A stretch of DNA of 64,000 nt from Eledone cirrhosa (Eukaryota), in contig OZ024741.1 in the NCBI GenBank assembly GCA_964016885.1, positions 44,082,001 through 44,146,000 of the forward strand, given 5' to 3'. A model generated the notes under the pieces. That model made no database searches. It had not been told where the DNA came from and was given only the letters and a program-made list of their open reading frames with translations. The translations under genes and the position numbers were made by a program. Of this stretch, positions 1-64,000 are shown in pieces (the first letter of the stretch is position 1; every line of letters begins with the position of its first letter).

Positions 1-1019
1 ATTTTCAATTTTCGTTGAAATCTCTCCGGGTAACAACATAGTCAATACCTCTTTGTGGTGTCTACACTGTCGCATATAAATTCCCACCCCTTTCTGATAT
101 AAGTATTCTCAAATATCTCTCCAACATAATTCTTAATTTAATTTAACTCTGCATCTATTACTCTATTGTTTCTGAGAATATCTCTTCTTACGTTTATTTT
201 CGTGTAGACTTTGTTCTTCGAATATTATTGGTGATAAATATGAATGCTTACTATTTCTAATGTTGCCAAATCCTTTCTAATGTTTTATCGGATATGAATC
301 AAATTGTACAAAGAGCTCCATAATTCCTAAACAAAATTCCTATTGTATTTAGATCTTATGACCACTTCACTGCATATAGATACCATGCCATGTTAAGTAA
401 GAATTATTTTCAGAACCACAATATACATACGAGTATTTCGGTTTCCGTGTCAATATGAGAGGAGTCTCTACATTCAAGATTAAAAATTAACTTGAGTTTA
501 TTCATGGATCTTCAGACTTGTCTCTAGAATTGATGGGTCCCAAGAAAATTACATATTAATGCAGCACCACAGACACTTGGCAACCACTTTGTGTAACCTG
601 AAAGTGACAAAGTACAACAATGAAAAAAACTCCCCCAAAACAGAAGACTCTTTGCATAGCTTTCTTACAAACCCTTCCCATTTGTCAACACATCGAAAAT
701 GTGATGCATTTGACTACATTTAAATGTTTCTCATGTTTGTCAACGTATATTTATATAAACATGCACATGGACGAATATACATTCATATATACATGCTTAT
801 AGAATTATAGAAAGCTAAATGTAATGAACTATTTTCTAGATAGAAACATAGGCAAAAGGTGTTTTGTCACTTATGTTATTGTTCATGGGACTTGAAATTT
901 CGTAGGGGTGCTAGCATAAATAATGTTATCTGAATTCTAATCACAATAGCGAGCATTGTTCTCCAGCCGAGAGAATGTGAGTGAACGATAAAGTCCATGA
1001 AAGAGTGAAGCCCGACGAA

Positions 1020-1177
1020 TCGACCGCCATATAGAACCGGTATTTATTTATCGATAGCGAAAGGAGAAGAAGCAAACTTTACCTCAATGGTATTTAAATC
1101 CTGAGCGCATAGAACCTGAACTCATAGTGCGAACAAATTCTATCTGACCTTCTAACAACTTTACCAATTTGCCGCCC
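1020..1177 (-). mobile_element. Degenerate copy of tRNA-derived SINE family A
   Basis: Colinear but decayed match to the SINE copies at 26137 and 47281 (ggtatttatttatcgat..aaagg..gcaaactttacctc..ccaatttgccgcc). Confidence 0.65.
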
Positions 1178-1764
1178 TATTCCATTTATATGTCTAGATT
1201 TGAAATTGTAATATTACGTCATGTAGAAAATTATTTTATATCTAAAAGTAACGTATCATGTATTATGAATAGGTATAATTATAAAGACCCCCGTCCCTAC
1301 TCAATAATACAATTTATTAAAGTTTTTCTCGTATGTATGACTATCCCTCTGTCTATATAACTAATTATATTTATATTATATCTCGTCTATCGGTTATAGA
1401 TATACGTTTAGTTTGTTTTTGCCTGTGTTTAGTTTTAAGTTACATAAACAAAGTAGGATGTCTCTAGATAAATATATGGTTTGAGAGAAACCAAAGATCA
1501 CGATAGAGATAGAATGATGGAGTGTGGTGGAGTGGTAGAGAATGATTAAAAGAGAGTGGAAGAGAAGGGGAGCGAAAGAGAGATGTGTTGGTGGGGGGAA
1601 ATGTGTGTGGATATATATATATGTGTGTGTATGCGTGTGTGTGCATGTGTATGTGTGTGCAGGGAGAGATAGAGAAATAGAGGGGAGGGAGAAAGACGGA
1701 GAGAGAACAATACGGGATTTAGAGAAGAGATAGAGAATAAAAGTGATAGTAAGAGAAATAGATG

Positions 1765-1768
<4 letters not shown>

Positions 1769-1831
<63 letters not shown>
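1769..1831. repeat. (TA)n microsatellite; many more across the window (e.g. 5332, 10455, 10992, 31491, 34200, 35791, 36009, 38712, 40200, 52068)
   Basis: Seen directly. Confidence 0.98.
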
Positions 1832-1836
<5 letters not shown>

Positions 1837-2439
1837 GTACATAAGAGGGATAGAATAAATCTTGAAATCGAATTCCATTGTGATTTTGGTATATATTTCG
1901 CATTAAATATATAAATTCCCCACAGTGTTAGTTCATTGAATTAAAGTTTTCAATGCAGCAAGAATATATTTGGATTTTCAATGTACAATTTATTCTAAGC
2001 AACGATGGAGGTTGTGAAAATATGTTTGGTTTAAACTCTGTCCAAGACTGGCTTTCATACACTTTTAATCAACAGTGAATTTTATCAATAACTCTACTTT
2101 GAATTTTAAGTTCAAACGCGCGACCTAGTATTTACATTGTTGAGTACATCATCGTAAGATCGTGGCCAGTATATCCATGAGCAAGGAAAGCATTTCATCT
2201 TAAATTGCACCAGCCGAAACAAATGTGTACCGACAGCATATACCACTAATCCTTATGACCAGTCTCTTAATGCCACAAGTAGCTTTACTACTATGTAATG
2301 TAATCAGGGAAGTTAATTTATAACTTAGCAAAGGAGTAAAGGCTACAAAATGGACACAATTCATGGAGTGGCAGTTAAACAGATTATCTAGCTCGAAAGT
2401 GGTCACACGCCTCGAAATGGAACTCTATACCGGGCCTCC

Positions 2440-2640
2440 GATTAACACTAGCTTTCAGAAACAGGAACGATCACTTCAAAGTGTTTGAACATATTTTCTA
2501 TTCTCCAGTAGCCCCTCACATCACTTTTGTAGAGACGAGCCTACAGTTCATAAAAATGCACCAACTCTTGGTGTAGCGCAGTGGGATGGAAGCAGAAAGC
2601 ACCCAGCTGATACGAGAAGCAACACTGGTAGAATATATTT
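2440..2640 (+). pseudogene. Possible highly decayed mariner transposase remnant
   Basis: tttgaacatattttctattctccagtagcccc reads FEHIFYSPVAP, resembling the mariner HPPYSPDLAP motif; no other support. Confidence 0.3.
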
Positions 2641-2750
2641 ATTACATTGATGAACATATTGTAAATGAAAAGGTGATTAATGATAATATAACTATACAAA
2701 CAGTAAGAAGGGATCAAGACAATTAAATGGTGACAGAAGTGAACCCCCCC

Positions 2751-2887
<137 letters not shown>

Positions 2888-4433
2888 GGGGGGATATGTG
2901 TGTGTGCGTGTCGCTGCTATTGTTGTCAATGGCACAGTGTGTTGTGGGTTGGTAGGAGTAGTTTTGCCCACATAATGCCGGTTTTCAGGGCAGAGAGCCT
3001 TGAAGTGAATATTGGCATAACTGGTTATATTTTCAGTGTATATTGCAACTTCATATTTAATCAATTTGTTAACTTAACATTTGTTTATTACATTTATGGC
3101 GCCCGCGTGACAGAGCAGAATTTTTATTAGATTTAAATTCAGTTCATGTCATGCTTTTAAATTTTAAATTTTAAATTTTACACAAATTCGATCGTTTACA
3201 ATACGGAAAAGTAGAAAAAATAGATAACGTAGATGTTGATTTATTATTCAGTAAACAATACGCTGCATTTACAAATACCTGAATAAACACATTTTTTTCT
3301 GTCTGTGTACAAAAAAGGCTAAAAAACATAATACTTAGATCTCTCACAATGAAGAATGTGTAAAAATAGAAACGCCAAAACATTACAAATGGCGGGAAAT
3401 CAACTAAAAAAGAAAGCTAATGTTGTTTATTGTGAATTTATAAACATTATACATCAGATAGTAATTCATTTTTCAACACAATGTTCTACATTTTCATGAA
3501 AAAAAATATGATGAGATAAAAGTTTGTATTGCTGACATTTATGAGAATGAATAAATTATTTATACTTAAAGTTTTATTTGTGAAGATTTTCACTACTAAC
3601 TTGTTAAAATCAATCACACATACTGACATATTGTTAATTTTTTTCCTACTATGAAAAATCAGAAAAACGATACGAAGATAAATGTGTTGAAAAACAATTT
3701 CTTTGAATATGCAAGAGGAATGTATCTTAACGTTGTATTTCCAAATTAAAAGTGCAGAATGTCTCTATAAGTATGACAATGTATTAACATCGTGAGTTTA
3801 TTAATTACACGCTTAAACCTTTACTAAACATTCAGTTGTCTTGTAATTGTGAGTCGGTAATCTCCATGCAATAATCACACATATACACAGACATGCATCC
3901 ATACCACTATACACACATGTATGCATAGATGCACAGACATACACACACACACTCACACACACATATATATATGGGTGGCAATAGTTCCAGCATCTAAAAT
4001 ACTGGTGTGGTGGTTCTGAGAACAATGCGGCTCTGCAGATGATCAATGCAATTTGACAATGGAAAGGCGCTTCCACTCAAGTTAGAAGAGAACTATTGAC
4101 CTTCAGGAGAAGCAGCGTCACCTGATTGTATTCTGCAACCGTAACAAATATGAAGTACATCAAATCCAATGCTCCTTGGTTCTCCTTATTTGCGAATGTA
4201 AACTTGGCCAGATTACATTAGATTAGATATATATGTATGTGTGTGTGTGTGTATGTATATGTGTGTGTGTGTCTGTGTGTGTATGTGTGTGTGTGTGTGT
4301 GTGTGTATTTGTGTATGTTTATACATGCACGTATGGCGGCCGTAAATGGAAAATGAGGCAAATAAACTGATGTATAATTCAGAAAATACTATATATTTTC
4401 AACTGTTCAACATATTGGCAGAGGCAAACAGTC

Positions 4434-4466
4434 CTGATGAAGGGTGATGACCCAGAAAGGTGTTCA
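4434..4466 (+). ncRNA. Hammerhead ribozyme-like motif (Penelope pLTR type)
   Basis: CTGATGA-a-GGGT-gatg-ACCC-a-GAAA; stems I and III are poorly defined. Confidence 0.55.
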
Positions 4467-4682
4467 ATGTTCCTCGATGCCAGTGTATAACAAATGAAGA
4501 ACGATTGCTTATCGGTACAGCACAGCTTTATTGGACCGCTCGCTTGCAGACGAATCGAATATTATTATTAATGTTTGATACAACCCATACGTACATATGT
4601 TGTTGCAGGGGACAAGCTTCAAGCTTTCGGCAAGAACATCCTAGTGGGGAGCTGCTCTTAGGGCTGTTGGTTTTGTGAGGTG

Positions 4683-5328
4683 CTAAGAGCAGCACCCACC
4701 AGGATGCTCTTGCCGAAAGACTGCCTCTTTTCCCCTTCAACTACATTGCAACACACCCGCTGTAATTTAGTCACTTCTAAGCGACCAAATCAACAACAAC
4801 AAGTTAAATCCTATGTTGGTATGGTGGAGGGCCGGTTTAAGGGGCGCTTCCTGAACCATTAGACGACCTTCAGATATCCGGACAAAAGATCGTCCACGAA
4901 ACTCGCGAGCCAGGTATGGTCCCTCAAAGACACAGGCGTAGACTACACCATCCAATAGAAAGCTATTACTAAGTCCAAGTCATACGCAAGGGGTAATGCG
5001 TTTTGTGGAGTGTGCATTGAAGAAAGGATCGATATTCTGAGAAGATTACGCAATAACGATTGCCTAAATTGAAGGAATGAGCTTTTTTCTCGTTGTCCAC
5101 ATTTCTGGAAACACCTCTTGTATAATTACAAAGCTCCGGATCATCAACATTCTAACATTCTAATCAACTCGAATAATTTATTCCGGACATTCGCAGTTAT
5201 CTCCCTTACACATTTCGACCACCGTTTCTGCGCACGTGTATTCAAACGGTTGTTTTTCCTTTTCTGTACAACCACACTGAGGCCGACCTGAAGATCCGCA
5301 AGGTGAAACATTTGTTCTCTGTATTGTG

Positions 5329-5331
<3 letters not shown>
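4683..5331 (+). mobile_element. Penelope-like element, Neptune-type, 3' fragment (Zn finger, GIY-YIG endonuclease pseudogene, pLTR), ending at (TA)n
   Basis: Reads GCSCRK..FPL..HC...AVI*, then KSYVGMVEGRFKGRFLNH*TTF..STKLASQVWSLK..CGVCIEE..LN*RNELFSRCPH, with internal stops. Hammerhead-like CTGAAGA-t-CC-GCAA-GG-t-GAAAC at 5288-5317. Confidence 0.85.
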
Positions 5332-5401
<70 letters not shown>

Positions 5402-5779
5402 TATATACATATATATTCAATTTATTAAGGTTTAATAGTAAGTCTTGCAAATACTGAAATTCCAGAACATTGTAGTAGCGATTCTAAAATTGCCCCCACT
5501 CGTCAGGCACAAGGACTACTTTAAGGAAAAAGCGTGCTTTTTTTTTACGATTAATGATCATAGTTCGAAATAGTTCCAATGTAAATCAAATGGGCATCTC
5601 CCAAATTAAAGAAAATATAATTTTATACAACTATATGTGTTAAGTTACGTTCATGTAATTGTTTTTGTTTAATCTATTAAAGAGAATAGTTTTAATTTTG
5701 TGTTCAGTTCTTTGTATTCTTATTTTTACAATAATTAAGTGAACACACTTCCAATACGATGGGCATGAGGTTAGAATAT

Positions 5780-5967
5780 TTCAGGATAAATTTTACGGGC
5801 AAAACAATCGGTAGCAGACGCAGGGTTAGACCCAGAGCTAAATGGTTGGAGAACATCTATGTATTTGGCTGGCCTCGCTTGGGTAACCAGCCGGATCATT
5901 TGGAGGCGGTTGCGCCTGAGAGGATCCGCTGGAAGGAGTTTTTAAGGACCCTACCATGATGACCAAA
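5780..5967 (+). mobile_element. 3' stub of an RTE-like LINE followed by a (GAA)n tail (5968-6077)
   Basis: GKTIGSRRRVRPRAKWLENI resembles the RTE C-terminal G-R-RGRP-W motif; homologous to 55020 and 56898. Confidence 0.65.
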
Positions 5968-6204
5968 AGAAGAAGAAGAAGAAGAAGAAGAAGAAGAAGA
6001 AGAAGAAGAAGAAGAAGAAGAAGAAGAAGAAGAAGAAGAAGAAGAAGAAGAAGAAGAAGAAGAAGAAGAAGAAGAAGATTTTACTGTATTTAGATAACTT
6101 CTCTTAGCTACATTCATCTTCTTATATTTACCATTATATATAATTAATACATTGTTTTTTTTTTATTTTCAATTGCTTATTCTATACATCTGGAATCTTC
6201 GTAC

Positions 6205-8075
6205 CATCATCATCATCAGGTCGAGCTTGCTCGGCTTTCTACGACACGTTTCCTCCATCCATCTCTGTCTCTCATAGATTTTGCCAGTTCTTCCGCAGTG
6301 CATCCAGTATCGTCCTCAAGTTGCTTGACGTGTGTCTTCTTGGGACGACCAGCGTTTCTTGCTCCATGAGATGGTCTCCATAACAACACATCACCTGCTA
6401 TTTCTTCCTTGCTGCGCCAACAGTGGCCAGCAAATCTGAGTCTCTGTCCACGTATTGACCTGCTGATAGGTGGTATATTGCCATAGAAATCTTTATTTGT
6501 TGGGTGTTCCCTCCAAGACACGTTCAAAGCAGCGCAGAGCATACGTGTGTATGCCCCGTCTAGCTTTTCCTCCAGTTTCGACGTTAGCGTCCAAGTGATA
6601 TAACCATAAACAAGCACAGATTCCACAGCAGCTCTGAACAAATTCCTTTACAGTTTCGCCGGCAGGTTTGATTTCCATATCTTTTCCATTGCATTCAATG
6701 CTCCCCAGGCTTTTCCCAGTCTGATGTTAAGATCATGTTCTGTGGAGGCGATATAGCTCTCCAGGTATTTGAAGTCGTCAACTTGCTTGATTATATCGCT
6801 GGTTAGACTTCGCATACCAACTGAGGAGTCTTGGTTTAGACAAATATATTCTGTTTTGCCTGCGTTGACATAGAGCCCGATTTCCTTAGCAACTGATTCG
6901 ATGCTGTGAACTAGTGATGTTGCATCCTTAAGGTAGTCAGCAAGCACCGCTAAATCATCCGCATAGTCAGCATCGGTAATTTTCTGAGCTGCATGGCGTC
7001 TACACTTTCGCTTTGTGAGACTGAAACAAGCTCGAAGTTTTTGTCCAGGCTTTTCTCAATACATAGTCGAGGCAGATCATAAAAATATATGGTGCAACAG
7101 TACTCCTGCAATGATGTCAAAGAAGTTGGTATCTCCATCAGGTGAGCGCACCATTGCGCGGGTGTTTTTATATAACATCATGATGGCATTTACTGTCTCC
7201 CTTGGCAAGCCATAGGCAAGAAGTATCTCTCTCATCCTCCCACGATGGATGGAATCGAATGCTTTTGAAAAGTCAATAAACAGGAGCGTTGCTGGGAGGT
7301 TTTTGGCTTTTACGCCCTCCAAGATACGCCGAATAGTCAGTATTTGCCCTGATGTTGATCTGTTGGTGCGGAGGCCATTTTGGTTTTTTCTCAGCAAGGG
7401 GTCAATGAAAGGTCTTATTCTGTCAAACAGCATGAGATTGTATATCTTTTCGGCAATTGCCATCAGTGTTATGCCACGGTAGTTTTTAGCCATTCCAAGA
7501 TCGCCATTTTTGGGAAAAGGGAGTATACATCCCTCAGTCCATTTGTCTATGGGGTCTTGATTATAGACACCATTACACAACTCTAGTAGGATTGGGTGAA
7601 ATTCAGGTACCTTCTTCACTTCAGCTGGGATCTCGTCGAGTCCGCATGCTTTTCCGTTACCAATACTTTTCACTGCTTTCTGTAGTTCCTCCATATTGAA
7701 AGGACCTTTCTGTATTTGGTGTTCCTCTGTAAAAACGGGTATTATTTCTTCTTCGATGATCTGTGGTGCTTTGCCAAGTATGTCCTGAAAATGTTGTTGC
7801 CACAGTTTTAAACGTTCGTCTTGGCTAGAGGCTTTCAGTTTGGCTCTGTCACTACTTTTTCTGCCACTAATTTCATTGACAGTTTTCCAGGTTTCAGCAG
7901 ACTTCTTATTGCTGACAGTACTCGAGATATGATTAATCTTTCTCTGTATGTATTTGGCTTGCTCAATTTCATACTCACTTTTCAGTGCTGTACATGCAGC
8001 ATTGAAGTTACTAATGTTTTCTGGAGATCGTTAAGTGTCTCTCAATTCTGCAGGTTTTCGCAACTCATTGCAACT
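6205..8075 (-). mobile_element. RTE-clade LINE, 5'-truncated, frameshifted RT pseudogene
   Basis: ORFs 7077-7694, 6648-6947 and 6216-6641: GKACGLDEIPAE, NYRGITL, FIDFSKAFDSI, YADD region, RLRFAGHCWR, GRPKKT; (TGA)n tail. Confidence 0.92.
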
Positions 8076-9098
8076 CTTTGAAAGCTAAATATGACACAAA
8101 TCTTCCTACCAATTTCCACGATATTATCGTTTACGATATTATCTATATGACCTATATACTTTATATTTTGTGTATTTCACATATGACCTACATATTCTGT
8201 AGATTATTGGCAATACATGATTCCGAAGAGTACATTTTTTTATGTATTTCTATTAATTTCTTCTTAAATATTTTTTTCAATACTATATTTGTCCTATCAT
8301 TCACTTCCTCATCTCTGTGTTTTTTTTATATATACATTCCAAACTCCCAATTACATATATACATGAAATAATTTCATTTCGTTATTTTGTATTATACTTA
8401 CTATTTATAACATATTTTTTCAGTTCAATTTTGTATTCCTATATATATTTCATTTTATATATTTCAATTATATATTTCTATTCTTTTATTTCATATTACT
8501 GTTATTTCTATCAACTTTTACTCATTCCTTTACATCTTCGTGCAGTTTTCAACATGTTATTGAAATCTATTATCCGTCTTGTTTATATATTAATACACAG
8601 AAATCACATGACTTCTTCAACTCCAAAACGCAGTTCTCTATAGACCAACATACATGAAAAAAATCAGACGTTTAATATTGAGTTAAATAGCGACCCAATT
8701 TCGCACTAAGCTCACTTTCCCGCATCCCAATTTATTAACTTCACAACTGTACACTTATATCTATCAACCTATCAAATGTCGTCGCACATTCAACCAACAC
8801 GTTTTTCTATCTATATATGTTTCCAAGAGGAAAATGACAATCAATGATATTAACTCGAAATTATTCTAGACGGTTAGTTTGCAATATCCCTTCGAAGATT
8901 CGGATTATCTTAAAGGAATCAAACATTCGTTAATGTTGTCATGGATGCGCTAAATCTATATATAGCGGGTGAACGGCGTGTTTGGATCTCTCCTGATAAT
9001 AAATCTGTCTGCTGGATCAGGATTTACGAGGTGTTATATGACAACAATAGTAATAACAATAGGAACGACATGTAATCACTGAATTGACTTTCAAGCAA

Positions 9099-10032
9099 TC
9101 TATATATATAAAACTGATGTTGTCTGTATGTCTACTAAAACGGTCGGCACACATCTCCTCCTAAACCGTAAGTTCAAATTTCGGTGAAATTGCTACACTT
9201 ATAGATGAAGGTCCGTTGGAGACATCGAACAAAAAAATGTTCAAATCGACCAACGCCAAATGCAAAAATCGAATTTGTAATGTATTGATTTTTCAGTTCA
9301 AATGTATAAATAGGGATGAGAGACGAGTTATTTCCCTTTTATATCGTCATTCTGTCTATCTATTTACATTTCGAATATACGACGCGTGTAAAAGTACAAA
9401 AATACGCGAACAGTTTCCGGACCAGCAAAATTTTAAGCTTCAAAATTCGTGAGCTCGAAGTTTCAACATTAAGCTTCCATTTTGCTTCATTTCCATTAAA
9501 AGGTCTTTTAAAACAATATTTTTAATTTGAAAACAAGCCTAATTGAATACACCCTAAAACAAGCAAATATTTTGTAAAAAAAGCATTGATCTGTATATAT
9601 AATCTCGAATAAAGCCTTATGATATTTTCATTTAGAAGCAATGATTTTAAACGACAAACAGATAACGCATTTTTTTTTTGTTTTTGTTTTTCATGTCCAT
9701 CCAATTTCTTTGTTTCAAAATAACTGATAGTTTGGTTACGCTGATGTTTTTCTCTGAGACAAGTGTTGCAGTGTTTGCATTTTCTATTTTTGTTAATAGA
9801 TTACCAGTGCAGTTTTTATTCTCAGCATCCTCATTTGTTTTAACATTCGGGTTATGGGTATGTTTTCTTAACTTCATAAGGCATACTGTAGGTTGAGGGA
9901 ATATTAATCAAAGGTACCACATGAAAGTCTACACTGTAGACTCTACAGTTTGTAAGCCAAGAAAGGAACTTAACATTGAAACTTTAACACAACTACTGAG
10001 CAGCCCCGAGCAACGCCGGGCTTTACTGCTAA
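9099..10032 (+). mobile_element. Non-autonomous Helitron
   Basis: 5' a|TCTATATATATAAAA; subterminal GC hairpin CCCGAGCAACGCCGGG; 3' CTAA|t (CTRR); inserted between A and T. Confidence 0.75.
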
Positions 10033-10148
10033 TTAAACGTAAAAGTAAAGTACATCAATCTTCTGAACTTGCAGAAACACCGTGGATGGTGTGTCTTCCC
10101 CAATGTCTGTTACTATATCAGTGGGTTTATATGAAAATATATATGTAT

Positions 10149-10330
10149 GAAAAGAATCATGACCCCGAGTGCTGAGCTCCGTCCGTTTTGGCAGCTAGAT
10201 CTGAACTTTTCGGATCTAGCCGACGGGATCATGACTCTTTTCCTATTACTCACTCTACTACCCTAAGTTTCGAATACTCTGGTGCGTTATGATCCACCTG
10301 GTTTCGTACCACACTTTTTTACGTGTGTTG
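10149..10330. mobile_element. Short palindromic insert with tail; same family as 40278-40383
   Basis: Arms 10149-10166 and 10225-10242; tail 10243-10320 is the reverse complement of about 40285-40358. Confidence 0.75.
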
Positions 10331-10450
10331 TATTGAAGCAAATGACTATGTGTATACTCTGTGAATGTATTTTACATTACCTATTGAGTACGCTGAGATG
10401 CAACCTGTCCTAGCATTGATACATATGCTGGGTCCATCAACTTATTATTA

Positions 10451-10487
<37 letters not shown>

Positions 10488-10492
<5 letters not shown>

Positions 10493-10805
10493 AAAAAGGG
10501 GAAAAAAATGTCTTCATTTGTAGTTCGAAATAATTTAATTTTATAATATTATAATTTTACAATTTGGTTTTGGAGATCTAATAAGTTCTTTGTTGACTTG
10601 GGTGGGCAGATTTTTTAAAGATTCCTGGTTAACTCGAGGAACGTTAACCAGGAATCTTTAAAAAATCTCCCCACCGAATTAGCAACTAAACAAATTGTAA
10701 AATAATAATATTATATAATTAAATTGTTTAGAACTACAAGGGAAGTCGTTATTTTCCTTTTTTCAAATATACCTAACTGTACCAAGGATTCACCATATTT
10801 TCAAA
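10488..10805. repeat. Long imperfect inverted repeat between (TA)n tracts, with one-sided tail
   Basis: Arms about 10488-10633 and 10643-10771; spacer tcgaggaac. Confidence 0.9.
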
Positions 10806-10986
10806 TATATATATTCCTTATATTGAAATAATTTCTAAAGGGCGAGAAATGTATAAATCCTATGAAATATTTATTTCCTACTGATGTATTATAGGGGTGT
10901 TTACATATCTGAGTATGACCACATCACACTTTGCATTAACTTTATTTTCTCAGCGCTTAAACTCCCAACGGATTCGCTACGTATTC

Positions 10987-11040
<54 letters not shown>

Positions 11041-11042
<2 letters not shown>

Positions 11043-11608
11043 TTTATTTAGATTTGTTGGTTCACTACTGGATAGAACTGGTCATTCCGTATGGTGAACC
11101 TCAATGTAATATTAGGGAGAGCTCTAGACGTAATGCAATTCGCCCGTCTTCGTGTGTGTTGTAGGTGGTGCCTGTACGGTGTTAATTATCATAAAATAAC
11201 AGGATGCTGGAGTGGTGTAATTCCTTAAAAGGTTTATTTTACTAAGATCATTACAGAGACTGGGTTAAGTATGAATCCAGTGACATCATCAGGTATTCGA
11301 AATTTAACAAAGGAATATAATACACAAAATCCATGGGGATGAAAAGCAGAGACATGAGGGCGACCGAATATTTAGCAGCCTCTAGCCCGGTCATTGAGGG
11401 AGGCTGACCGGGCTAGAAGCTGCTAAATGTTCGGCCGCCCTCATGTCTCTGCTTATCAGCCCCACGGATTTTGTGTATTATATTCCTTTGTTTAATTTTG
11501 AATACCTGATGATGTCACCGGATTCATACTGAACCCGTTCACTATAATGATCATAGTATAACAAACCTTTTAAGGAATTACACCAGTCCAGCCTCCTGTT
11601 ATTTTATA
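11041..11608. repeat. Inverted repeat (~200-bp arms) between (TA)n tracts, with one-sided tail
   Basis: Arms 11191-11393 and 11405-11607; CTGATGA in each arm; tail 11041-11190. Confidence 0.92.
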
Positions 11609-13032
11609 ATATATATATATATATATATGTTCATCTCTAACGTAACGACATATTATCATTACATTATTGATAACCTGAAATTTTAATATATATATATATG
11701 TGTGTGTTGTATGTGTGTGGGTGTGTGTGTGCGTGTGTGGGTGTGTGTGGGTGTGTGTATATATGAATTCTGGTATCAATAGCCATAGATGCGAAATGAA
11801 AAAAGGAAAAGAGTGGTCACTCGAGAAGAGAGTAGATACATATTATTTATTTATGCTCATACATGGAAGAAAAGCACTATACATGGTTTCAAGTCTCATC
11901 TTTTACCATGCCGCCAGAACAAAAGGGTCATGAATTTAGTGATGATTGTTCAGGCGCTCATACGAATTTAACTCGTATAAGCGCATAGAGAAAGGTTACA
12001 CATTCTGGAAGTACGGTCTAATTTGGGCCTTCAAACGTTGGGGAGCTCTATCTATGAATATACATAATCTAATATAATCTAATATAATCTAATATATATA
12101 TGTATATATGAGTGTGTGTGTGTGTGTGTGTGTGCTTTTGTGTGTATCTGTATGTGTGTGTGTGTGTGTGTGCATCTGATTACTGTGTATTTTGACTCTA
12201 CAAATCGACAAATATACATCAATATGGTTGTAGGTACCAGACTTATAAGACCTCCAATGTCTTTGTAATTATGTTGATTATGTTCAACGAGATAATCAGA
12301 ATTATGTAAATAACGCAACGTTTCTCAGCAAGGTTTAAATCCTTTAGAGAATATTTTCCAGCTGATGGACATTGCATCGTAGTTTTGTTTAAATTCAACA
12401 TTGTATCACGTGAAACTGACAAAATCTTGGATTATATTATTAATGGAGTGACCAACACATTATATTGATGGAGTATCCGAAAATTAACTCGAAGGTTTCA
12501 AATGCTATGTCCAATTACATATTTATAAGGAAGAAGCCTTTCAGTTTATGTAAGAAGCGCATTCAAATTTAAAAATATACTGAATATAGAAACTACGTTA
12601 ATGTTAAAAGACATTTGCAGAATAGCAAATATTGAAACTCTTTCCCCCAGAAAGAGTAAGCTTTTTCATAGTCACTAAATTTTTTTTTTATGAAGTTGAT
12701 TTTTTTTCAACAGACTAAGAAAAAAATAAAAATAATTTACAAAATCTTTTTTAAAATTACTATATTCTGTTATACAAATGTTACGGGCCCATAAAAACAT
12801 TCTAAGTGAGACAAATCACGAAAAAGGGGTTATAAACGTTCTAAATGCTATGATACGCGTTACCAGTCTATCTACATTTCCCTCTTCGATTTAATACACT
12901 AATCTTTGACATGTTATTTAATATATATATGTGTGTGTATTTCATATCAAGCACCTTCCAAAACATATACATACATACACACACGGACACACACACACAC
13001 GCACACACACACACACATACACACACACACAT

Positions 13033-13066
<34 letters not shown>

Positions 13067-13084
13067 GATAATAATGGCTGCGCG

Positions 13085-13119
<35 letters not shown>

Positions 13120-13262
13120 CATCCCAAAAGTAAACAGAAATAACAAAGCGAATGACAATACACTGAAGAAATATATTAGATCGTACCTTTAAGAGTACAT
13201 AGTGTGATCATTGCTGAATATATTTTATTTATGGGTCTTCTTTGCGAGAAAACGTGATAAAA

Positions 13263-13306
<44 letters not shown>

Positions 13307-13332
13307 ATAATAATAATAATAATAATAATAAT
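13263..13332. repeat. (TAC)n(TAA)n microsatellite, Tx1 target/tail
   Basis: Seen directly. Confidence 0.97.
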
Positions 13333-16300
13333 GATTTCTTTATTAACTACAAGGGTTTACATAAAGTAGACATTAAGGACAGTGCAGGACAATACAGGAC
13401 GGTACAAATGGGCATTTCTGCGTGTAAAAAACAAAAACAGAGGATGTAACAAAAAAATAACAATGAAAAATTCCCCAATAGGGGGGAGACTTCGGTGGGA
13501 CATTTGTGGAGAAAGCCACAATGACCCTGACCACCAAGGCAAGCGCCCTCTCCCAGTTTTCCACCTTTAATTTACAGATATATACTCAGAGTAGGCCCAT
13601 TCACTCGGGCCATTCTTGCTTCTCTCACCCATCTTTCAACAAAATTCTGGGAAGAGAGCACGTCCCTCTCTACTCTGATTTTCCTTATCAAATTAAATTT
13701 GAAAAAGTCAATCAGGGCATCACCGAAGAGGTAAGTGCTCGTCTTCAGCCCTTTCAAACGTGTCCACCATACTATCTCTTTCGCCATGGCCACCAGACAG
13801 ATAAAAACTGCCTGCCCTTCCCGGCTAAAGGAGGAGGGCGGGGCAATCCTAACGATGGACTCAGATGATAGCCGGATCCGTCCTAAACGCGACAGCAGGT
13901 GTTCGACATAAACCCACATGTCAGCAATTTTCGGACACTGGACGAGTGCGTGCAGGACGGTTTCGTCGCCCTGCGCGCATCTCGGACATGCCCGGCTGAC
14001 GGCACCTCCATGCCTGTAGAGTTTATCCCGAACTGGCAAGGCTCCTCGGTAGCACTGCCAGGCCAGAGATTTCTGGAAGTTGTCCATAGGCCCCGGCCCG
14101 AAAGTTCTTCTGAAGAGATTGGCTAGTTGATTTTCGTCGACGCCTAGAGTTTCCCCAAGTACGTCGTCGCTCTTCCCCTCCACTAATCCTCTGTAGAACG
14201 CCGAGGTGGAGTTTCCACCGATCCCATTGCCCGATTGGACGAGGGCTGTGAGCGCCTGAAGACATTCCAGTCTCCAGGCGCTCCCTCTCCTTCTTCGCTT
14301 GACCCAGGACTGCAGCTCTGTCATGGAAACGAGCTGGGGAAATACGTGTCTAGCAAATGGCGACAACACCTGATCACCGTCGAGGAAAAGGTGGAGATGT
14401 CGTAGCCTGAGCGCGTGCCAGCGCATCATCAGCCACGGCATGCCCAGCCCTCCACGTAGCGGGTGTTGACAACAGATGGACCGCCTGACCATTGGAGCGC
14501 TTCCCTTCCCCAAAAAGCGAAAGAGCAAACGCTCCAGCGCAGTCAGGCGAGGCTTAGGACAAGGTACGACGGTCAGGCGGTAGCAGATGACAGACGCGAT
14601 GTACGCGTTAGCCACCTCCGCTCGACCTTTTAGGGATAGCTTCCTCTCCGCCCATTTCTGGGTGAGAGAAGCCACCCTGCTCCTTACCTCGTCCCAGTTT
14701 TTGTCCGTCTGGAGGTCCGGACCGAACCAGACCCCTAGCAATTTAACCGGTCCGTCCGTCCAGCGTCCGACGACGCTGTTGGACGGCATGGACCTACCTC
14801 TCCAGGTGCCGAGCTGCAGGCCCACTGACTTATCCTGGTTGATCATTGCTCCTGTCACCGCTTCGTATTCTCTTAGTGTAGTGCCGATCGCCTCGATGTG
14901 TTTGGCGTTCGACAACATTACGGTGACATCGTCCGCATATGCTGACACGGATCTTCTGCATCCTAGTTCGCGCGGGACGCCCCTCAACGTCTCCAGTTTG
15001 TGCAGTAATGGCTCGAGAGTCAATACGAACAAGAGGGACGAGAGGGGACATCCTTGGCGGACCGAGCGTATGATGTTGAACGGTTCCGACAGGTGACCGT
15101 TCACTCTCACCACAGAGCAGATGTCGCTGTGCATGGTAGCGATCCAGCCTCTGAAGACGGGCCCAAAGCCAGCCGCCCTCAGGACTGCCGCTAGGTAACG
15201 ATGGTCGACCCTATCGAAAGCTTTCGACTGATCAAAATTGATCAAGGACCCACCCATGCCAGGTTCTCTAGCTACCCTCTCTACGATGTATCGCATGAGG
15301 TGGAGGTTGTCGTTGATAGATCTGTCGGGAATGGCGCATGTCTGCGCCTCTCCCACCAGACCACCAACGACAAGCGCCAACCTCTTTGCTAGCACCTTGG
15401 CCAAAATCTTGAACTCTGTGTTTAGCAGAGTTATGGGCCGGAAATTATCTATGTTATCCACCTTGTTCGGATCCTTTCTCAGCAGTGCCACCGCTCCTCG
15501 GCTCACAGAACTGGGAATTCTCCCGTTCTGTTGCCAGTTGCAGTAGACGTCCGCCACGAGGCCTCCGAACAAGTCTGGATTCTGTACGTAAAGTTCATAG
15601 GGCAGACCATCCACACCAGGCGATTTACCCCTTGTGCAGCCAGTCATTGCCTCCCTTACTTCAGCGGCTGTTATCGGCTTTTCGCAACACTTCGCCTCAG
15701 TGGCCGAGAGCCGCGGCAGTCCGTCGTGGTAGACACTAAAGTCCATCCCTCGACCCGGCCCACCGCTTCCCCCGAACAGCTGAGCCAAGTGTCGCTGAAA
15801 AGCTTCACACATTTGCCCGGGATCGAGTAGCATGCGCCCGTCGTGGTCCACCAAAGACCGGATCGTGACTCTGTTGCCACGACGCGCCTCCGCCACTCGG
15901 GCCCATTGAACGGCTTTCGTCCCCTCGTGTCTGAGAGCACACACCCTTGCTCTGACAACGCAGCCTTCGTGCTTTTCTTTGAAGAATTGGTCAAGGGCCA
16001 ATTTCGCCGCAAGAACGTCTGTCGCAATGCCTTTGCTAAGCGACTCGTCTAATTCTCTAACTAGTTCTCCCTCTGCTCTATTTTTCTCTATTGCTAAAGC
16101 CTTACTAAATCTAATGGATTCTATTCTAATCGCTCTTTTCAGAGCAAACCACCACTTGTTGTTGACGATGGCCCCCGTTAACGCCCGCTTAAATAGTTCG
16201 CTAATCCGGTCTCTGTAGGCCTTGCGCGCTGGTAAGGACGCGTTTAGCTTCCAGTAGCCGGGTCCTCGTCTATGAAGCCTATCTAAGTCAAGCACACAGA

Positions 16301-16333
16301 TCACGAATTTGTGGTCCGAGTAGCTGACTATCT
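13333..16333 (-). mobile_element. Tx1/L1-clade LINE copy 1, 5'-truncated
   Basis: 3' UTR ends CCTTGTAGTTAATAAAGAAATC(ATT)n; contains the 910-aa ORF; highly similar to copy 2. Confidence 0.93.
13572..16304 (-). CDS. Tx1-like ORF2, C-terminal 910 aa (RT plus CCHC), uninterrupted but lacking the APE domain
   Basis: GYWKLNAS, KSPGVDGLPYE, FRPITLLN, DQSKAFDRV, RQGCPLS, AYADD, GGLG, CPRC..ETVLHALVQC. Confidence 0.9.
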   Translation of the reverse strand: MICVLDLDRLHRRGPGYWKLNASLPARKAYRDRISELFKRALTGAIVNNKWWFALKRAIRIESIRFSKALAIEKNRAEGELVRELDESLSKGIATDVLAAKLALDQFFKEKHEGCVVRARVCALRHEGTKAVQWARVAEARRGNRVTIRSLVDHDGRMLLDPGQMCEAFQRHLAQLFGGSGGPGRGMDFSVYHDGLPRLSATEAKCCEKPITAAEVREAMTGCTRGKSPGVDGLPYELYVQNPDLFGGLVADVYCNWQQNGRIPSSVSRGAVALLRKDPNKVDNIDNFRPITLLNTEFKILAKVLAKRLALVVGGLVGEAQTCAIPDRSINDNLHLMRYIVERVAREPGMGGSLINFDQSKAFDRVDHRYLAAVLRAAGFGPVFRGWIATMHSDICSVVRVNGHLSEPFNIIRSVRQGCPLSSLLFVLTLEPLLHKLETLRGVPRELGCRRSVSAYADDVTVMLSNAKHIEAIGTTLREYEAVTGAMINQDKSVGLQLGTWRGRSMPSNSVVGRWTDGPVKLLGVWFGPDLQTDKNWDEVRSRVASLTQKWAERKLSLKGRAEVANAYIASVICYRLTVVPCPKPRLTALERLLFRFLGKGSAPMVRRSICCQHPLRGGLGMPWLMMRWHALRLRHLHLFLDGDQVLSPFARHVFPQLVSMTELQSWVKRRRRGSAWRLECLQALTALVQSGNGIGGNSTSAFYRGLVEGKSDDVLGETLGVDENQLANLFRRTFGPGPMDNFQKSLAWQCYRGALPVRDKLYRHGGAVSRACPRCAQGDETVLHALVQCPKIADMWVYVEHLLSRLGRIRLSSESIVRIAPPSSFSREGQAVFICLVAMAKEIVWWTRLKGLKTSTYLFGDALIDFFKFNLIRKIRVERDVLSSQNFVERWVREARMARVNGPTLSIYL

Positions 16334-19300
16334 AACCGGTGGTTATCTAACCATACATTCGCCAATCATCGATAAGAGCGTTTAAATATCGAACCTAAAC
16401 AGTTCGAATAACGGTGAAATGGAGACTAGAATGTCATGTGACAGACTCTCACCCAACAGGTGCTCCCTGGCGCAGCAGCAGGGACCTGGCTGTCAACCAA
16501 ATACTGATGGTGCCGGGGGAAGAAGAAGAAGGAAAGGGACCAGAACCAACTGGACGAAAGAATTGAATAGAACTGTTATGCAATGTTACCTGAAGAGTAA
16601 CCCCAAGGAGAAAGGCTATAGGAAACGGATGCATAAAATCTGGAACGAGATTGGTCTATTTAAATTAGATGAACAAAAATCAGCTGGGAAGGCTCGGGTA
16701 ATAAGAACTAATGGGTGGATAAGCGAGCTGGAACTGGAGGAACTGAGCAGAGAGACTAGTTTGGAAATGGAGAGTGGAGTATGCCAGGCAAACGAACCAG
16801 TGGGAAATGAAGGTGAAGAGGTCGAGAGAACGGAGTAACCGTCCGAAGCAGACGATGATCTGAATGCTGAAATAAATAATACCTGGAACAAAGATACGGC
16901 CATTGAGGAGTTGAATGCTGACGGGCTAGGACAAGATTTGATTGATATCCTAAACTTAGTGGTAGATGAATTGAACAATGATAGTGGGAAACCTATGAAC
17001 CTAAGATTTGTAGACAGGAAAAAGTTAAAAGAAACAACAGCTAAGGTAAACAAAGTCATCCCATACATTGAGGCGAGGAGCCTTCACCAGTGCAACAATA
17101 TCCACAAAGCAACAGCAAGTTCTGTGAGGAAATTACTTGGTATAAAAGCGAGAGGAAACAGCAAACGAGAAAGATCACAGCCTTGGTGTAAGAAACGACT
17201 GAGTGGTCAAATCAGGGAAATGAGAACTGACATTGGAAAGCTTGAGTCCCTACTGAATGGGACACTAAAAAACATAGACACTAAAAATAGACTGGAAATA
17301 AAGTACAAAACTAGGAGGAAAAAGCTAAATATTATCATAGAGGAACTGAAGCAACGCATTGTAGCAAAGAGTGCAAACATCAGGCGATACGAGAGCAGAG
17401 ACAGTCAGTATAGACAGAACCGCATGTTTGACAACAACCAGAAGATGCTGTTTGGACAGCATGAGGGGAAATAAAGAGGCAACGACTTGATCCCTGAGGC
17501 GGAACAAACTAAAACATTCTGGAGAGGAATATGGGAGCAGGATGTTAAACATAATGACGAGGCAGTGTGGATTGAGACAGTACAGAAGGAGATTAGTAAA
17601 TAGGCACACCAACAAACTGACTTGAGTATCACAGTTGAAACTCTTAAGGGGTAGGCCAAAAAATTAACCAACTGAAAATCACCAGGCCCAGATGGTGTGC
17701 AGGGGTATTGGATTAAAAATATAACATCCCTCCACCCGAAACTGACAACCATGTTCAATGACTGCTTGATGTCAGGTGAGGTACCAGAGTGGTTGACGAA
17801 AGGTACCACAGTTCTGGTAATGAAGGACCGAATCAAGGGTAATGATGTTACCAACTATAGACCTATCACATGTCTGTCCGTAATGTGAAAACTGTTGACA
17901 AGCATTATGTCTGAGGAAATCTACCATCACCTCCACACAAACAACTTATTATCGGACGAACAGAAATGATGCCGAAAGAAGTCCCGTGGTACAAAGGACC
18001 AGTTACTTATTGATAAGATAGTAATGAGGAATTGCAAGAGGAGACACACTGGTCTTGCCATGGGATGGATAGACTACAAAAAGGCATTTGACATGGTGCC
18101 TCATTCTTGGATCACCAAAAGCCTAGAGATCTTCAAGGTGGCACATAACATCAGACAGTTGTTGGGAAAAAGTATGAAGTACTGGGAAACAGTGTTAACA
18201 TCAACTGGAGAATCCTTGGGAAGCGTGAAGATCAAGAGAGGTATCTTCCAGGGAGATAGTCTGTCCTCTCTGTTGTTTGTCCTTGCCCTGGTGCCCCTGA
18301 CCATTATACTGCGAAAAGTGAAAGCAGGATAGAAGTTGGGAAAGGGAGAGCTTACCATCAATCACCTCCTCTTCGTGGACGATCTTAAGCTCTTCGGGAA
18401 GAACGAGAAGGAGTTGGATGTGCTTGTTGATGTCCGTATTTTCAGCAATGATATATGTTGGATGTCCGTATTTTCAGCAATGATATATGTATGCAATTTG
18501 GTATTAGTAACTGTAGAGTCCTTGAGATGAAGAGATGTAAATTGAGCAGAAGCCACGGAATCCAGGTACCAACAGGTGAGATGATAAAGGAAATTGACAC
18601 TGAAGAAGGATACAAGTATTTGGGTGTTCTGGAGGCTTATGACATCAAGAGCAAAAAAATGAAGGAATTGATAAGAACTGAATACATTCGGAGAATAAGG
18701 AGCGTATTAAAGTCACATCTGAACAGTAGGAATGCCATAAGTGCAGTAAATTCCCGAGCTGTGTCTATTATTAGGTACAGTGCGGGAATTCTGAGATGGA
18801 ATGTTGCTGAACAAAAAGAAATGGATAGGAAGACTAGGAAATTATTGACTATCTACAACATGTTGCACAAGGGGGGTGATGTCGATAGATTCTACTTAAG
18901 GGGATTTGAAGGTGGAAGATGTCTTATCATCATTGAGGACAGTGTTCAGATGGAGAAAAACAACCTACACAAATACGTGACTGATAGTAAGGAGCCAATG
19001 CTCAGAACTGTACTGAAGGAGAGGACAATAGACCAGGGGATGTCCGGGGTGGAAATAACAACAAGGAGAAAGAGCTGCCTCCAGGAAATATCCCTTCATA
19101 GTACCTTCTTTGAGAAAACTGAATTTAGAGATCCACAGACATGGAATTGGTTGAAAAGAGGAGACATTAAAAAGGCTACAGAAGGAATGTTAATGGCTGC
19201 GCAGGAGCAGGCCCTCAATACGAAGTGGTTGAAACACCATATTTACGAGGAGGAGGCTAGCCCACTGTGCAGGATCTGTGGAGAGAGAGAGGAGACTGTG

Positions 19301-19912
19301 GCTCACATTGTATCCGAGTGTAAACACCTAGCCCATACTTACTATAAGGGCTGGAGACATGATGGGATGGGCAGGGTGATATACTGGCACTATGCAAAGT
19401 AAACAATTCACCACATTCTGAGAAGTGGTATGAGCATAAGCCAGAGTCGGTGACAGAAAACGATCAGGTGAAGGTGCTGTGGGATTTTAGGATACAGACG
19501 GACAAGAAACTGGAACACAATAGACCTGACCTGGTTGTTGTGGAGAAAGAAAAAAGATCGTGCCTGATTGTGGATGTGGCCTGCCCATTTGTCACGGCAG
19601 TGCAAGAGAAGGAGAGGGAGAAAATTAACCGATACCAGGACTTAAAGTGGGAGGTAAAAAGGATTTGGAACTGCCATGAAGTCAAAGTGATCCCGATTGT
19701 CATAGGCGCACTAGGGACTATTTCAAAAAGTTTCCAGGGATGTTTAAAGAAAATTCGCACCTTCACGCTTTTTGGAACGTTTCAAAAGGCATGCTTGCTG
19801 GGAACAGCAAGAACCCTCCGATACGTCCTGAATATCTGAGGCTGCAGGTAGTGGCTTGATACTCATTTTAACAAACTTTCCAGTTAACTAACATTAATGA
19901 CTGAGACTCAAA
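16334..19912 (+). mobile_element. R4/Dong-clade LINE copy A, near full-length, multiple stops and frameshifts
   Basis: N-terminal WTKELNRTVMQCY..GYRKRM..IW..EQ; [37 protein letters not shown]; CRIC..ETVAHIVSEC; REL nuclease RPDLV..IVDVACP..EK..RYQDL. Confidence 0.93.
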
Positions 19913-19916
19913 GAGT

Positions 19917-20132
19917 ATTGTCATAGGCGCACTGGGGACTATCTCCAAAGGTTTCCAGGGATGGTTAAAGAAAATCGGCCCCTTCACGCTTTTTGGAACG
20001 CTTCAAAAGGCATGCTTGCTTGGAACGGCAAGAACCCTCCGATACGTCCTGAATATCTGAGGCTGCAGGTAGTGGCTTGATATTCAATCCAACGGACTTT
20101 CCAGTTAACCAACATCAATGACTGAGATTCAA
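19917..20132 (+). mobile_element. Dong 3' stub, followed by (AAT)n
   Basis: Repeats 19696-19912 with substitutions. Confidence 0.93.
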
Positions 20133-20161
20133 GGAATAACAATAACAATAATAATAATAAT

Positions 20162-23100
20162 GTTTTCTTTATTAACCACAAGGGTTTAAATAAAGTAGAC
20201 ATTAAGGACAGTACAGGACAATACAGGACGGTACAAATGGGCATTTCTGCGTGTAAAAAACAGAGGATGAAATAAAATAACAAAGAAAAATTCCCCAATA
20301 GGGGGGAGACTTCCGAGAGACATTTGTGGAGAAAGCCCATTAAAAAACCACAGTGACCCTGACCACCAGGGCAAGTGTCCTCTCCCAGTTTTCCACCCTT
20401 AATTTACAGACACATACTCAGAGAAGGCCCATTCTTTCGGGCCATACTTGCTTCTCTCACCCATCTTTCAACAAAATGCTGGGAAGAGAGCATTTCCATC
20501 TCTACCCTGATTTTCCTTTTCAAATGAAATTTGAAAAAGTTAATCAGGGCATCACCGAAGAGGTAAGTGCTCGTCTTCAGCCCTTTCAAACGTGTCCACC
20601 ATACTATCTCTTTCGCCATGGCCACCAGACAGATAAAAACTGCCTGCCCTTCCCGGCTAAAGGAAGGGGGCGGGGCAATCCTCACGATGGACTCAGCTGA
20701 TAGCTGGATCCGTCCTACACGTGACAGCAGGTGTTCGACATAAACCCACAAGTCAGCAATGCTCGGACACTGGACGAGTGCGTGCAGGACGGTTTCGTCT
20801 CCCTGCGCGCATCTCGGACATGCCCGGCTGACGGCACCTCCATGCCTGTAGAGTTTATCCCGAACTGGCAAAGCTCCCCGGTAGCACTGCCAGGCCAGGG
20901 ATTTCTGGAAATTGTCCATAGGCCCCGGCCCGAAAGTCCTTCCGAAGAGATTGGCTAGTTGATTTTCGTCGACGCCTAGAGTTTCTCCAAGTACGTCGTC
21001 TCTGTTACCCTCCACTAATCCCCTATAGAACGCCAAGGTGGAGTTTCCACCGATCACATTGCCCGATTGGTCGAGGGCTGTGAGCGCCTGAAGGCATTCC
21101 AGTCTCCAAGCGCTCCCTCTCGGTCTTCGCTTGACCGAGGACTGCAGCTCTGTCAAGGAGACGAGCTGGGGAAAAACGTGTCTAGCAAACGGCGACCACA
21201 CCTGATCACCGTCGAGGAAGAGGTGGAGATGTCGTAGCCTGAGCGCGTGTCTGCGCATCATCAGCCACGGCATGCCCAGCCCTCCACGTAGCGGGTGTTG
21301 ACAGCATATGGACTGCCTGACCATCGGAGCGCGTCCCTTCCACAAGAAGCGAGAGAGCAAACGCTCCAGCGCAGTCAGGCGGGGCTTAGGACAAGGTACG
21401 ACGGTCAGGCGGTAGTAGATGACGGATGCGATGTACGCATTCGCCACCTCCGCTCGACCTTTCAGAGATAGCTTCCTCTCGGCCCATTTCTGGGTGAGAG
21501 AAGCCACCCTGCTCGTCACCTCGTCCCAGTTTTTGTCCTTCTGGAGCTCTGGACCGAACCAGACCCCTAGCAATTTAACCGGTCCGCCCGTCCAGCGCCC
21601 GACGACGCTGTTGGACGGCATGGACCAGCCTCTCCAGGTTCCGAGCTGCAGGCCCACTGACTTTTCCTGGTTGATCATTGCTCCTGTCACCGCTTCGTAT
21701 TCTCTTAGTGTAGTGCCGATCGCCTCGATGTGTTCGGCGTTCGACACCACTACGGTGAAATCGTCGGCATATGCCGACACGGATCTTCCGCATCCTAGTT
21801 CGCGCGGGACGCCCCTCAATGTCTCCAGTTTGTGCAGTAATGCCTCGAGAGTCAATACGTACAATAGGGACGAGAGGGGACATCCTTGGCGGACCGAGCG
21901 CATGATGTTTAACGGTTCCGAAAGGTGACTGTTCACTCTCACTACAGAGCAGATGTCGCTGTGCATGGTAACGATGGTCGACCCTATCGAAAGCTTTCGA
22001 CTGATCTAAATTGATCAAAGTCCCACCCGTGCCAGGTTCCCTAGCTACCCTCTCTACGATGTATCGCATGAGGTGGAGGTTGTCGTGGATGGATCTGTCG
22101 GGAATGGCGCATGTCTGTGCCTCTCCCACCAGACCACCAACGACTAGCACCAACCTCTTTGCTAGCACCTTGGCCAAAATCTTGAACTCTGTGTTTAGCA
22201 GAGTTATGGGCCTAAAATTATCTATGTTATCCCCCTTGTTCGGATCCTTTCTCAGCAGCGCCACCACTCCTCGGCTCACAGAGCTGGGAATTCTCCCGTT
22301 CTGTTGCCAGTTGCAGTAGACATCCGCCAAGAGGCCTTCGAACAAGTCTGGCATTTGTACGTAAAGTTCATAGGGTAGACCATCCAAACCAGGCGATTTA
22401 CTCCTTGTGCAACTAGTCATTGCATCCCGTACTTCAGCGGTTGTTATCGGCTTTTCGCAACACTCGGCCTCAGTGGCCGAAAGCCGCGGCAGTCCGTCGA
22501 GGTAGACACTAAAGTCCATCCCTCGATCCGGCCCGCCACTGCCCCCGAACAGTTGAGCGAAGTGTCGCTGAAAAGCTTCACACATTTGCCCGGGATCGAG
22601 TAGCATGCGCCCGTCGTGGTCCACCAAAGACCGGATCGTGGCTTTGTTGCCACGACGCGCCTCCGCCACTCGGGCCCATTGAACGGCTTTCGTCCCCTCG
22701 TGTCTGAGAGCACGCTCCCTAGCTCTGACAACGCAGGCTTCGTGCTTTGCATTGAAGAATTGGTCAAGGACAAATTTCGCCGCAAGTACGTCGATCGCGA
22801 TGCCTTTGCTAAGCGCCTCATCTAATTTTCTAACTAATTCTCCCTCTGCTCTATGTTTCCCTATTGCTAAAGTCTTACTAAACCTAATGGACGCTATTCT
22901 AATTGCTCTTTTCAGAGCAAACCACCACTTGTTGTTGACGATGGCCCCCGTCAACGCCCGCTTAACTAGTTCGCTAATCCGGTCTCTGTAGGCCTTGCGC
23001 GCTGGTAAGGACGCGTTTAGATTCCAGTAGCCGGGTCCTCGTCTATGAAGCCTATCTAAGTCAAGCACACAGATCACGAATTTATGGTCCGTGTAGCTGA

Positions 23101-25052
23101 CTATCTTGAATTGTGGACAGTCTATGCTAGACCTATCTATTTCCCTACAAAATACTCTATCTAGATATGATCTGGATGACCCTATGCTATTTGTCCAAGT
23201 CCACATTGGTACATTTTGGAAATCCATTCGGTACCTGTCAGACAGTTCAAAACGTCTGAGCAGGTTGGTGAGACTCTTGCACCCTCGTTCCCTATCCACT
23301 AATCCCACACAATCCTAGCGTGCATCTAAGATCCCGTTCCAGTCGCCCACTAACACCAAAGAGCGGGTCGTCCCAAGAAAGGTCTCCAGACGCCGGAAGA
23401 AATCAGGCCGCCCTGCTCCTGTCGGGGCATAGACGGCCACTAACCTGAAAGCTTGCCCGTCTCCGCTGGTCATGTACAGTACCACCAACATACCTTCTGG
23501 GTCCAGGAAGATGGCCCGTATGGCAAGATCCAAACCTCTCCGAAAAAGCACAGCAACTCTTCCCCCCGATCCCGGACGGCTGGGAGATGCGTACACATCG
23601 TAGCCGCCGAAAATCTGTGCGAAAGCCTGTGCTTCGGAGATTCTGGTCTCGCTGATGGCCACTACATCTATGTCTAGAGACCTGAGGTCGTTGAGCAGGT
23701 GCCCTGCTTCCATGATGACCCCAAGCCACGAGCATTTATGCTGCCTATTCTGAGTGAGGTGATGTTGAAAAGGAGTGGAAAAGATGGGAAAGACCACTTA
23801 CCTTACTTCTCGTAGGGGAAGGGCGGTTTTTCCATCCTTTTCACTGCTTGTGGCCTCCTCAGGAAGGATGTCCTTATACATCCTCCTGGAGAGTGCTTGT
23901 CGGAAGTCTCCGATGACTTTGGGGAATTTTTGTTTCAGTGTCATGTACGTTTTCTGTGTGATGCGAGTGATTTGTATGTGTGGAGGTGGTGTGCATTTTG
24001 GGGTTGTTGTGTAGTCTTTTTCTGTGATGCTGGTGTTGTGTTGGATGTAGTGTAATAATTGCTTGTTGTTCAAATTTAATGCTGTGTAGTGTGTATCGTT
24101 TTGGTTGTTTTGTTTTGTTTGCGTTTGTTGTGGGTTTGTTTCTGTTTCGCATTTTGGTGACTTTTGTGGTGTAGGTGATGGTGGTGTTGGGGTTAACGAT
24201 GGTGATGGTGTTGGTGTTTGGCTTGATGGGGTTGGTGATGCTGCTGTAGACGGTGGCATATCTGTTCTAACTTTTTTGTTTCTTAATTTATTTGTTTCCC
24301 TCTGTATTTTGTTTTTGGAGGGGGAAGGAAGAGAATTTTTTTCTTTTTTGGTTTCTTTTTTTTTCCGGATATCGTTTCCCACTCCTCGTCGTCACAATCT
24401 GTCTCCAGTTGTGATAGGCCGGGGAGTGGAAAATCCTCCACAGGCGTTAGTTTTGCTTGTGGCGTGTTGGATGGTGTAGGCGCTGGTGCTAGTTCTGAAG
24501 TGTTGGGTGGTGGTGGTGTTGGTTTTGCTGGTGGTGGTGGTGGTGGTGTTGGTGTTTTGCTACTGTTGCTGGGGTTGTTGCTGTTATAGTTGCTTCTGTT
24601 GTTGCTGCTACAGTTGTTGCTGCCATCTCTGCTACTGGTGGTGTTGATGGTTGTGTCACTGGGGTGGGTAGGAGAGGTGGCCTCAACCTTTTAGCCTGAG
24701 GGCAGAAAGCCCTTAGGTGGGTTCCTTCACCACAAACGACACACCTAGGTCTTCTGCCCTCGACAATTACCGTGAGGTGGCTGCCGTCAGTGAGGTCTAT
24801 TACCTCTGGGATCTCCTCAATGCTTTTTTGGTCCGCTTGGATCAGGAGCTCCATCCCAGATCCGGACCAGTTCTCCTGCTTTTCTTTTGCTATTGCTATT
24901 ATTTTTGTGTTGGCTTCGATGCCGGCGAGGACGGCCGCTATTAGCAAGGGAATTTCGATGGCCGGTGGAACGTGGGTCACCCTGATCTTTACGAGTCTCT
25001 GGCCACAATAGCTTGTGACGAGTGTGAAGTCTTCACTTCTTAATGGGGCCAT
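20162..25052 (-). mobile_element. Tx1/L1-clade LINE copy 2: partial ORF1 with zinc knuckle, and disrupted ORF2 (APE plus RT)
   Basis: ORF1 CVVCGEGTHLRAFC; APE NARGLG, AISET, VYAP, LVGDWN, YLDR, TDH; RT split by a 59-nt deletion; (ATT)n tail. Confidence 0.94.
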
Positions 25053-25353
25053 GGAGAGGGAGAAAATTAACCGATACCAGGACTTAAAGTGGGAGGTAAA
25101 AAGGATTTGGAACTGCTATGAAGTCAAAGTGATCCTGATTGTCATAGGCGCACTAGGGACTATTTCAAAAAGTTTCCAGGGATGTTTATAAAAAATTCGC
25201 CCCTTCACGCTTTTTGGAACGCTTCAAAAGCATGCTTGCTGGGAACAGCAAGAACCCTCCGATACGTCCTGAATATCTGAGGCTGCAGGTAGTGGCTTGA
25301 CATTCATTTCAACAAACTTTCCAGTTAACTAACATCAATGACTGAGACTCAAA
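25053..25353 (+). mobile_element. Dong 3' stub, followed by (AAT)n
   Basis: Matches 19611-19912. Confidence 0.93.
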
Positions 25354-26136
25354 ACAATAATAATAATAATGATAACAATGCTACTACTACTTGCACTCCT
25401 CCTTCTACTACTTCTGCTACACGGATATTTTACATAAAAGTAAACGGAGAATTCCCCAATCTGGAAATGTATTTATCCCCACACGAAACGAATATAATTA
25501 ACTAACAGTAACTGAAACAATCAAATGAAAAGGTAGAGCAAATATTGCAGAATGAATTCTCAAAGGATGAGAATAATTGCTAAAACTTCGATCAAAATAA
25601 AATGTTCCAAGATTAAAATCGACACTACAGAATATATATATTTAAAAGAGTTTTCATCGGGAGAAGGTAAAACTATTTCATATATTTAACTCTAGCCTGC
25701 TTTTTTTTTATTTCTTGTATCGCTTTTTGTTTCCGTAATTCAGAAAATATCGAACAGTTTAAACCACTTTTAGCATCAACTTCTCTGTTTCAAATATGTA
25801 TCTAAATGGGTAATATTAGAAGAAACGATTTCATGTGCAATAGGACGTTAAGAGTTTTACAGCGTTTTCGAAAAAATAAATAACAAAGAAACAAAAATAA
25901 AACATATTTGATAGCGTAGGTTCAAAATCGGACTATTTAACATTATTTAATAAAGAAATTATACATTTAAAAAGGTTTTTATTAGAAGAGATGGAAAAAG
26001 TTATTGTGGTAATTCGCTCTATTATTCGTGAGTTTTATTTCGACACATAATATAATAACGTGAGGAGTGCGGGACTGTGTCCTGAATATATTTCTTTACC
26101 CCGTTAATAAAATATGTCGGATTACTCTGAATAAAT

Positions 26137-26326
26137 AATTGTTTCTACTTTTGGCACAAGGCCAGCAATTACCTAGTACATTACTGGTACTTCATTTTAT
26201 CGACCCCGTAAGGATGAAAGGCAAAGTTAACCTCGGCGGGATTTGAACTCAGATCATAAAGGGCCGTAACTCTGTGTTGCAAAGCATGGTGTCCGACCTT
26301 CTACCGATACTGCCAATCCACCACCA
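26137..26326 (-). mobile_element. SINE family A (tRNA-like head; central GCCTTTCATCCTTACGGGGTCGATAAAAT..GTACCAG domain), with TSD
   Basis: A-box-like GGCAGTATCGGTAG and B-box GAGTTCAAATCCC; TSD tgaataaataat on both sides. The central domain resembles the Meta/MESC SINE domain as I recall it. Confidence 0.9.
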
Positions 26327-26624
26327 TTTGAATAAATAATGAATGAATATTACATAATTTATGTACCAAATTTCGTAGCTGTTGATTAAACATAAATATT
26401 CTTATATATAATGATTGCTTATTTTAAGATTCATATGTTTTAACATTTTCAAATGTCAATACTTCCGATTATGATATAACAGACGCTATATTAACGCTTA
26501 TATAAACGTTCATATATTTACATCGTTATATCATAACGTTTATATTGCGCATAATATCAACATGTACAATACACATTCTAGCAGAAACCATCCAAAAGTT
26601 GGTTTTTCTGCAAGTAAAAATAAT

Positions 26625-27224
26625 AATTATTTTTGAGAGGTTTTTCATATGAAATCGTGTGTCGAAACAAATATTGTTATACTTGGGGAGGGTCATATTT
26701 GTGTAATAATATTACCAGAATTAATAGCAGAACACACTCACTGTTTGGTTGGTTTTCGCTTCTGTGTCTTTTATATCGGTTAATTTAATGTATTCGGTCC
26801 TCAATGTTACCATTGTCTGACCAACGGTCAAAAATACAGATACAATATCGACACAAACACATATATATAGTCTAACAAAGTTCTTTCGTTGGACATCTGC
26901 AACATCGTCAGTTTATTTAAATAAATAATCAGACTAAATAAAGATGGCGTAGACATACAATACAACAGGAGGAAACATAATAGGACCACTGACGATGTTG
27001 CAGATGTGCAACGAAAGAACTTTGTTAGACTATATATGTGTTTGTGTCTATATTGTATCTGTATTTTTGACCGTTGGTCAGTCAATAGTAACATTGAGGA
27101 CCGAATAAATTAAATTAACCAATATAAAAGATACAGAAGCGAAAACAACCAAACAATGAGTGTGTTCTGTTATTAATTCTGGCAATATTATTACACAATT
27201 ATGATCCTCCGCAAGTATAACAAT
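26625..27224. mobile_element. Inverted pLTR pair of the Naiad-type element at 36221, each arm with a hammerhead
   Basis: Arms 26673-26912 and 26988-27224; matches 36230-36570; CTGACGA-t-GTTGCA-gatg-TGCAAC-GAAA at 26989-27016. Confidence 0.9.
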
Positions 27225-27233
27225 AATAATAAT

Positions 27234-27255
27234 GATTTCATTTATTGGCCACAAG
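27234..27255 (-). mobile_element. Tiny Tx1-like 3' terminal stub at (AAT)n
   Basis: Minus strand CTTGTGGCCAATAAATGAAATC(ATT)n matches the Tx1 terminus. Confidence 0.55.
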
Positions 27256-27473
27256 TAATTCGTTTGCGCGCAAACAGCCTCATTACAATGCGTGTCTTAG
27301 ACGACTATCGTCATATTTTTGTTCAAGACAATGCAATCACGTATCCGCAATGTTAGAGCAAACTCTAATTTTGTTTTTAACTGTATCATATTTTGTTCAT
27401 TATCCTGATTTCTGTTTTCTTTTATGTAAAACAATAAATTTCGGATAGTTTAATCTCTATTCAATATACAGTA

Positions 27474-27658
27474 ATTGTTTCTACTTTGGGCACAAAGCCA
27501 GTAATTACACCAGTGCATTACTGGTACTTTATTTTATCGACCCCGTAAGGATGAAAGGCAAAGTTAACCTCGGCGGGATTTGAACTCAGATCGTAAAGGG
27601 ACGTAACTATGCTGGAAAGCATGGCGTCCGACACTACTGATACTGCCAATCCACCGCC
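27474..27658 (-). mobile_element. SINE family A
   Basis: Full-length match; part of a composite duplicated at 33711-34012. Confidence 0.92.
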
Positions 27659-27720
<62 letters not shown>

Positions 27721-27935
27721 CCATTTACTGCTGAAATGGAAAACACAGAAAAAGCAAAGCAGGTAAAAGTAACTACAAAGAAAGAACTGGTACAGAAACT
27801 GCCTACCGATACTGCCAACAATACAACAATATGATATTTTTTTGTAAGCCTTTTTGTCATTCATACCTAGGCCTCAGCATGCGAGTGTAGACGAGCCTAT
27901 GCATGCGAGTATCGACCCTGATTTATATATATATA

Positions 27936-29027
27936 TAAATACAATATCGGAGAAAGCTTTTTAGCGATACTCCGGCCAAATTCCAACTCACTCAACAAAC
28001 ATTAGGAAATAAGTGATTATATTCCCAATTATGCGTTCGGGGTGCTAACTAAAAGTATTGCGTGGAAAATTGGCTGTATTATTTCATGTGAGACATCTAA
28101 TATATCTCTTCCCAGACGGACGTCTCATTTCATTATAGGATTCCTACAATTTGGGTAAAACTATACCAATTTATGTAGGAGCTTGTATACCATCAATAGA
28201 TATATATTCAAGTGGGCTCCTATAATTCATCAATGGGTGCCCCAATAATACTAATATTGATAATCTAACCAACATCACCATTTAGCGATAATCACTTTCT
28301 GTGCCTGAGGTATCTGTCAGGTTGCCAGTCCAGCAGTTATAAATAAGTGCTCAGACTGATTAAAAAAATGAGGAAGTGAATTACCGCCAAAAAAAACAAT
28401 ACATGCGCGAGACAATGAACTCTGAAAGGAATTCAGGCCACGTGCTAAGAACTCAATTGGAAATTGAAAAAATATCTATGTGTTACAACATTTGATGACA
28501 CACACAGATATTTTCTCGGGCAAAATAAGAGAATGAGATATAAGGAACAATCAATATTCATATATGAAAAATAAACAAAGAAATGCTAACCTTATACCGG
28601 GAATTTTTTCAATTCTGCTGCGCCAGAGAGAAAGTAAATAAATACAATATCGGAGAAAGCTTTTTAGCGATACTCCGGCCAAATTCCAACTCACTCAACA
28701 AACATTAGGAAATAAATGATTATATTCCCAATTATGCGTTCGGGGTGCTAACTAAAAGTATTACGTGGGAAATTGGTTGTATTATTTCATATGAGACATA
28801 TCTGATATATCTCTTCCCAGTCTGACGTCTCGTTTCATTATAGGATTGCTACAATTTGGGTGAAATTATACCAATTTATGTAGGAGCTTGTATACCATCA
28901 ATAGATATATATTCAAGTGGGCTCCTATAATTCATCAATGGGTGCCCCAATATACTAATATTGATAATCTAACCAACATCAGCATTTAGTGATAATCACT
29001 TTCTGTGCCTGAGGTATCTGTCAGGTT
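27936..29027. repeat. (TA)n-flanked partial tandem: ~390-bp direct repeats, period ~703 bp
   Basis: 27936-28323 matches 28639-29027. Confidence 0.92.
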
Positions 29028-29180
29028 TATATATATATATATATATGCTTGCATGCAAATACATATGTACGTATGTCTCTTTCTCTTCGCCTCCCTCCCT
29101 CTCTATTTCTCTCTTTCCCTTTATATATATGTATATAGAGAGAGAAAGGGGGTAGAGTGAGAGAGAGAATAACTAGAATC

Positions 29181-29448
29181 GAAGTCAATGTTACAGCATA
29201 TGCACAAACTTTATTGGCATATTACAATTGTTTCAATATCGATCAGCTCAGGGTATAAGCATAATGACGGGATCCGACTCTTCTTTGACATCTCCTTAGA
29301 TACGCGCGTTTATATGTGCAAAGACACTGCTAAATGTCTTTTGGCCCATATAAATTCGCATATCTTATGATTGTACCCCGAGCTGATCGATATTGAAATA
29401 ATTTTAATATGCCAATAAAGTTTGTACATATGCTGCAACACTGACTTC
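29181..29448. repeat. Inverted repeat, ~83-bp arms
   Basis: gaagtcaatgttacagcatatg...catatgctgcaacactgacttc. Confidence 0.88.
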
Positions 29449-30486
29449 AAATCTTCTAACTTTATTTACACCTCTGTTCACTACAGGCACCTTGATACAG
29501 GAATATAACCCAATACATGACGACGGACATTTTAACACCCTTGAGTACTTCGAATGGCGCACCGACTGTCACTGGAGTTACACACCTAACTAACATATAT
29601 ACCCATGTGTACTTGTGTATATATCACTCTCTGAAGACGGTTGAGAATCCTTGGTCTCGTAACTTATATTGGTATACTAAATATTCCTACGTTTCATTTA
29701 TCACCGTAAAATCTATTGTTGTGTAAAAATGCATTGACATTGTTGTTTTCGAAATGAACGTAGAAACTCTTTTTTTTAAATAGTCATAATTATTTTCGAA
29801 ATTATGTTTATCAAAATATAATTAATTTTTATAGTGACGTGATACTTTCAATAAATTCCTTTTGTTTGAATTCTTAAGTGTCATATATTAAATAAGTCAG
29901 GTGTTTCCAAAAAATTATATTAAACTTGGATATAGTGAAATGCTTAAATAAACGTGGAGGAGAAAAACAAAATGGATGTACGAATGTGTTTATTTTATTT
30001 TTATTTTATTCGAAGATTCTTTATCGGCTTGAGCTGTTTCAGTAGATATAGATATTTCTTATGGAGATGTCTTAAAGAGGGATGTATGTGTGTTACAAAC
30101 TTCATGGTGTTTCATTCGCAGGGAAAATCTATTTAATCTTTCACATTGGAGAGATTAAAAATCATACAATATTATATAAATAAAATGAAAAAAAAAAATG
30201 ATCTAATATATGACAAATGATCCATAAACCAATCTGATAAACCCGAATCGATGTATTTCAGTAAGATTTTTAAAAGGACAAACGAGAATGCATTACAACA
30301 ATAACATTGGTATCTGTCAAAATAAACACTATTAATTTTTCGTGATTTGTGTATTGTGATACTATCTGGATTACAAGTAATATCTAACCATGTATTCGCA
30401 AGAGATATCTTGAACATTTTAAAGGATTAGGACAACGTGATAAAGGAGGAAGAGAGAGGGCGAGAGAGAGATAGGGAGAGGGAGAG

Positions 30487-30545
<59 letters not shown>

Positions 30546-31242
30546 TGATAGATTCGAGGATATATTGAAAAGATAAGAATCGAGAATCAAATATATCCTA
30601 GATGACATATATATTGTATAAGAAGCAAATATATCACATGCCTCCATTTTCTGTTTTCTTTCTTAGAATATAACACAGAAATCGCTAGACACACGTATAC
30701 ATAAATATCTGATACACAAACATTTTATATGCAGCTTAACTAGGAAATAGCGTAATGTACTCATATATGAATACATACAAGTGAGCGTGTGTTCGTGTGA
30801 TACATCCCGAGCCAGTTTATTTTCGAAGTTACAATACAAACATTCAAATGCCACACAACCATACTCTTACGCGCACACGTATTTACAGACACAGACAGAT
30901 ATATACACACAAACACACATACACACACACTCGCACACACATATATATAGAGAGATATATATTTTATTAGGGGATGGTACAGTTGCCAATACTGCCAATA
31001 GGAATAAACAAACGTACCATATAATTTTCACTATACCTTTATTGTGCGTTATTCATTTATTTATCAAAGTTCTTTCGTCACACATTATACATCTCACTCT
31101 CTTCCTTTTAAGCGTGAAATTAATATGACTTTACATTAATGCACCCTAAAGTTTGTTTCTCGTTTCCTTGATATAAATATCTATCTGTGTGTGTGTGTGT
31201 GTCTGTGTGTGTGTGTGCGTGTCTGTGTGTGTGTGTGCGTGC

Positions 31243-31275
<33 letters not shown>

Positions 31276-31431
31276 CCTTATTTACAGTGTAAAACTACAA
31301 TGATATCTGGCAATGGGTAACCGTCACTGACCATGTTCTTTTTACTGTTACCCTGCATTATGTTCGATCTCCTGCCGCTGTTTCATTTATTGGACATTCG
31401 ATATGTCTCTTTTCATATTCCTGGCAAATTC

Positions 31432-31551
<120 letters not shown>

Positions 31552-31598
31552 TCAGGTTATCAATAATGTAGTGATAATATATCGTTACGTTATTCAGT

Positions 31599-31671
31599 CT
31601 GTTACAGAAACGTATGTCAATACCTAATAAATTCCTTTTTTAAAAAAAGCACTTTCATTTTATTTCATCCT

Positions 31672-31715
<44 letters not shown>

Positions 31716-31783
31716 AGGATGAAATAAAATGAAAGTGCTTTTTTTAAAAAAGGAATTTATTAGGTATTGACATACGTTTCTGT

Positions 31784-31787
<4 letters not shown>
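31599..31787. repeat. Near-perfect inverted repeat centred on (TA)n
   Basis: Arms 31599-31675 and 31712-31787. Confidence 0.93.
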
Positions 31788-31861
<74 letters not shown>

Positions 31862-31865
31862 TATA

Positions 31866-32114
31866 GAGAATTAGTACATCTACCAACATATGCGTACAGA
31901 TGTACACTAATGCTAGCAAATATATAAGTTATGTCAAAGTACCTAGGTGGTTCTATGCAGGGGAATGCAGAACAATTATATGAAAGACGTAAAGTAAGAA
32001 AATTTAAAAAATTAAAAATGAACTTAGTTACTAAAATTTTCACTCCAGAGTGAAAATTTTAGTAAGTAAGTTAATTTTTAATTTTTAAAATGTTCTTATT
32101 TTACGTCTTTCATA
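31866..32114. mobile_element. Palindromic insert with tail; same family as 49955-50738
   Basis: Arms 31978-32045 and 32048-32114; ends TACGTCTTTCAT|(AT)n. Confidence 0.85.
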
Positions 32115-32156
32115 TATACATATATATATATCTATATATATATATATGTGTGTGTA

Positions 32157-32203
<47 letters not shown>

Positions 32204-32738
32204 TATATGTATATATATATATATATATTACATTACGAGGTAGAGATGTCATGTTTGCCAAATTCTCAAGCTATATATATATATATATATATTGAGGCCC
32301 GCCTCGCAGAAGTACGAATAGTAAGAAATACCGGGATTGTCCGGCCGCTTCCTCTGCACACCGGTCGCGGGAGAGATCTTATGTGTACTTGGACCCCGTA
32401 AAACCGATCTTCTTCGCAAGATCGACACGTTCGTGGCCCGTGTGAGGAAGAGGCCCTATGCGGTGGGTTGCAGCGCGTGCCACTGGCTATTGTCCGCTTG
32501 AATGCTTTTGCAGTCTTGTCCACAGAGCGCAACACTTCTGTCCCCATGCCCTAGATCCAAAGCCCAATCAACCTCCCCCTTCACCCCCGTCTCTTCTTCG
32601 ACTATTGAGTTATTGCCATCCCCTCCCCTTCTTGTTGTTTTTTCTTGTTTTACTCCTTTTTCTCTATATTTTTCTATTCTTATTTTTTCCTTTTGTTTTG
32701 TTTTCTTTTTATTATTGTTATTTTGTTATTATTGTTGC

Positions 32739-32775
<37 letters not shown>

Positions 32776-32793
32776 ATTATTATTATTATTATT

Positions 32794-33792
32794 ATGCATT
32801 TATCTTGCTTTATGTTCATACGAGTTATCACCAAGTCACAACCAGTGACCTCAAGAGACAACAAGGTCCGCCATGTTCAAGAAAGAACATACATACTCAC
32901 ACATGCATCTTTAGTGTTTAGACTTGTGATTGGCACTTATATTGGCAGAATCTTCCTTAGTATATGGGAAGTTCCCATTACTACTAACTTTTCTATTTCT
33001 CCTATACGCGGGTTTCCTGGGATTTGTGATAAGTAATCATTAGACCCCTTAGGTATCATTCCCAGAGCGCCTACAACCACTGGTATTGTTTTAGTTCTCA
33101 ATTTCCACATTTTTCCAATTTCTATCTCCAGGTCCTTATACTTGCTCAATTTTTCAAATGTTTTTATAGATACATTCTTGTCTATTGGAACGGACATATC
33201 AATTAGCAGGCATACCCTCTTTTTAAAGTCCTTCAATATTATATCAGGTCTATTTGCATCTATTTTTTGGTCTGTTTGGATGCTAAATTTCCACAAGTAT
33301 GAGATGTGATCTTTTTCAAGTATGGGAGGTGGTTGATGCTCCCACCAATTCTTTTGATGGGGCAGGTCAAAATGCTTACACATTATCCAATGTATGTATT
33401 GTGCAGCTCTGTCATGCCTGTTTAGGTATTCGGTTGGAGCTATAGGACTGCACATTGAAATTTTCTGGTCAATGGTCTCTGGTTGTGTTTTACATACACG
33501 GCATAATGGGCTGCATCCATTTTTTATTATGTTGGCTTGGTAATTTTTTGTTGGCAGACCCTGATCTTGTGCTGATATAATCAGTCCTTCAGTCTCCGAT
33601 TTCAGTCCAGAAGATGCCAACCACTGATGGGTTAAAGTTTTGTCAACATCAGGATTGTTAGCTCGTTCTGGGTATTTTCCATACAGAGGCTTTTCTTGCC
33701 ATTTCTTAGCCAGTTTCTGTAGCAGTTCTTTCTTTGTAGTTACTTTTACCTACTTTGCTTTTTCTGTGTTTTCCATTTAAAGCAGTAAATGG

Positions 33793-33793
<1 letters not shown>
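32794..33793 (-). mobile_element. R4/Dong-clade LINE, second subfamily (B), 5'-truncated, flanked by (TAA)n
   Basis: ORF 32937-33620: ETEGLIISAQDQ, CRVC, RHD, RPDII..LIDMS..KLSKYKDL, PVVVGALG; different 3' UTR from copy A. Confidence 0.9.
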
Positions 33794-33823
<30 letters not shown>

Positions 33824-33824
<1 letters not shown>

Positions 33825-34010
33825 GGCGGTGGATTGGCAGTATCAGTAGAGTGTCGGACGCCATTCTTTCCAGCATAGTTACGTCCCTTTACGATCTGAG
33901 TTCAAATCCCGCCGAGGTTTACTTTGCCTTTCATCGTTACGGGGTCGATAAAATAAAGTACCAGTAATGCCCTGGTTAATTGCTGTCCTTGTGCCAAAAG
34001 TAGAAATAAT
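33824..34010 (+). mobile_element. SINE family A
   Basis: Full-length match. Confidence 0.92.
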
Positions 34011-34197
34011 TAAATGATTTGAACACAACTTTGATAATTATCTAATTTATTTATTTTCCTGCTCTGTAATCTGTAAAAAACTGATGTTCTTACATTGATC
34101 TATTTCTCTTACTGGTAATAAGGTAGTAGGAAATTACATGACCTTTCCTGTATATAGTTGTTTATAGTATATACATAACTAGAAATAGTATTATTAT

Positions 34198-34306
<109 letters not shown>

Positions 34307-34458
34307 GAATATGTATAATAGAATTTGAATTTACCTTCGAACATAGCTGTATACAAACATGTTTTTGAAATTCGGATTCCTAAAGAAATAAGGTATGTTT
34401 ATAAATAAACATTCTGAAAGCCATATCTATGAACAACACTGCGGTGTTCGACAGAAGC

Positions 34459-34529
<71 letters not shown>

Positions 34530-34619
34530 ATGATACACGTGCAGTCATCTCCATAACTAATAAATTGATGTGTGTATATATTGTTGTATATATCCCCACG
34601 TCCATATCTTATATCTCAT

Positions 34620-35789
34620 TTAGAAGAACTGGAGAGACACATACAACACTTCAGCCACCGTATGCAGTTCTCTGGTTACAATCTGAGTGATAAAATCAGA
34701 GTGTATAGAGGAGCCAGAACCAAATGGGAAAAAATGGTAAATAACGACACAAATGGGACCTGCCCCTTGTATAGGAGCAAATTTTGGAATAGAATAGAAA
34801 GAACTAGGAATAAGGCTAATAGAATAATCTCATGGTATGATAGCAATAAATACCAGAGTGTAATGTTCATCGATACAACCCCTACAGATGAATTAGCTTA
34901 CAAATTTAGAAGGGCCCTAGATAAACATAAACTCAATATTAAGATAGTAGAAAGACCAGGTACCTCCGTAAACACACTTATTAGCAAGACATACCCTTTT
35001 GAAAGACCCCCCTGTATAGATAAGAAATGTATAACCTGTAAAATAAGCCCCATATTAACTGTAAAACTAGAAATGTAGTGTATAGCATAAGATGTACTGA
35101 AGGACAATGTAGAGACAAAAATATAGTGTACATAGGTGAGACCGCTCATAGTGTAGGGGAACGGATAAATGAACACTGGCGAGACCTTCAAGATAGTAAA
35201 GAATCATCTGTACTCTACCAACATGCTAAAATAGAACATAAGTGTAAATTAGAGAACATAGAAATAAAAATAGAATCTACACACAGAAAAGACGCAATAT
35301 TTAGACAAATCACAGAGGCAATAAACATAAAAAAATTACAACCAAAATTAAATAGAAAACATGAGTGGAACAGTAACATCACAACTTACAATTAAGGACA
35401 AAATGAAAACACACACCCACATAGAACAAACAACCAACCGGTAACATGTAAATAAACAAATAAATAAACGAATATAAACACACACAGACACCCGGATGTG
35501 GCGCACTCGCAGACTGAGCACACACCACACGCAGAGAAACAAAATGGCGTAGGACAGAACAAAGGAGTGGCACAAAAACAAAGAAACGAATCCCCAGTCA
35601 CTGAAGAGGTCACATAATGTGTGACGAAAGAACTTTGACAATATATAAACAACTATCTGGTTGTGGAACCAACCAATCAACCAGAAATTTATAAATTCCT
35701 AAATTTATAAATTTATTATAATAAATTGAAGTGAAAGCAACTGGTGCGTGTTTTTCTTATTGGCAACATGACCCTCCCAAAGTATAACA

Positions 35790-35790
<1 letters not shown>
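34620..35790 (+). mobile_element. Penelope-like element, Naiad-type, 5'-truncated (RT thumb, linker, GIY-YIG, pLTR)
   Basis: RMQFSGY, IVERPG, C..C..C, VYSIRC..VYIGET..ERINEH..RQITEA..LNRKHEW; ends CAAAGTATAACAG|(TA)n. Confidence 0.88.
35597..35639 (+). ncRNA. Minimal type I hammerhead ribozyme
   Basis: Stem I GTCA/TGAC; core CTGAAGA; stem II GTCACA/TGTGAC; GAAA; very short stem III. Confidence 0.8.
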
Positions 35791-35878
<88 letters not shown>

Positions 35879-35976
35879 AACACACACACACATAAGATTA
35901 AAGTCACAATCCGGTCAGAATTGTGTGTGTGTATGAGAAAGACCAGTAGTCGCTCGTGCGTACCGGTCTCTCCCTT

Positions 35977-36154
<178 letters not shown>

Positions 36155-36220
36155 AATGTAAATAAATATATATATATATATATGTATGTATGAATGTAAA
36201 TAAATATATATATATATATA

Positions 36221-38112
36221 CTTTTGCGAGGTTATTGATATGAAATCGTGTGTCGAAACAAATATTGTTATACTTGGAGGGGTCATATTTGTGTAATAAT
36301 ATTGCCAGAATGAATAACAGAACACACTCACTGTTTGGTTGGTTTTCGCTTCTGTCTCTTAAATAGCGGTTAATTTAATTTATTCGGTCCTCAGTGTTAA
36401 CATTGACTGATCAACGGTCAAAAATACAGATACAATATAGACACCAACACATATATATAGTCTAACAAAGTTCTTTCGTTGCACATCTGCAACATCGTCA
36501 GAGGTGCTATTATGTGTCCTCCCGTTGTATCGTATGCCTACGCCATCTTTATTTAGTCTCTTTATTTATTTATTCTTTTGTCTTCTCTGCGCATGCGTTT
36601 GCGTGTGTGTATAGTGTTTGATGTGTGTTCACGTTTGGGTGACTGTGTTTTGGTTATTGTATTCTATCTTACTTTACTAGTTTGTGTTTATATGTGTTTG
36701 TTGTTCTTGTGCTTGTGTATGTATTTATTTATTTATACTTCTCTTAGGTCAGTGTTGTTTGTTTGGGTGTTGTTGTTATTCCATTCATTTTTTCTGTTTA
36801 GCCCAGGCCTTCTAAGTTCTATTTCGCTGGCCTCTCTGATTTGCCTATCTGCTGGGTCATTTCTATGTTTAGATATTATTCTAATTTCTGTTGTATATGT
36901 TACCGTCGTGTTGTTGTCTGGCATGTTCGTATAGTACTGAACCGTTTTTTCGTCCTTTTAGTTCCCCCCAGTGTTGGTCTATCCCTTCATCTATGCTACG
37001 AGCTGTCTCGCCTATGTATGTTGTTGTCATGTTTCTGTAAGTACCCTCTGTACATCTTATGCTATAGACTAAGTTTCTAGTTTTACAGTTTATCCGGGGG
37101 TTACTTTACATATAATACATTTCCTATTAGTACAGTGGGTTTTCTTAAAAGGGTAGGTTTTGATGATCAGGGATTTTATGGTGGTTCATGGCTTCTCTAC
37201 CACCTTAATCTTTAAGTGGGTCTTTCTCAGGGCCTTTCTACACTGGTTAGCTAATTTACCTCCAGGGGTAGCATGATATTCTGGTATCTCTGGTTGTCGT
37301 ACCATGAGGTGGCTTTCCATATCTTATGTCTAGTCCTATCTAAGCTATTCCATGATTTGCTCCTGTATAATGGAAAAAATTCCTTTCATGTCCAGTTCTA
37401 TGAGGGTCTTATACTTCTCCGTGACTCCTTCGTATACTCTGATTCTGTCTCTTTGGCTGTAGCCAGAGAACTGCATGCGGTTGATGAAGTGTTGGATGTG
37501 TCTTTCCATTTCAGTTGGGTCGCACATGCGGGACACGTTCTTCATCACTCGTACCAAGTCTGCGATCAGAATATTAAACTTAGCACTACTGGACATTGCT
37601 GAGTTTTTCAGTATCAGGTATTTGGAGGCCATGGGTTTAGCATAGTGTGAGTGGAGAATTTGGGCTCTCTCGTCTATAGTGTTAATCCAGAGTTCTGTGT
37701 CTAATACAGGTAGTCTATTGTTAGGGTGTTTGGAAGGGAAGTCGATAGTTACAGTTATAATCTGGTGTATGGAATTAGCTATCTGCTGGATGCTTTCCAT
37801 TGTGCTACGTTCTAAATCAAACTTGTTGGTGCTTTCTAGTGGGGATGTTCTTATAACTATATTGATCTCGTCTACGTAACGAGAGTACATGATGAGGTCT
37901 ATGGAGCTCTTATCAAGGATATCTTTGAGTCTCCTTTCCCACCATACCATGAAAAGTTTGGCAACGTCACCAACTATGCTGACCCCAATGGCTGCTCCCT
38001 CATTTTGGGTGTAGATCTTCTCGTTGAATTTGAATATGTGGCCCTTTAGGATAGTTTTGATACTAGCCCCTATTGCATGTGTGACCATTTTTCTTATCTG
38101 ATCATTGTTTTG
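36221..38112 (-). mobile_element. Penelope-like element, Naiad-type, second subfamily, 5'-truncated; hammerhead at ~36464-36505
   Basis: ORF 37345-38088: GAAIG, YSRYVDE, LPVLD, HYAKPMAS, RMQFSGY; GIY-YIG LVYSIRC..YIGET..LNRKNEW. Confidence 0.9.
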
Positions 38113-38115
38113 TGT

Positions 38116-38707
38116 GGTTACACGCGTGTAAAAATTATCTCCTGTTATTATTCATGTATATTTATATGTTAATCAATTTCTAGTTATTATAAAATGCTCG
38201 GATTTATCTTTGAGCTTATTTCCAGGTGATATGGCGCATGCCATTATGACATGACACCCACAATTTCGATTTAGATTAAATTCATTTAATTTATCTTAAT
38301 TTTGGATATAGATATATATATACGGCTCCTTAATTGTAGAGCTATTTCTGTTGAAGAGAATTTGACTTCTATTTCTAGTTGTCGAATACCTATTCACGTC
38401 ACTGAAACGAAGCTGCTATCATGTGTAGACACAACACGTGGTAGCGGCCAGATGAGGATTTAAACTCGTTGTGTGAGGATGGATAGCTGGACATTATTAC
38501 TATTTCTTGTTGACAATCCAATAATATCCACTTTCCGTGACTAATTGGTGGAATATATTTCTTTAATGGGATATATACAAGGAAGGTTAATCATACTTAA
38601 AGGTATAAATTTGATTATTACCCAAACTAGCTATGCATGGTTACACGCGTGTAAAAATTATCTCCTGTGATTATTCATATATATGTATATGTTAATCAAT
38701 TTCTAGT

Positions 38708-38711
<4 letters not shown>
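38116..38711 (+). mobile_element. Non-coding element with ~75-bp terminal direct repeats, ending at (TA)n (pLTR-like)
   Basis: tggttacacgcgtgtaaaaattatctcc..ctagttattata at 38116 and 38638. Confidence 0.65.
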
Positions 38712-38769
<58 letters not shown>

Positions 38770-38771
<2 letters not shown>

Positions 38772-39413
38772 TAAAATAACAGATTAAAGTTTAAGCAAAG
38801 AATCGCTGCTTTCACCCTTAACGGGATCTTCTGAAACTAACAAAGTCAATCTGTAAACGCAGAAGTAGATATTTCAAAAAACGTTGCAACCGGAGGAAGA
38901 CAGGAAAACGATACTTTGGTTCGTGGAAACGTTCGCTGGCAAAGAACGGGAAAAAACGAATATAATACGTCATTAATAGGAGCGGTGAAAAACAATTACG
39001 CGCAAAGACAGAACCACGTTTATGGTATAAAAGAGGTCGTAGACTAATGTTCTCTTAGGTGGTTCATAGAGACGTTCACTGGCAATGAACGAAAAAAACG
39101 AAGATAATACGTCATATGTAGAGCGTGGAGAACACTAGCACGCAAGGACAAAACCACGTAAAGGTATAGCAGAAGTCGTAGACTAAAATTTTAACTATGA
39201 GACCGAATGAATCTCCGCTACAGAGTTAAGAACAAAGTAAATAAATACAATACAGAAGTAATAGAAATAAATAAATACATACACGCAAACAAATACGTAC
39301 ATACACAAGCATATGCAAAACACTTACCATAGGTATACAAAACCACGTACATATAAATATGTGTGTGTGTGTATACGTGTAAATAAATAAATAAATAATT
39401 ATATAAACGTATA

Positions 39414-39415
<2 letters not shown>
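38770..39415 (-). mobile_element. Probable Penelope-type 3' region with a degenerate hammerhead and an internal ~143-bp tandem duplication
   Basis: Minus strand cAGAAGA-t-CCC-gttaa-GGG-t-GAAA at ~38803-38835; 38926-39047 resembles 39069-39186. Confidence 0.5.
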
Positions 39416-39453
<38 letters not shown>

Positions 39454-39887
39454 ACATATATATATATGTGTGTATATATATATAAGCTTCACCGCTTTCT
39501 ATCCTTGGCTATAGTGATTCTTGTATATAAATAAGTATTCGCAACCAACATTGCTCTTTTGAAGGAGAGCATTTTCATAAAATGATCACGTAAAATTATA
39601 TATAGACTATAGTCTATTTCACGCTAGTATGGTTTGAGTGAATGCCACTGAATTAAATATTTTAAAATCTTGAAGCTGAGCTGTAGGTCATTCGCATAAC
39701 ATACTGGAAAATATGTAATATATTCACAATTAAAAATAGAGTAAAAAGGAAAAAAATGTTTTTTCTTCCTCAGCGAAGCTATCCATTTTGTAGATAAACA
39801 TATCATATATGTTTATATATGTTTACATATCTTTTCATAAGGACGTCTATTATGCTTAAAGGTTATGTAAGTGTTACCGTAAGTGTG

Positions 39888-39944
<57 letters not shown>

Positions 39945-40192
39945 TGTGTGAGTATTTGTGTGTGTGTACATGTGTGTTTGTGGTTATATTGGGGTTTATC
40001 AACATAGATCCTAGTAAAGCTCTATTTATTATTATATATATAAGTGTGAGATGTACGTCTTGTCTTCCAGGAGCCGGATCTATAATAAATATGGATCTTG
40101 AAGCATCCATCTCGGAAACGTTCGTAAATGAGCCTATTCAAGAGAAAACTCAATGTGAAACCTCGTTTTGTTTCTTATATAGTTGTGGATAT

Positions 40193-40277
<85 letters not shown>

Positions 40278-40278
<1 letters not shown>

Positions 40279-40383
40279 CGAAGGAAATGTGTTAAGGAAC
40301 CAGGTGGACCATAACGCACCAGAGTACTCAATACTTAGGGTAGTAGAGTGGGAAATAGCAACGAGTAGGGCCTACTCGTTCCT
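40278..40383. mobile_element. Minimal tail-plus-hairpin insert in (TA)n
   Basis: AACGAGTAGG-g-CCTACTCGTT hairpin; tail homologous to 10243-10320. Confidence 0.8.
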
Positions 40384-40387
40384 ATAT

Positions 40388-40443
<56 letters not shown>

Positions 40444-40460
40444 GTGTGTGCATATATATG

Positions 40461-40494
<34 letters not shown>

Positions 40495-40781
40495 TATATA
40501 TATACACACACACAATGATTCACATACATACATTCACAAACATACATAAATATAGACCTTCATATAGGTATAAAGCCCGAATATGATGCTAATCACCTTG
40601 AAGTACATGTCTTTGTAAAATGTATCCTCCAACATTAATATTTATACACTTATATTTTCAATCATACGCTTGTCCACAATTATTCTTTCCAATTTCCTAA
40701 GTTATAAATACTGGAAGAAAATTCTTGGAGGGAATATTATTTAAATGGTATCTTCTTTAACATATTTTGAATTTGCACCTG

Positions 40782-40819
<38 letters not shown>

Positions 40820-41478
40820 TTTAAAGCAGAGTTCTATTATTCAATATATTTCGATGCCATAGAAGTTATAATATGTAATCTAATGTCGAAAATATAAGCT
40901 TTAGAAATAAAAGCAATATATTTAAATGTTATGAAAGAAAGTAATGTAATATTATTCAGTAAAATTTGAAAATGTCCAAGTTTATTTCACTATTAAATAA
41001 TTCTACATCCGAAAACATTTAGCAGCATATTCCAAAGCAGAAATTGCTTGAAATTCTCCAGAGTAAGCTTCCATGGTAACTTAAGTTTACGAGTTCTGCC
41101 AGGTGGATCTATTTGGGTGCAGTTTCGTTCCGATCAAGGATATTGTCACTTTTAGATTCTATAAATATCTATATTTAAATTGAAAACGTTGAAAGTGTTG
41201 TTCAGCCAAGGGCCTTCCCGGGAAGGTTTTTTCTTTGTTGCATATAGCATTAAGCTACTGAGAGTACAGATATGGCCCCCACCAACTCGAACGAATGCTC
41301 ACTTCTCCCAAGATTAATCCGAAACTGGTTTTGGTACAAATGTTCAATTGAGTGTAGTGGAATGACGGGAAATGAAGAGCCTAACTCAAGAAAATAATGA
41401 AGGCAGTCGATCAAGGAATTAAACTATGTATCAACACTTAAATGTATTTATACTCGTAATTAAATCTTCATTTGTGAA

Positions 41479-41785
41479 GCCACATGCCTTTGTGGTTAGA
41501 GTATTCGGCTTACAATTGTAAGGTTGTGAGTTCGATTCCCGGCGGTGCGTTGTGTGCTTGTGCTATGCACTTTATTTCTCGTTGCACTAGTCCACTCAGC
41601 TGCCAAAAATGAGTAGTACCTGCAGTTCTAATGTCCAAATTTGTCATATTATGTGTCACGCAGAATCCCCATGAAAAATATGTCTGTGGAATGCTCAGCC
41701 ACTTTCTCGTTAAATCACAAAGAGGCTGTTCCATTGATTGGATCAACTGGTCTACTCGTCGTCGTAACAGACAGAGTGCTTCAGA
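41479..41785 (+). mobile_element. tRNA-derived SINE family B (CORE-like body); a decayed relative lies near 57475-57570
   Basis: TGGTTAGAG A box, GTTCGATTCCC B box, then TTGTGTGCTTG..CACTTTATTTC..CCACTCAGCTG. Confidence 0.72.
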
Positions 41786-42137
41786 AAATGTTCATTACCA
41801 TAGCGTGATTTCCTATGACGATTGACCAATTTTCTCTGCGTACTTTTATAGAACTTCCTTGACGCATTGATATACACATGATTAACATGTAAATCTAAAA
41901 TATCTGCGAGAGATTTCAGAGAACATGGCGTCATTCCTCGTTTCTTCGCTAATCTTTCTATAAAGGAAACATATTTGGCAATATCAGTTACATTGAGTCA
42001 TTTTAGTCATTTAACAATATGCAAAAGCTGCTAAATACCTTTATTTGGTGTAAACATGTTTGTTGCAGTGTTATCGACTTGTTGCAGAGACATTAGAACA
42101 GTTCCAGTGAGACAACATCTTTGGTAGCAGGATACGC

Positions 42138-42300
42138 ACGAAGGTGGGCTGAAAAGTTCATAGGATGACTATGAAGGAGTGGTGCTTGTGATGTGATATC
42201 TTGCATGCATTAATTTCAAATGTTCTTATTGATAATATTGTTCCTTTCCAGGCACTATGAATATCTTGGCCAGTGCATTAACTTTTCAGCTGACCTTCGT
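42138..42300. mobile_element. Mariner-like MITE; decayed relative at ~52230-52320
   Basis: TIRs ACGAAGGTGGGCTGAAAAGTT / AACTTTTCAGCTGACCTTCGT. Confidence 0.72.
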
Positions 42301-42589
42301 ATAAAGAGTGAATGCATTTGCGTGTATGTTTTAATTTCATGATTAAAATGTATCCTCAACAATATAATTACTTTAGTCTCAATGTACCTTGGCTTTAAAT
42401 CAAATTAATTATCTAACACAGACGACCCCAAATTGTAACATTTGTTATTTAGTAAACACAAGTTTCAAAATAGCCAAGCTTCAATCTTTATAATATATAT
42501 TATTTCCTCGAATTCCATCTTAAATATTGTTTAAAGTTCGATTTATATCAGTTCTTACATAAAATCAAGTTACTTATTTGTTGGATGTA

Positions 42590-43011
42590 CTCTCGGGTCT
42601 CGAATAATCAACAACCTTGCCCCAGTTATTACTTATTCAGATTTTTTTTCACGCTCCCCCCATCCCGCACCGCTCTTATTCCATGCCTTCTTATTTAATT
42701 TTGCTAATCTATCTCCAGCGAAATTCTATTTTAAGTGTTAGCATTCCTACAACAATTAATTATATTTATACATTAAAAAGCATTATACATAACAAAAAAG
42801 TACATTACTAAACATCTCATAAGTTATACAATAATTAGGATGGGTTGGGGTCTTAATATGTAAACTAAACGACTAATTCTGTTTTTTTTATAAATTTTAA
42901 ACCTACCGATTTCCTCCTAGCTTATTCCCCCACCCTCTGCTAGTTCCAACTACCCTCTGTTTTACCTCACCACTCGCTTATTTCAACCCCTTATTATTTG
43001 GGACCCGAAAG
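42590..43011. mobile_element. MITE with TA TSD (Tc1/mariner superfamily)
   Basis: ta|CTCTCGGGTCTCGAATAAT ... ATTATTTGGGACCCGAAAG|ta. Confidence 0.7.
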
Positions 43012-43239
43012 TAATAAGGCAATTACTAATGGATTACATTAACGATCTGATGTGAAGAACAAAATAATAATTTGTTAAGAGATTGGAAAATTATACAAAC
43101 CCATGTAAATGCTAAGCTTCTAAAGCAAAATGTGTATGTGAATCATGGCCTTATGTAATGTGAAAAAAAATTAGGAATCATGATATTTATTGAAAATCTT
43201 CCTTACAATGCAATCACATTAAAGAAGAGGCAATATATA

Positions 43240-43347
43240 TTGTTTCTACTTTTGGCACAAGGTCAGCAATTATCCAGTGCATTACTGGTACTTTGTTTTT
43301 ATCGACCCCGTAAGGATGAAAGGCAAAGTTAACCTCGGCGGGATTTG
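43240..43347 (-). mobile_element. SINE family A, 5'-truncated
   Basis: 3' half only. Confidence 0.88.
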
Positions 43348-45249
43348 CAGCTTGAAAGAAATATCTGGAGAACATGATAGAATATTTATTGAGGTAAATG
43401 TATTACTGATGCCATCTGGTACGTTAAAAATATATGGAGATGCGCGCGCGTCTGTTGGTGGGAGTGTTATTACATACAGCCTATTTTGAACATTTTAAAG
43501 ACTGGTGGGAAAAGAGAGAAGAGAGAGAAAGAGAGAAAGAGGGCAAAGGAAGAAGAAGAAGAAGAAGAAGAAGAATCTCCAGCATTGGGATTGTATTTTA
43601 GATACGGACATCAAAAGCATGAAAGGTAAAAATAGTGGTACACATGGGATTTGAACTTTGCCAAATACGTTGAATCAGACAGAGACTAAAACATATAGAA
43701 TTTTGTCAATATTTGTGATATGTGTGATATTGATTTAAACACAGACACACACATATACATGACATCATGAATAAATTATATTTGTTTGATTTCTTTTTTA
43801 TTATTTTATTTTTGAATAATTCATTGTTTTTTTAATCTGCCAACAGTTGCAAGCGGTAGATAGTATCAGCAATGGATAAGACTAATGGAAACATGGTTTC
43901 CTTGATCCATTTTGAGGAGGTCCACCCCACTCGTAAAGCGAATGAGGTCTGGGCTTTTGCCGATTGATTTTCCTATCCTATATATTTGTCGTAACGATTC
44001 AATTTAAAGCAGTTATCGATATATTTTTGCAATGCACCTCCATTGGTTTCGATAATGAGTTCACGAGTTGTTCGATTGACGAAATTATCACGCATGTGTC
44101 TGAACATTACATAGAAATGTATATCTTGAAATAATTTTCAGAGAAACTCTTCCTAACATTGTGTAACATGACTATCCCTTTGAATTAGAGACCAAGTCCG
44201 ACCTATGAGATGTCAAATGCATTCCGTCCATCCAATTTCATTCGCAGGGTTTGAATAAAATAAAATCTCCGTTAAATGACACACGCCCAAGATACTACTC
44301 TCGTACATATGTATTTATGTTGAAGTATACATCTCTATTTTGAATGTACGTACGAAAACAAGTATTGATTATTTACCACAGCATTACTTTAAGCGATTTT
44401 AACTGGATAATTTGCATTCAAGCTACATAACTAGGAGAGGACGTTTCGTTCATGTTTGCTAAAATTGATATTCCTCGAGAAGATTCAGTCTTGAATGAAA
44501 TAAAGAATAAAATAGATGTTCACTGGAAGATTTGCTCCTGGTTAAAGAAAATTAAAGATATTCATGCTGTTTGTTATACTTTTGTTGTTATTTTTGTAGT
44601 CATGTTTTATATTCTTGCGCTTCATATCCTTATCTAGAACCTTCTACGTATTTCTCTCATTCTTCTACAGTATCTTCATATTTTGTTATCTTATTGAGCA
44701 TTTGATCCGACTTATCTTCATTGTACGTTACATTTTTTTACGTCCCCATAGATCCTTTTTTTATCTAATTATTTCTCTTTTTCCCTTCCGTTCCTTATCA
44801 TTTTTCTTCTCATTGATATAATTATTTACCATTTCTTTTCTTCATGTTTCCATTATCTCCTTCTCCACCACTATTGTCTACATCATTTACACGAAACTTT
44901 ATTTTATAGTCATTATGTTTATTTCTTTTAATATTTGATTCTGCAAACACAATTATCTTCTTACCATAACATTGATAAATACTCATCGTTTTGTTTTGTT
45001 CTAACATTTTACAGTTCGGTATTTCTTCCTTAATTTATAAAGAAGATGGCAACACATGCATTCCAAAGAAACAAATACACGCAGCAGAGTTTCCTTCTCA
45101 CAATTGTTATATAAATCTTTTGAACTACGAATCATACTGACATGCAGTAACGATTTTTTTTTAATGTAATTTGGGTGTCTTTTGCATCATGGTGTATTCC
45201 AAAAATAATTTGTAGCATTTAAATCATGTTTTAAATCCAAATATTAAGG

Positions 45250-46560
45250 TACGTTAGAATTAGCCATCAAATTAAAGATTTGTGTTAGGCAGGGAAAAGT
45301 TATTAGGCCTGTTAGTCAACACTATGATGAATAGATTTTAATAAAGCTTTTTTTTGCTGCATTGACGTGTGGTGGTGAAGATTTTAAGAAGATTCAAACG
45401 TTGAGTTTGAATTATTATGGATGAATATGGATTATTATGGATTAATATTTTTGATATTATTTTGATTTATTTGTTGATTGTAATGTATTCATTAATCGTG
45501 AGTACTTAGCGTCTTTCATCCATTCAATTTATTTCATTGGAGACACGTTGTAGGATATTCCTTATGGCTTCGGTTGATGTGTGGCGTGAATGACTTGTAG
45601 ATGTAAGTAATGCCTAGCGACGTTATTTGGCATACATGACATGGGGGGAGATGGCTGATATTAAGACTGCTTACTTAGTAGGAAAAGGAAAGAAAGGCGA
45701 GCAAATTGCTATCAGAAGGGGAAGTGGAAGGGTTGGCGTCCATATCTTAATTCACTTCCATTTGGAAGCATATGAGTTCATTTCATTACTGTTCCTATAA
45801 ACGTTTAACACGGTTGATACCTGGTTGAACAGAAATACGCCCATGTTTAGAAAGAGGTGATAATTAATAAAATTTAATTATTTAATTGTTTGTTATGTTT
45901 TATAAATGATTAGTGAAGGATTATTGTTTTATAGTGTTTTTAATTTCTTCAATGCAGTTTTTTTCCCTTTTTTTAAAGCTGTTCTGTAACGAACTGTCAC
46001 TATGTTTGTAGGGTTTGGCTAGAATGTATGCCTCGTTTAGTATATGTTCCTGCTTTAATCTTTCTTAAATATGTATGATTTCGAGTTGTTTGTATCGCAT
46101 TCAGTTTCTGATTTAAATTTTATTTGATATTGTTGTTTCGTGTTGGGTTTACTTCAATCTAGTATTTTTCGTTTGTATTTCTATTTGTAGCTTACATGTG
46201 CGCTTGTATGTAGTCTGCCGGAGTGGCTGGTTGTTTTCTATTGTCGTGTCTCAGTTTATATTTAGTTTCAATAAGTTCATCAATCACTGAGGCTGTAATA
46301 CCATTTCCTCACAGTTTTCTATTTGTTGAGATAATAGTTATTTATTTCGGGAGGTGAAGGTATATTTAAAATAGTGGTCGAATTAATGGCCGGGTCTCAT
46401 TTATTTTTATTCGTGTCTATCGTATCAGTAAGTGGGATAGGGTTTGGATTAGGTTAATATGTGATTGCATGGTTTGGGTTTGGTTGGTTCGGGTTCGGGT
46501 TCTGGTTGTTGTACTTGAGGTTTATTTCGGTATATGTCTCTATATTGGGTCAGTTTCGTT
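45250..46560 (-). pseudogene. Possible heavily decayed LINE RT remnant
   Basis: Minus strand reads HVMYA..LLTS..ILQRVSNEI..WMK, spaced like the YADD..LQ..W region; strong strand skew. Confidence 0.35.
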
Positions 46561-46582
46561 CTTGATATACGATAGAAAATAA

Positions 46583-46796
46583 AGGTTTCTTATATAGGCA
46601 CAAGGCCAACAATTACGGGTCAGGGCAAATTAGATTAAATCGACCCCAGTGCGTGATGGTTCTTTATTTTATCGACCCTGTAAGGATGAAACGCAAAGTT
46701 AACCTGGGCGGGATTTGAGCTCAGACCACAAAGGGCCGTAACTATGCTGCAAAGCATGCCATCCGACCCTCTACCGCTACTGCCAATCCACCGCCC
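46583..46796 (-). mobile_element. SINE family A, long-tail variant, with TSD
   Basis: TSD gatagaaaataa at 46571 and 46802. Confidence 0.9.
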
Positions 46797-47098
46797 TAAA
46801 TGATAGAAAATAATGTTTGGCTGTTATATGGATTATATGAAGGTGCAATGGCAATTAGAATATAGAAACCACGTAACATGACATCTGCAATTATGATGAC
46901 ATCCCTCGTCCCATGGCAATAATTGTTGTAAATTGGTTGTAATGCTGGGAGGATGTGGAATAGGGATTTGATGGACATGATTTGTTTGTCTTGTGCGGTA
47001 TTCTCTTGTGAATGTGGCCTACGTTTGTTTGAGACTGTGCACTGCTTGCGTACTGGTTTAGCCAATTGACGGTCAGATACATACATACACACACACAT

Positions 47099-47164
<66 letters not shown>

Positions 47165-47280
47165 ATTTATTTGAGAGAGAGAGAGATTGTAATGTCCAGT
47201 TACTGTAGTTTCAGCAAATTGAACACTCGATGCGTAGTTTCGGTAATTATAGAGGTGAAGAAGCAGCGTGTAATAATAAT

Positions 47281-47850
47281 AATTGTTCCTACCTTTGGCA
47301 CAAGGTCAGCAATTAACCAGTACATTACTGGTACTTTATTTTATAGCCCCCGTAAGGATGAAAGGCAAAGTTAACCTCAGCGGGATTTGAACTCAGACCA
47401 CAAAGGGCCGTAACTCTATGTTGCAAAGCATGGCGTCAGACCCTCTACCGATACTGCCAATCCACCACCATTCGTGTAATAATTATAATAATAATTGTTT
47501 CTACTATTGGCACAAGGCCAGCAACTACCCAGTGTATTACTGGTACTTTATTTTATCGACCCCGTAAGGATGAAAGGCAAAGTTAACCTCGGCGGAATTT
47601 GAACTCAGAATGGCAAGGGCCGTAATTATATTAATAATAATGGTTTCTTATATAGGCACAAGGCCAGAAAATTTGGCGGAGGGGAAATTCAATTAAATCG
47701 ATCCAGTGTATTACCGGTACTTTATTTTATCGATCCTGTAAGGATGAAAGGCAACGTTAACCTCGGCGGGATTTGTACTCAGATCCTAAATGGCCGTAAC
47801 TCTATGCTGCAAAGCATGGCGTCCGACCCTCTACTGATACTGCCAATCCC
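47281..47850 (-). mobile_element. Three stacked SINE A copies (47281-47470, 47494-47625, 47641-47850) in AAT-rich tracts
   Basis: Same orientation; first copy has TSD cgtgtaataat. Confidence 0.92.
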
Positions 47851-48409
47851 GTGCGCTCTAATAATAATAATTATAATAATAATAATAATAATGACAATTG
47901 CATTTATTGACTAGTGACTCGCGATTCGCTGATGATCACCTCAAGGTTCGATATGTATCGATCTGGCACGACTATGGAATCAAAAGCTCGTCGAACCTCT
48001 ATACATGATATATCTGTAACATGTATTCTGGAAGTTTTGAGACTTCTTCAGCAGATCCACTTATTAATTTCAAAGTAGTACAACATACTAATCACTTTCA
48101 ATGTCGGATCCTCTGACTTCACTGCACTTGTTGTAGAACATTACATAAGTTTCTGTAGCATTTATTGCATACCAGTCTTCCAAATTGCCTTCATGTCCCG
48201 ACTGCGTTCTCTAAACTAGCCAGCTGTAACAAGCAGTGTTTAGAAAAACATGTTCAAATTAATTGTCTCATTCATTCTGAAATAATAAGAGTTGGCAGGT
48301 CAGTTTATTAGATGTATATTAATGTTATTATAGAATTAAAATAATCTACGACAGTTATAACTGTCTCTCCTAAACACGTTTCAAAACTTCTAGGATGCTA
48401 TATATATAT

Positions 48410-48562
48410 CACATAAGAAACGGAGAATCATATGTCTAATAAATTTTATTCGTCGCAACACTGATTCTCCGTTTCTTATGTGTTATCATACTCTGCTCTG
48501 TAAGAGCATCGAGTGCTCAAACGGTCTACCGCCTACGGAGGCTTTAAGCATCCTACACCAAT
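48410..48562. repeat. Short inverted repeat plus one-sided tail between (TA)n tracts
   Basis: Arms 48410-48430 and 48462-48482. Confidence 0.8.
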
Positions 48563-48786
48563 TATATATATATATATATATATGAGAAAGTGAGTTTTTT
48601 TACAGAATGAAAAAAAAACGAGGTGTTCTATACGAGTGAAAGGATAAGGAAAAAAGATGAAATCGAAAATGCAACTGGAGGCTTTTTATATAAAAATATA
48701 TATTTATTTGGTTCCTTTACCGGTTTCGCAGTTCTTCTGCTTTTCAAAAGTAGAAATAAGATGGAGGGTTTTTGGTTCTTCTCACA

Positions 48787-48830
<44 letters not shown>

Positions 48831-49101
48831 ATAATAGCAATGTTTATACTTATATATGTTTAATATATAATTATAAATATGGAAGGTAGTACTAAGTACT
48901 AGCCGGTTACCCGTATGACAAAAGGCTCAATGCAAATTTTCAAGTATTTTACAGAGCCGAGATACAAAGTGTTAAAACAATCAAATCTTAGTTTAATACA
49001 TTTATTTGCTGACAATTATTTCTTCCAGAGGGAAGGCTGGAATCATCGGAGCATAGGGAATGTCTAAACAGGTGATTAAAATCCTAGACATTCAGAACAT
49101 T

Positions 49102-49812
49102 TAGGTAGATACATAAGTGTTGTTAGTGTCCTAGACATCATGTAGAGTATCGGGAGTTAAACATATGTTATGCTTGAGAGAACACAATTACAAGGAGCAC
49201 TGGTGGAAAGTGCAAGAGGTACAAGCAAAGAATACCTCTTGCACTTTCCACCAGTGCTCCTTGTAATTGTTTTCTCTCAAGCAAAACAACTTTTTAACTC
49301 CTGATTCTCTACATGATGTCTAGGACACTAACAACACTTATGTATCTACCTGGAATATATATTAAGAGAAACTTCACAATAAGGGGAATCAGCCCAACAC
49401 TTGAATCTGTTGATGGAATCCTTTCTGCCTTTGTCACCCTTATTTCAGCCTTAAAGAATTAGCCTCTAAAGAATTTCCCTTTTCTTTAAACCATTGAACC
49501 CAACCAATCCTGTAGATATCTGTCTTACAGGCATTGTTAGTCTAAGTGATAAACTAGGATTGGTATTCCAAATTTGAATTTGTTTACAGTATGCCGTTGT
49601 TAATATTATAGCTTTAAAGAATTAGCTTTTAATGAACTCCCTTCTCTTTAAATCCTTCAACCAATGGCCTTCACCCAACCAAATCCCCACCCACTCCTAC
49701 CACCAGAAATGAAAATATATAAATATCACTTCTTACTTGGACAGCCAGCTTCCTGATGATTTCTCACGAATGAAACAGTTCTAGTCCTGTAGAAGCTCTT
49801 CTACATTAAAAC
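49102..49812 (+). mobile_element. Penelope-type non-coding fragment with a 5' fold-back (arms 49102-49221 and 49233-49351) and a hammerhead, ending at (TA)n
   Basis: Inverted repeat seen directly; hammerhead at 49747. Confidence 0.75.
49747..49797 (+). ncRNA. Complete type I hammerhead ribozyme
   Basis: Stem I AGCTTC/GAAGCT; core CTGATGA; stem II t-TTC-tcac-GAA-t; GAAA; stem III ACAG/CTGT; GUA cleavage triplet. Confidence 0.85.
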
Positions 49813-49906
49813 TATATATATATAAGGGCGGTGCCCCAGCATGGCCTCAGCCGGATGGCTGAGACAGGTAAAAAAGTATATGCATACATATATGTGTGTG
49901 TGTATA

Positions 49907-49954
<48 letters not shown>

Positions 49955-49957
<3 letters not shown>

Positions 49958-50738
49958 AATTAGTATATCTACTAACATATATATACAGATGCATACCTAT
50001 GCTAGTAAATATATAGGTTTTGTCTTAGTAATGTTGTGGTTCAATGCAAGGGGATGCAGAACAATAATATGAAAGACGTAAAAAAAGAAAATTATAAAAA
50101 TTAACTTACTTACTAAAATTTCACTCCATCTAATTAGTTTCTGAAAGGGAATAAACATGGTTTTAGTAAGTAAGTTAATTTTTATAATTTTCTTTTTTTA
50201 CGTCTTTCATATTATTGTTCTGCATCCCCTTGCATTGAACCACAACATTACTAAGACAAAACCTATATATTTGCTAGCATAGGTATGCATCTGTATATAT
50301 ATGTTAGTAGACATACTAATTATTTATAATTATCTCCAAATTATTTTGTTGAGCAAAAATTTTCCAAAACTGCTACTATAGTTCATAGTAATGGTTCGGC
50401 TGCTGTCTTCTTAACACACCACTCCTCACTGATTAACCTCGATGTCACGTGATTGATTCTTTTGAATTTGCTACCGACCGAGTAGGCAGTGATTTTTTCA
50501 ATGTCTTGGAACTTAGTCCACGCTTTGCTTTTTTCCATCCACTGAATTATTTTTGTATCAGTTCCCTGTGTCCGCGCATTGCCTAGAAACTTAGCTGAGA
50601 ATAGACTTCCCTGATGACGAAAGGATTTCTCCGTGAGTTTCTTCGGAAACCATGTTAATTCCCTTTCAGAAAGTAATTAGTTGGAGTGAAATTTTAGTAA
50701 GTTAATTTTTATAATTTTCTTATTTTACGTCTCTCATA
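49955..50738 (+). mobile_element. Inverted-plus-direct pLTR composite with hammerhead core at 50611-50656
   Basis: Arms 49957-50118 and 50160-50325; 50647-50738 is the reverse complement of ~50068-50162; CTGATGA-CGAA..TTCG-GAAAC. Confidence 0.82.
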
Positions 50739-50760
50739 TATATTTATATATATATATATA

Positions 50761-52061
50761 TAGCCCTCGTTCGTGTAGGTTCTATTCTCTAAGCGCTCAT
50801 ATATTCACCTAGCTTATGCTAAACAGAATAATTTTTGAAGCTTGTTTCTGTCCCCTACGGTATGCTATACTTTCGGTTGTTCTCCTGTCTCACTCGCTTT
50901 ACGCGTTTTAATTGTCCTAATAACTTATTTTGGTTATTATTGCACCGAAGTGAGATATATGATTTTTAATGCAATGAAATATCTATGATCTTCGGCAAAT
51001 CACTGATGAGGGACTTATTTTATTACATGTTATCCATGTGCTACCTGCAGTATTTTTCTCTATATTTTAATACATATATTTACCACTGCGATTCTGTGTT
51101 TTTTTCTCTCTCTCTTACTGTTCCCCCATTCTCTCTGTTTCTCCCCCTCTGTCTTGTCCGTTAACTCTTCCTCACACTTTCACTCACTCACTGTTTTTCT
51201 CCCTCTTCTCTTCATTTCATCCTGCACTCACGAACGCTATATTTTTCTCTCTCTGCTCATAGCCCTCGTTCGTGTAGGTTCTATTCTCTAAGCGCTCATA
51301 TATTCACCTAGCTTATGCTAAACAGAATAATTTTTGAAGCTTGTTTCTGTCCCCTACGGTATGCTATACTTTCGGTTGTTCCCCTGTCTCACTCGCTTTA
51401 CTCGTTTTAATTGTCCTAATAACTTATTTTGGTTATTATTGCACCGAAGTGAGATATATGATTTTTAATGCAATGACATATCTATGATCTTCGGCAAATC
51501 ACTGATGAGGGACTTATTTTATTACATGTTATCCATGTGCTACCTGCAGTATTTTTCTCTATATTTTAATACATATATTTACCACTGCGATTCTGTGTTT
51601 TTTTCTCTCTCTCTTACTGTTCCCCCATTCTCTCTGTTTCTCCCCCTCTGTCTTGTCCGTTAACTCTTCCTCACACTTTCACTCACTCACTGTTTTTCTC
51701 CCTCTTCTCTTCATTTCATCCTGCACTCACGAACGCTATATTTTTCTCTCTCTGCTCATAGCCCTCGTTCGTGTAGGTTCTATTCTCTAAGCGCTCATAT
51801 ATTCACCTAGCTTATGCTAAACAGAATAATTTTTGAAGCTTGTTTCTGTCCCCTACGGTATGCTATACTTTCGGTTGTTCTCCTGTCTCACTCGCTTTAC
51901 GCGTTTTAATTGTCCTAATAACTTATTTTGGTTATTTTGCACCGAAGTGAGATATATGATTTTTAATGCAATGAAATATCTATGATCTTCGGCAAATCAC
52001 AGATGAGGGACTTATTTTATTACATGTTATCCATGTGCTACCTGCAGTATTTTTCTCTATA

Positions 52062-52067
<6 letters not shown>
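50761..52067. repeat. 499-bp tandem repeat, ~2.6 copies, flanked by (TA)n
   Basis: Units start at 50761, 51260 and 51759; near-identical. Confidence 0.96.
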
Positions 52068-52126
<59 letters not shown>

Positions 52127-52150
52127 CGATAGAGAGAGTTGGGAGAAAGA

Positions 52151-52223
<73 letters not shown>

Positions 52224-53887
52224 GTGATGGATGCCTGAGAAGTTCATAGTCTGATTAGGAAGGATTGAAGCTAGATCTATGACATCTTGCATGCTTTAAT
52301 TTCAACTCTTCTTATCAATAATTGCCGTCTTTATTTCCAGGGATTATTTTGGAAAATAATCCTCGTATGATCATTCCATGAGAGTATCTTGGTAAGGTTC
52401 AGCAAACAATACACATATGTGCATTGGTTGGTGAAGCGAATAACACGTCCGTCTGGTAACATAAAAATGGAATTGTATATCTTGTTTGCATGTTTGTCTG
52501 AAGATAACGCGTAGGCCGTTATTATATAAATATCCTACATCTTCGAGATGCGTATAAACGAAGGAAACCGTCTCTCTGATTTATTGTATATATATATATA
52601 TATATGCGAACTTCATTTTTCGTCTTCAAGTGTCCTCAGTTTATTTTATAAGCTAGCATCTCTGCACATGTGCACGCATCTATATATCATATGTATGTAT
52701 GTGGAATCCGGGCATGGCCACGCAGCAACCGCAGCGTCAGGAGAACCTTGGATATCTTGTTTGCACACCTGTCGTCTCTATTTGTACATGTTTCTTGTCC
52801 TTTGTTCCTCATAGCTCTGTTTATATACCTACTGTTGTGTTTTATGTATTTTGTCCCGTTCTTTTATTATTGTGTTCTCTATATGTGTTCTCGTTTCTTA
52901 TCCTCATGTTCCTGTCCCTACTTTCGCTTCCCGTAACTCTCTTCCATGGCCTAACAGCCCTTTAATAGTATTGTTGCCACTGTAGTTGGGGCTGAATGCT
53001 ATGATTTGTGCTAGCCTTGTGCCTTACAGTGTTAGAGAGGACTGTATTAACCGGGAATGTATTTGTTTATATATATAAATACCCATCTATGTTTCTATCC
53101 CGATTTCACTTCCTTGTTTCAGCGGACTATTATTGTGGTTAGTTTATTTTTCATGGAAGCGTGGCTTTTTCCTGTTGCCGCCGTCGCCCTGGTGGGGTCA
53201 TCACCTGTGTTGTTGTTGTTGTTGGTGTTACCAATGGCTTAATACTGACATAGATGATACCACCACTACTACGACGAACGGGGAGAGTGATTGGTGGTAT
53301 TGGTGTTTGTTGCCGTTACTATTGTTGTTGTTACTGTTTATGGTCATGGTGATTGATACCACCAACTCTGTGTACCCACCTACCTCTGAACTCCTTTTTA
53401 CTGCTTTGGCGCTATCGTTTATTGTCGACAGGGTGTTACCGTCACTGCGACGACTACGACCTGTATACACGACGCTGGTCTGCGTTTTTGCTGTTGTTGT
53501 CGTTGTAAGTGTTGCTGTTGATTTAGTTGTTGTTATCAATAGGGTGATGGTATCGCCACGACTATTCCGACCAGTGTGGATAACATGGGTCGGCGGTTTG
53601 ATGTTATTGTCATTGTTGTTGTTGTTGTTGTTGTTGTTGTCTTAAGGTTTGTTGTCGACAAAATATATACCCCCCCCCCCCCCCCCTCAGAGCTCCATTT
53701 ATTGCTTCATCTGTCTATTGGGTTTTGGCTGCACACAGTTCTGCGTTCTTTTCGTCTTTTTTAGTTGATACCCTTTTCTAGCAAACACGACGGCTGGCAA
53801 ACCCTTCAAGGAACTTATATGTATGCTGGGCACACAGGCATTAGGATGTGTGTTTTCCTCCCAGCGACATATCAATTATATCGATTT

Positions 53888-53975
53888 TCATCTGAAGAAA
53901 CCGTTCTCATAATCAACAGCAAATTTATGAAGGACATCTCGATTGCATGGAGAACCGTGGAAATAATTATTATGA
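53888..53975 (+). ncRNA. Hammerhead motif with extended stem II near the 3' end of a (TA)n-flanked element (~52606-54020)
   Basis: Stem I TCAT/ATGA; CTGAAGA; GTTCTC..GAGAAC; GAAA; palindromic stem III ATAATTAT. Confidence 0.68.
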
Positions 53976-54057
53976 TTAAACGATATATGTAACCACAGTA
54001 TCTTATTTTGTTATTTTGTTTATATACATATATATATATACATATATATATATATAC

Positions 54058-54088
<31 letters not shown>

Positions 54089-54096
54089 GATAGATA

Positions 54097-54628
<532 letters not shown>

Positions 54629-54785
54629 ATATATATATATATATAAAAGAAATAAAATGAAAGAAAGAGAAAAGAAAAAGAAAATGCCAACACAAGAGCA
54701 AGGATGAAGTGTTCATTCTACTGACACATGGCTATACAATTGTGGCTGGTTTGCAAAATTGCAAACTAATCGAATGTTATTATTA

Positions 54786-54968
54786 GGATTGGCAGTATCG
54801 GTAGATGGTCTGACGCCATGCTTTGACGCATAGAGTTGCGGCCCTTACTATTCTGAGTTCAAATCTCGCCGAGGTTAACTTTGCCTTTCATCCTTACGGG
54901 GTCGATAAAATAAAGTACCAGTAATGCACTGGTTAATTGGTGGCCTAGTGCCAAAAGTAGAAACAATT
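54786..54968 (+). mobile_element. SINE family A
   Basis: Near full-length match. Confidence 0.9.
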
Positions 54969-55019
54969 ATTAATATTCGAAAAACTAAGATTATATTTAT
55001 TATATATATATATATATAT

Positions 55020-55224
55020 TTCTACCACTTATTCCTTGGATGGTCATGGGGAAGAGTCCTGAAACACGCCTTCGCGCAGGTCCTGTCAGATGCAACCGTT
55101 TCCAATTGATCCGGCTGGATCTACTTTTTTTACCGGCCGAGCTCATGGATATTATGCAACCCTCTTCCTTGAGGCCTAACTCTAGGTCTCTTGCCACTTG
55201 TTTTTTACCCTAAAACCTGTCAAA
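55020..55224 (-). mobile_element. RTE-like 3' stub (~205 bp), copy 1
   Basis: Near-identical to 56898-57102; homologous to 5790-5960. Confidence 0.75.
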
Positions 55225-55579
55225 ATCTTTGCTAGTTTGTATGGTTTGTATATATAAATATTCTAAACAAGCACTGACTACTCAGTACTACAGTTTGCGT
55301 CAAAATATTATATAATATTAATAGTATAGTTTGCACTTCGAAGATGACCTTCATACAGTTGTCTAAATCAGTGTCTAGTAAGTTAAACGTTTCTTCATAT
55401 ATACTAGAAATGTAGTGTAGAGAAGCTGTGCTTCTTTGGTGTAGAAATATATACGGAGACGAAGGGGTAAAAATAGACGTAAGTTTTGGTATAGGGAAAA
55501 GTAATGTAGGTGGGACTAAGGAAGGCATAATGCATTGCTCATGTTATTTTTTAGGATCATAATTATTTCTACTATATAA

Positions 55580-55980
55580 GGGCGGTGGATTGGCAGTATC
55601 GGTAGAGGGTCGGGCGCGATGCTTTGAAGCATAGAGTTACCTCCCTTTATGATCTGAGTTCAAATCCCGCCGAGGTTAACTTTGACTTTCATACTTACGG
55701 GGTCGATAAAATAAAGTACCAGTAATGCTCTGGGATAATTGCTGGCCTGGTTCCAAAAGTAGAAACAATAATTATTTCTACTATAGACAAAAGGCCATAT
55801 ATTTTGGGCACAGGGAAGTCGATTAAATTAACGCCATTGCATTACTGGTGCCATATTTTATCGACCTCGTAAGGCAAAGCTAATCTCGACGAAATTTGAT
55901 CTCAGAATGTAAAGGGCCGTAACTTCAAGTCGCGAAGCATAGTGTCCGATGCTCCACCAATACTTCCAATCCACATCCCT
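55580..55980. mobile_element. Young SINE A (+, 55580-55770) inserted at the tail of an older long-variant SINE A (-, ~55770-55980)
   Basis: TSD ataattatttctactata. Confidence 0.87.
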
Positions 55981-56535
55981 CTTATTCAGTAACATAATAA
56001 CAGTTCTGCTCTATTTAATTTTCAGGTGAAGTTTATTAATAGAGTCAGTTAGTAACATTCTTAATTCTTATGAGTTAGCTTTTGTTTTACGAAAAAGATG
56101 ATTATGTGTAACTTCATATATCTATGTATTTATTCACATTCATAGTCAGTGGAAATCTACGTGATGGTTTTGGTTTTAATTGCAACTGATATGTTCCTTA
56201 CGACACGAAGACATGTCCCTTTCGAAGACTGTTACTTAGATGAAATTGAATTAAGTTAAACTGAAATAAAATTAATTAAATAATTGATTAAAAGAGAAAT
56301 TAACTGCTAATTATATTAATATATTAATAACCAATGAGTATGCAATTTCCAAGCCTATACCTGACCGTTCTTTGAATATTAACGATGTACTCAACAGCGT
56401 AGTCTTAGTTTAAATTGAGTTGAATTTAATTAAATTAGTGTAAAATTAATTATTAGATGACTCAGAAATAAATTACTACATGAATATATAAATAATTCAT
56501 GAATCTGTAAATTCCAGAAAGTCTTGAATGAATAT

Positions 56536-56724
56536 AATTGTTTCTATTTTTAGGCACAAGGCAAGCAATTACCCAGTACATTACTGGTACTTTATTTTAT
56601 CGACCCCGTAAGGATGAAAGGCAAAGTTAACTTCGGCAGGATTTGAACTCAGATCATAAAGGGACGTAACTCTATGGTTCAAAGCATGGTGTCCGACTCT
56701 CTACCGATACTGCCAATCCACCAT
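56536..56724 (-). mobile_element. SINE family A with TSD
   Basis: TSD cttgaatgaatataat. Confidence 0.92.
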
Positions 56725-56897
56725 GCTTGAATGAATATAATGAACATACAATGGAAGCGTTTTTAATATACCCTTTCAATTCTTCTTCTTCTTCTTCTTC
56801 TTCTTCTTCTTCTTCTTCTTCTTCTTCTTCTTTTCCTTTTTTCTTTTTCTTTTTCTTTTTCTTTTTCTTGTTCTTTTTCTTTTTATTTTTATTTTTC

Positions 56898-57102
56898 TTC
56901 TACCACTTATTCCTTGGATGGTCATGGGGAAGAGTCCTGAAGCACGCCTTCGCGCAGGTCCTGTCAGATGCAACCGTTTCCAATTGATCCGGCTGGATCT
57001 ACTTTTTTTACCGGCCGAGCTCATGGATATTATGCAACCCTCTTCCTTGAGGCCTAACTCTAGGTCTCTTGCCACTTGTTTTTTACCCTAAAACCTGTCA
57101 AA
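56898..57102 (-). mobile_element. RTE-like 3' stub, copy 2, with A-rich/(AAG)n tail
   Basis: As for 55020. Confidence 0.75.
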
Positions 57103-58564
57103 CCTTTTATTATATTAATTTGTTCATACCCCTTAACTAAAACTATATAAAATTGAGCATCTTGATATATGTGTCAATGAACCACCTATGCTCCACTCTA
57201 ATCAATCACATCAATAGCTATGTTTAATATTCTTAGCTTTATTCTCCTGCTTTAAATTGGCAGCTAGAGAATAAATCAGGTAGAATCTGATAATTATTTT
57301 AAGTGATTTCACAGAAGACGGAGATATATTTTCAATATGTTCCCATAAACATATAATATATACTGTATATATGAATACTTTAATCAGAACTTGTTAATAT
57401 ATTACCATGCCATAATTTTTTAATGAAATTAAAAGTAAATTGTCTTGCTTTTCTTCATCATTAACACAAGTGAAGGCAATGGTTTATTGATTAAGGTGCT
57501 GGACTTCCCTCATAAGGCCATGAGTTCTATTCCAACATCCTATGGTGCATTGTGTCCATGAATAATACAATTCATTTCGGATTCTTCCAGCGCACTCGGC
57601 TAGAAAAACAATATCAATATGAACAGCAGCAATATCAGCCTTCTCGTACATTGGAGGTTCTTGTAGTCTCAGTCGTTTAACATCCATGAAATTGAAATAA
57701 TCTCCGCCTTGATTACACAGTCGACACTGACTAGACTTAAACTTCAAATATCAAGACATAGAGCATTAAATTGCCACCTGTTCCGCGCAAGAAGATTGTT
57801 TGATCAACGAAACATTAACGAGACAAAATTCAAAGAAAACTTCAGCTGAATTGATTTCGGCAAAATGAAACAAAGGCTTTGCTCAACTACACAATGCATC
57901 GCGTGGCATCAAACTTACAACTTCATGATGGTGAGCGACCAACTTACCTAAGAACTGTGGCTTCACTTAAAAGATGTAATAGATACCACAGTTATCAGTG
58001 GTAGCTGTTGCAATGAAAAATACAATTTTGGATTAAACACAAGCAATGTGTAATGGAAAGCTGTATAGAGAATGTCTGCTGGAAGAGAAATACTCATTCA
58101 TTAGTTCTATGCAATTACATAATTACATATATTGGATTGTGATATATTGGAAATCTATAGAAAACAAGAGGATTGGTGTAGAATTATATATAAAGAGAGC
58201 AAGGCCATTGACCCAGCCATTTGTTGAATGATGTATTTTTAAAACATGGTTTCAAATGTTTGATCAAGGCCAGCAATATTCAGTAAGAAGATGGGAATTG
58301 AAAATCGATTATATCGATCTCAGTTCTTGATGTGTATCTTTTTGTATACACATTTACTGCCACTCCACACACGCAAACGTAATACGTTTTATAGACATTT
58401 ATTTAGTCTCAGATTAACCGAAATGTGCGATTAAGTATTTAATCGTCAATGAATATTGATACAGCTAGGAAAGATATTTCTTATAGGAATTATACAAATT
58501 TATTTACAGTCTAATCATGAAGATTTGTTGTTACATCCTTTTAATTAATTAGATCATACTTACG

Positions 58565-58665
<101 letters not shown>

Positions 58666-58862
58666 TCCCAGGTTGAGTCAGATGGAGGGGGTAACCACAG
58701 TTAAAAAAGGTACTTAATACATTGGTAGAGTAATATAACTTTATTATTAATAGAGATGACTTCTACAGGACAAGAACTGTTTTATACGTATCAAATGATC
58801 ACCATGACATCACCATCCCCATCATCATCATCATCATCATCATCATCTTCTCCTTCTTCTTC

Positions 58863-58912
<50 letters not shown>

Positions 58913-59100
58913 GGGTGTGGATTGGCAGTATCGGTAGAGGGGCGGACGCCATGCTTTGACGCATAGAGTTACGGCCCTTGCCCTGCTGAGTTCAAATCCC
59001 GCCAAGGTTAACTTTGCCTTTCATCCTTACGGGGTCGATAAAATAAAGTACCAGTAATGTACTGGAAAATTGCTGGCCTTGTGCCAATAGTAGAAACATT
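58913..59100 (+). mobile_element. SINE family A within (TTA)n
   Basis: Full-length match. Confidence 0.92.
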
Positions 59101-59135
59101 TATTATTATTATTATTATTATCATTGTTATTACAC

Positions 59136-62100
59136 TTTGAGTCTCAGTCATTGATGTTAGTTAACTGGAAAGTTTGTTGAAATGAATATCGAGCCACTAC
59201 CTGCATCCTCAGATATTCAGGACGTATCGGAGGGTTCTTGCTGTTCCCAGCAAGCATGCCTTTTGAAGCGTTCCAAAAAGCGTGAAGGGGCCAATTTTCT
59301 TTAACCATACCTGGAAACTTTTTGAGATAGTCCCTAGTGCGCCTATGACAATCGGGATCACTTTGACTTCATGGCAGTTCCAAATCCTTTTTACCTCCCA
59401 CTTTAAGTCCTGGTATCGGTTAATGTTCTCCCTCTCCTTCTCTTGCACTCTCGTGTCGAATGGGCAGGCCACATCCACAATCAGGCACGATCTTTTTTCT
59501 TTGTCCAAAGCCACCAGGTCAGGTCTATTGTGTTCCAGTTTCTTGTCCGTCTGTATCCTAACATCCCACAGCACTTTCACCTGATCGTTTTCTATCACCG
59601 CCTCTGGCTTATGCTCATACCACTTCTCAGAATGTGGTAAATTGTTTACTTTGCATAGGTGCCAGTGGATCACCCTGCACATCACATCATGTCTCCAGCC
59701 CTTATAGTGAGTCTGGGCTAGGTGTTTACACTCGGATACAATGTGAGCCACAGTCTCCTCTCTCTCTCCACAGATCCTGCACAGTGGGCTAGCCTCCTCC
59801 ATGTAAATGTGGTGTTTCAACCACTTCGTTTTGAGGGCCAACTCCTGCGCAGCCATTAACATGCCTTCTGTAGCCTTTTTAAGGTCTCCTCTTTTCAACC
59901 AATTCCATGTCTGTGGATCTCTAAATTCAGTTTTCTCAAGGAAGGTACTATGAAGGGATTTTTCCTGAAGGCTGCTCTTTCTCCTTGATGTTATTTCCTC
60001 CTTGGACATCCCCTGGCCTGTTGTCCCCTCCTTCAGTACAGTTCTGAGCATTGGCTCCTTGCTATCAGTCACGTATTTGTGTAGGTTGTTTTCTCCATCT
60101 GAACACAGTCCTCTATGCTGATAAAACCTCTTCCACCTTCAGATCTCCTTATGTAGAGTCTATCGACATCACTCCTCTTGTGGTACATATTGTAGATAGT
60201 CAATAGCTTCCTAGTCTTCCTATCCATTTCTTTTTGTTCAGCAACATTCCATCTCAGAATTACCGCACTGTACCTAATAATAGATACAGCTCGGGAATTT
60301 ACTGCACTTATGGCATTCCTACTGTTCAGATGTGACTTTAATACGCTCCTTACTCTCCGAAGGTATTCAGTTCTTATCAATTCATTCATTTTTTTGTTCT
60401 TGATGTCATCAGCCTCCAGAACGCCCAAATACTTGTATCCTTCCTCAGAGTCAATTTCCGCTATCATCTCACCTGTTGCTATCTGGATTCCGTTACTTCT
60501 ACCCAACTTACCCCTCCTCATCACAATGACTCCACACTTACTAATACCAAATAGCATGCATATATCATTGCTGAAAATATGGACAGTGTCAACAAGCACA
60601 TCCAACTCTCTCTCACTCTTCTCGAAGAGCTTAAGATCGTCCATGAAGAGGAGGTGATTGATGGTAAGCCCTCCCTTTCCCAACCTGTATCCTGCTCTCC
60701 CTTTTCACAGTACACTGGTCAGGGGCATCAGGGCAAGGACAAACAACAGAGGGGACAGACTATCTCCCTGGAAGATACCTCTCTTGATCTTCACGCTTCC
60801 CAAGTATTCTCCACTTGATGTCAACTCTGTTTCCCAGTACCTCATACTCTTGCCCAGCAACTGTCTGATTTTATCTGCCACCTTGAAGATCTCCAGGCTT
60901 TTGGTGATCCAAGAATGAGGCACCATGTCAAATGCCTTTCTGTAGTCTATCCATCCCATCGCAAGATCAGTGTGTCTCCTCCTGTAATTCTCCATTACCA
61001 TCTTATCAATAAGTAACTGGTCCTTTGTACCACGTGACTTCTTTCGGCATCCTTTCTGTTCGTCCGGTAACAAGTTGTTTGTGTGGAGGTGATGGTAGAT
61101 TTCCTCAGACACAATGCTCGTCAACAGTTTTCACATTACGGACAGACATGTGATAGGTCTATAGTTGGTAACATCATTACCCTTGATTCGGTCTTTCATT
61201 ATCAGAACTGTGGTACCTTTTGTCAACCACTCTGGTACCTCACCTGACATCAAGCAGTCATTGAACATGGTTGTCAGTTTCGGGTGGAGGGATGTTATAT
61301 TTTTAATCAAATACCCCTGCACACCATCTGGGCCTGGTGATTTCCAGTTGGTTAGTTTTTTGGCCTGCCCCTTAAGAGTTTCAACTGTGATACTCAAATC
61401 AGTTTGTTGGTGTGCCTGCTCACCGATCTCCCTCTGTACTGGCTCAATCCACCCTGCCTGGTCATTATGTCTAACATCCTGCTCCCATATTCCTCTCCAG
61501 AATGTTTCAGTTTGTTCCGCCTCAGGGATCAAGTCGTTGCCTCTTTCTTTCCCCTCAAGCTGTCCAAACAGCATCTTCTGGTTGTTGTCGAACATGCGGT
61601 TCTGTTTATACTGACTGACTCTGTTCTCGTATCGCCTGATTTGTGCACTCTTTGCTACAATGCGTTGCTTCAGTTCCTCTATGATAATATTTAGCTTTTT
61701 CCTCCTAGTTTTTTACTTTATTTCCAGTCTATTTTTAGTGTCTATGTTTTTTAGTGTCCCATTCAGTAGTGACTCAAGCTTTCCAATGTCATTTCTCATT
61801 TCCCTGATTTGACCACTCAGTCGTTTCTTCCACCAAGGCTCTGCACTTTCTTGTCTGTTGCTTCCTCTCGCTTTTATACCAAGTAGTTTCCTCACCGTAT
61901 TTGCTGTTGCTTTGAGGATATTGTTGCACTGGTGAAGGCTCCTCGTCTCAAGGTATGGGATGACTTTTTTTACCTTAGCTGTTGTTTCTTTTAATAGGTC
62001 TCCCACTATCATTGTTCAATTCATCTACCACTAAATTTAGGATGTCAACCGAATCTTGTCCTAGTCCGTCAGCATTAATCTCCTCAGTGGCCGTATCTCT

Positions 62101-62189
62101 GTTCCAGGTATTATTTATCTCAGTATTCAGACCATCCGGATCATTGTCTGCTTCGGGTGGTTCCTCCGTTCTCTCGACATTTTCCCCTG
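59136..62189 (-). mobile_element. R4/Dong-clade LINE copy C, 5'-truncated, disrupted, flanked by (TTA)n
   Basis: ORFs 59209-62012 colinear with copy A (HLLFMDD, RPDL..IVDVACP). Confidence 0.94.
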
Positions 62190-62219
62190 TATTATTATTA
62201 TTATTATTATTATTATTGA

Positions 62220-62471
62220 TTTTGAGTCTCAGTCATTGATGTTAGTTAACTGGAAAGTTTGTTGAAATGAATATCAAGCCATTACCTGCAGCCTCAGATA
62301 TTCAGGACGTATCGGAGGGTTCTTGCTGTTCCCAGCAAGCATGCCTTTTGGAGCGTTCCAAAAATCTTGGCGGGGCCAATTTTTTTTAACCATCCCTGAA
62401 AACTTTTTGAGATAGTACCTAGTGCGCCTATGACAATCGGGACCACTTTGACTTTGAAAATCGGGACCACT
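62220..62471 (-). mobile_element. Dong 3' stub flanked by (TTA)n
   Basis: VPIVIGALG..YVLNI plus 3' UTR. Confidence 0.93.
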
Positions 62472-62487
62472 ATTATTATTATTATTA

Positions 62488-62519
<32 letters not shown>

Positions 62520-64000
62520 GAATGCTATGGTTGACGGAGGCTCGGCTCTGTAAGGTATTGTAAATTTTGAACACTATAACAATTGTAAATTGTTTAAAAC
62601 TTTAAAGAACTTGTAGACAAAAACACCCTCCTCCTCGTGAGAGGGGTCTTTCTGCCCGTTATTTGGCCCTTCGGGGTTAAATAACTGCTTATTGGGGTTT
62701 TGTACCCAATATTTATTTTAAACAAAAAAAAAACAACATGGCTACGAAAAAGAAATTTCATAGGTCACTCCCACTCATTCCCTCTTCTTCTTCCTCAATC
62801 ATCACTACAGCAGAGAGATGATTGTCTCTCTCCCTCCCTTCTTTAAATGTGTCTCTCTCCCTCCCTTCTCGTTCGCAAGCGAGGAAAGAAAAGAAAAGTC
62901 TCGTGCAAAGCGTGCAAGGTTTCTCCACGACGACGACGACAGCGACGAAACAGGTGTGCGGGAAATACGAAAACCCAGTTCATTCGTCTGACGTCAGGAA
63001 TAATAGCAGTAGCAGCCGTAATAACAACAGCAACAGTGACAATGAAAACAACAGTAGCAGCCGCAACAGCATCACCAGCAGCATAAACAACAACAGCATT
63101 AGCAGCAGCAACACCAACAACAACCACAGCTACAGCGGCGGAGGCAGTAGTCGTAGTACCTGCAGCAACAACAAAAGTAACAGCAGCTCTGACAACAACA
63201 ACAACAACAGCAGCAAAGAAAAACCAATCTCATTTGCAGGTATTGCGAAGAACATGGAAACAATCCTCATAACAAATGAGGAATTAGAGGAAGCGAAGAA
63301 GATGGTGACAAAGAATGGACACCGAGCAATCTGCAAGGCAGCGGAAAAAATGTTTCGAAAACCAACAGCACTGTACGGTCACGTACCGTACAGTAAGTAC
63401 AAAATCCCGTAGGGTGGAAAGAGCCACAGAGGCTCAAATACAAAAAGCCTTGGAGTCTGTGTGGCAGCGGAAAACGCACATCACCCGAGGCAAAAAATAT
63501 GCCACCGTAGACGTACTTTTTGCCACACCCCAGGAGGCAAAGGCCCAATCCGTAGTGACCCTAAGGAGCGAGGAAATGGTGTTGGTGCCCTCCTACTGCG
63601 GGCCAAAAATAGTGAGGGTCAAACTGACCCCCCCCCCCCCCCGGATGGCCCCTTCTTGTCTGGCCGCGTCTGTCCTCGTCGGAATCGAGGACAAAACAAC
63701 TGTTCTGCAAGTACAGAAAAAAGTAAGAGAACATTGGGTCGGCACCTCCATTGAGATGCTAATCCAAACCAACCAGGAGTGCATCGAAGCTATCCCGGAT
63801 GTGATAGACTTCGATAACGGCACTCAACTGCCCATAAGTGTTGAGGGAAAACGCCCGAAATGCTTTCGCTGTGGATCGAAGACTCACCTCAGGGCCTTCT
63901 GCAACGAGAAGACCATGAGAAAGGAGAAAACCCCCCTCCTTCCGAAACCGGCTCCACAGCTACCAGCAACAGGACAAGCGGCAACCAGGAACGATAGGTC
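62520..64000 (+). mobile_element. Tx1/L1-clade LINE copy 3, divergent subfamily: 5' UTR and frameshifted ORF1, running off the window
   Basis: LRSEEMVLVPSYCG, IPDVIDF..VEGKRPKCFRCGSKTHLRAFC homologous to ORF 24489-25052; starts right after (TTA)n. Confidence 0.88.

What the first reader, a model, noticed from the sequence alone, without database searches (positions are those of the whole stretch)
13263..25380. Spacerless head-to-head Tx1|Dong fusions: two-ended retro-insertion at (TAA)n
Seen: (TAA)n <Tx1|Dong> Dong-stub> (AAT)n <Tx1|Dong-stub> (AAT)n. At 16333/16334 and at 25052/25053 the truncated 5' end of an APE-type Tx1 joins directly to the 5' end of an REL-type Dong, with no microsatellite left between them. 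At 25053, comparison with Tx1 copy 3 (QSVVTLRSE vs LSMAPLRSE) suggests GGA is shared microhomology. Established: Dong targets TAA repeats and Tx1 families are often microsatellite-specific. Inference: one break in (TAA)n is filled from both sides, one strand primed on the ATT-tailed Tx1 RNA and the other on the AAT-tailed Dong RNA. This is the heterologous counterpart of the (TA)n palindromes and suggests a general two-template insertion/repair route shared by unrelated retroelements.
Basis: partly seen in the sequence, partly recalled or inferred. Interest (0 to 1): 0.8.

Follow-up and report, generated by a model that had tools for sequence, protein, structure and literature searches.

The report
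Two retrotransposons stacked in TAA repeats
Two unrelated jumping genes insert into the same TAA repeat from opposite strands and are sometimes fused head to head; here they most likely arrived one after the other, not in a single two-ended event, although a one-event origin stays possible for some such fusions elsewhere in the genome.

Summary
The junctions are real. A 5'-truncated Tx1-type LINE meets a 5'-truncated Dong-type LINE at 16333/16335 (one extra A, no microhomology) and at 25053-25056 (GGAG shared), with no (TAA)n between. Such fusions recur: 6 of 100 Tx1 and 4 of 95 Dong copies sampled by position. Head-to-head is forced by polarity, since Tx1 is (ATT)n-tailed and Dong (AAT)n-tailed. 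Spacer loss goes with truncated Tx1 ends beside any neighbour (68 of 95 keep under 3 units; 69 of 70 full-length heads keep the tract). The two-RNA model fails at junction 2: the Dong stub shares three rare substitutions only with the neighbouring Dong's 3' end (2 of 167 copies), so it is likely a local duplicate made when Tx1 entered that Dong's tail. One other fusion is a nested insertion, and the one (TA)n palindrome tested recurs whole (37 of 39 places), MITE-like. Junction 1 is undecided. For the wider class two hints favour one-event insertion: no full-length Dong-type partner (0 of 19 against 12 of 49) and partner ages that agree better than in spaced pairs. Polymorphism could not be tested. 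Two-RNA insertions are already described for L1.

The parts
13263..13332 (.). (TAC)n then (TAA)n target tract, on the tail side of Tx1A
13337..16333 (-). Tx1A: 5'-truncated Tx1-type LINE (positions 2851-5857 of a natural full-length copy), broken inside the endonuclease region; ORF2 remnant open for 919 codons
16334..16334 (.). Junction 1: one untemplated base, no microhomology, no microsatellite
16335..19914 (+). Dong1: 5'-truncated restriction-like-endonuclease LINE (1380-4919 of 4921), reading frame broken many times
19611..19914 (+). 3' end of Dong1; the segment that is duplicated as the stub at 25053
19917..20136 (+). Young Dong 3' stub of another subfamily, joined to the end of Dong1 without a tract
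20135..20161 (.). (AAT)n tract between stub tail and Tx1B tail
20166..25056 (-). Tx1B: Tx1-type LINE lacking its first 926 nt; 93% identical to Tx1A
25053..25056 (.). Junction 2: GGAG microhomology shared by Tx1 and Dong
25053..25353 (+). Dong stub (4616-4917), direct repeat of 19611-19914 flanking Tx1B
25354..25380 (.). (AAT)n tail

Best explanation
The cluster is a stack of LINE copies in one (TAA)n tract that was likely built by separate insertions: Dong first, then Tx1 copies whose truncated 5' ends likely lost the repeat when they were joined to neighbouring DNA. Shown: Tx1 carries (ATT)n tails and Dong (AAT)n tails, so neighbours in one tract are antiparallel; full-length Tx1 heads sit on a tract, truncated ones mostly do not, whatever lies beside them; truncated Dong heads mostly keep it. 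Inferred: a full-length Tx1 cDNA ends in repeat units and anneals to the tract, whereas a truncated cDNA cannot and is joined by microhomology or end joining after the tract is trimmed or bypassed. At junction 2, Tx1B was primed in Dong1's tail and its cDNA end paired at GGAG about 300 nt inside Dong1, so that Dong1's last 302 nt were duplicated on the far side (a long target-site duplication or templated join). At junction 1, Tx1A was joined bluntly, with one added base, to an already truncated Dong1.
For: (1) Stub 25053-25353 and Dong1's 3' end share three alleles each present in at most 4 of 167 copies; 162 copies have none, 3 have one, only these two have all three, and the four nearest relatives of Dong1 that could be scored (of five fetched) have none. 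7 of 9453 copy pairs, this one included, share three such alleles. Changes since duplication (11 in 2 x 302 nt) fit Tx1B's private load (p = 0.48). (2) 69 of 70 full-length Tx1 heads keep the tract; 68 of 95 truncated ones keep fewer than 3 units: 18 of 26 beside Dong-type heads, 11 of 14 beside SINE tails, 9 of 19 beside Tx1 tails, 24 of 30 beside unclassified DNA, 6 of 6 other. No significant excess beside Dong heads (hand-curated 13 of 25 against 9 of 28, p = 0.17; one of the 13, L308, proved to have a tract). (3) 65 of 81 truncated Dong heads keep the tract; of the other 16, 9 meet a Tx1 head and 2 a SINE head. (4) Fusion L318 is a Tx1 nested inside a Dong-like element with a 22-nt duplication. 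(5) The stub at 19917 has 0 private changes in 212 sites against 75 in 3527 for Dong1 (p = 0.02) yet is joined without a tract: sequential insertion erased the spacer within this array. (6) Microhomology, added bases and target deletion at truncated 5' ends are described for R1, R2 and L1 (PMC2718515, PMC11702581, passages).
Against: No full-length Dong-type partner in 19 spacerless or short-spacer fusions (one may be a segmental duplicate) against 12 of 49 spaced pairs (p = 0.015; 0 of 19 against 4 of 9 among truncated Tx1 only, p = 0.006). Partner ages disagree at p < 0.05 in 2 of 13 fusions against 13 of 28 spaced pairs (p = 0.08), and shuffling partners worsens agreement (p = 0.01-0.15 by subset). 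With nearest relatives added, the age gap at junction 1 is not significant (p = 0.15). The three shared alleles lie within 35 nt, so a short gene-conversion tract could mimic duplication. The 300-nt duplication was not seen at two other fusions that have a Dong on both sides (L337: 21 differences in 316 columns, no shared rare allele; L265-266: 90% identity).
Confidence: 0.62

Rival explanations
1. A sizeable share of the fusions, possibly junction 1, arise in one event: the two ends of a break in (AAT)n/(ATT)n are primed on a Tx1 RNA and a Dong RNA and the two unfinished cDNAs are joined. Only truncated-by-truncated events would show as spacerless, because a full-length cDNA would bring its own repeat units.
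For: All 19 spacerless or short-spacer fusions have both partners truncated. Partner ages agree better than in spaced pairs (chi-square per pair 1.8-2.5 against 6.5 at equal information); three well-powered fusions have log2 age ratios of -0.24, 0.01 and 0.40 to 0.71. Junctions are blunt, short-overlap or carry added bases. A same-family head-to-head Tx1 with a tail at both outer ends exists (L309). L1 makes opposite-orientation two-RNA insertions (PMC11702581 section 7).
Against: Junction 2 and L318 have sequential explanations. No significant excess of spacer loss beside Dong heads (p = 0.17, 0.41, 0.08 by definition used). Rank correlation of partner ages not significant (rho 0.34-0.36, p 0.22-0.26). 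Dong1 carries more private changes than Tx1A in both estimates and is 96-97% from its best genome matches against 98% for Tx1A. The palindrome offered as homologous counterpart is a repeated fixed unit.
Confidence: 0.27
2. The partners were first separated by a tract, and a later break in the tract was repaired with loss of the tract and some hundreds of bases of both heads.
For: Explains the absence of full-length partners. Near-full-length Tx1 are over-represented among fusions (hand count 3 of 9 against 1 of 45, p = 0.012; junction 2 is another). Dong partners in fusions are older than in spaced pairs (p = 0.03). Four tail-to-tail joins with both 3' ends missing were seen.
Against: Predicts independent partner ages, which fit less well. 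Dong-to-Dong tandems rarely lose the tract (63 of 73 keep 3 or more units; several exceptions are annotation artefacts). At least one of the four tail-to-tail joins is a nested insertion (L318) and L383 looks like one. Does not explain the shared alleles at junction 2.
Confidence: 0.11

Closest known systems
Two-transcript L1 insertions in opposite orientation (PMC11702581, section 7 and passages read)
   Same: Two 5'-truncated reverse transcripts joined head to head with microhomology or untemplated bases; explained there as ligation of opposite DNA ends extended on different RNAs.
   Different: There one enzyme (L1 ORF2p), overexpressed in cultured cells, nine two-transcript cases of both orientations; here two LINE clades with different endonucleases in a germ-line genome, and a one-event origin is not shown.
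L1 twin priming and templated insertions (10.1101/2024.08.27.596794, passages read)
   Same: Templated insertions duplicate nearby genomic DNA, typically under 250 bp, at the 5' join; junction 2 looks like this.
   Different: The duplicated piece here is 302 nt of another retroelement's 3' end; twin priming uses one RNA.
R1 and R2 5' junctions in Drosophila (PMC2718515, passages read)
   Same: An APE-type and a REL-type element share one target locus; precise 5' joins where the RNA carries upstream target sequence, microhomology, added bases or deletions in truncated copies.
   Different: Target is 28S rDNA, not a microsatellite; the passages read describe no R1|R2 head-to-head fusion.
R4/Dong elements in (TAA)n (PMC7998251, passages) and microsatellite-specific Tx1 families Kibi and Koshi (PMC4494074, passages)
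   Same: RT plus REL endonuclease in (TAA)n; APE-type Tx1 specific for a microsatellite.
   Different: Kibi and Koshi target (TC)n and (TTC)n; this Tx1 targets (ATT)n and shares its tract with Dong-type elements and a SINE.

Membership tests
Tx1 clade LINE | ORF2 with N-terminal APE endonuclease, RT and C-terminal zinc-binding motif | tested here: met
   Natural intact copy L162: Exo_endo_phos, RVT_1, zf-RVT
Tx1 clade LINE | Separate ORF1 upstream of ORF2 | tested here: met
   713-aa ORF before the 1204-aa ORF2 in the natural copy
Tx1 clade LINE | RT phylogeny groups with Tx1 | tested here: inconclusive
   Best named LINE hit is 'Transposon TX1 uncharacterized 149 kDa protein', E 1e-87, 32% identity; no tree with named references was built
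Tx1 clade LINE | Sequence-specific target | tested here: met
   69 of 70 full-length heads on (ATT)n
R4/Dong clade LINE | Single ORF, RT, C-terminal CCHC and restriction-like endonuclease, no APE | tested here: met
   1141-aa ORF in L216; best solved relatives are R2 proteins, with the endonuclease stretch weakly aligned; CCHC, RHD and RPD..D motifs present (motif patterns recalled); no APE in Pfam
R4/Dong clade LINE | (TAA)n target | tested here: met
   65 of 81 truncated heads on the tract; tails
R4/Dong clade LINE | RT phylogeny within R4/Dong; N-terminal Myb/SANT-like domain | not tested
   Homologues found carried no clade names; no reference set on hand
Two-RNA, two-ended insertion | Each half is an independent reverse transcript | tested here: not met
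   Junction 2: the Dong half duplicates its neighbour; junction 1 has no such duplicate
Two-RNA, two-ended insertion | Halves of equal age | tested here: inconclusive
   Junction 1 p = 0.006 or 0.15; class-wide agreement suggestive
Two-RNA, two-ended insertion | Halves co-polymorphic | tested here: inconclusive
   Runs offered did not bridge the junctions or show an empty allele
Two-RNA, two-ended insertion | Excess of spacerless joins over sequential expectation | tested here: inconclusive
   p = 0.08-0.41 against same-polarity neighbours; 0 of 19 full-length partners, p = 0.015

The most novel reading that the evidence does not exclude
A substantial share of the several hundred spacerless Tx1|Dong fusions in this genome, junction 1 among them, were made in one step: an APE-type and a REL-type retrotransposon complex each primed one end of the same (AAT)n break and their truncated cDNAs were joined, a fixed germ-line record of co-insertion by two unrelated LINE clades.
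Probability: 0.27. Interest if true: 0.75.

Novelty: new variant of a known kind. Interest (0 to 1): 0.38.

Why it matters
How the 5' end of a LINE insertion is joined is the least understood step of retrotransposition. This genome holds about 8000 copies each of an APE-type and a REL-type LINE on one target, and they treat that target differently at truncated 5' ends (Tx1 mostly loses it, Dong mostly keeps it). That is a natural side-by-side comparison. If part of the fusions are one-event, it would show that unrelated retrotransposon complexes finish one break together in the germ line, and several hundred loci would make this testable with a second haplotype. As a caution, an apparent partner stub can be a duplicate of the neighbour.

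Tried and rejected
Composite element that moves as a unit: neither junction recurs among the 40 places scored; one other fusion occurs twice (L197, L204), 1.2 Mb apart, likely a segmental duplicate. Tandem duplication of the whole Tx1|Dong unit: Tx1A and Tx1B are 93% identical and Tx1B is longer. Slippage origin of the 221-bp repeat at 19696-20132: the copies are 90% identical and belong to different subfamilies. Polymorphism by public runs: X1-X3 are one sample, possibly the assembly's source; X4-X6 are reduced-representation runs; repeats swamped the signal and no listed record bridged a junction; no evidence either way. First age estimate (Dong older, p = 0.006) weakened when nearest relatives were added; the refined stub value is biased low because genome-wide best hits share chance changes. 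Automated microhomology calls failed at 4 of 25 junctions and disagree with BLAST overlaps at several others, so no class-wide microhomology claim is made. MITE status of the other seven palindromes: no whole copy in the loci held, untested genome-wide. Literature searches listed no report of Tx1|Dong fusions; the library lacks most subscription papers, and no supplements were read. The look-up of earlier findings returned nothing.
Full report
OBSERVATION. The window lies in a 3.0-Gb genome (G000). An octopus is my inference from sequence character and one weak hit; I did not pursue it. Against natural full-length copies (Tx1 5857 nt, Dong 4921 nt) the region reads: (TAC)n(TAA)n, Tx1A 13337-16333 (-), A, Dong1 16335-19914 (+), Dong stub 19917-20136, (AAT)n, Tx1B 20166-25056 (-), Dong stub 25053-25353, (AAT)n. 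Junction 1 has one untemplated base and no overlap. Junction 2 has a GGAG overlap. Neither junction recurs among the 40 places scored in each search. An intact natural Tx1 ORF2 has APE, RT and zinc-binding domains and a hit named TX1. An intact Dong-type ORF has RT and a C-terminal CCHC and restriction-like endonuclease region, nearest to R2 among solved structures. Clade placement by tree was not done.

SAMPLING. Exact 3'-end patterns count 8165 Tx1 and 7678 Dong copies. I fetched the surroundings of the first 100 Tx1 hits and 95 of the first 100 Dong hits, all on contig C1 (160 of 165 planned tiles, 1.16 Mb), and the first 30 loci of each of four variant Tx1 patterns (82, 138, 212 and 187 hits; flanks of 1500 nt show only short copies). 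Spacerless head-to-head fusions involve 6 of 100 Tx1 and 4 of 95 Dong hits, roughly 300-500 genome-wide (95% range about 90-1030). The class is real.

ORIENTATION NEEDS NO SPECIAL MECHANISM. Tx1 families and a 184-nt SINE carry (ATT)n tails, two Dong-type families carry (AAT)n tails, so neighbours in one tract are antiparallel. Head-to-head pairs with a tract between them are the commoner form: 49 against 19 without or with 2 units. One lies in this window at 62454-62520.

SPACER LOSS FOLLOWS TRUNCATED TX1 ENDS. 69 of 70 full-length Tx1 heads sit on a tract. Of 95 truncated ones outside the window, 68 keep fewer than 3 units: 18 of 26 beside Dong-type heads, 11 of 14 beside SINE tails, 9 of 19 beside Tx1 tails, 24 of 30 beside unclassified DNA, 6 of 6 in other settings. 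A hand-curated count of wholly spacerless ends gave 13 of 25 against 9 of 28 (p = 0.17); one of the 13 later showed a tract. Truncated Dong heads keep the tract in 65 of 81; of the remaining 16, 9 meet a Tx1 head and 2 a SINE head. Inference: a full-length Tx1 cDNA ends in repeat units and anneals, a truncated one is end-joined after trimming. R1 and R2 show comparable junction types (PMC2718515, passages), as does L1 (PMC11702581, passages; PMC4245944, abstract only).

JUNCTION 2 IS SEQUENTIAL. The stub at 25053 and the last 302 nt of Dong1 share three alleles found in 4, 3 and 2 of about 167 copies. Of 167 copies covering the three sites, 162 carry none, 3 carry one, and only these two carry all three; four of Dong1's five fetched nearest relatives could be scored and carry none. 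Seven of 9453 pairs share three such alleles, this pair included. The two segments form a direct repeat around Tx1B once the young stub at 19917 is set aside. Their 11 differences fit Tx1B's load of private changes (p = 0.48). Simplest reading (inferred): Tx1B was primed in Dong1's tail and its cDNA end paired at GGAG inside Dong1, duplicating 302 nt. L1 templated insertions are similar (10.1101/2024.08.27.596794, passages). Caveats: the comparison was made after the fact, the three sites span 35 nt so gene conversion is possible, and both copies could stem from an unsampled source element.

OTHER SEQUENTIAL CASES. L318 is a Tx1 inside a Dong-type element with a 22-nt duplication. The stub at 19917 is younger than Dong1 (0 of 212 against 75 of 3527 sites, p = 0.02) and is joined without a tract. 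Two other fusions with a Dong on both sides show no duplication.

JUNCTION 1 IS OPEN. Private changes: Tx1A 48 and Dong1 87 on similar weighted lengths (p = 0.006); 47 and 75 after adding nearest relatives (p = 0.15). Best genome matches over 1500 nt are 98% for Tx1A and 96-97% for Dong1. Dong1 leans older, not decisively.

No full-length Dong-type partner in 19 spacerless or short-spacer fusions against 12 of 49 spaced pairs (p = 0.015); among truncated Tx1 alone 0 of 19 against 4 of 9 (p = 0.006). Partner ages differ at p < 0.05 in 2 of 13 fusions and 13 of 28 spaced pairs (p = 0.08), at equal information; shuffling partners gives p = 0.01-0.15 by subset. Dropped before these counts: pairs with under 200 weighted sites, one duplicate locus, nine spaced pairs picked by similarity and L384. 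Larger deletions also explain the first point, and overlapping bursts the second. L309 is a same-family head-to-head Tx1 with tails at both ends, which fold-back synthesis explains as well.

PALINDROMES. The 385-bp palindrome at 54199-54583 recurs essentially whole at 37 of the 39 other places scored, 85-97% identical. A fixed unit of this kind is MITE-like (my knowledge), not a one-off two-ended insertion. The other seven palindromes were not tested genome-wide.

POLYMORPHISM could not be tested: the runs offered were one possibly self sample and three reduced-representation runs.

KNOWN AND NEW. Dong in (TAA)n (PMC7998251, passages), microsatellite-specific Tx1 (PMC4494074, passages) and a Dong in octopus (PMC9115989, passages) are known. 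Opposite-orientation two-RNA insertions are described for L1 (PMC11702581, section 7), and joining of two L1 intermediates at different loci is shown (PMC13526784, abstract only). PMC9977147 (passages) was not relevant. Six searches listed no report of Tx1|Dong fusions or of an (ATT)n-specific Tx1 sharing Dong's tract; subscription papers, Repbase and supplements were not seen and may hold such a report.

VERDICT. Real junctions and a real recurring class, best explained by stacked insertion with spacer loss at truncated Tx1 ends (0.62). Two-RNA co-insertion for part of the class 0.27; later deletion 0.11. Interest 0.38.

Noticed in passing
window 54199-54583: Near-perfect 385-bp palindrome beside (TA)n that recurs whole at 37 of 39 other scored places: MITE-like family. 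Seven other palindromes in the window.
   Followed up: partly
window 59135-64000: Second array: Dong 59135-62178 and stub 62221-62454 (-), tract, then a full-length Tx1 head from 62520 (+): the ordinary spaced head-to-head form.
   Followed up: partly
window 26139-26325 and 13 further places: 184-nt SINE with an (ATT)n tail and a tRNA-like head (box motifs recalled); same polarity as Tx1; twice fused to Dong heads elsewhere (L233, L278).
   Followed up: partly
L159 against L162; L142-143 against L229-230: Two Tx1 subfamilies share ORF2 (96.7%) but differ in 5' UTR and ORF1; two Dong-type families share the first 700 nt (85%) but not the ORF: 5' swaps between lineages.
   Followed up: no
L309:1345-1523: Two 100-nt Tx1 3' ends fused head to head, (AAT)n on the left and (ATT)n on the right: fold-back synthesis or two-ended priming on one family.
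   Followed up: partly
L318, L383: Tx1 3' end, tract and the next Tx1 head lie as one piece against an internal position of a Dong-type element (in L318 with a 22-nt duplication): likely read-through RNA from tandem arrays.
   Followed up: partly
L231-232 (block 4243-4336): Dong copy with a short inverted 5' piece, as in twin priming on one RNA.
   Followed up: no
L187, L227: Tx1 copies that keep only the first 8-11 nt of the head and then jump inward (by about 80 nt and by about 5.5 kb).
   Followed up: no
L197 and L204: The same Tx1|Dong-type fusion at two places 1.2 Mb apart; one has a further Tx1 stub joined with loss of 31 nt.
   Followed up: partly
window 50760-52076: 499-bp unit, 2.6 tandem copies, 98% matches.
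   Followed up: no
window 7077-8030: RT-bearing frame of another retroelement.
   Followed up: no
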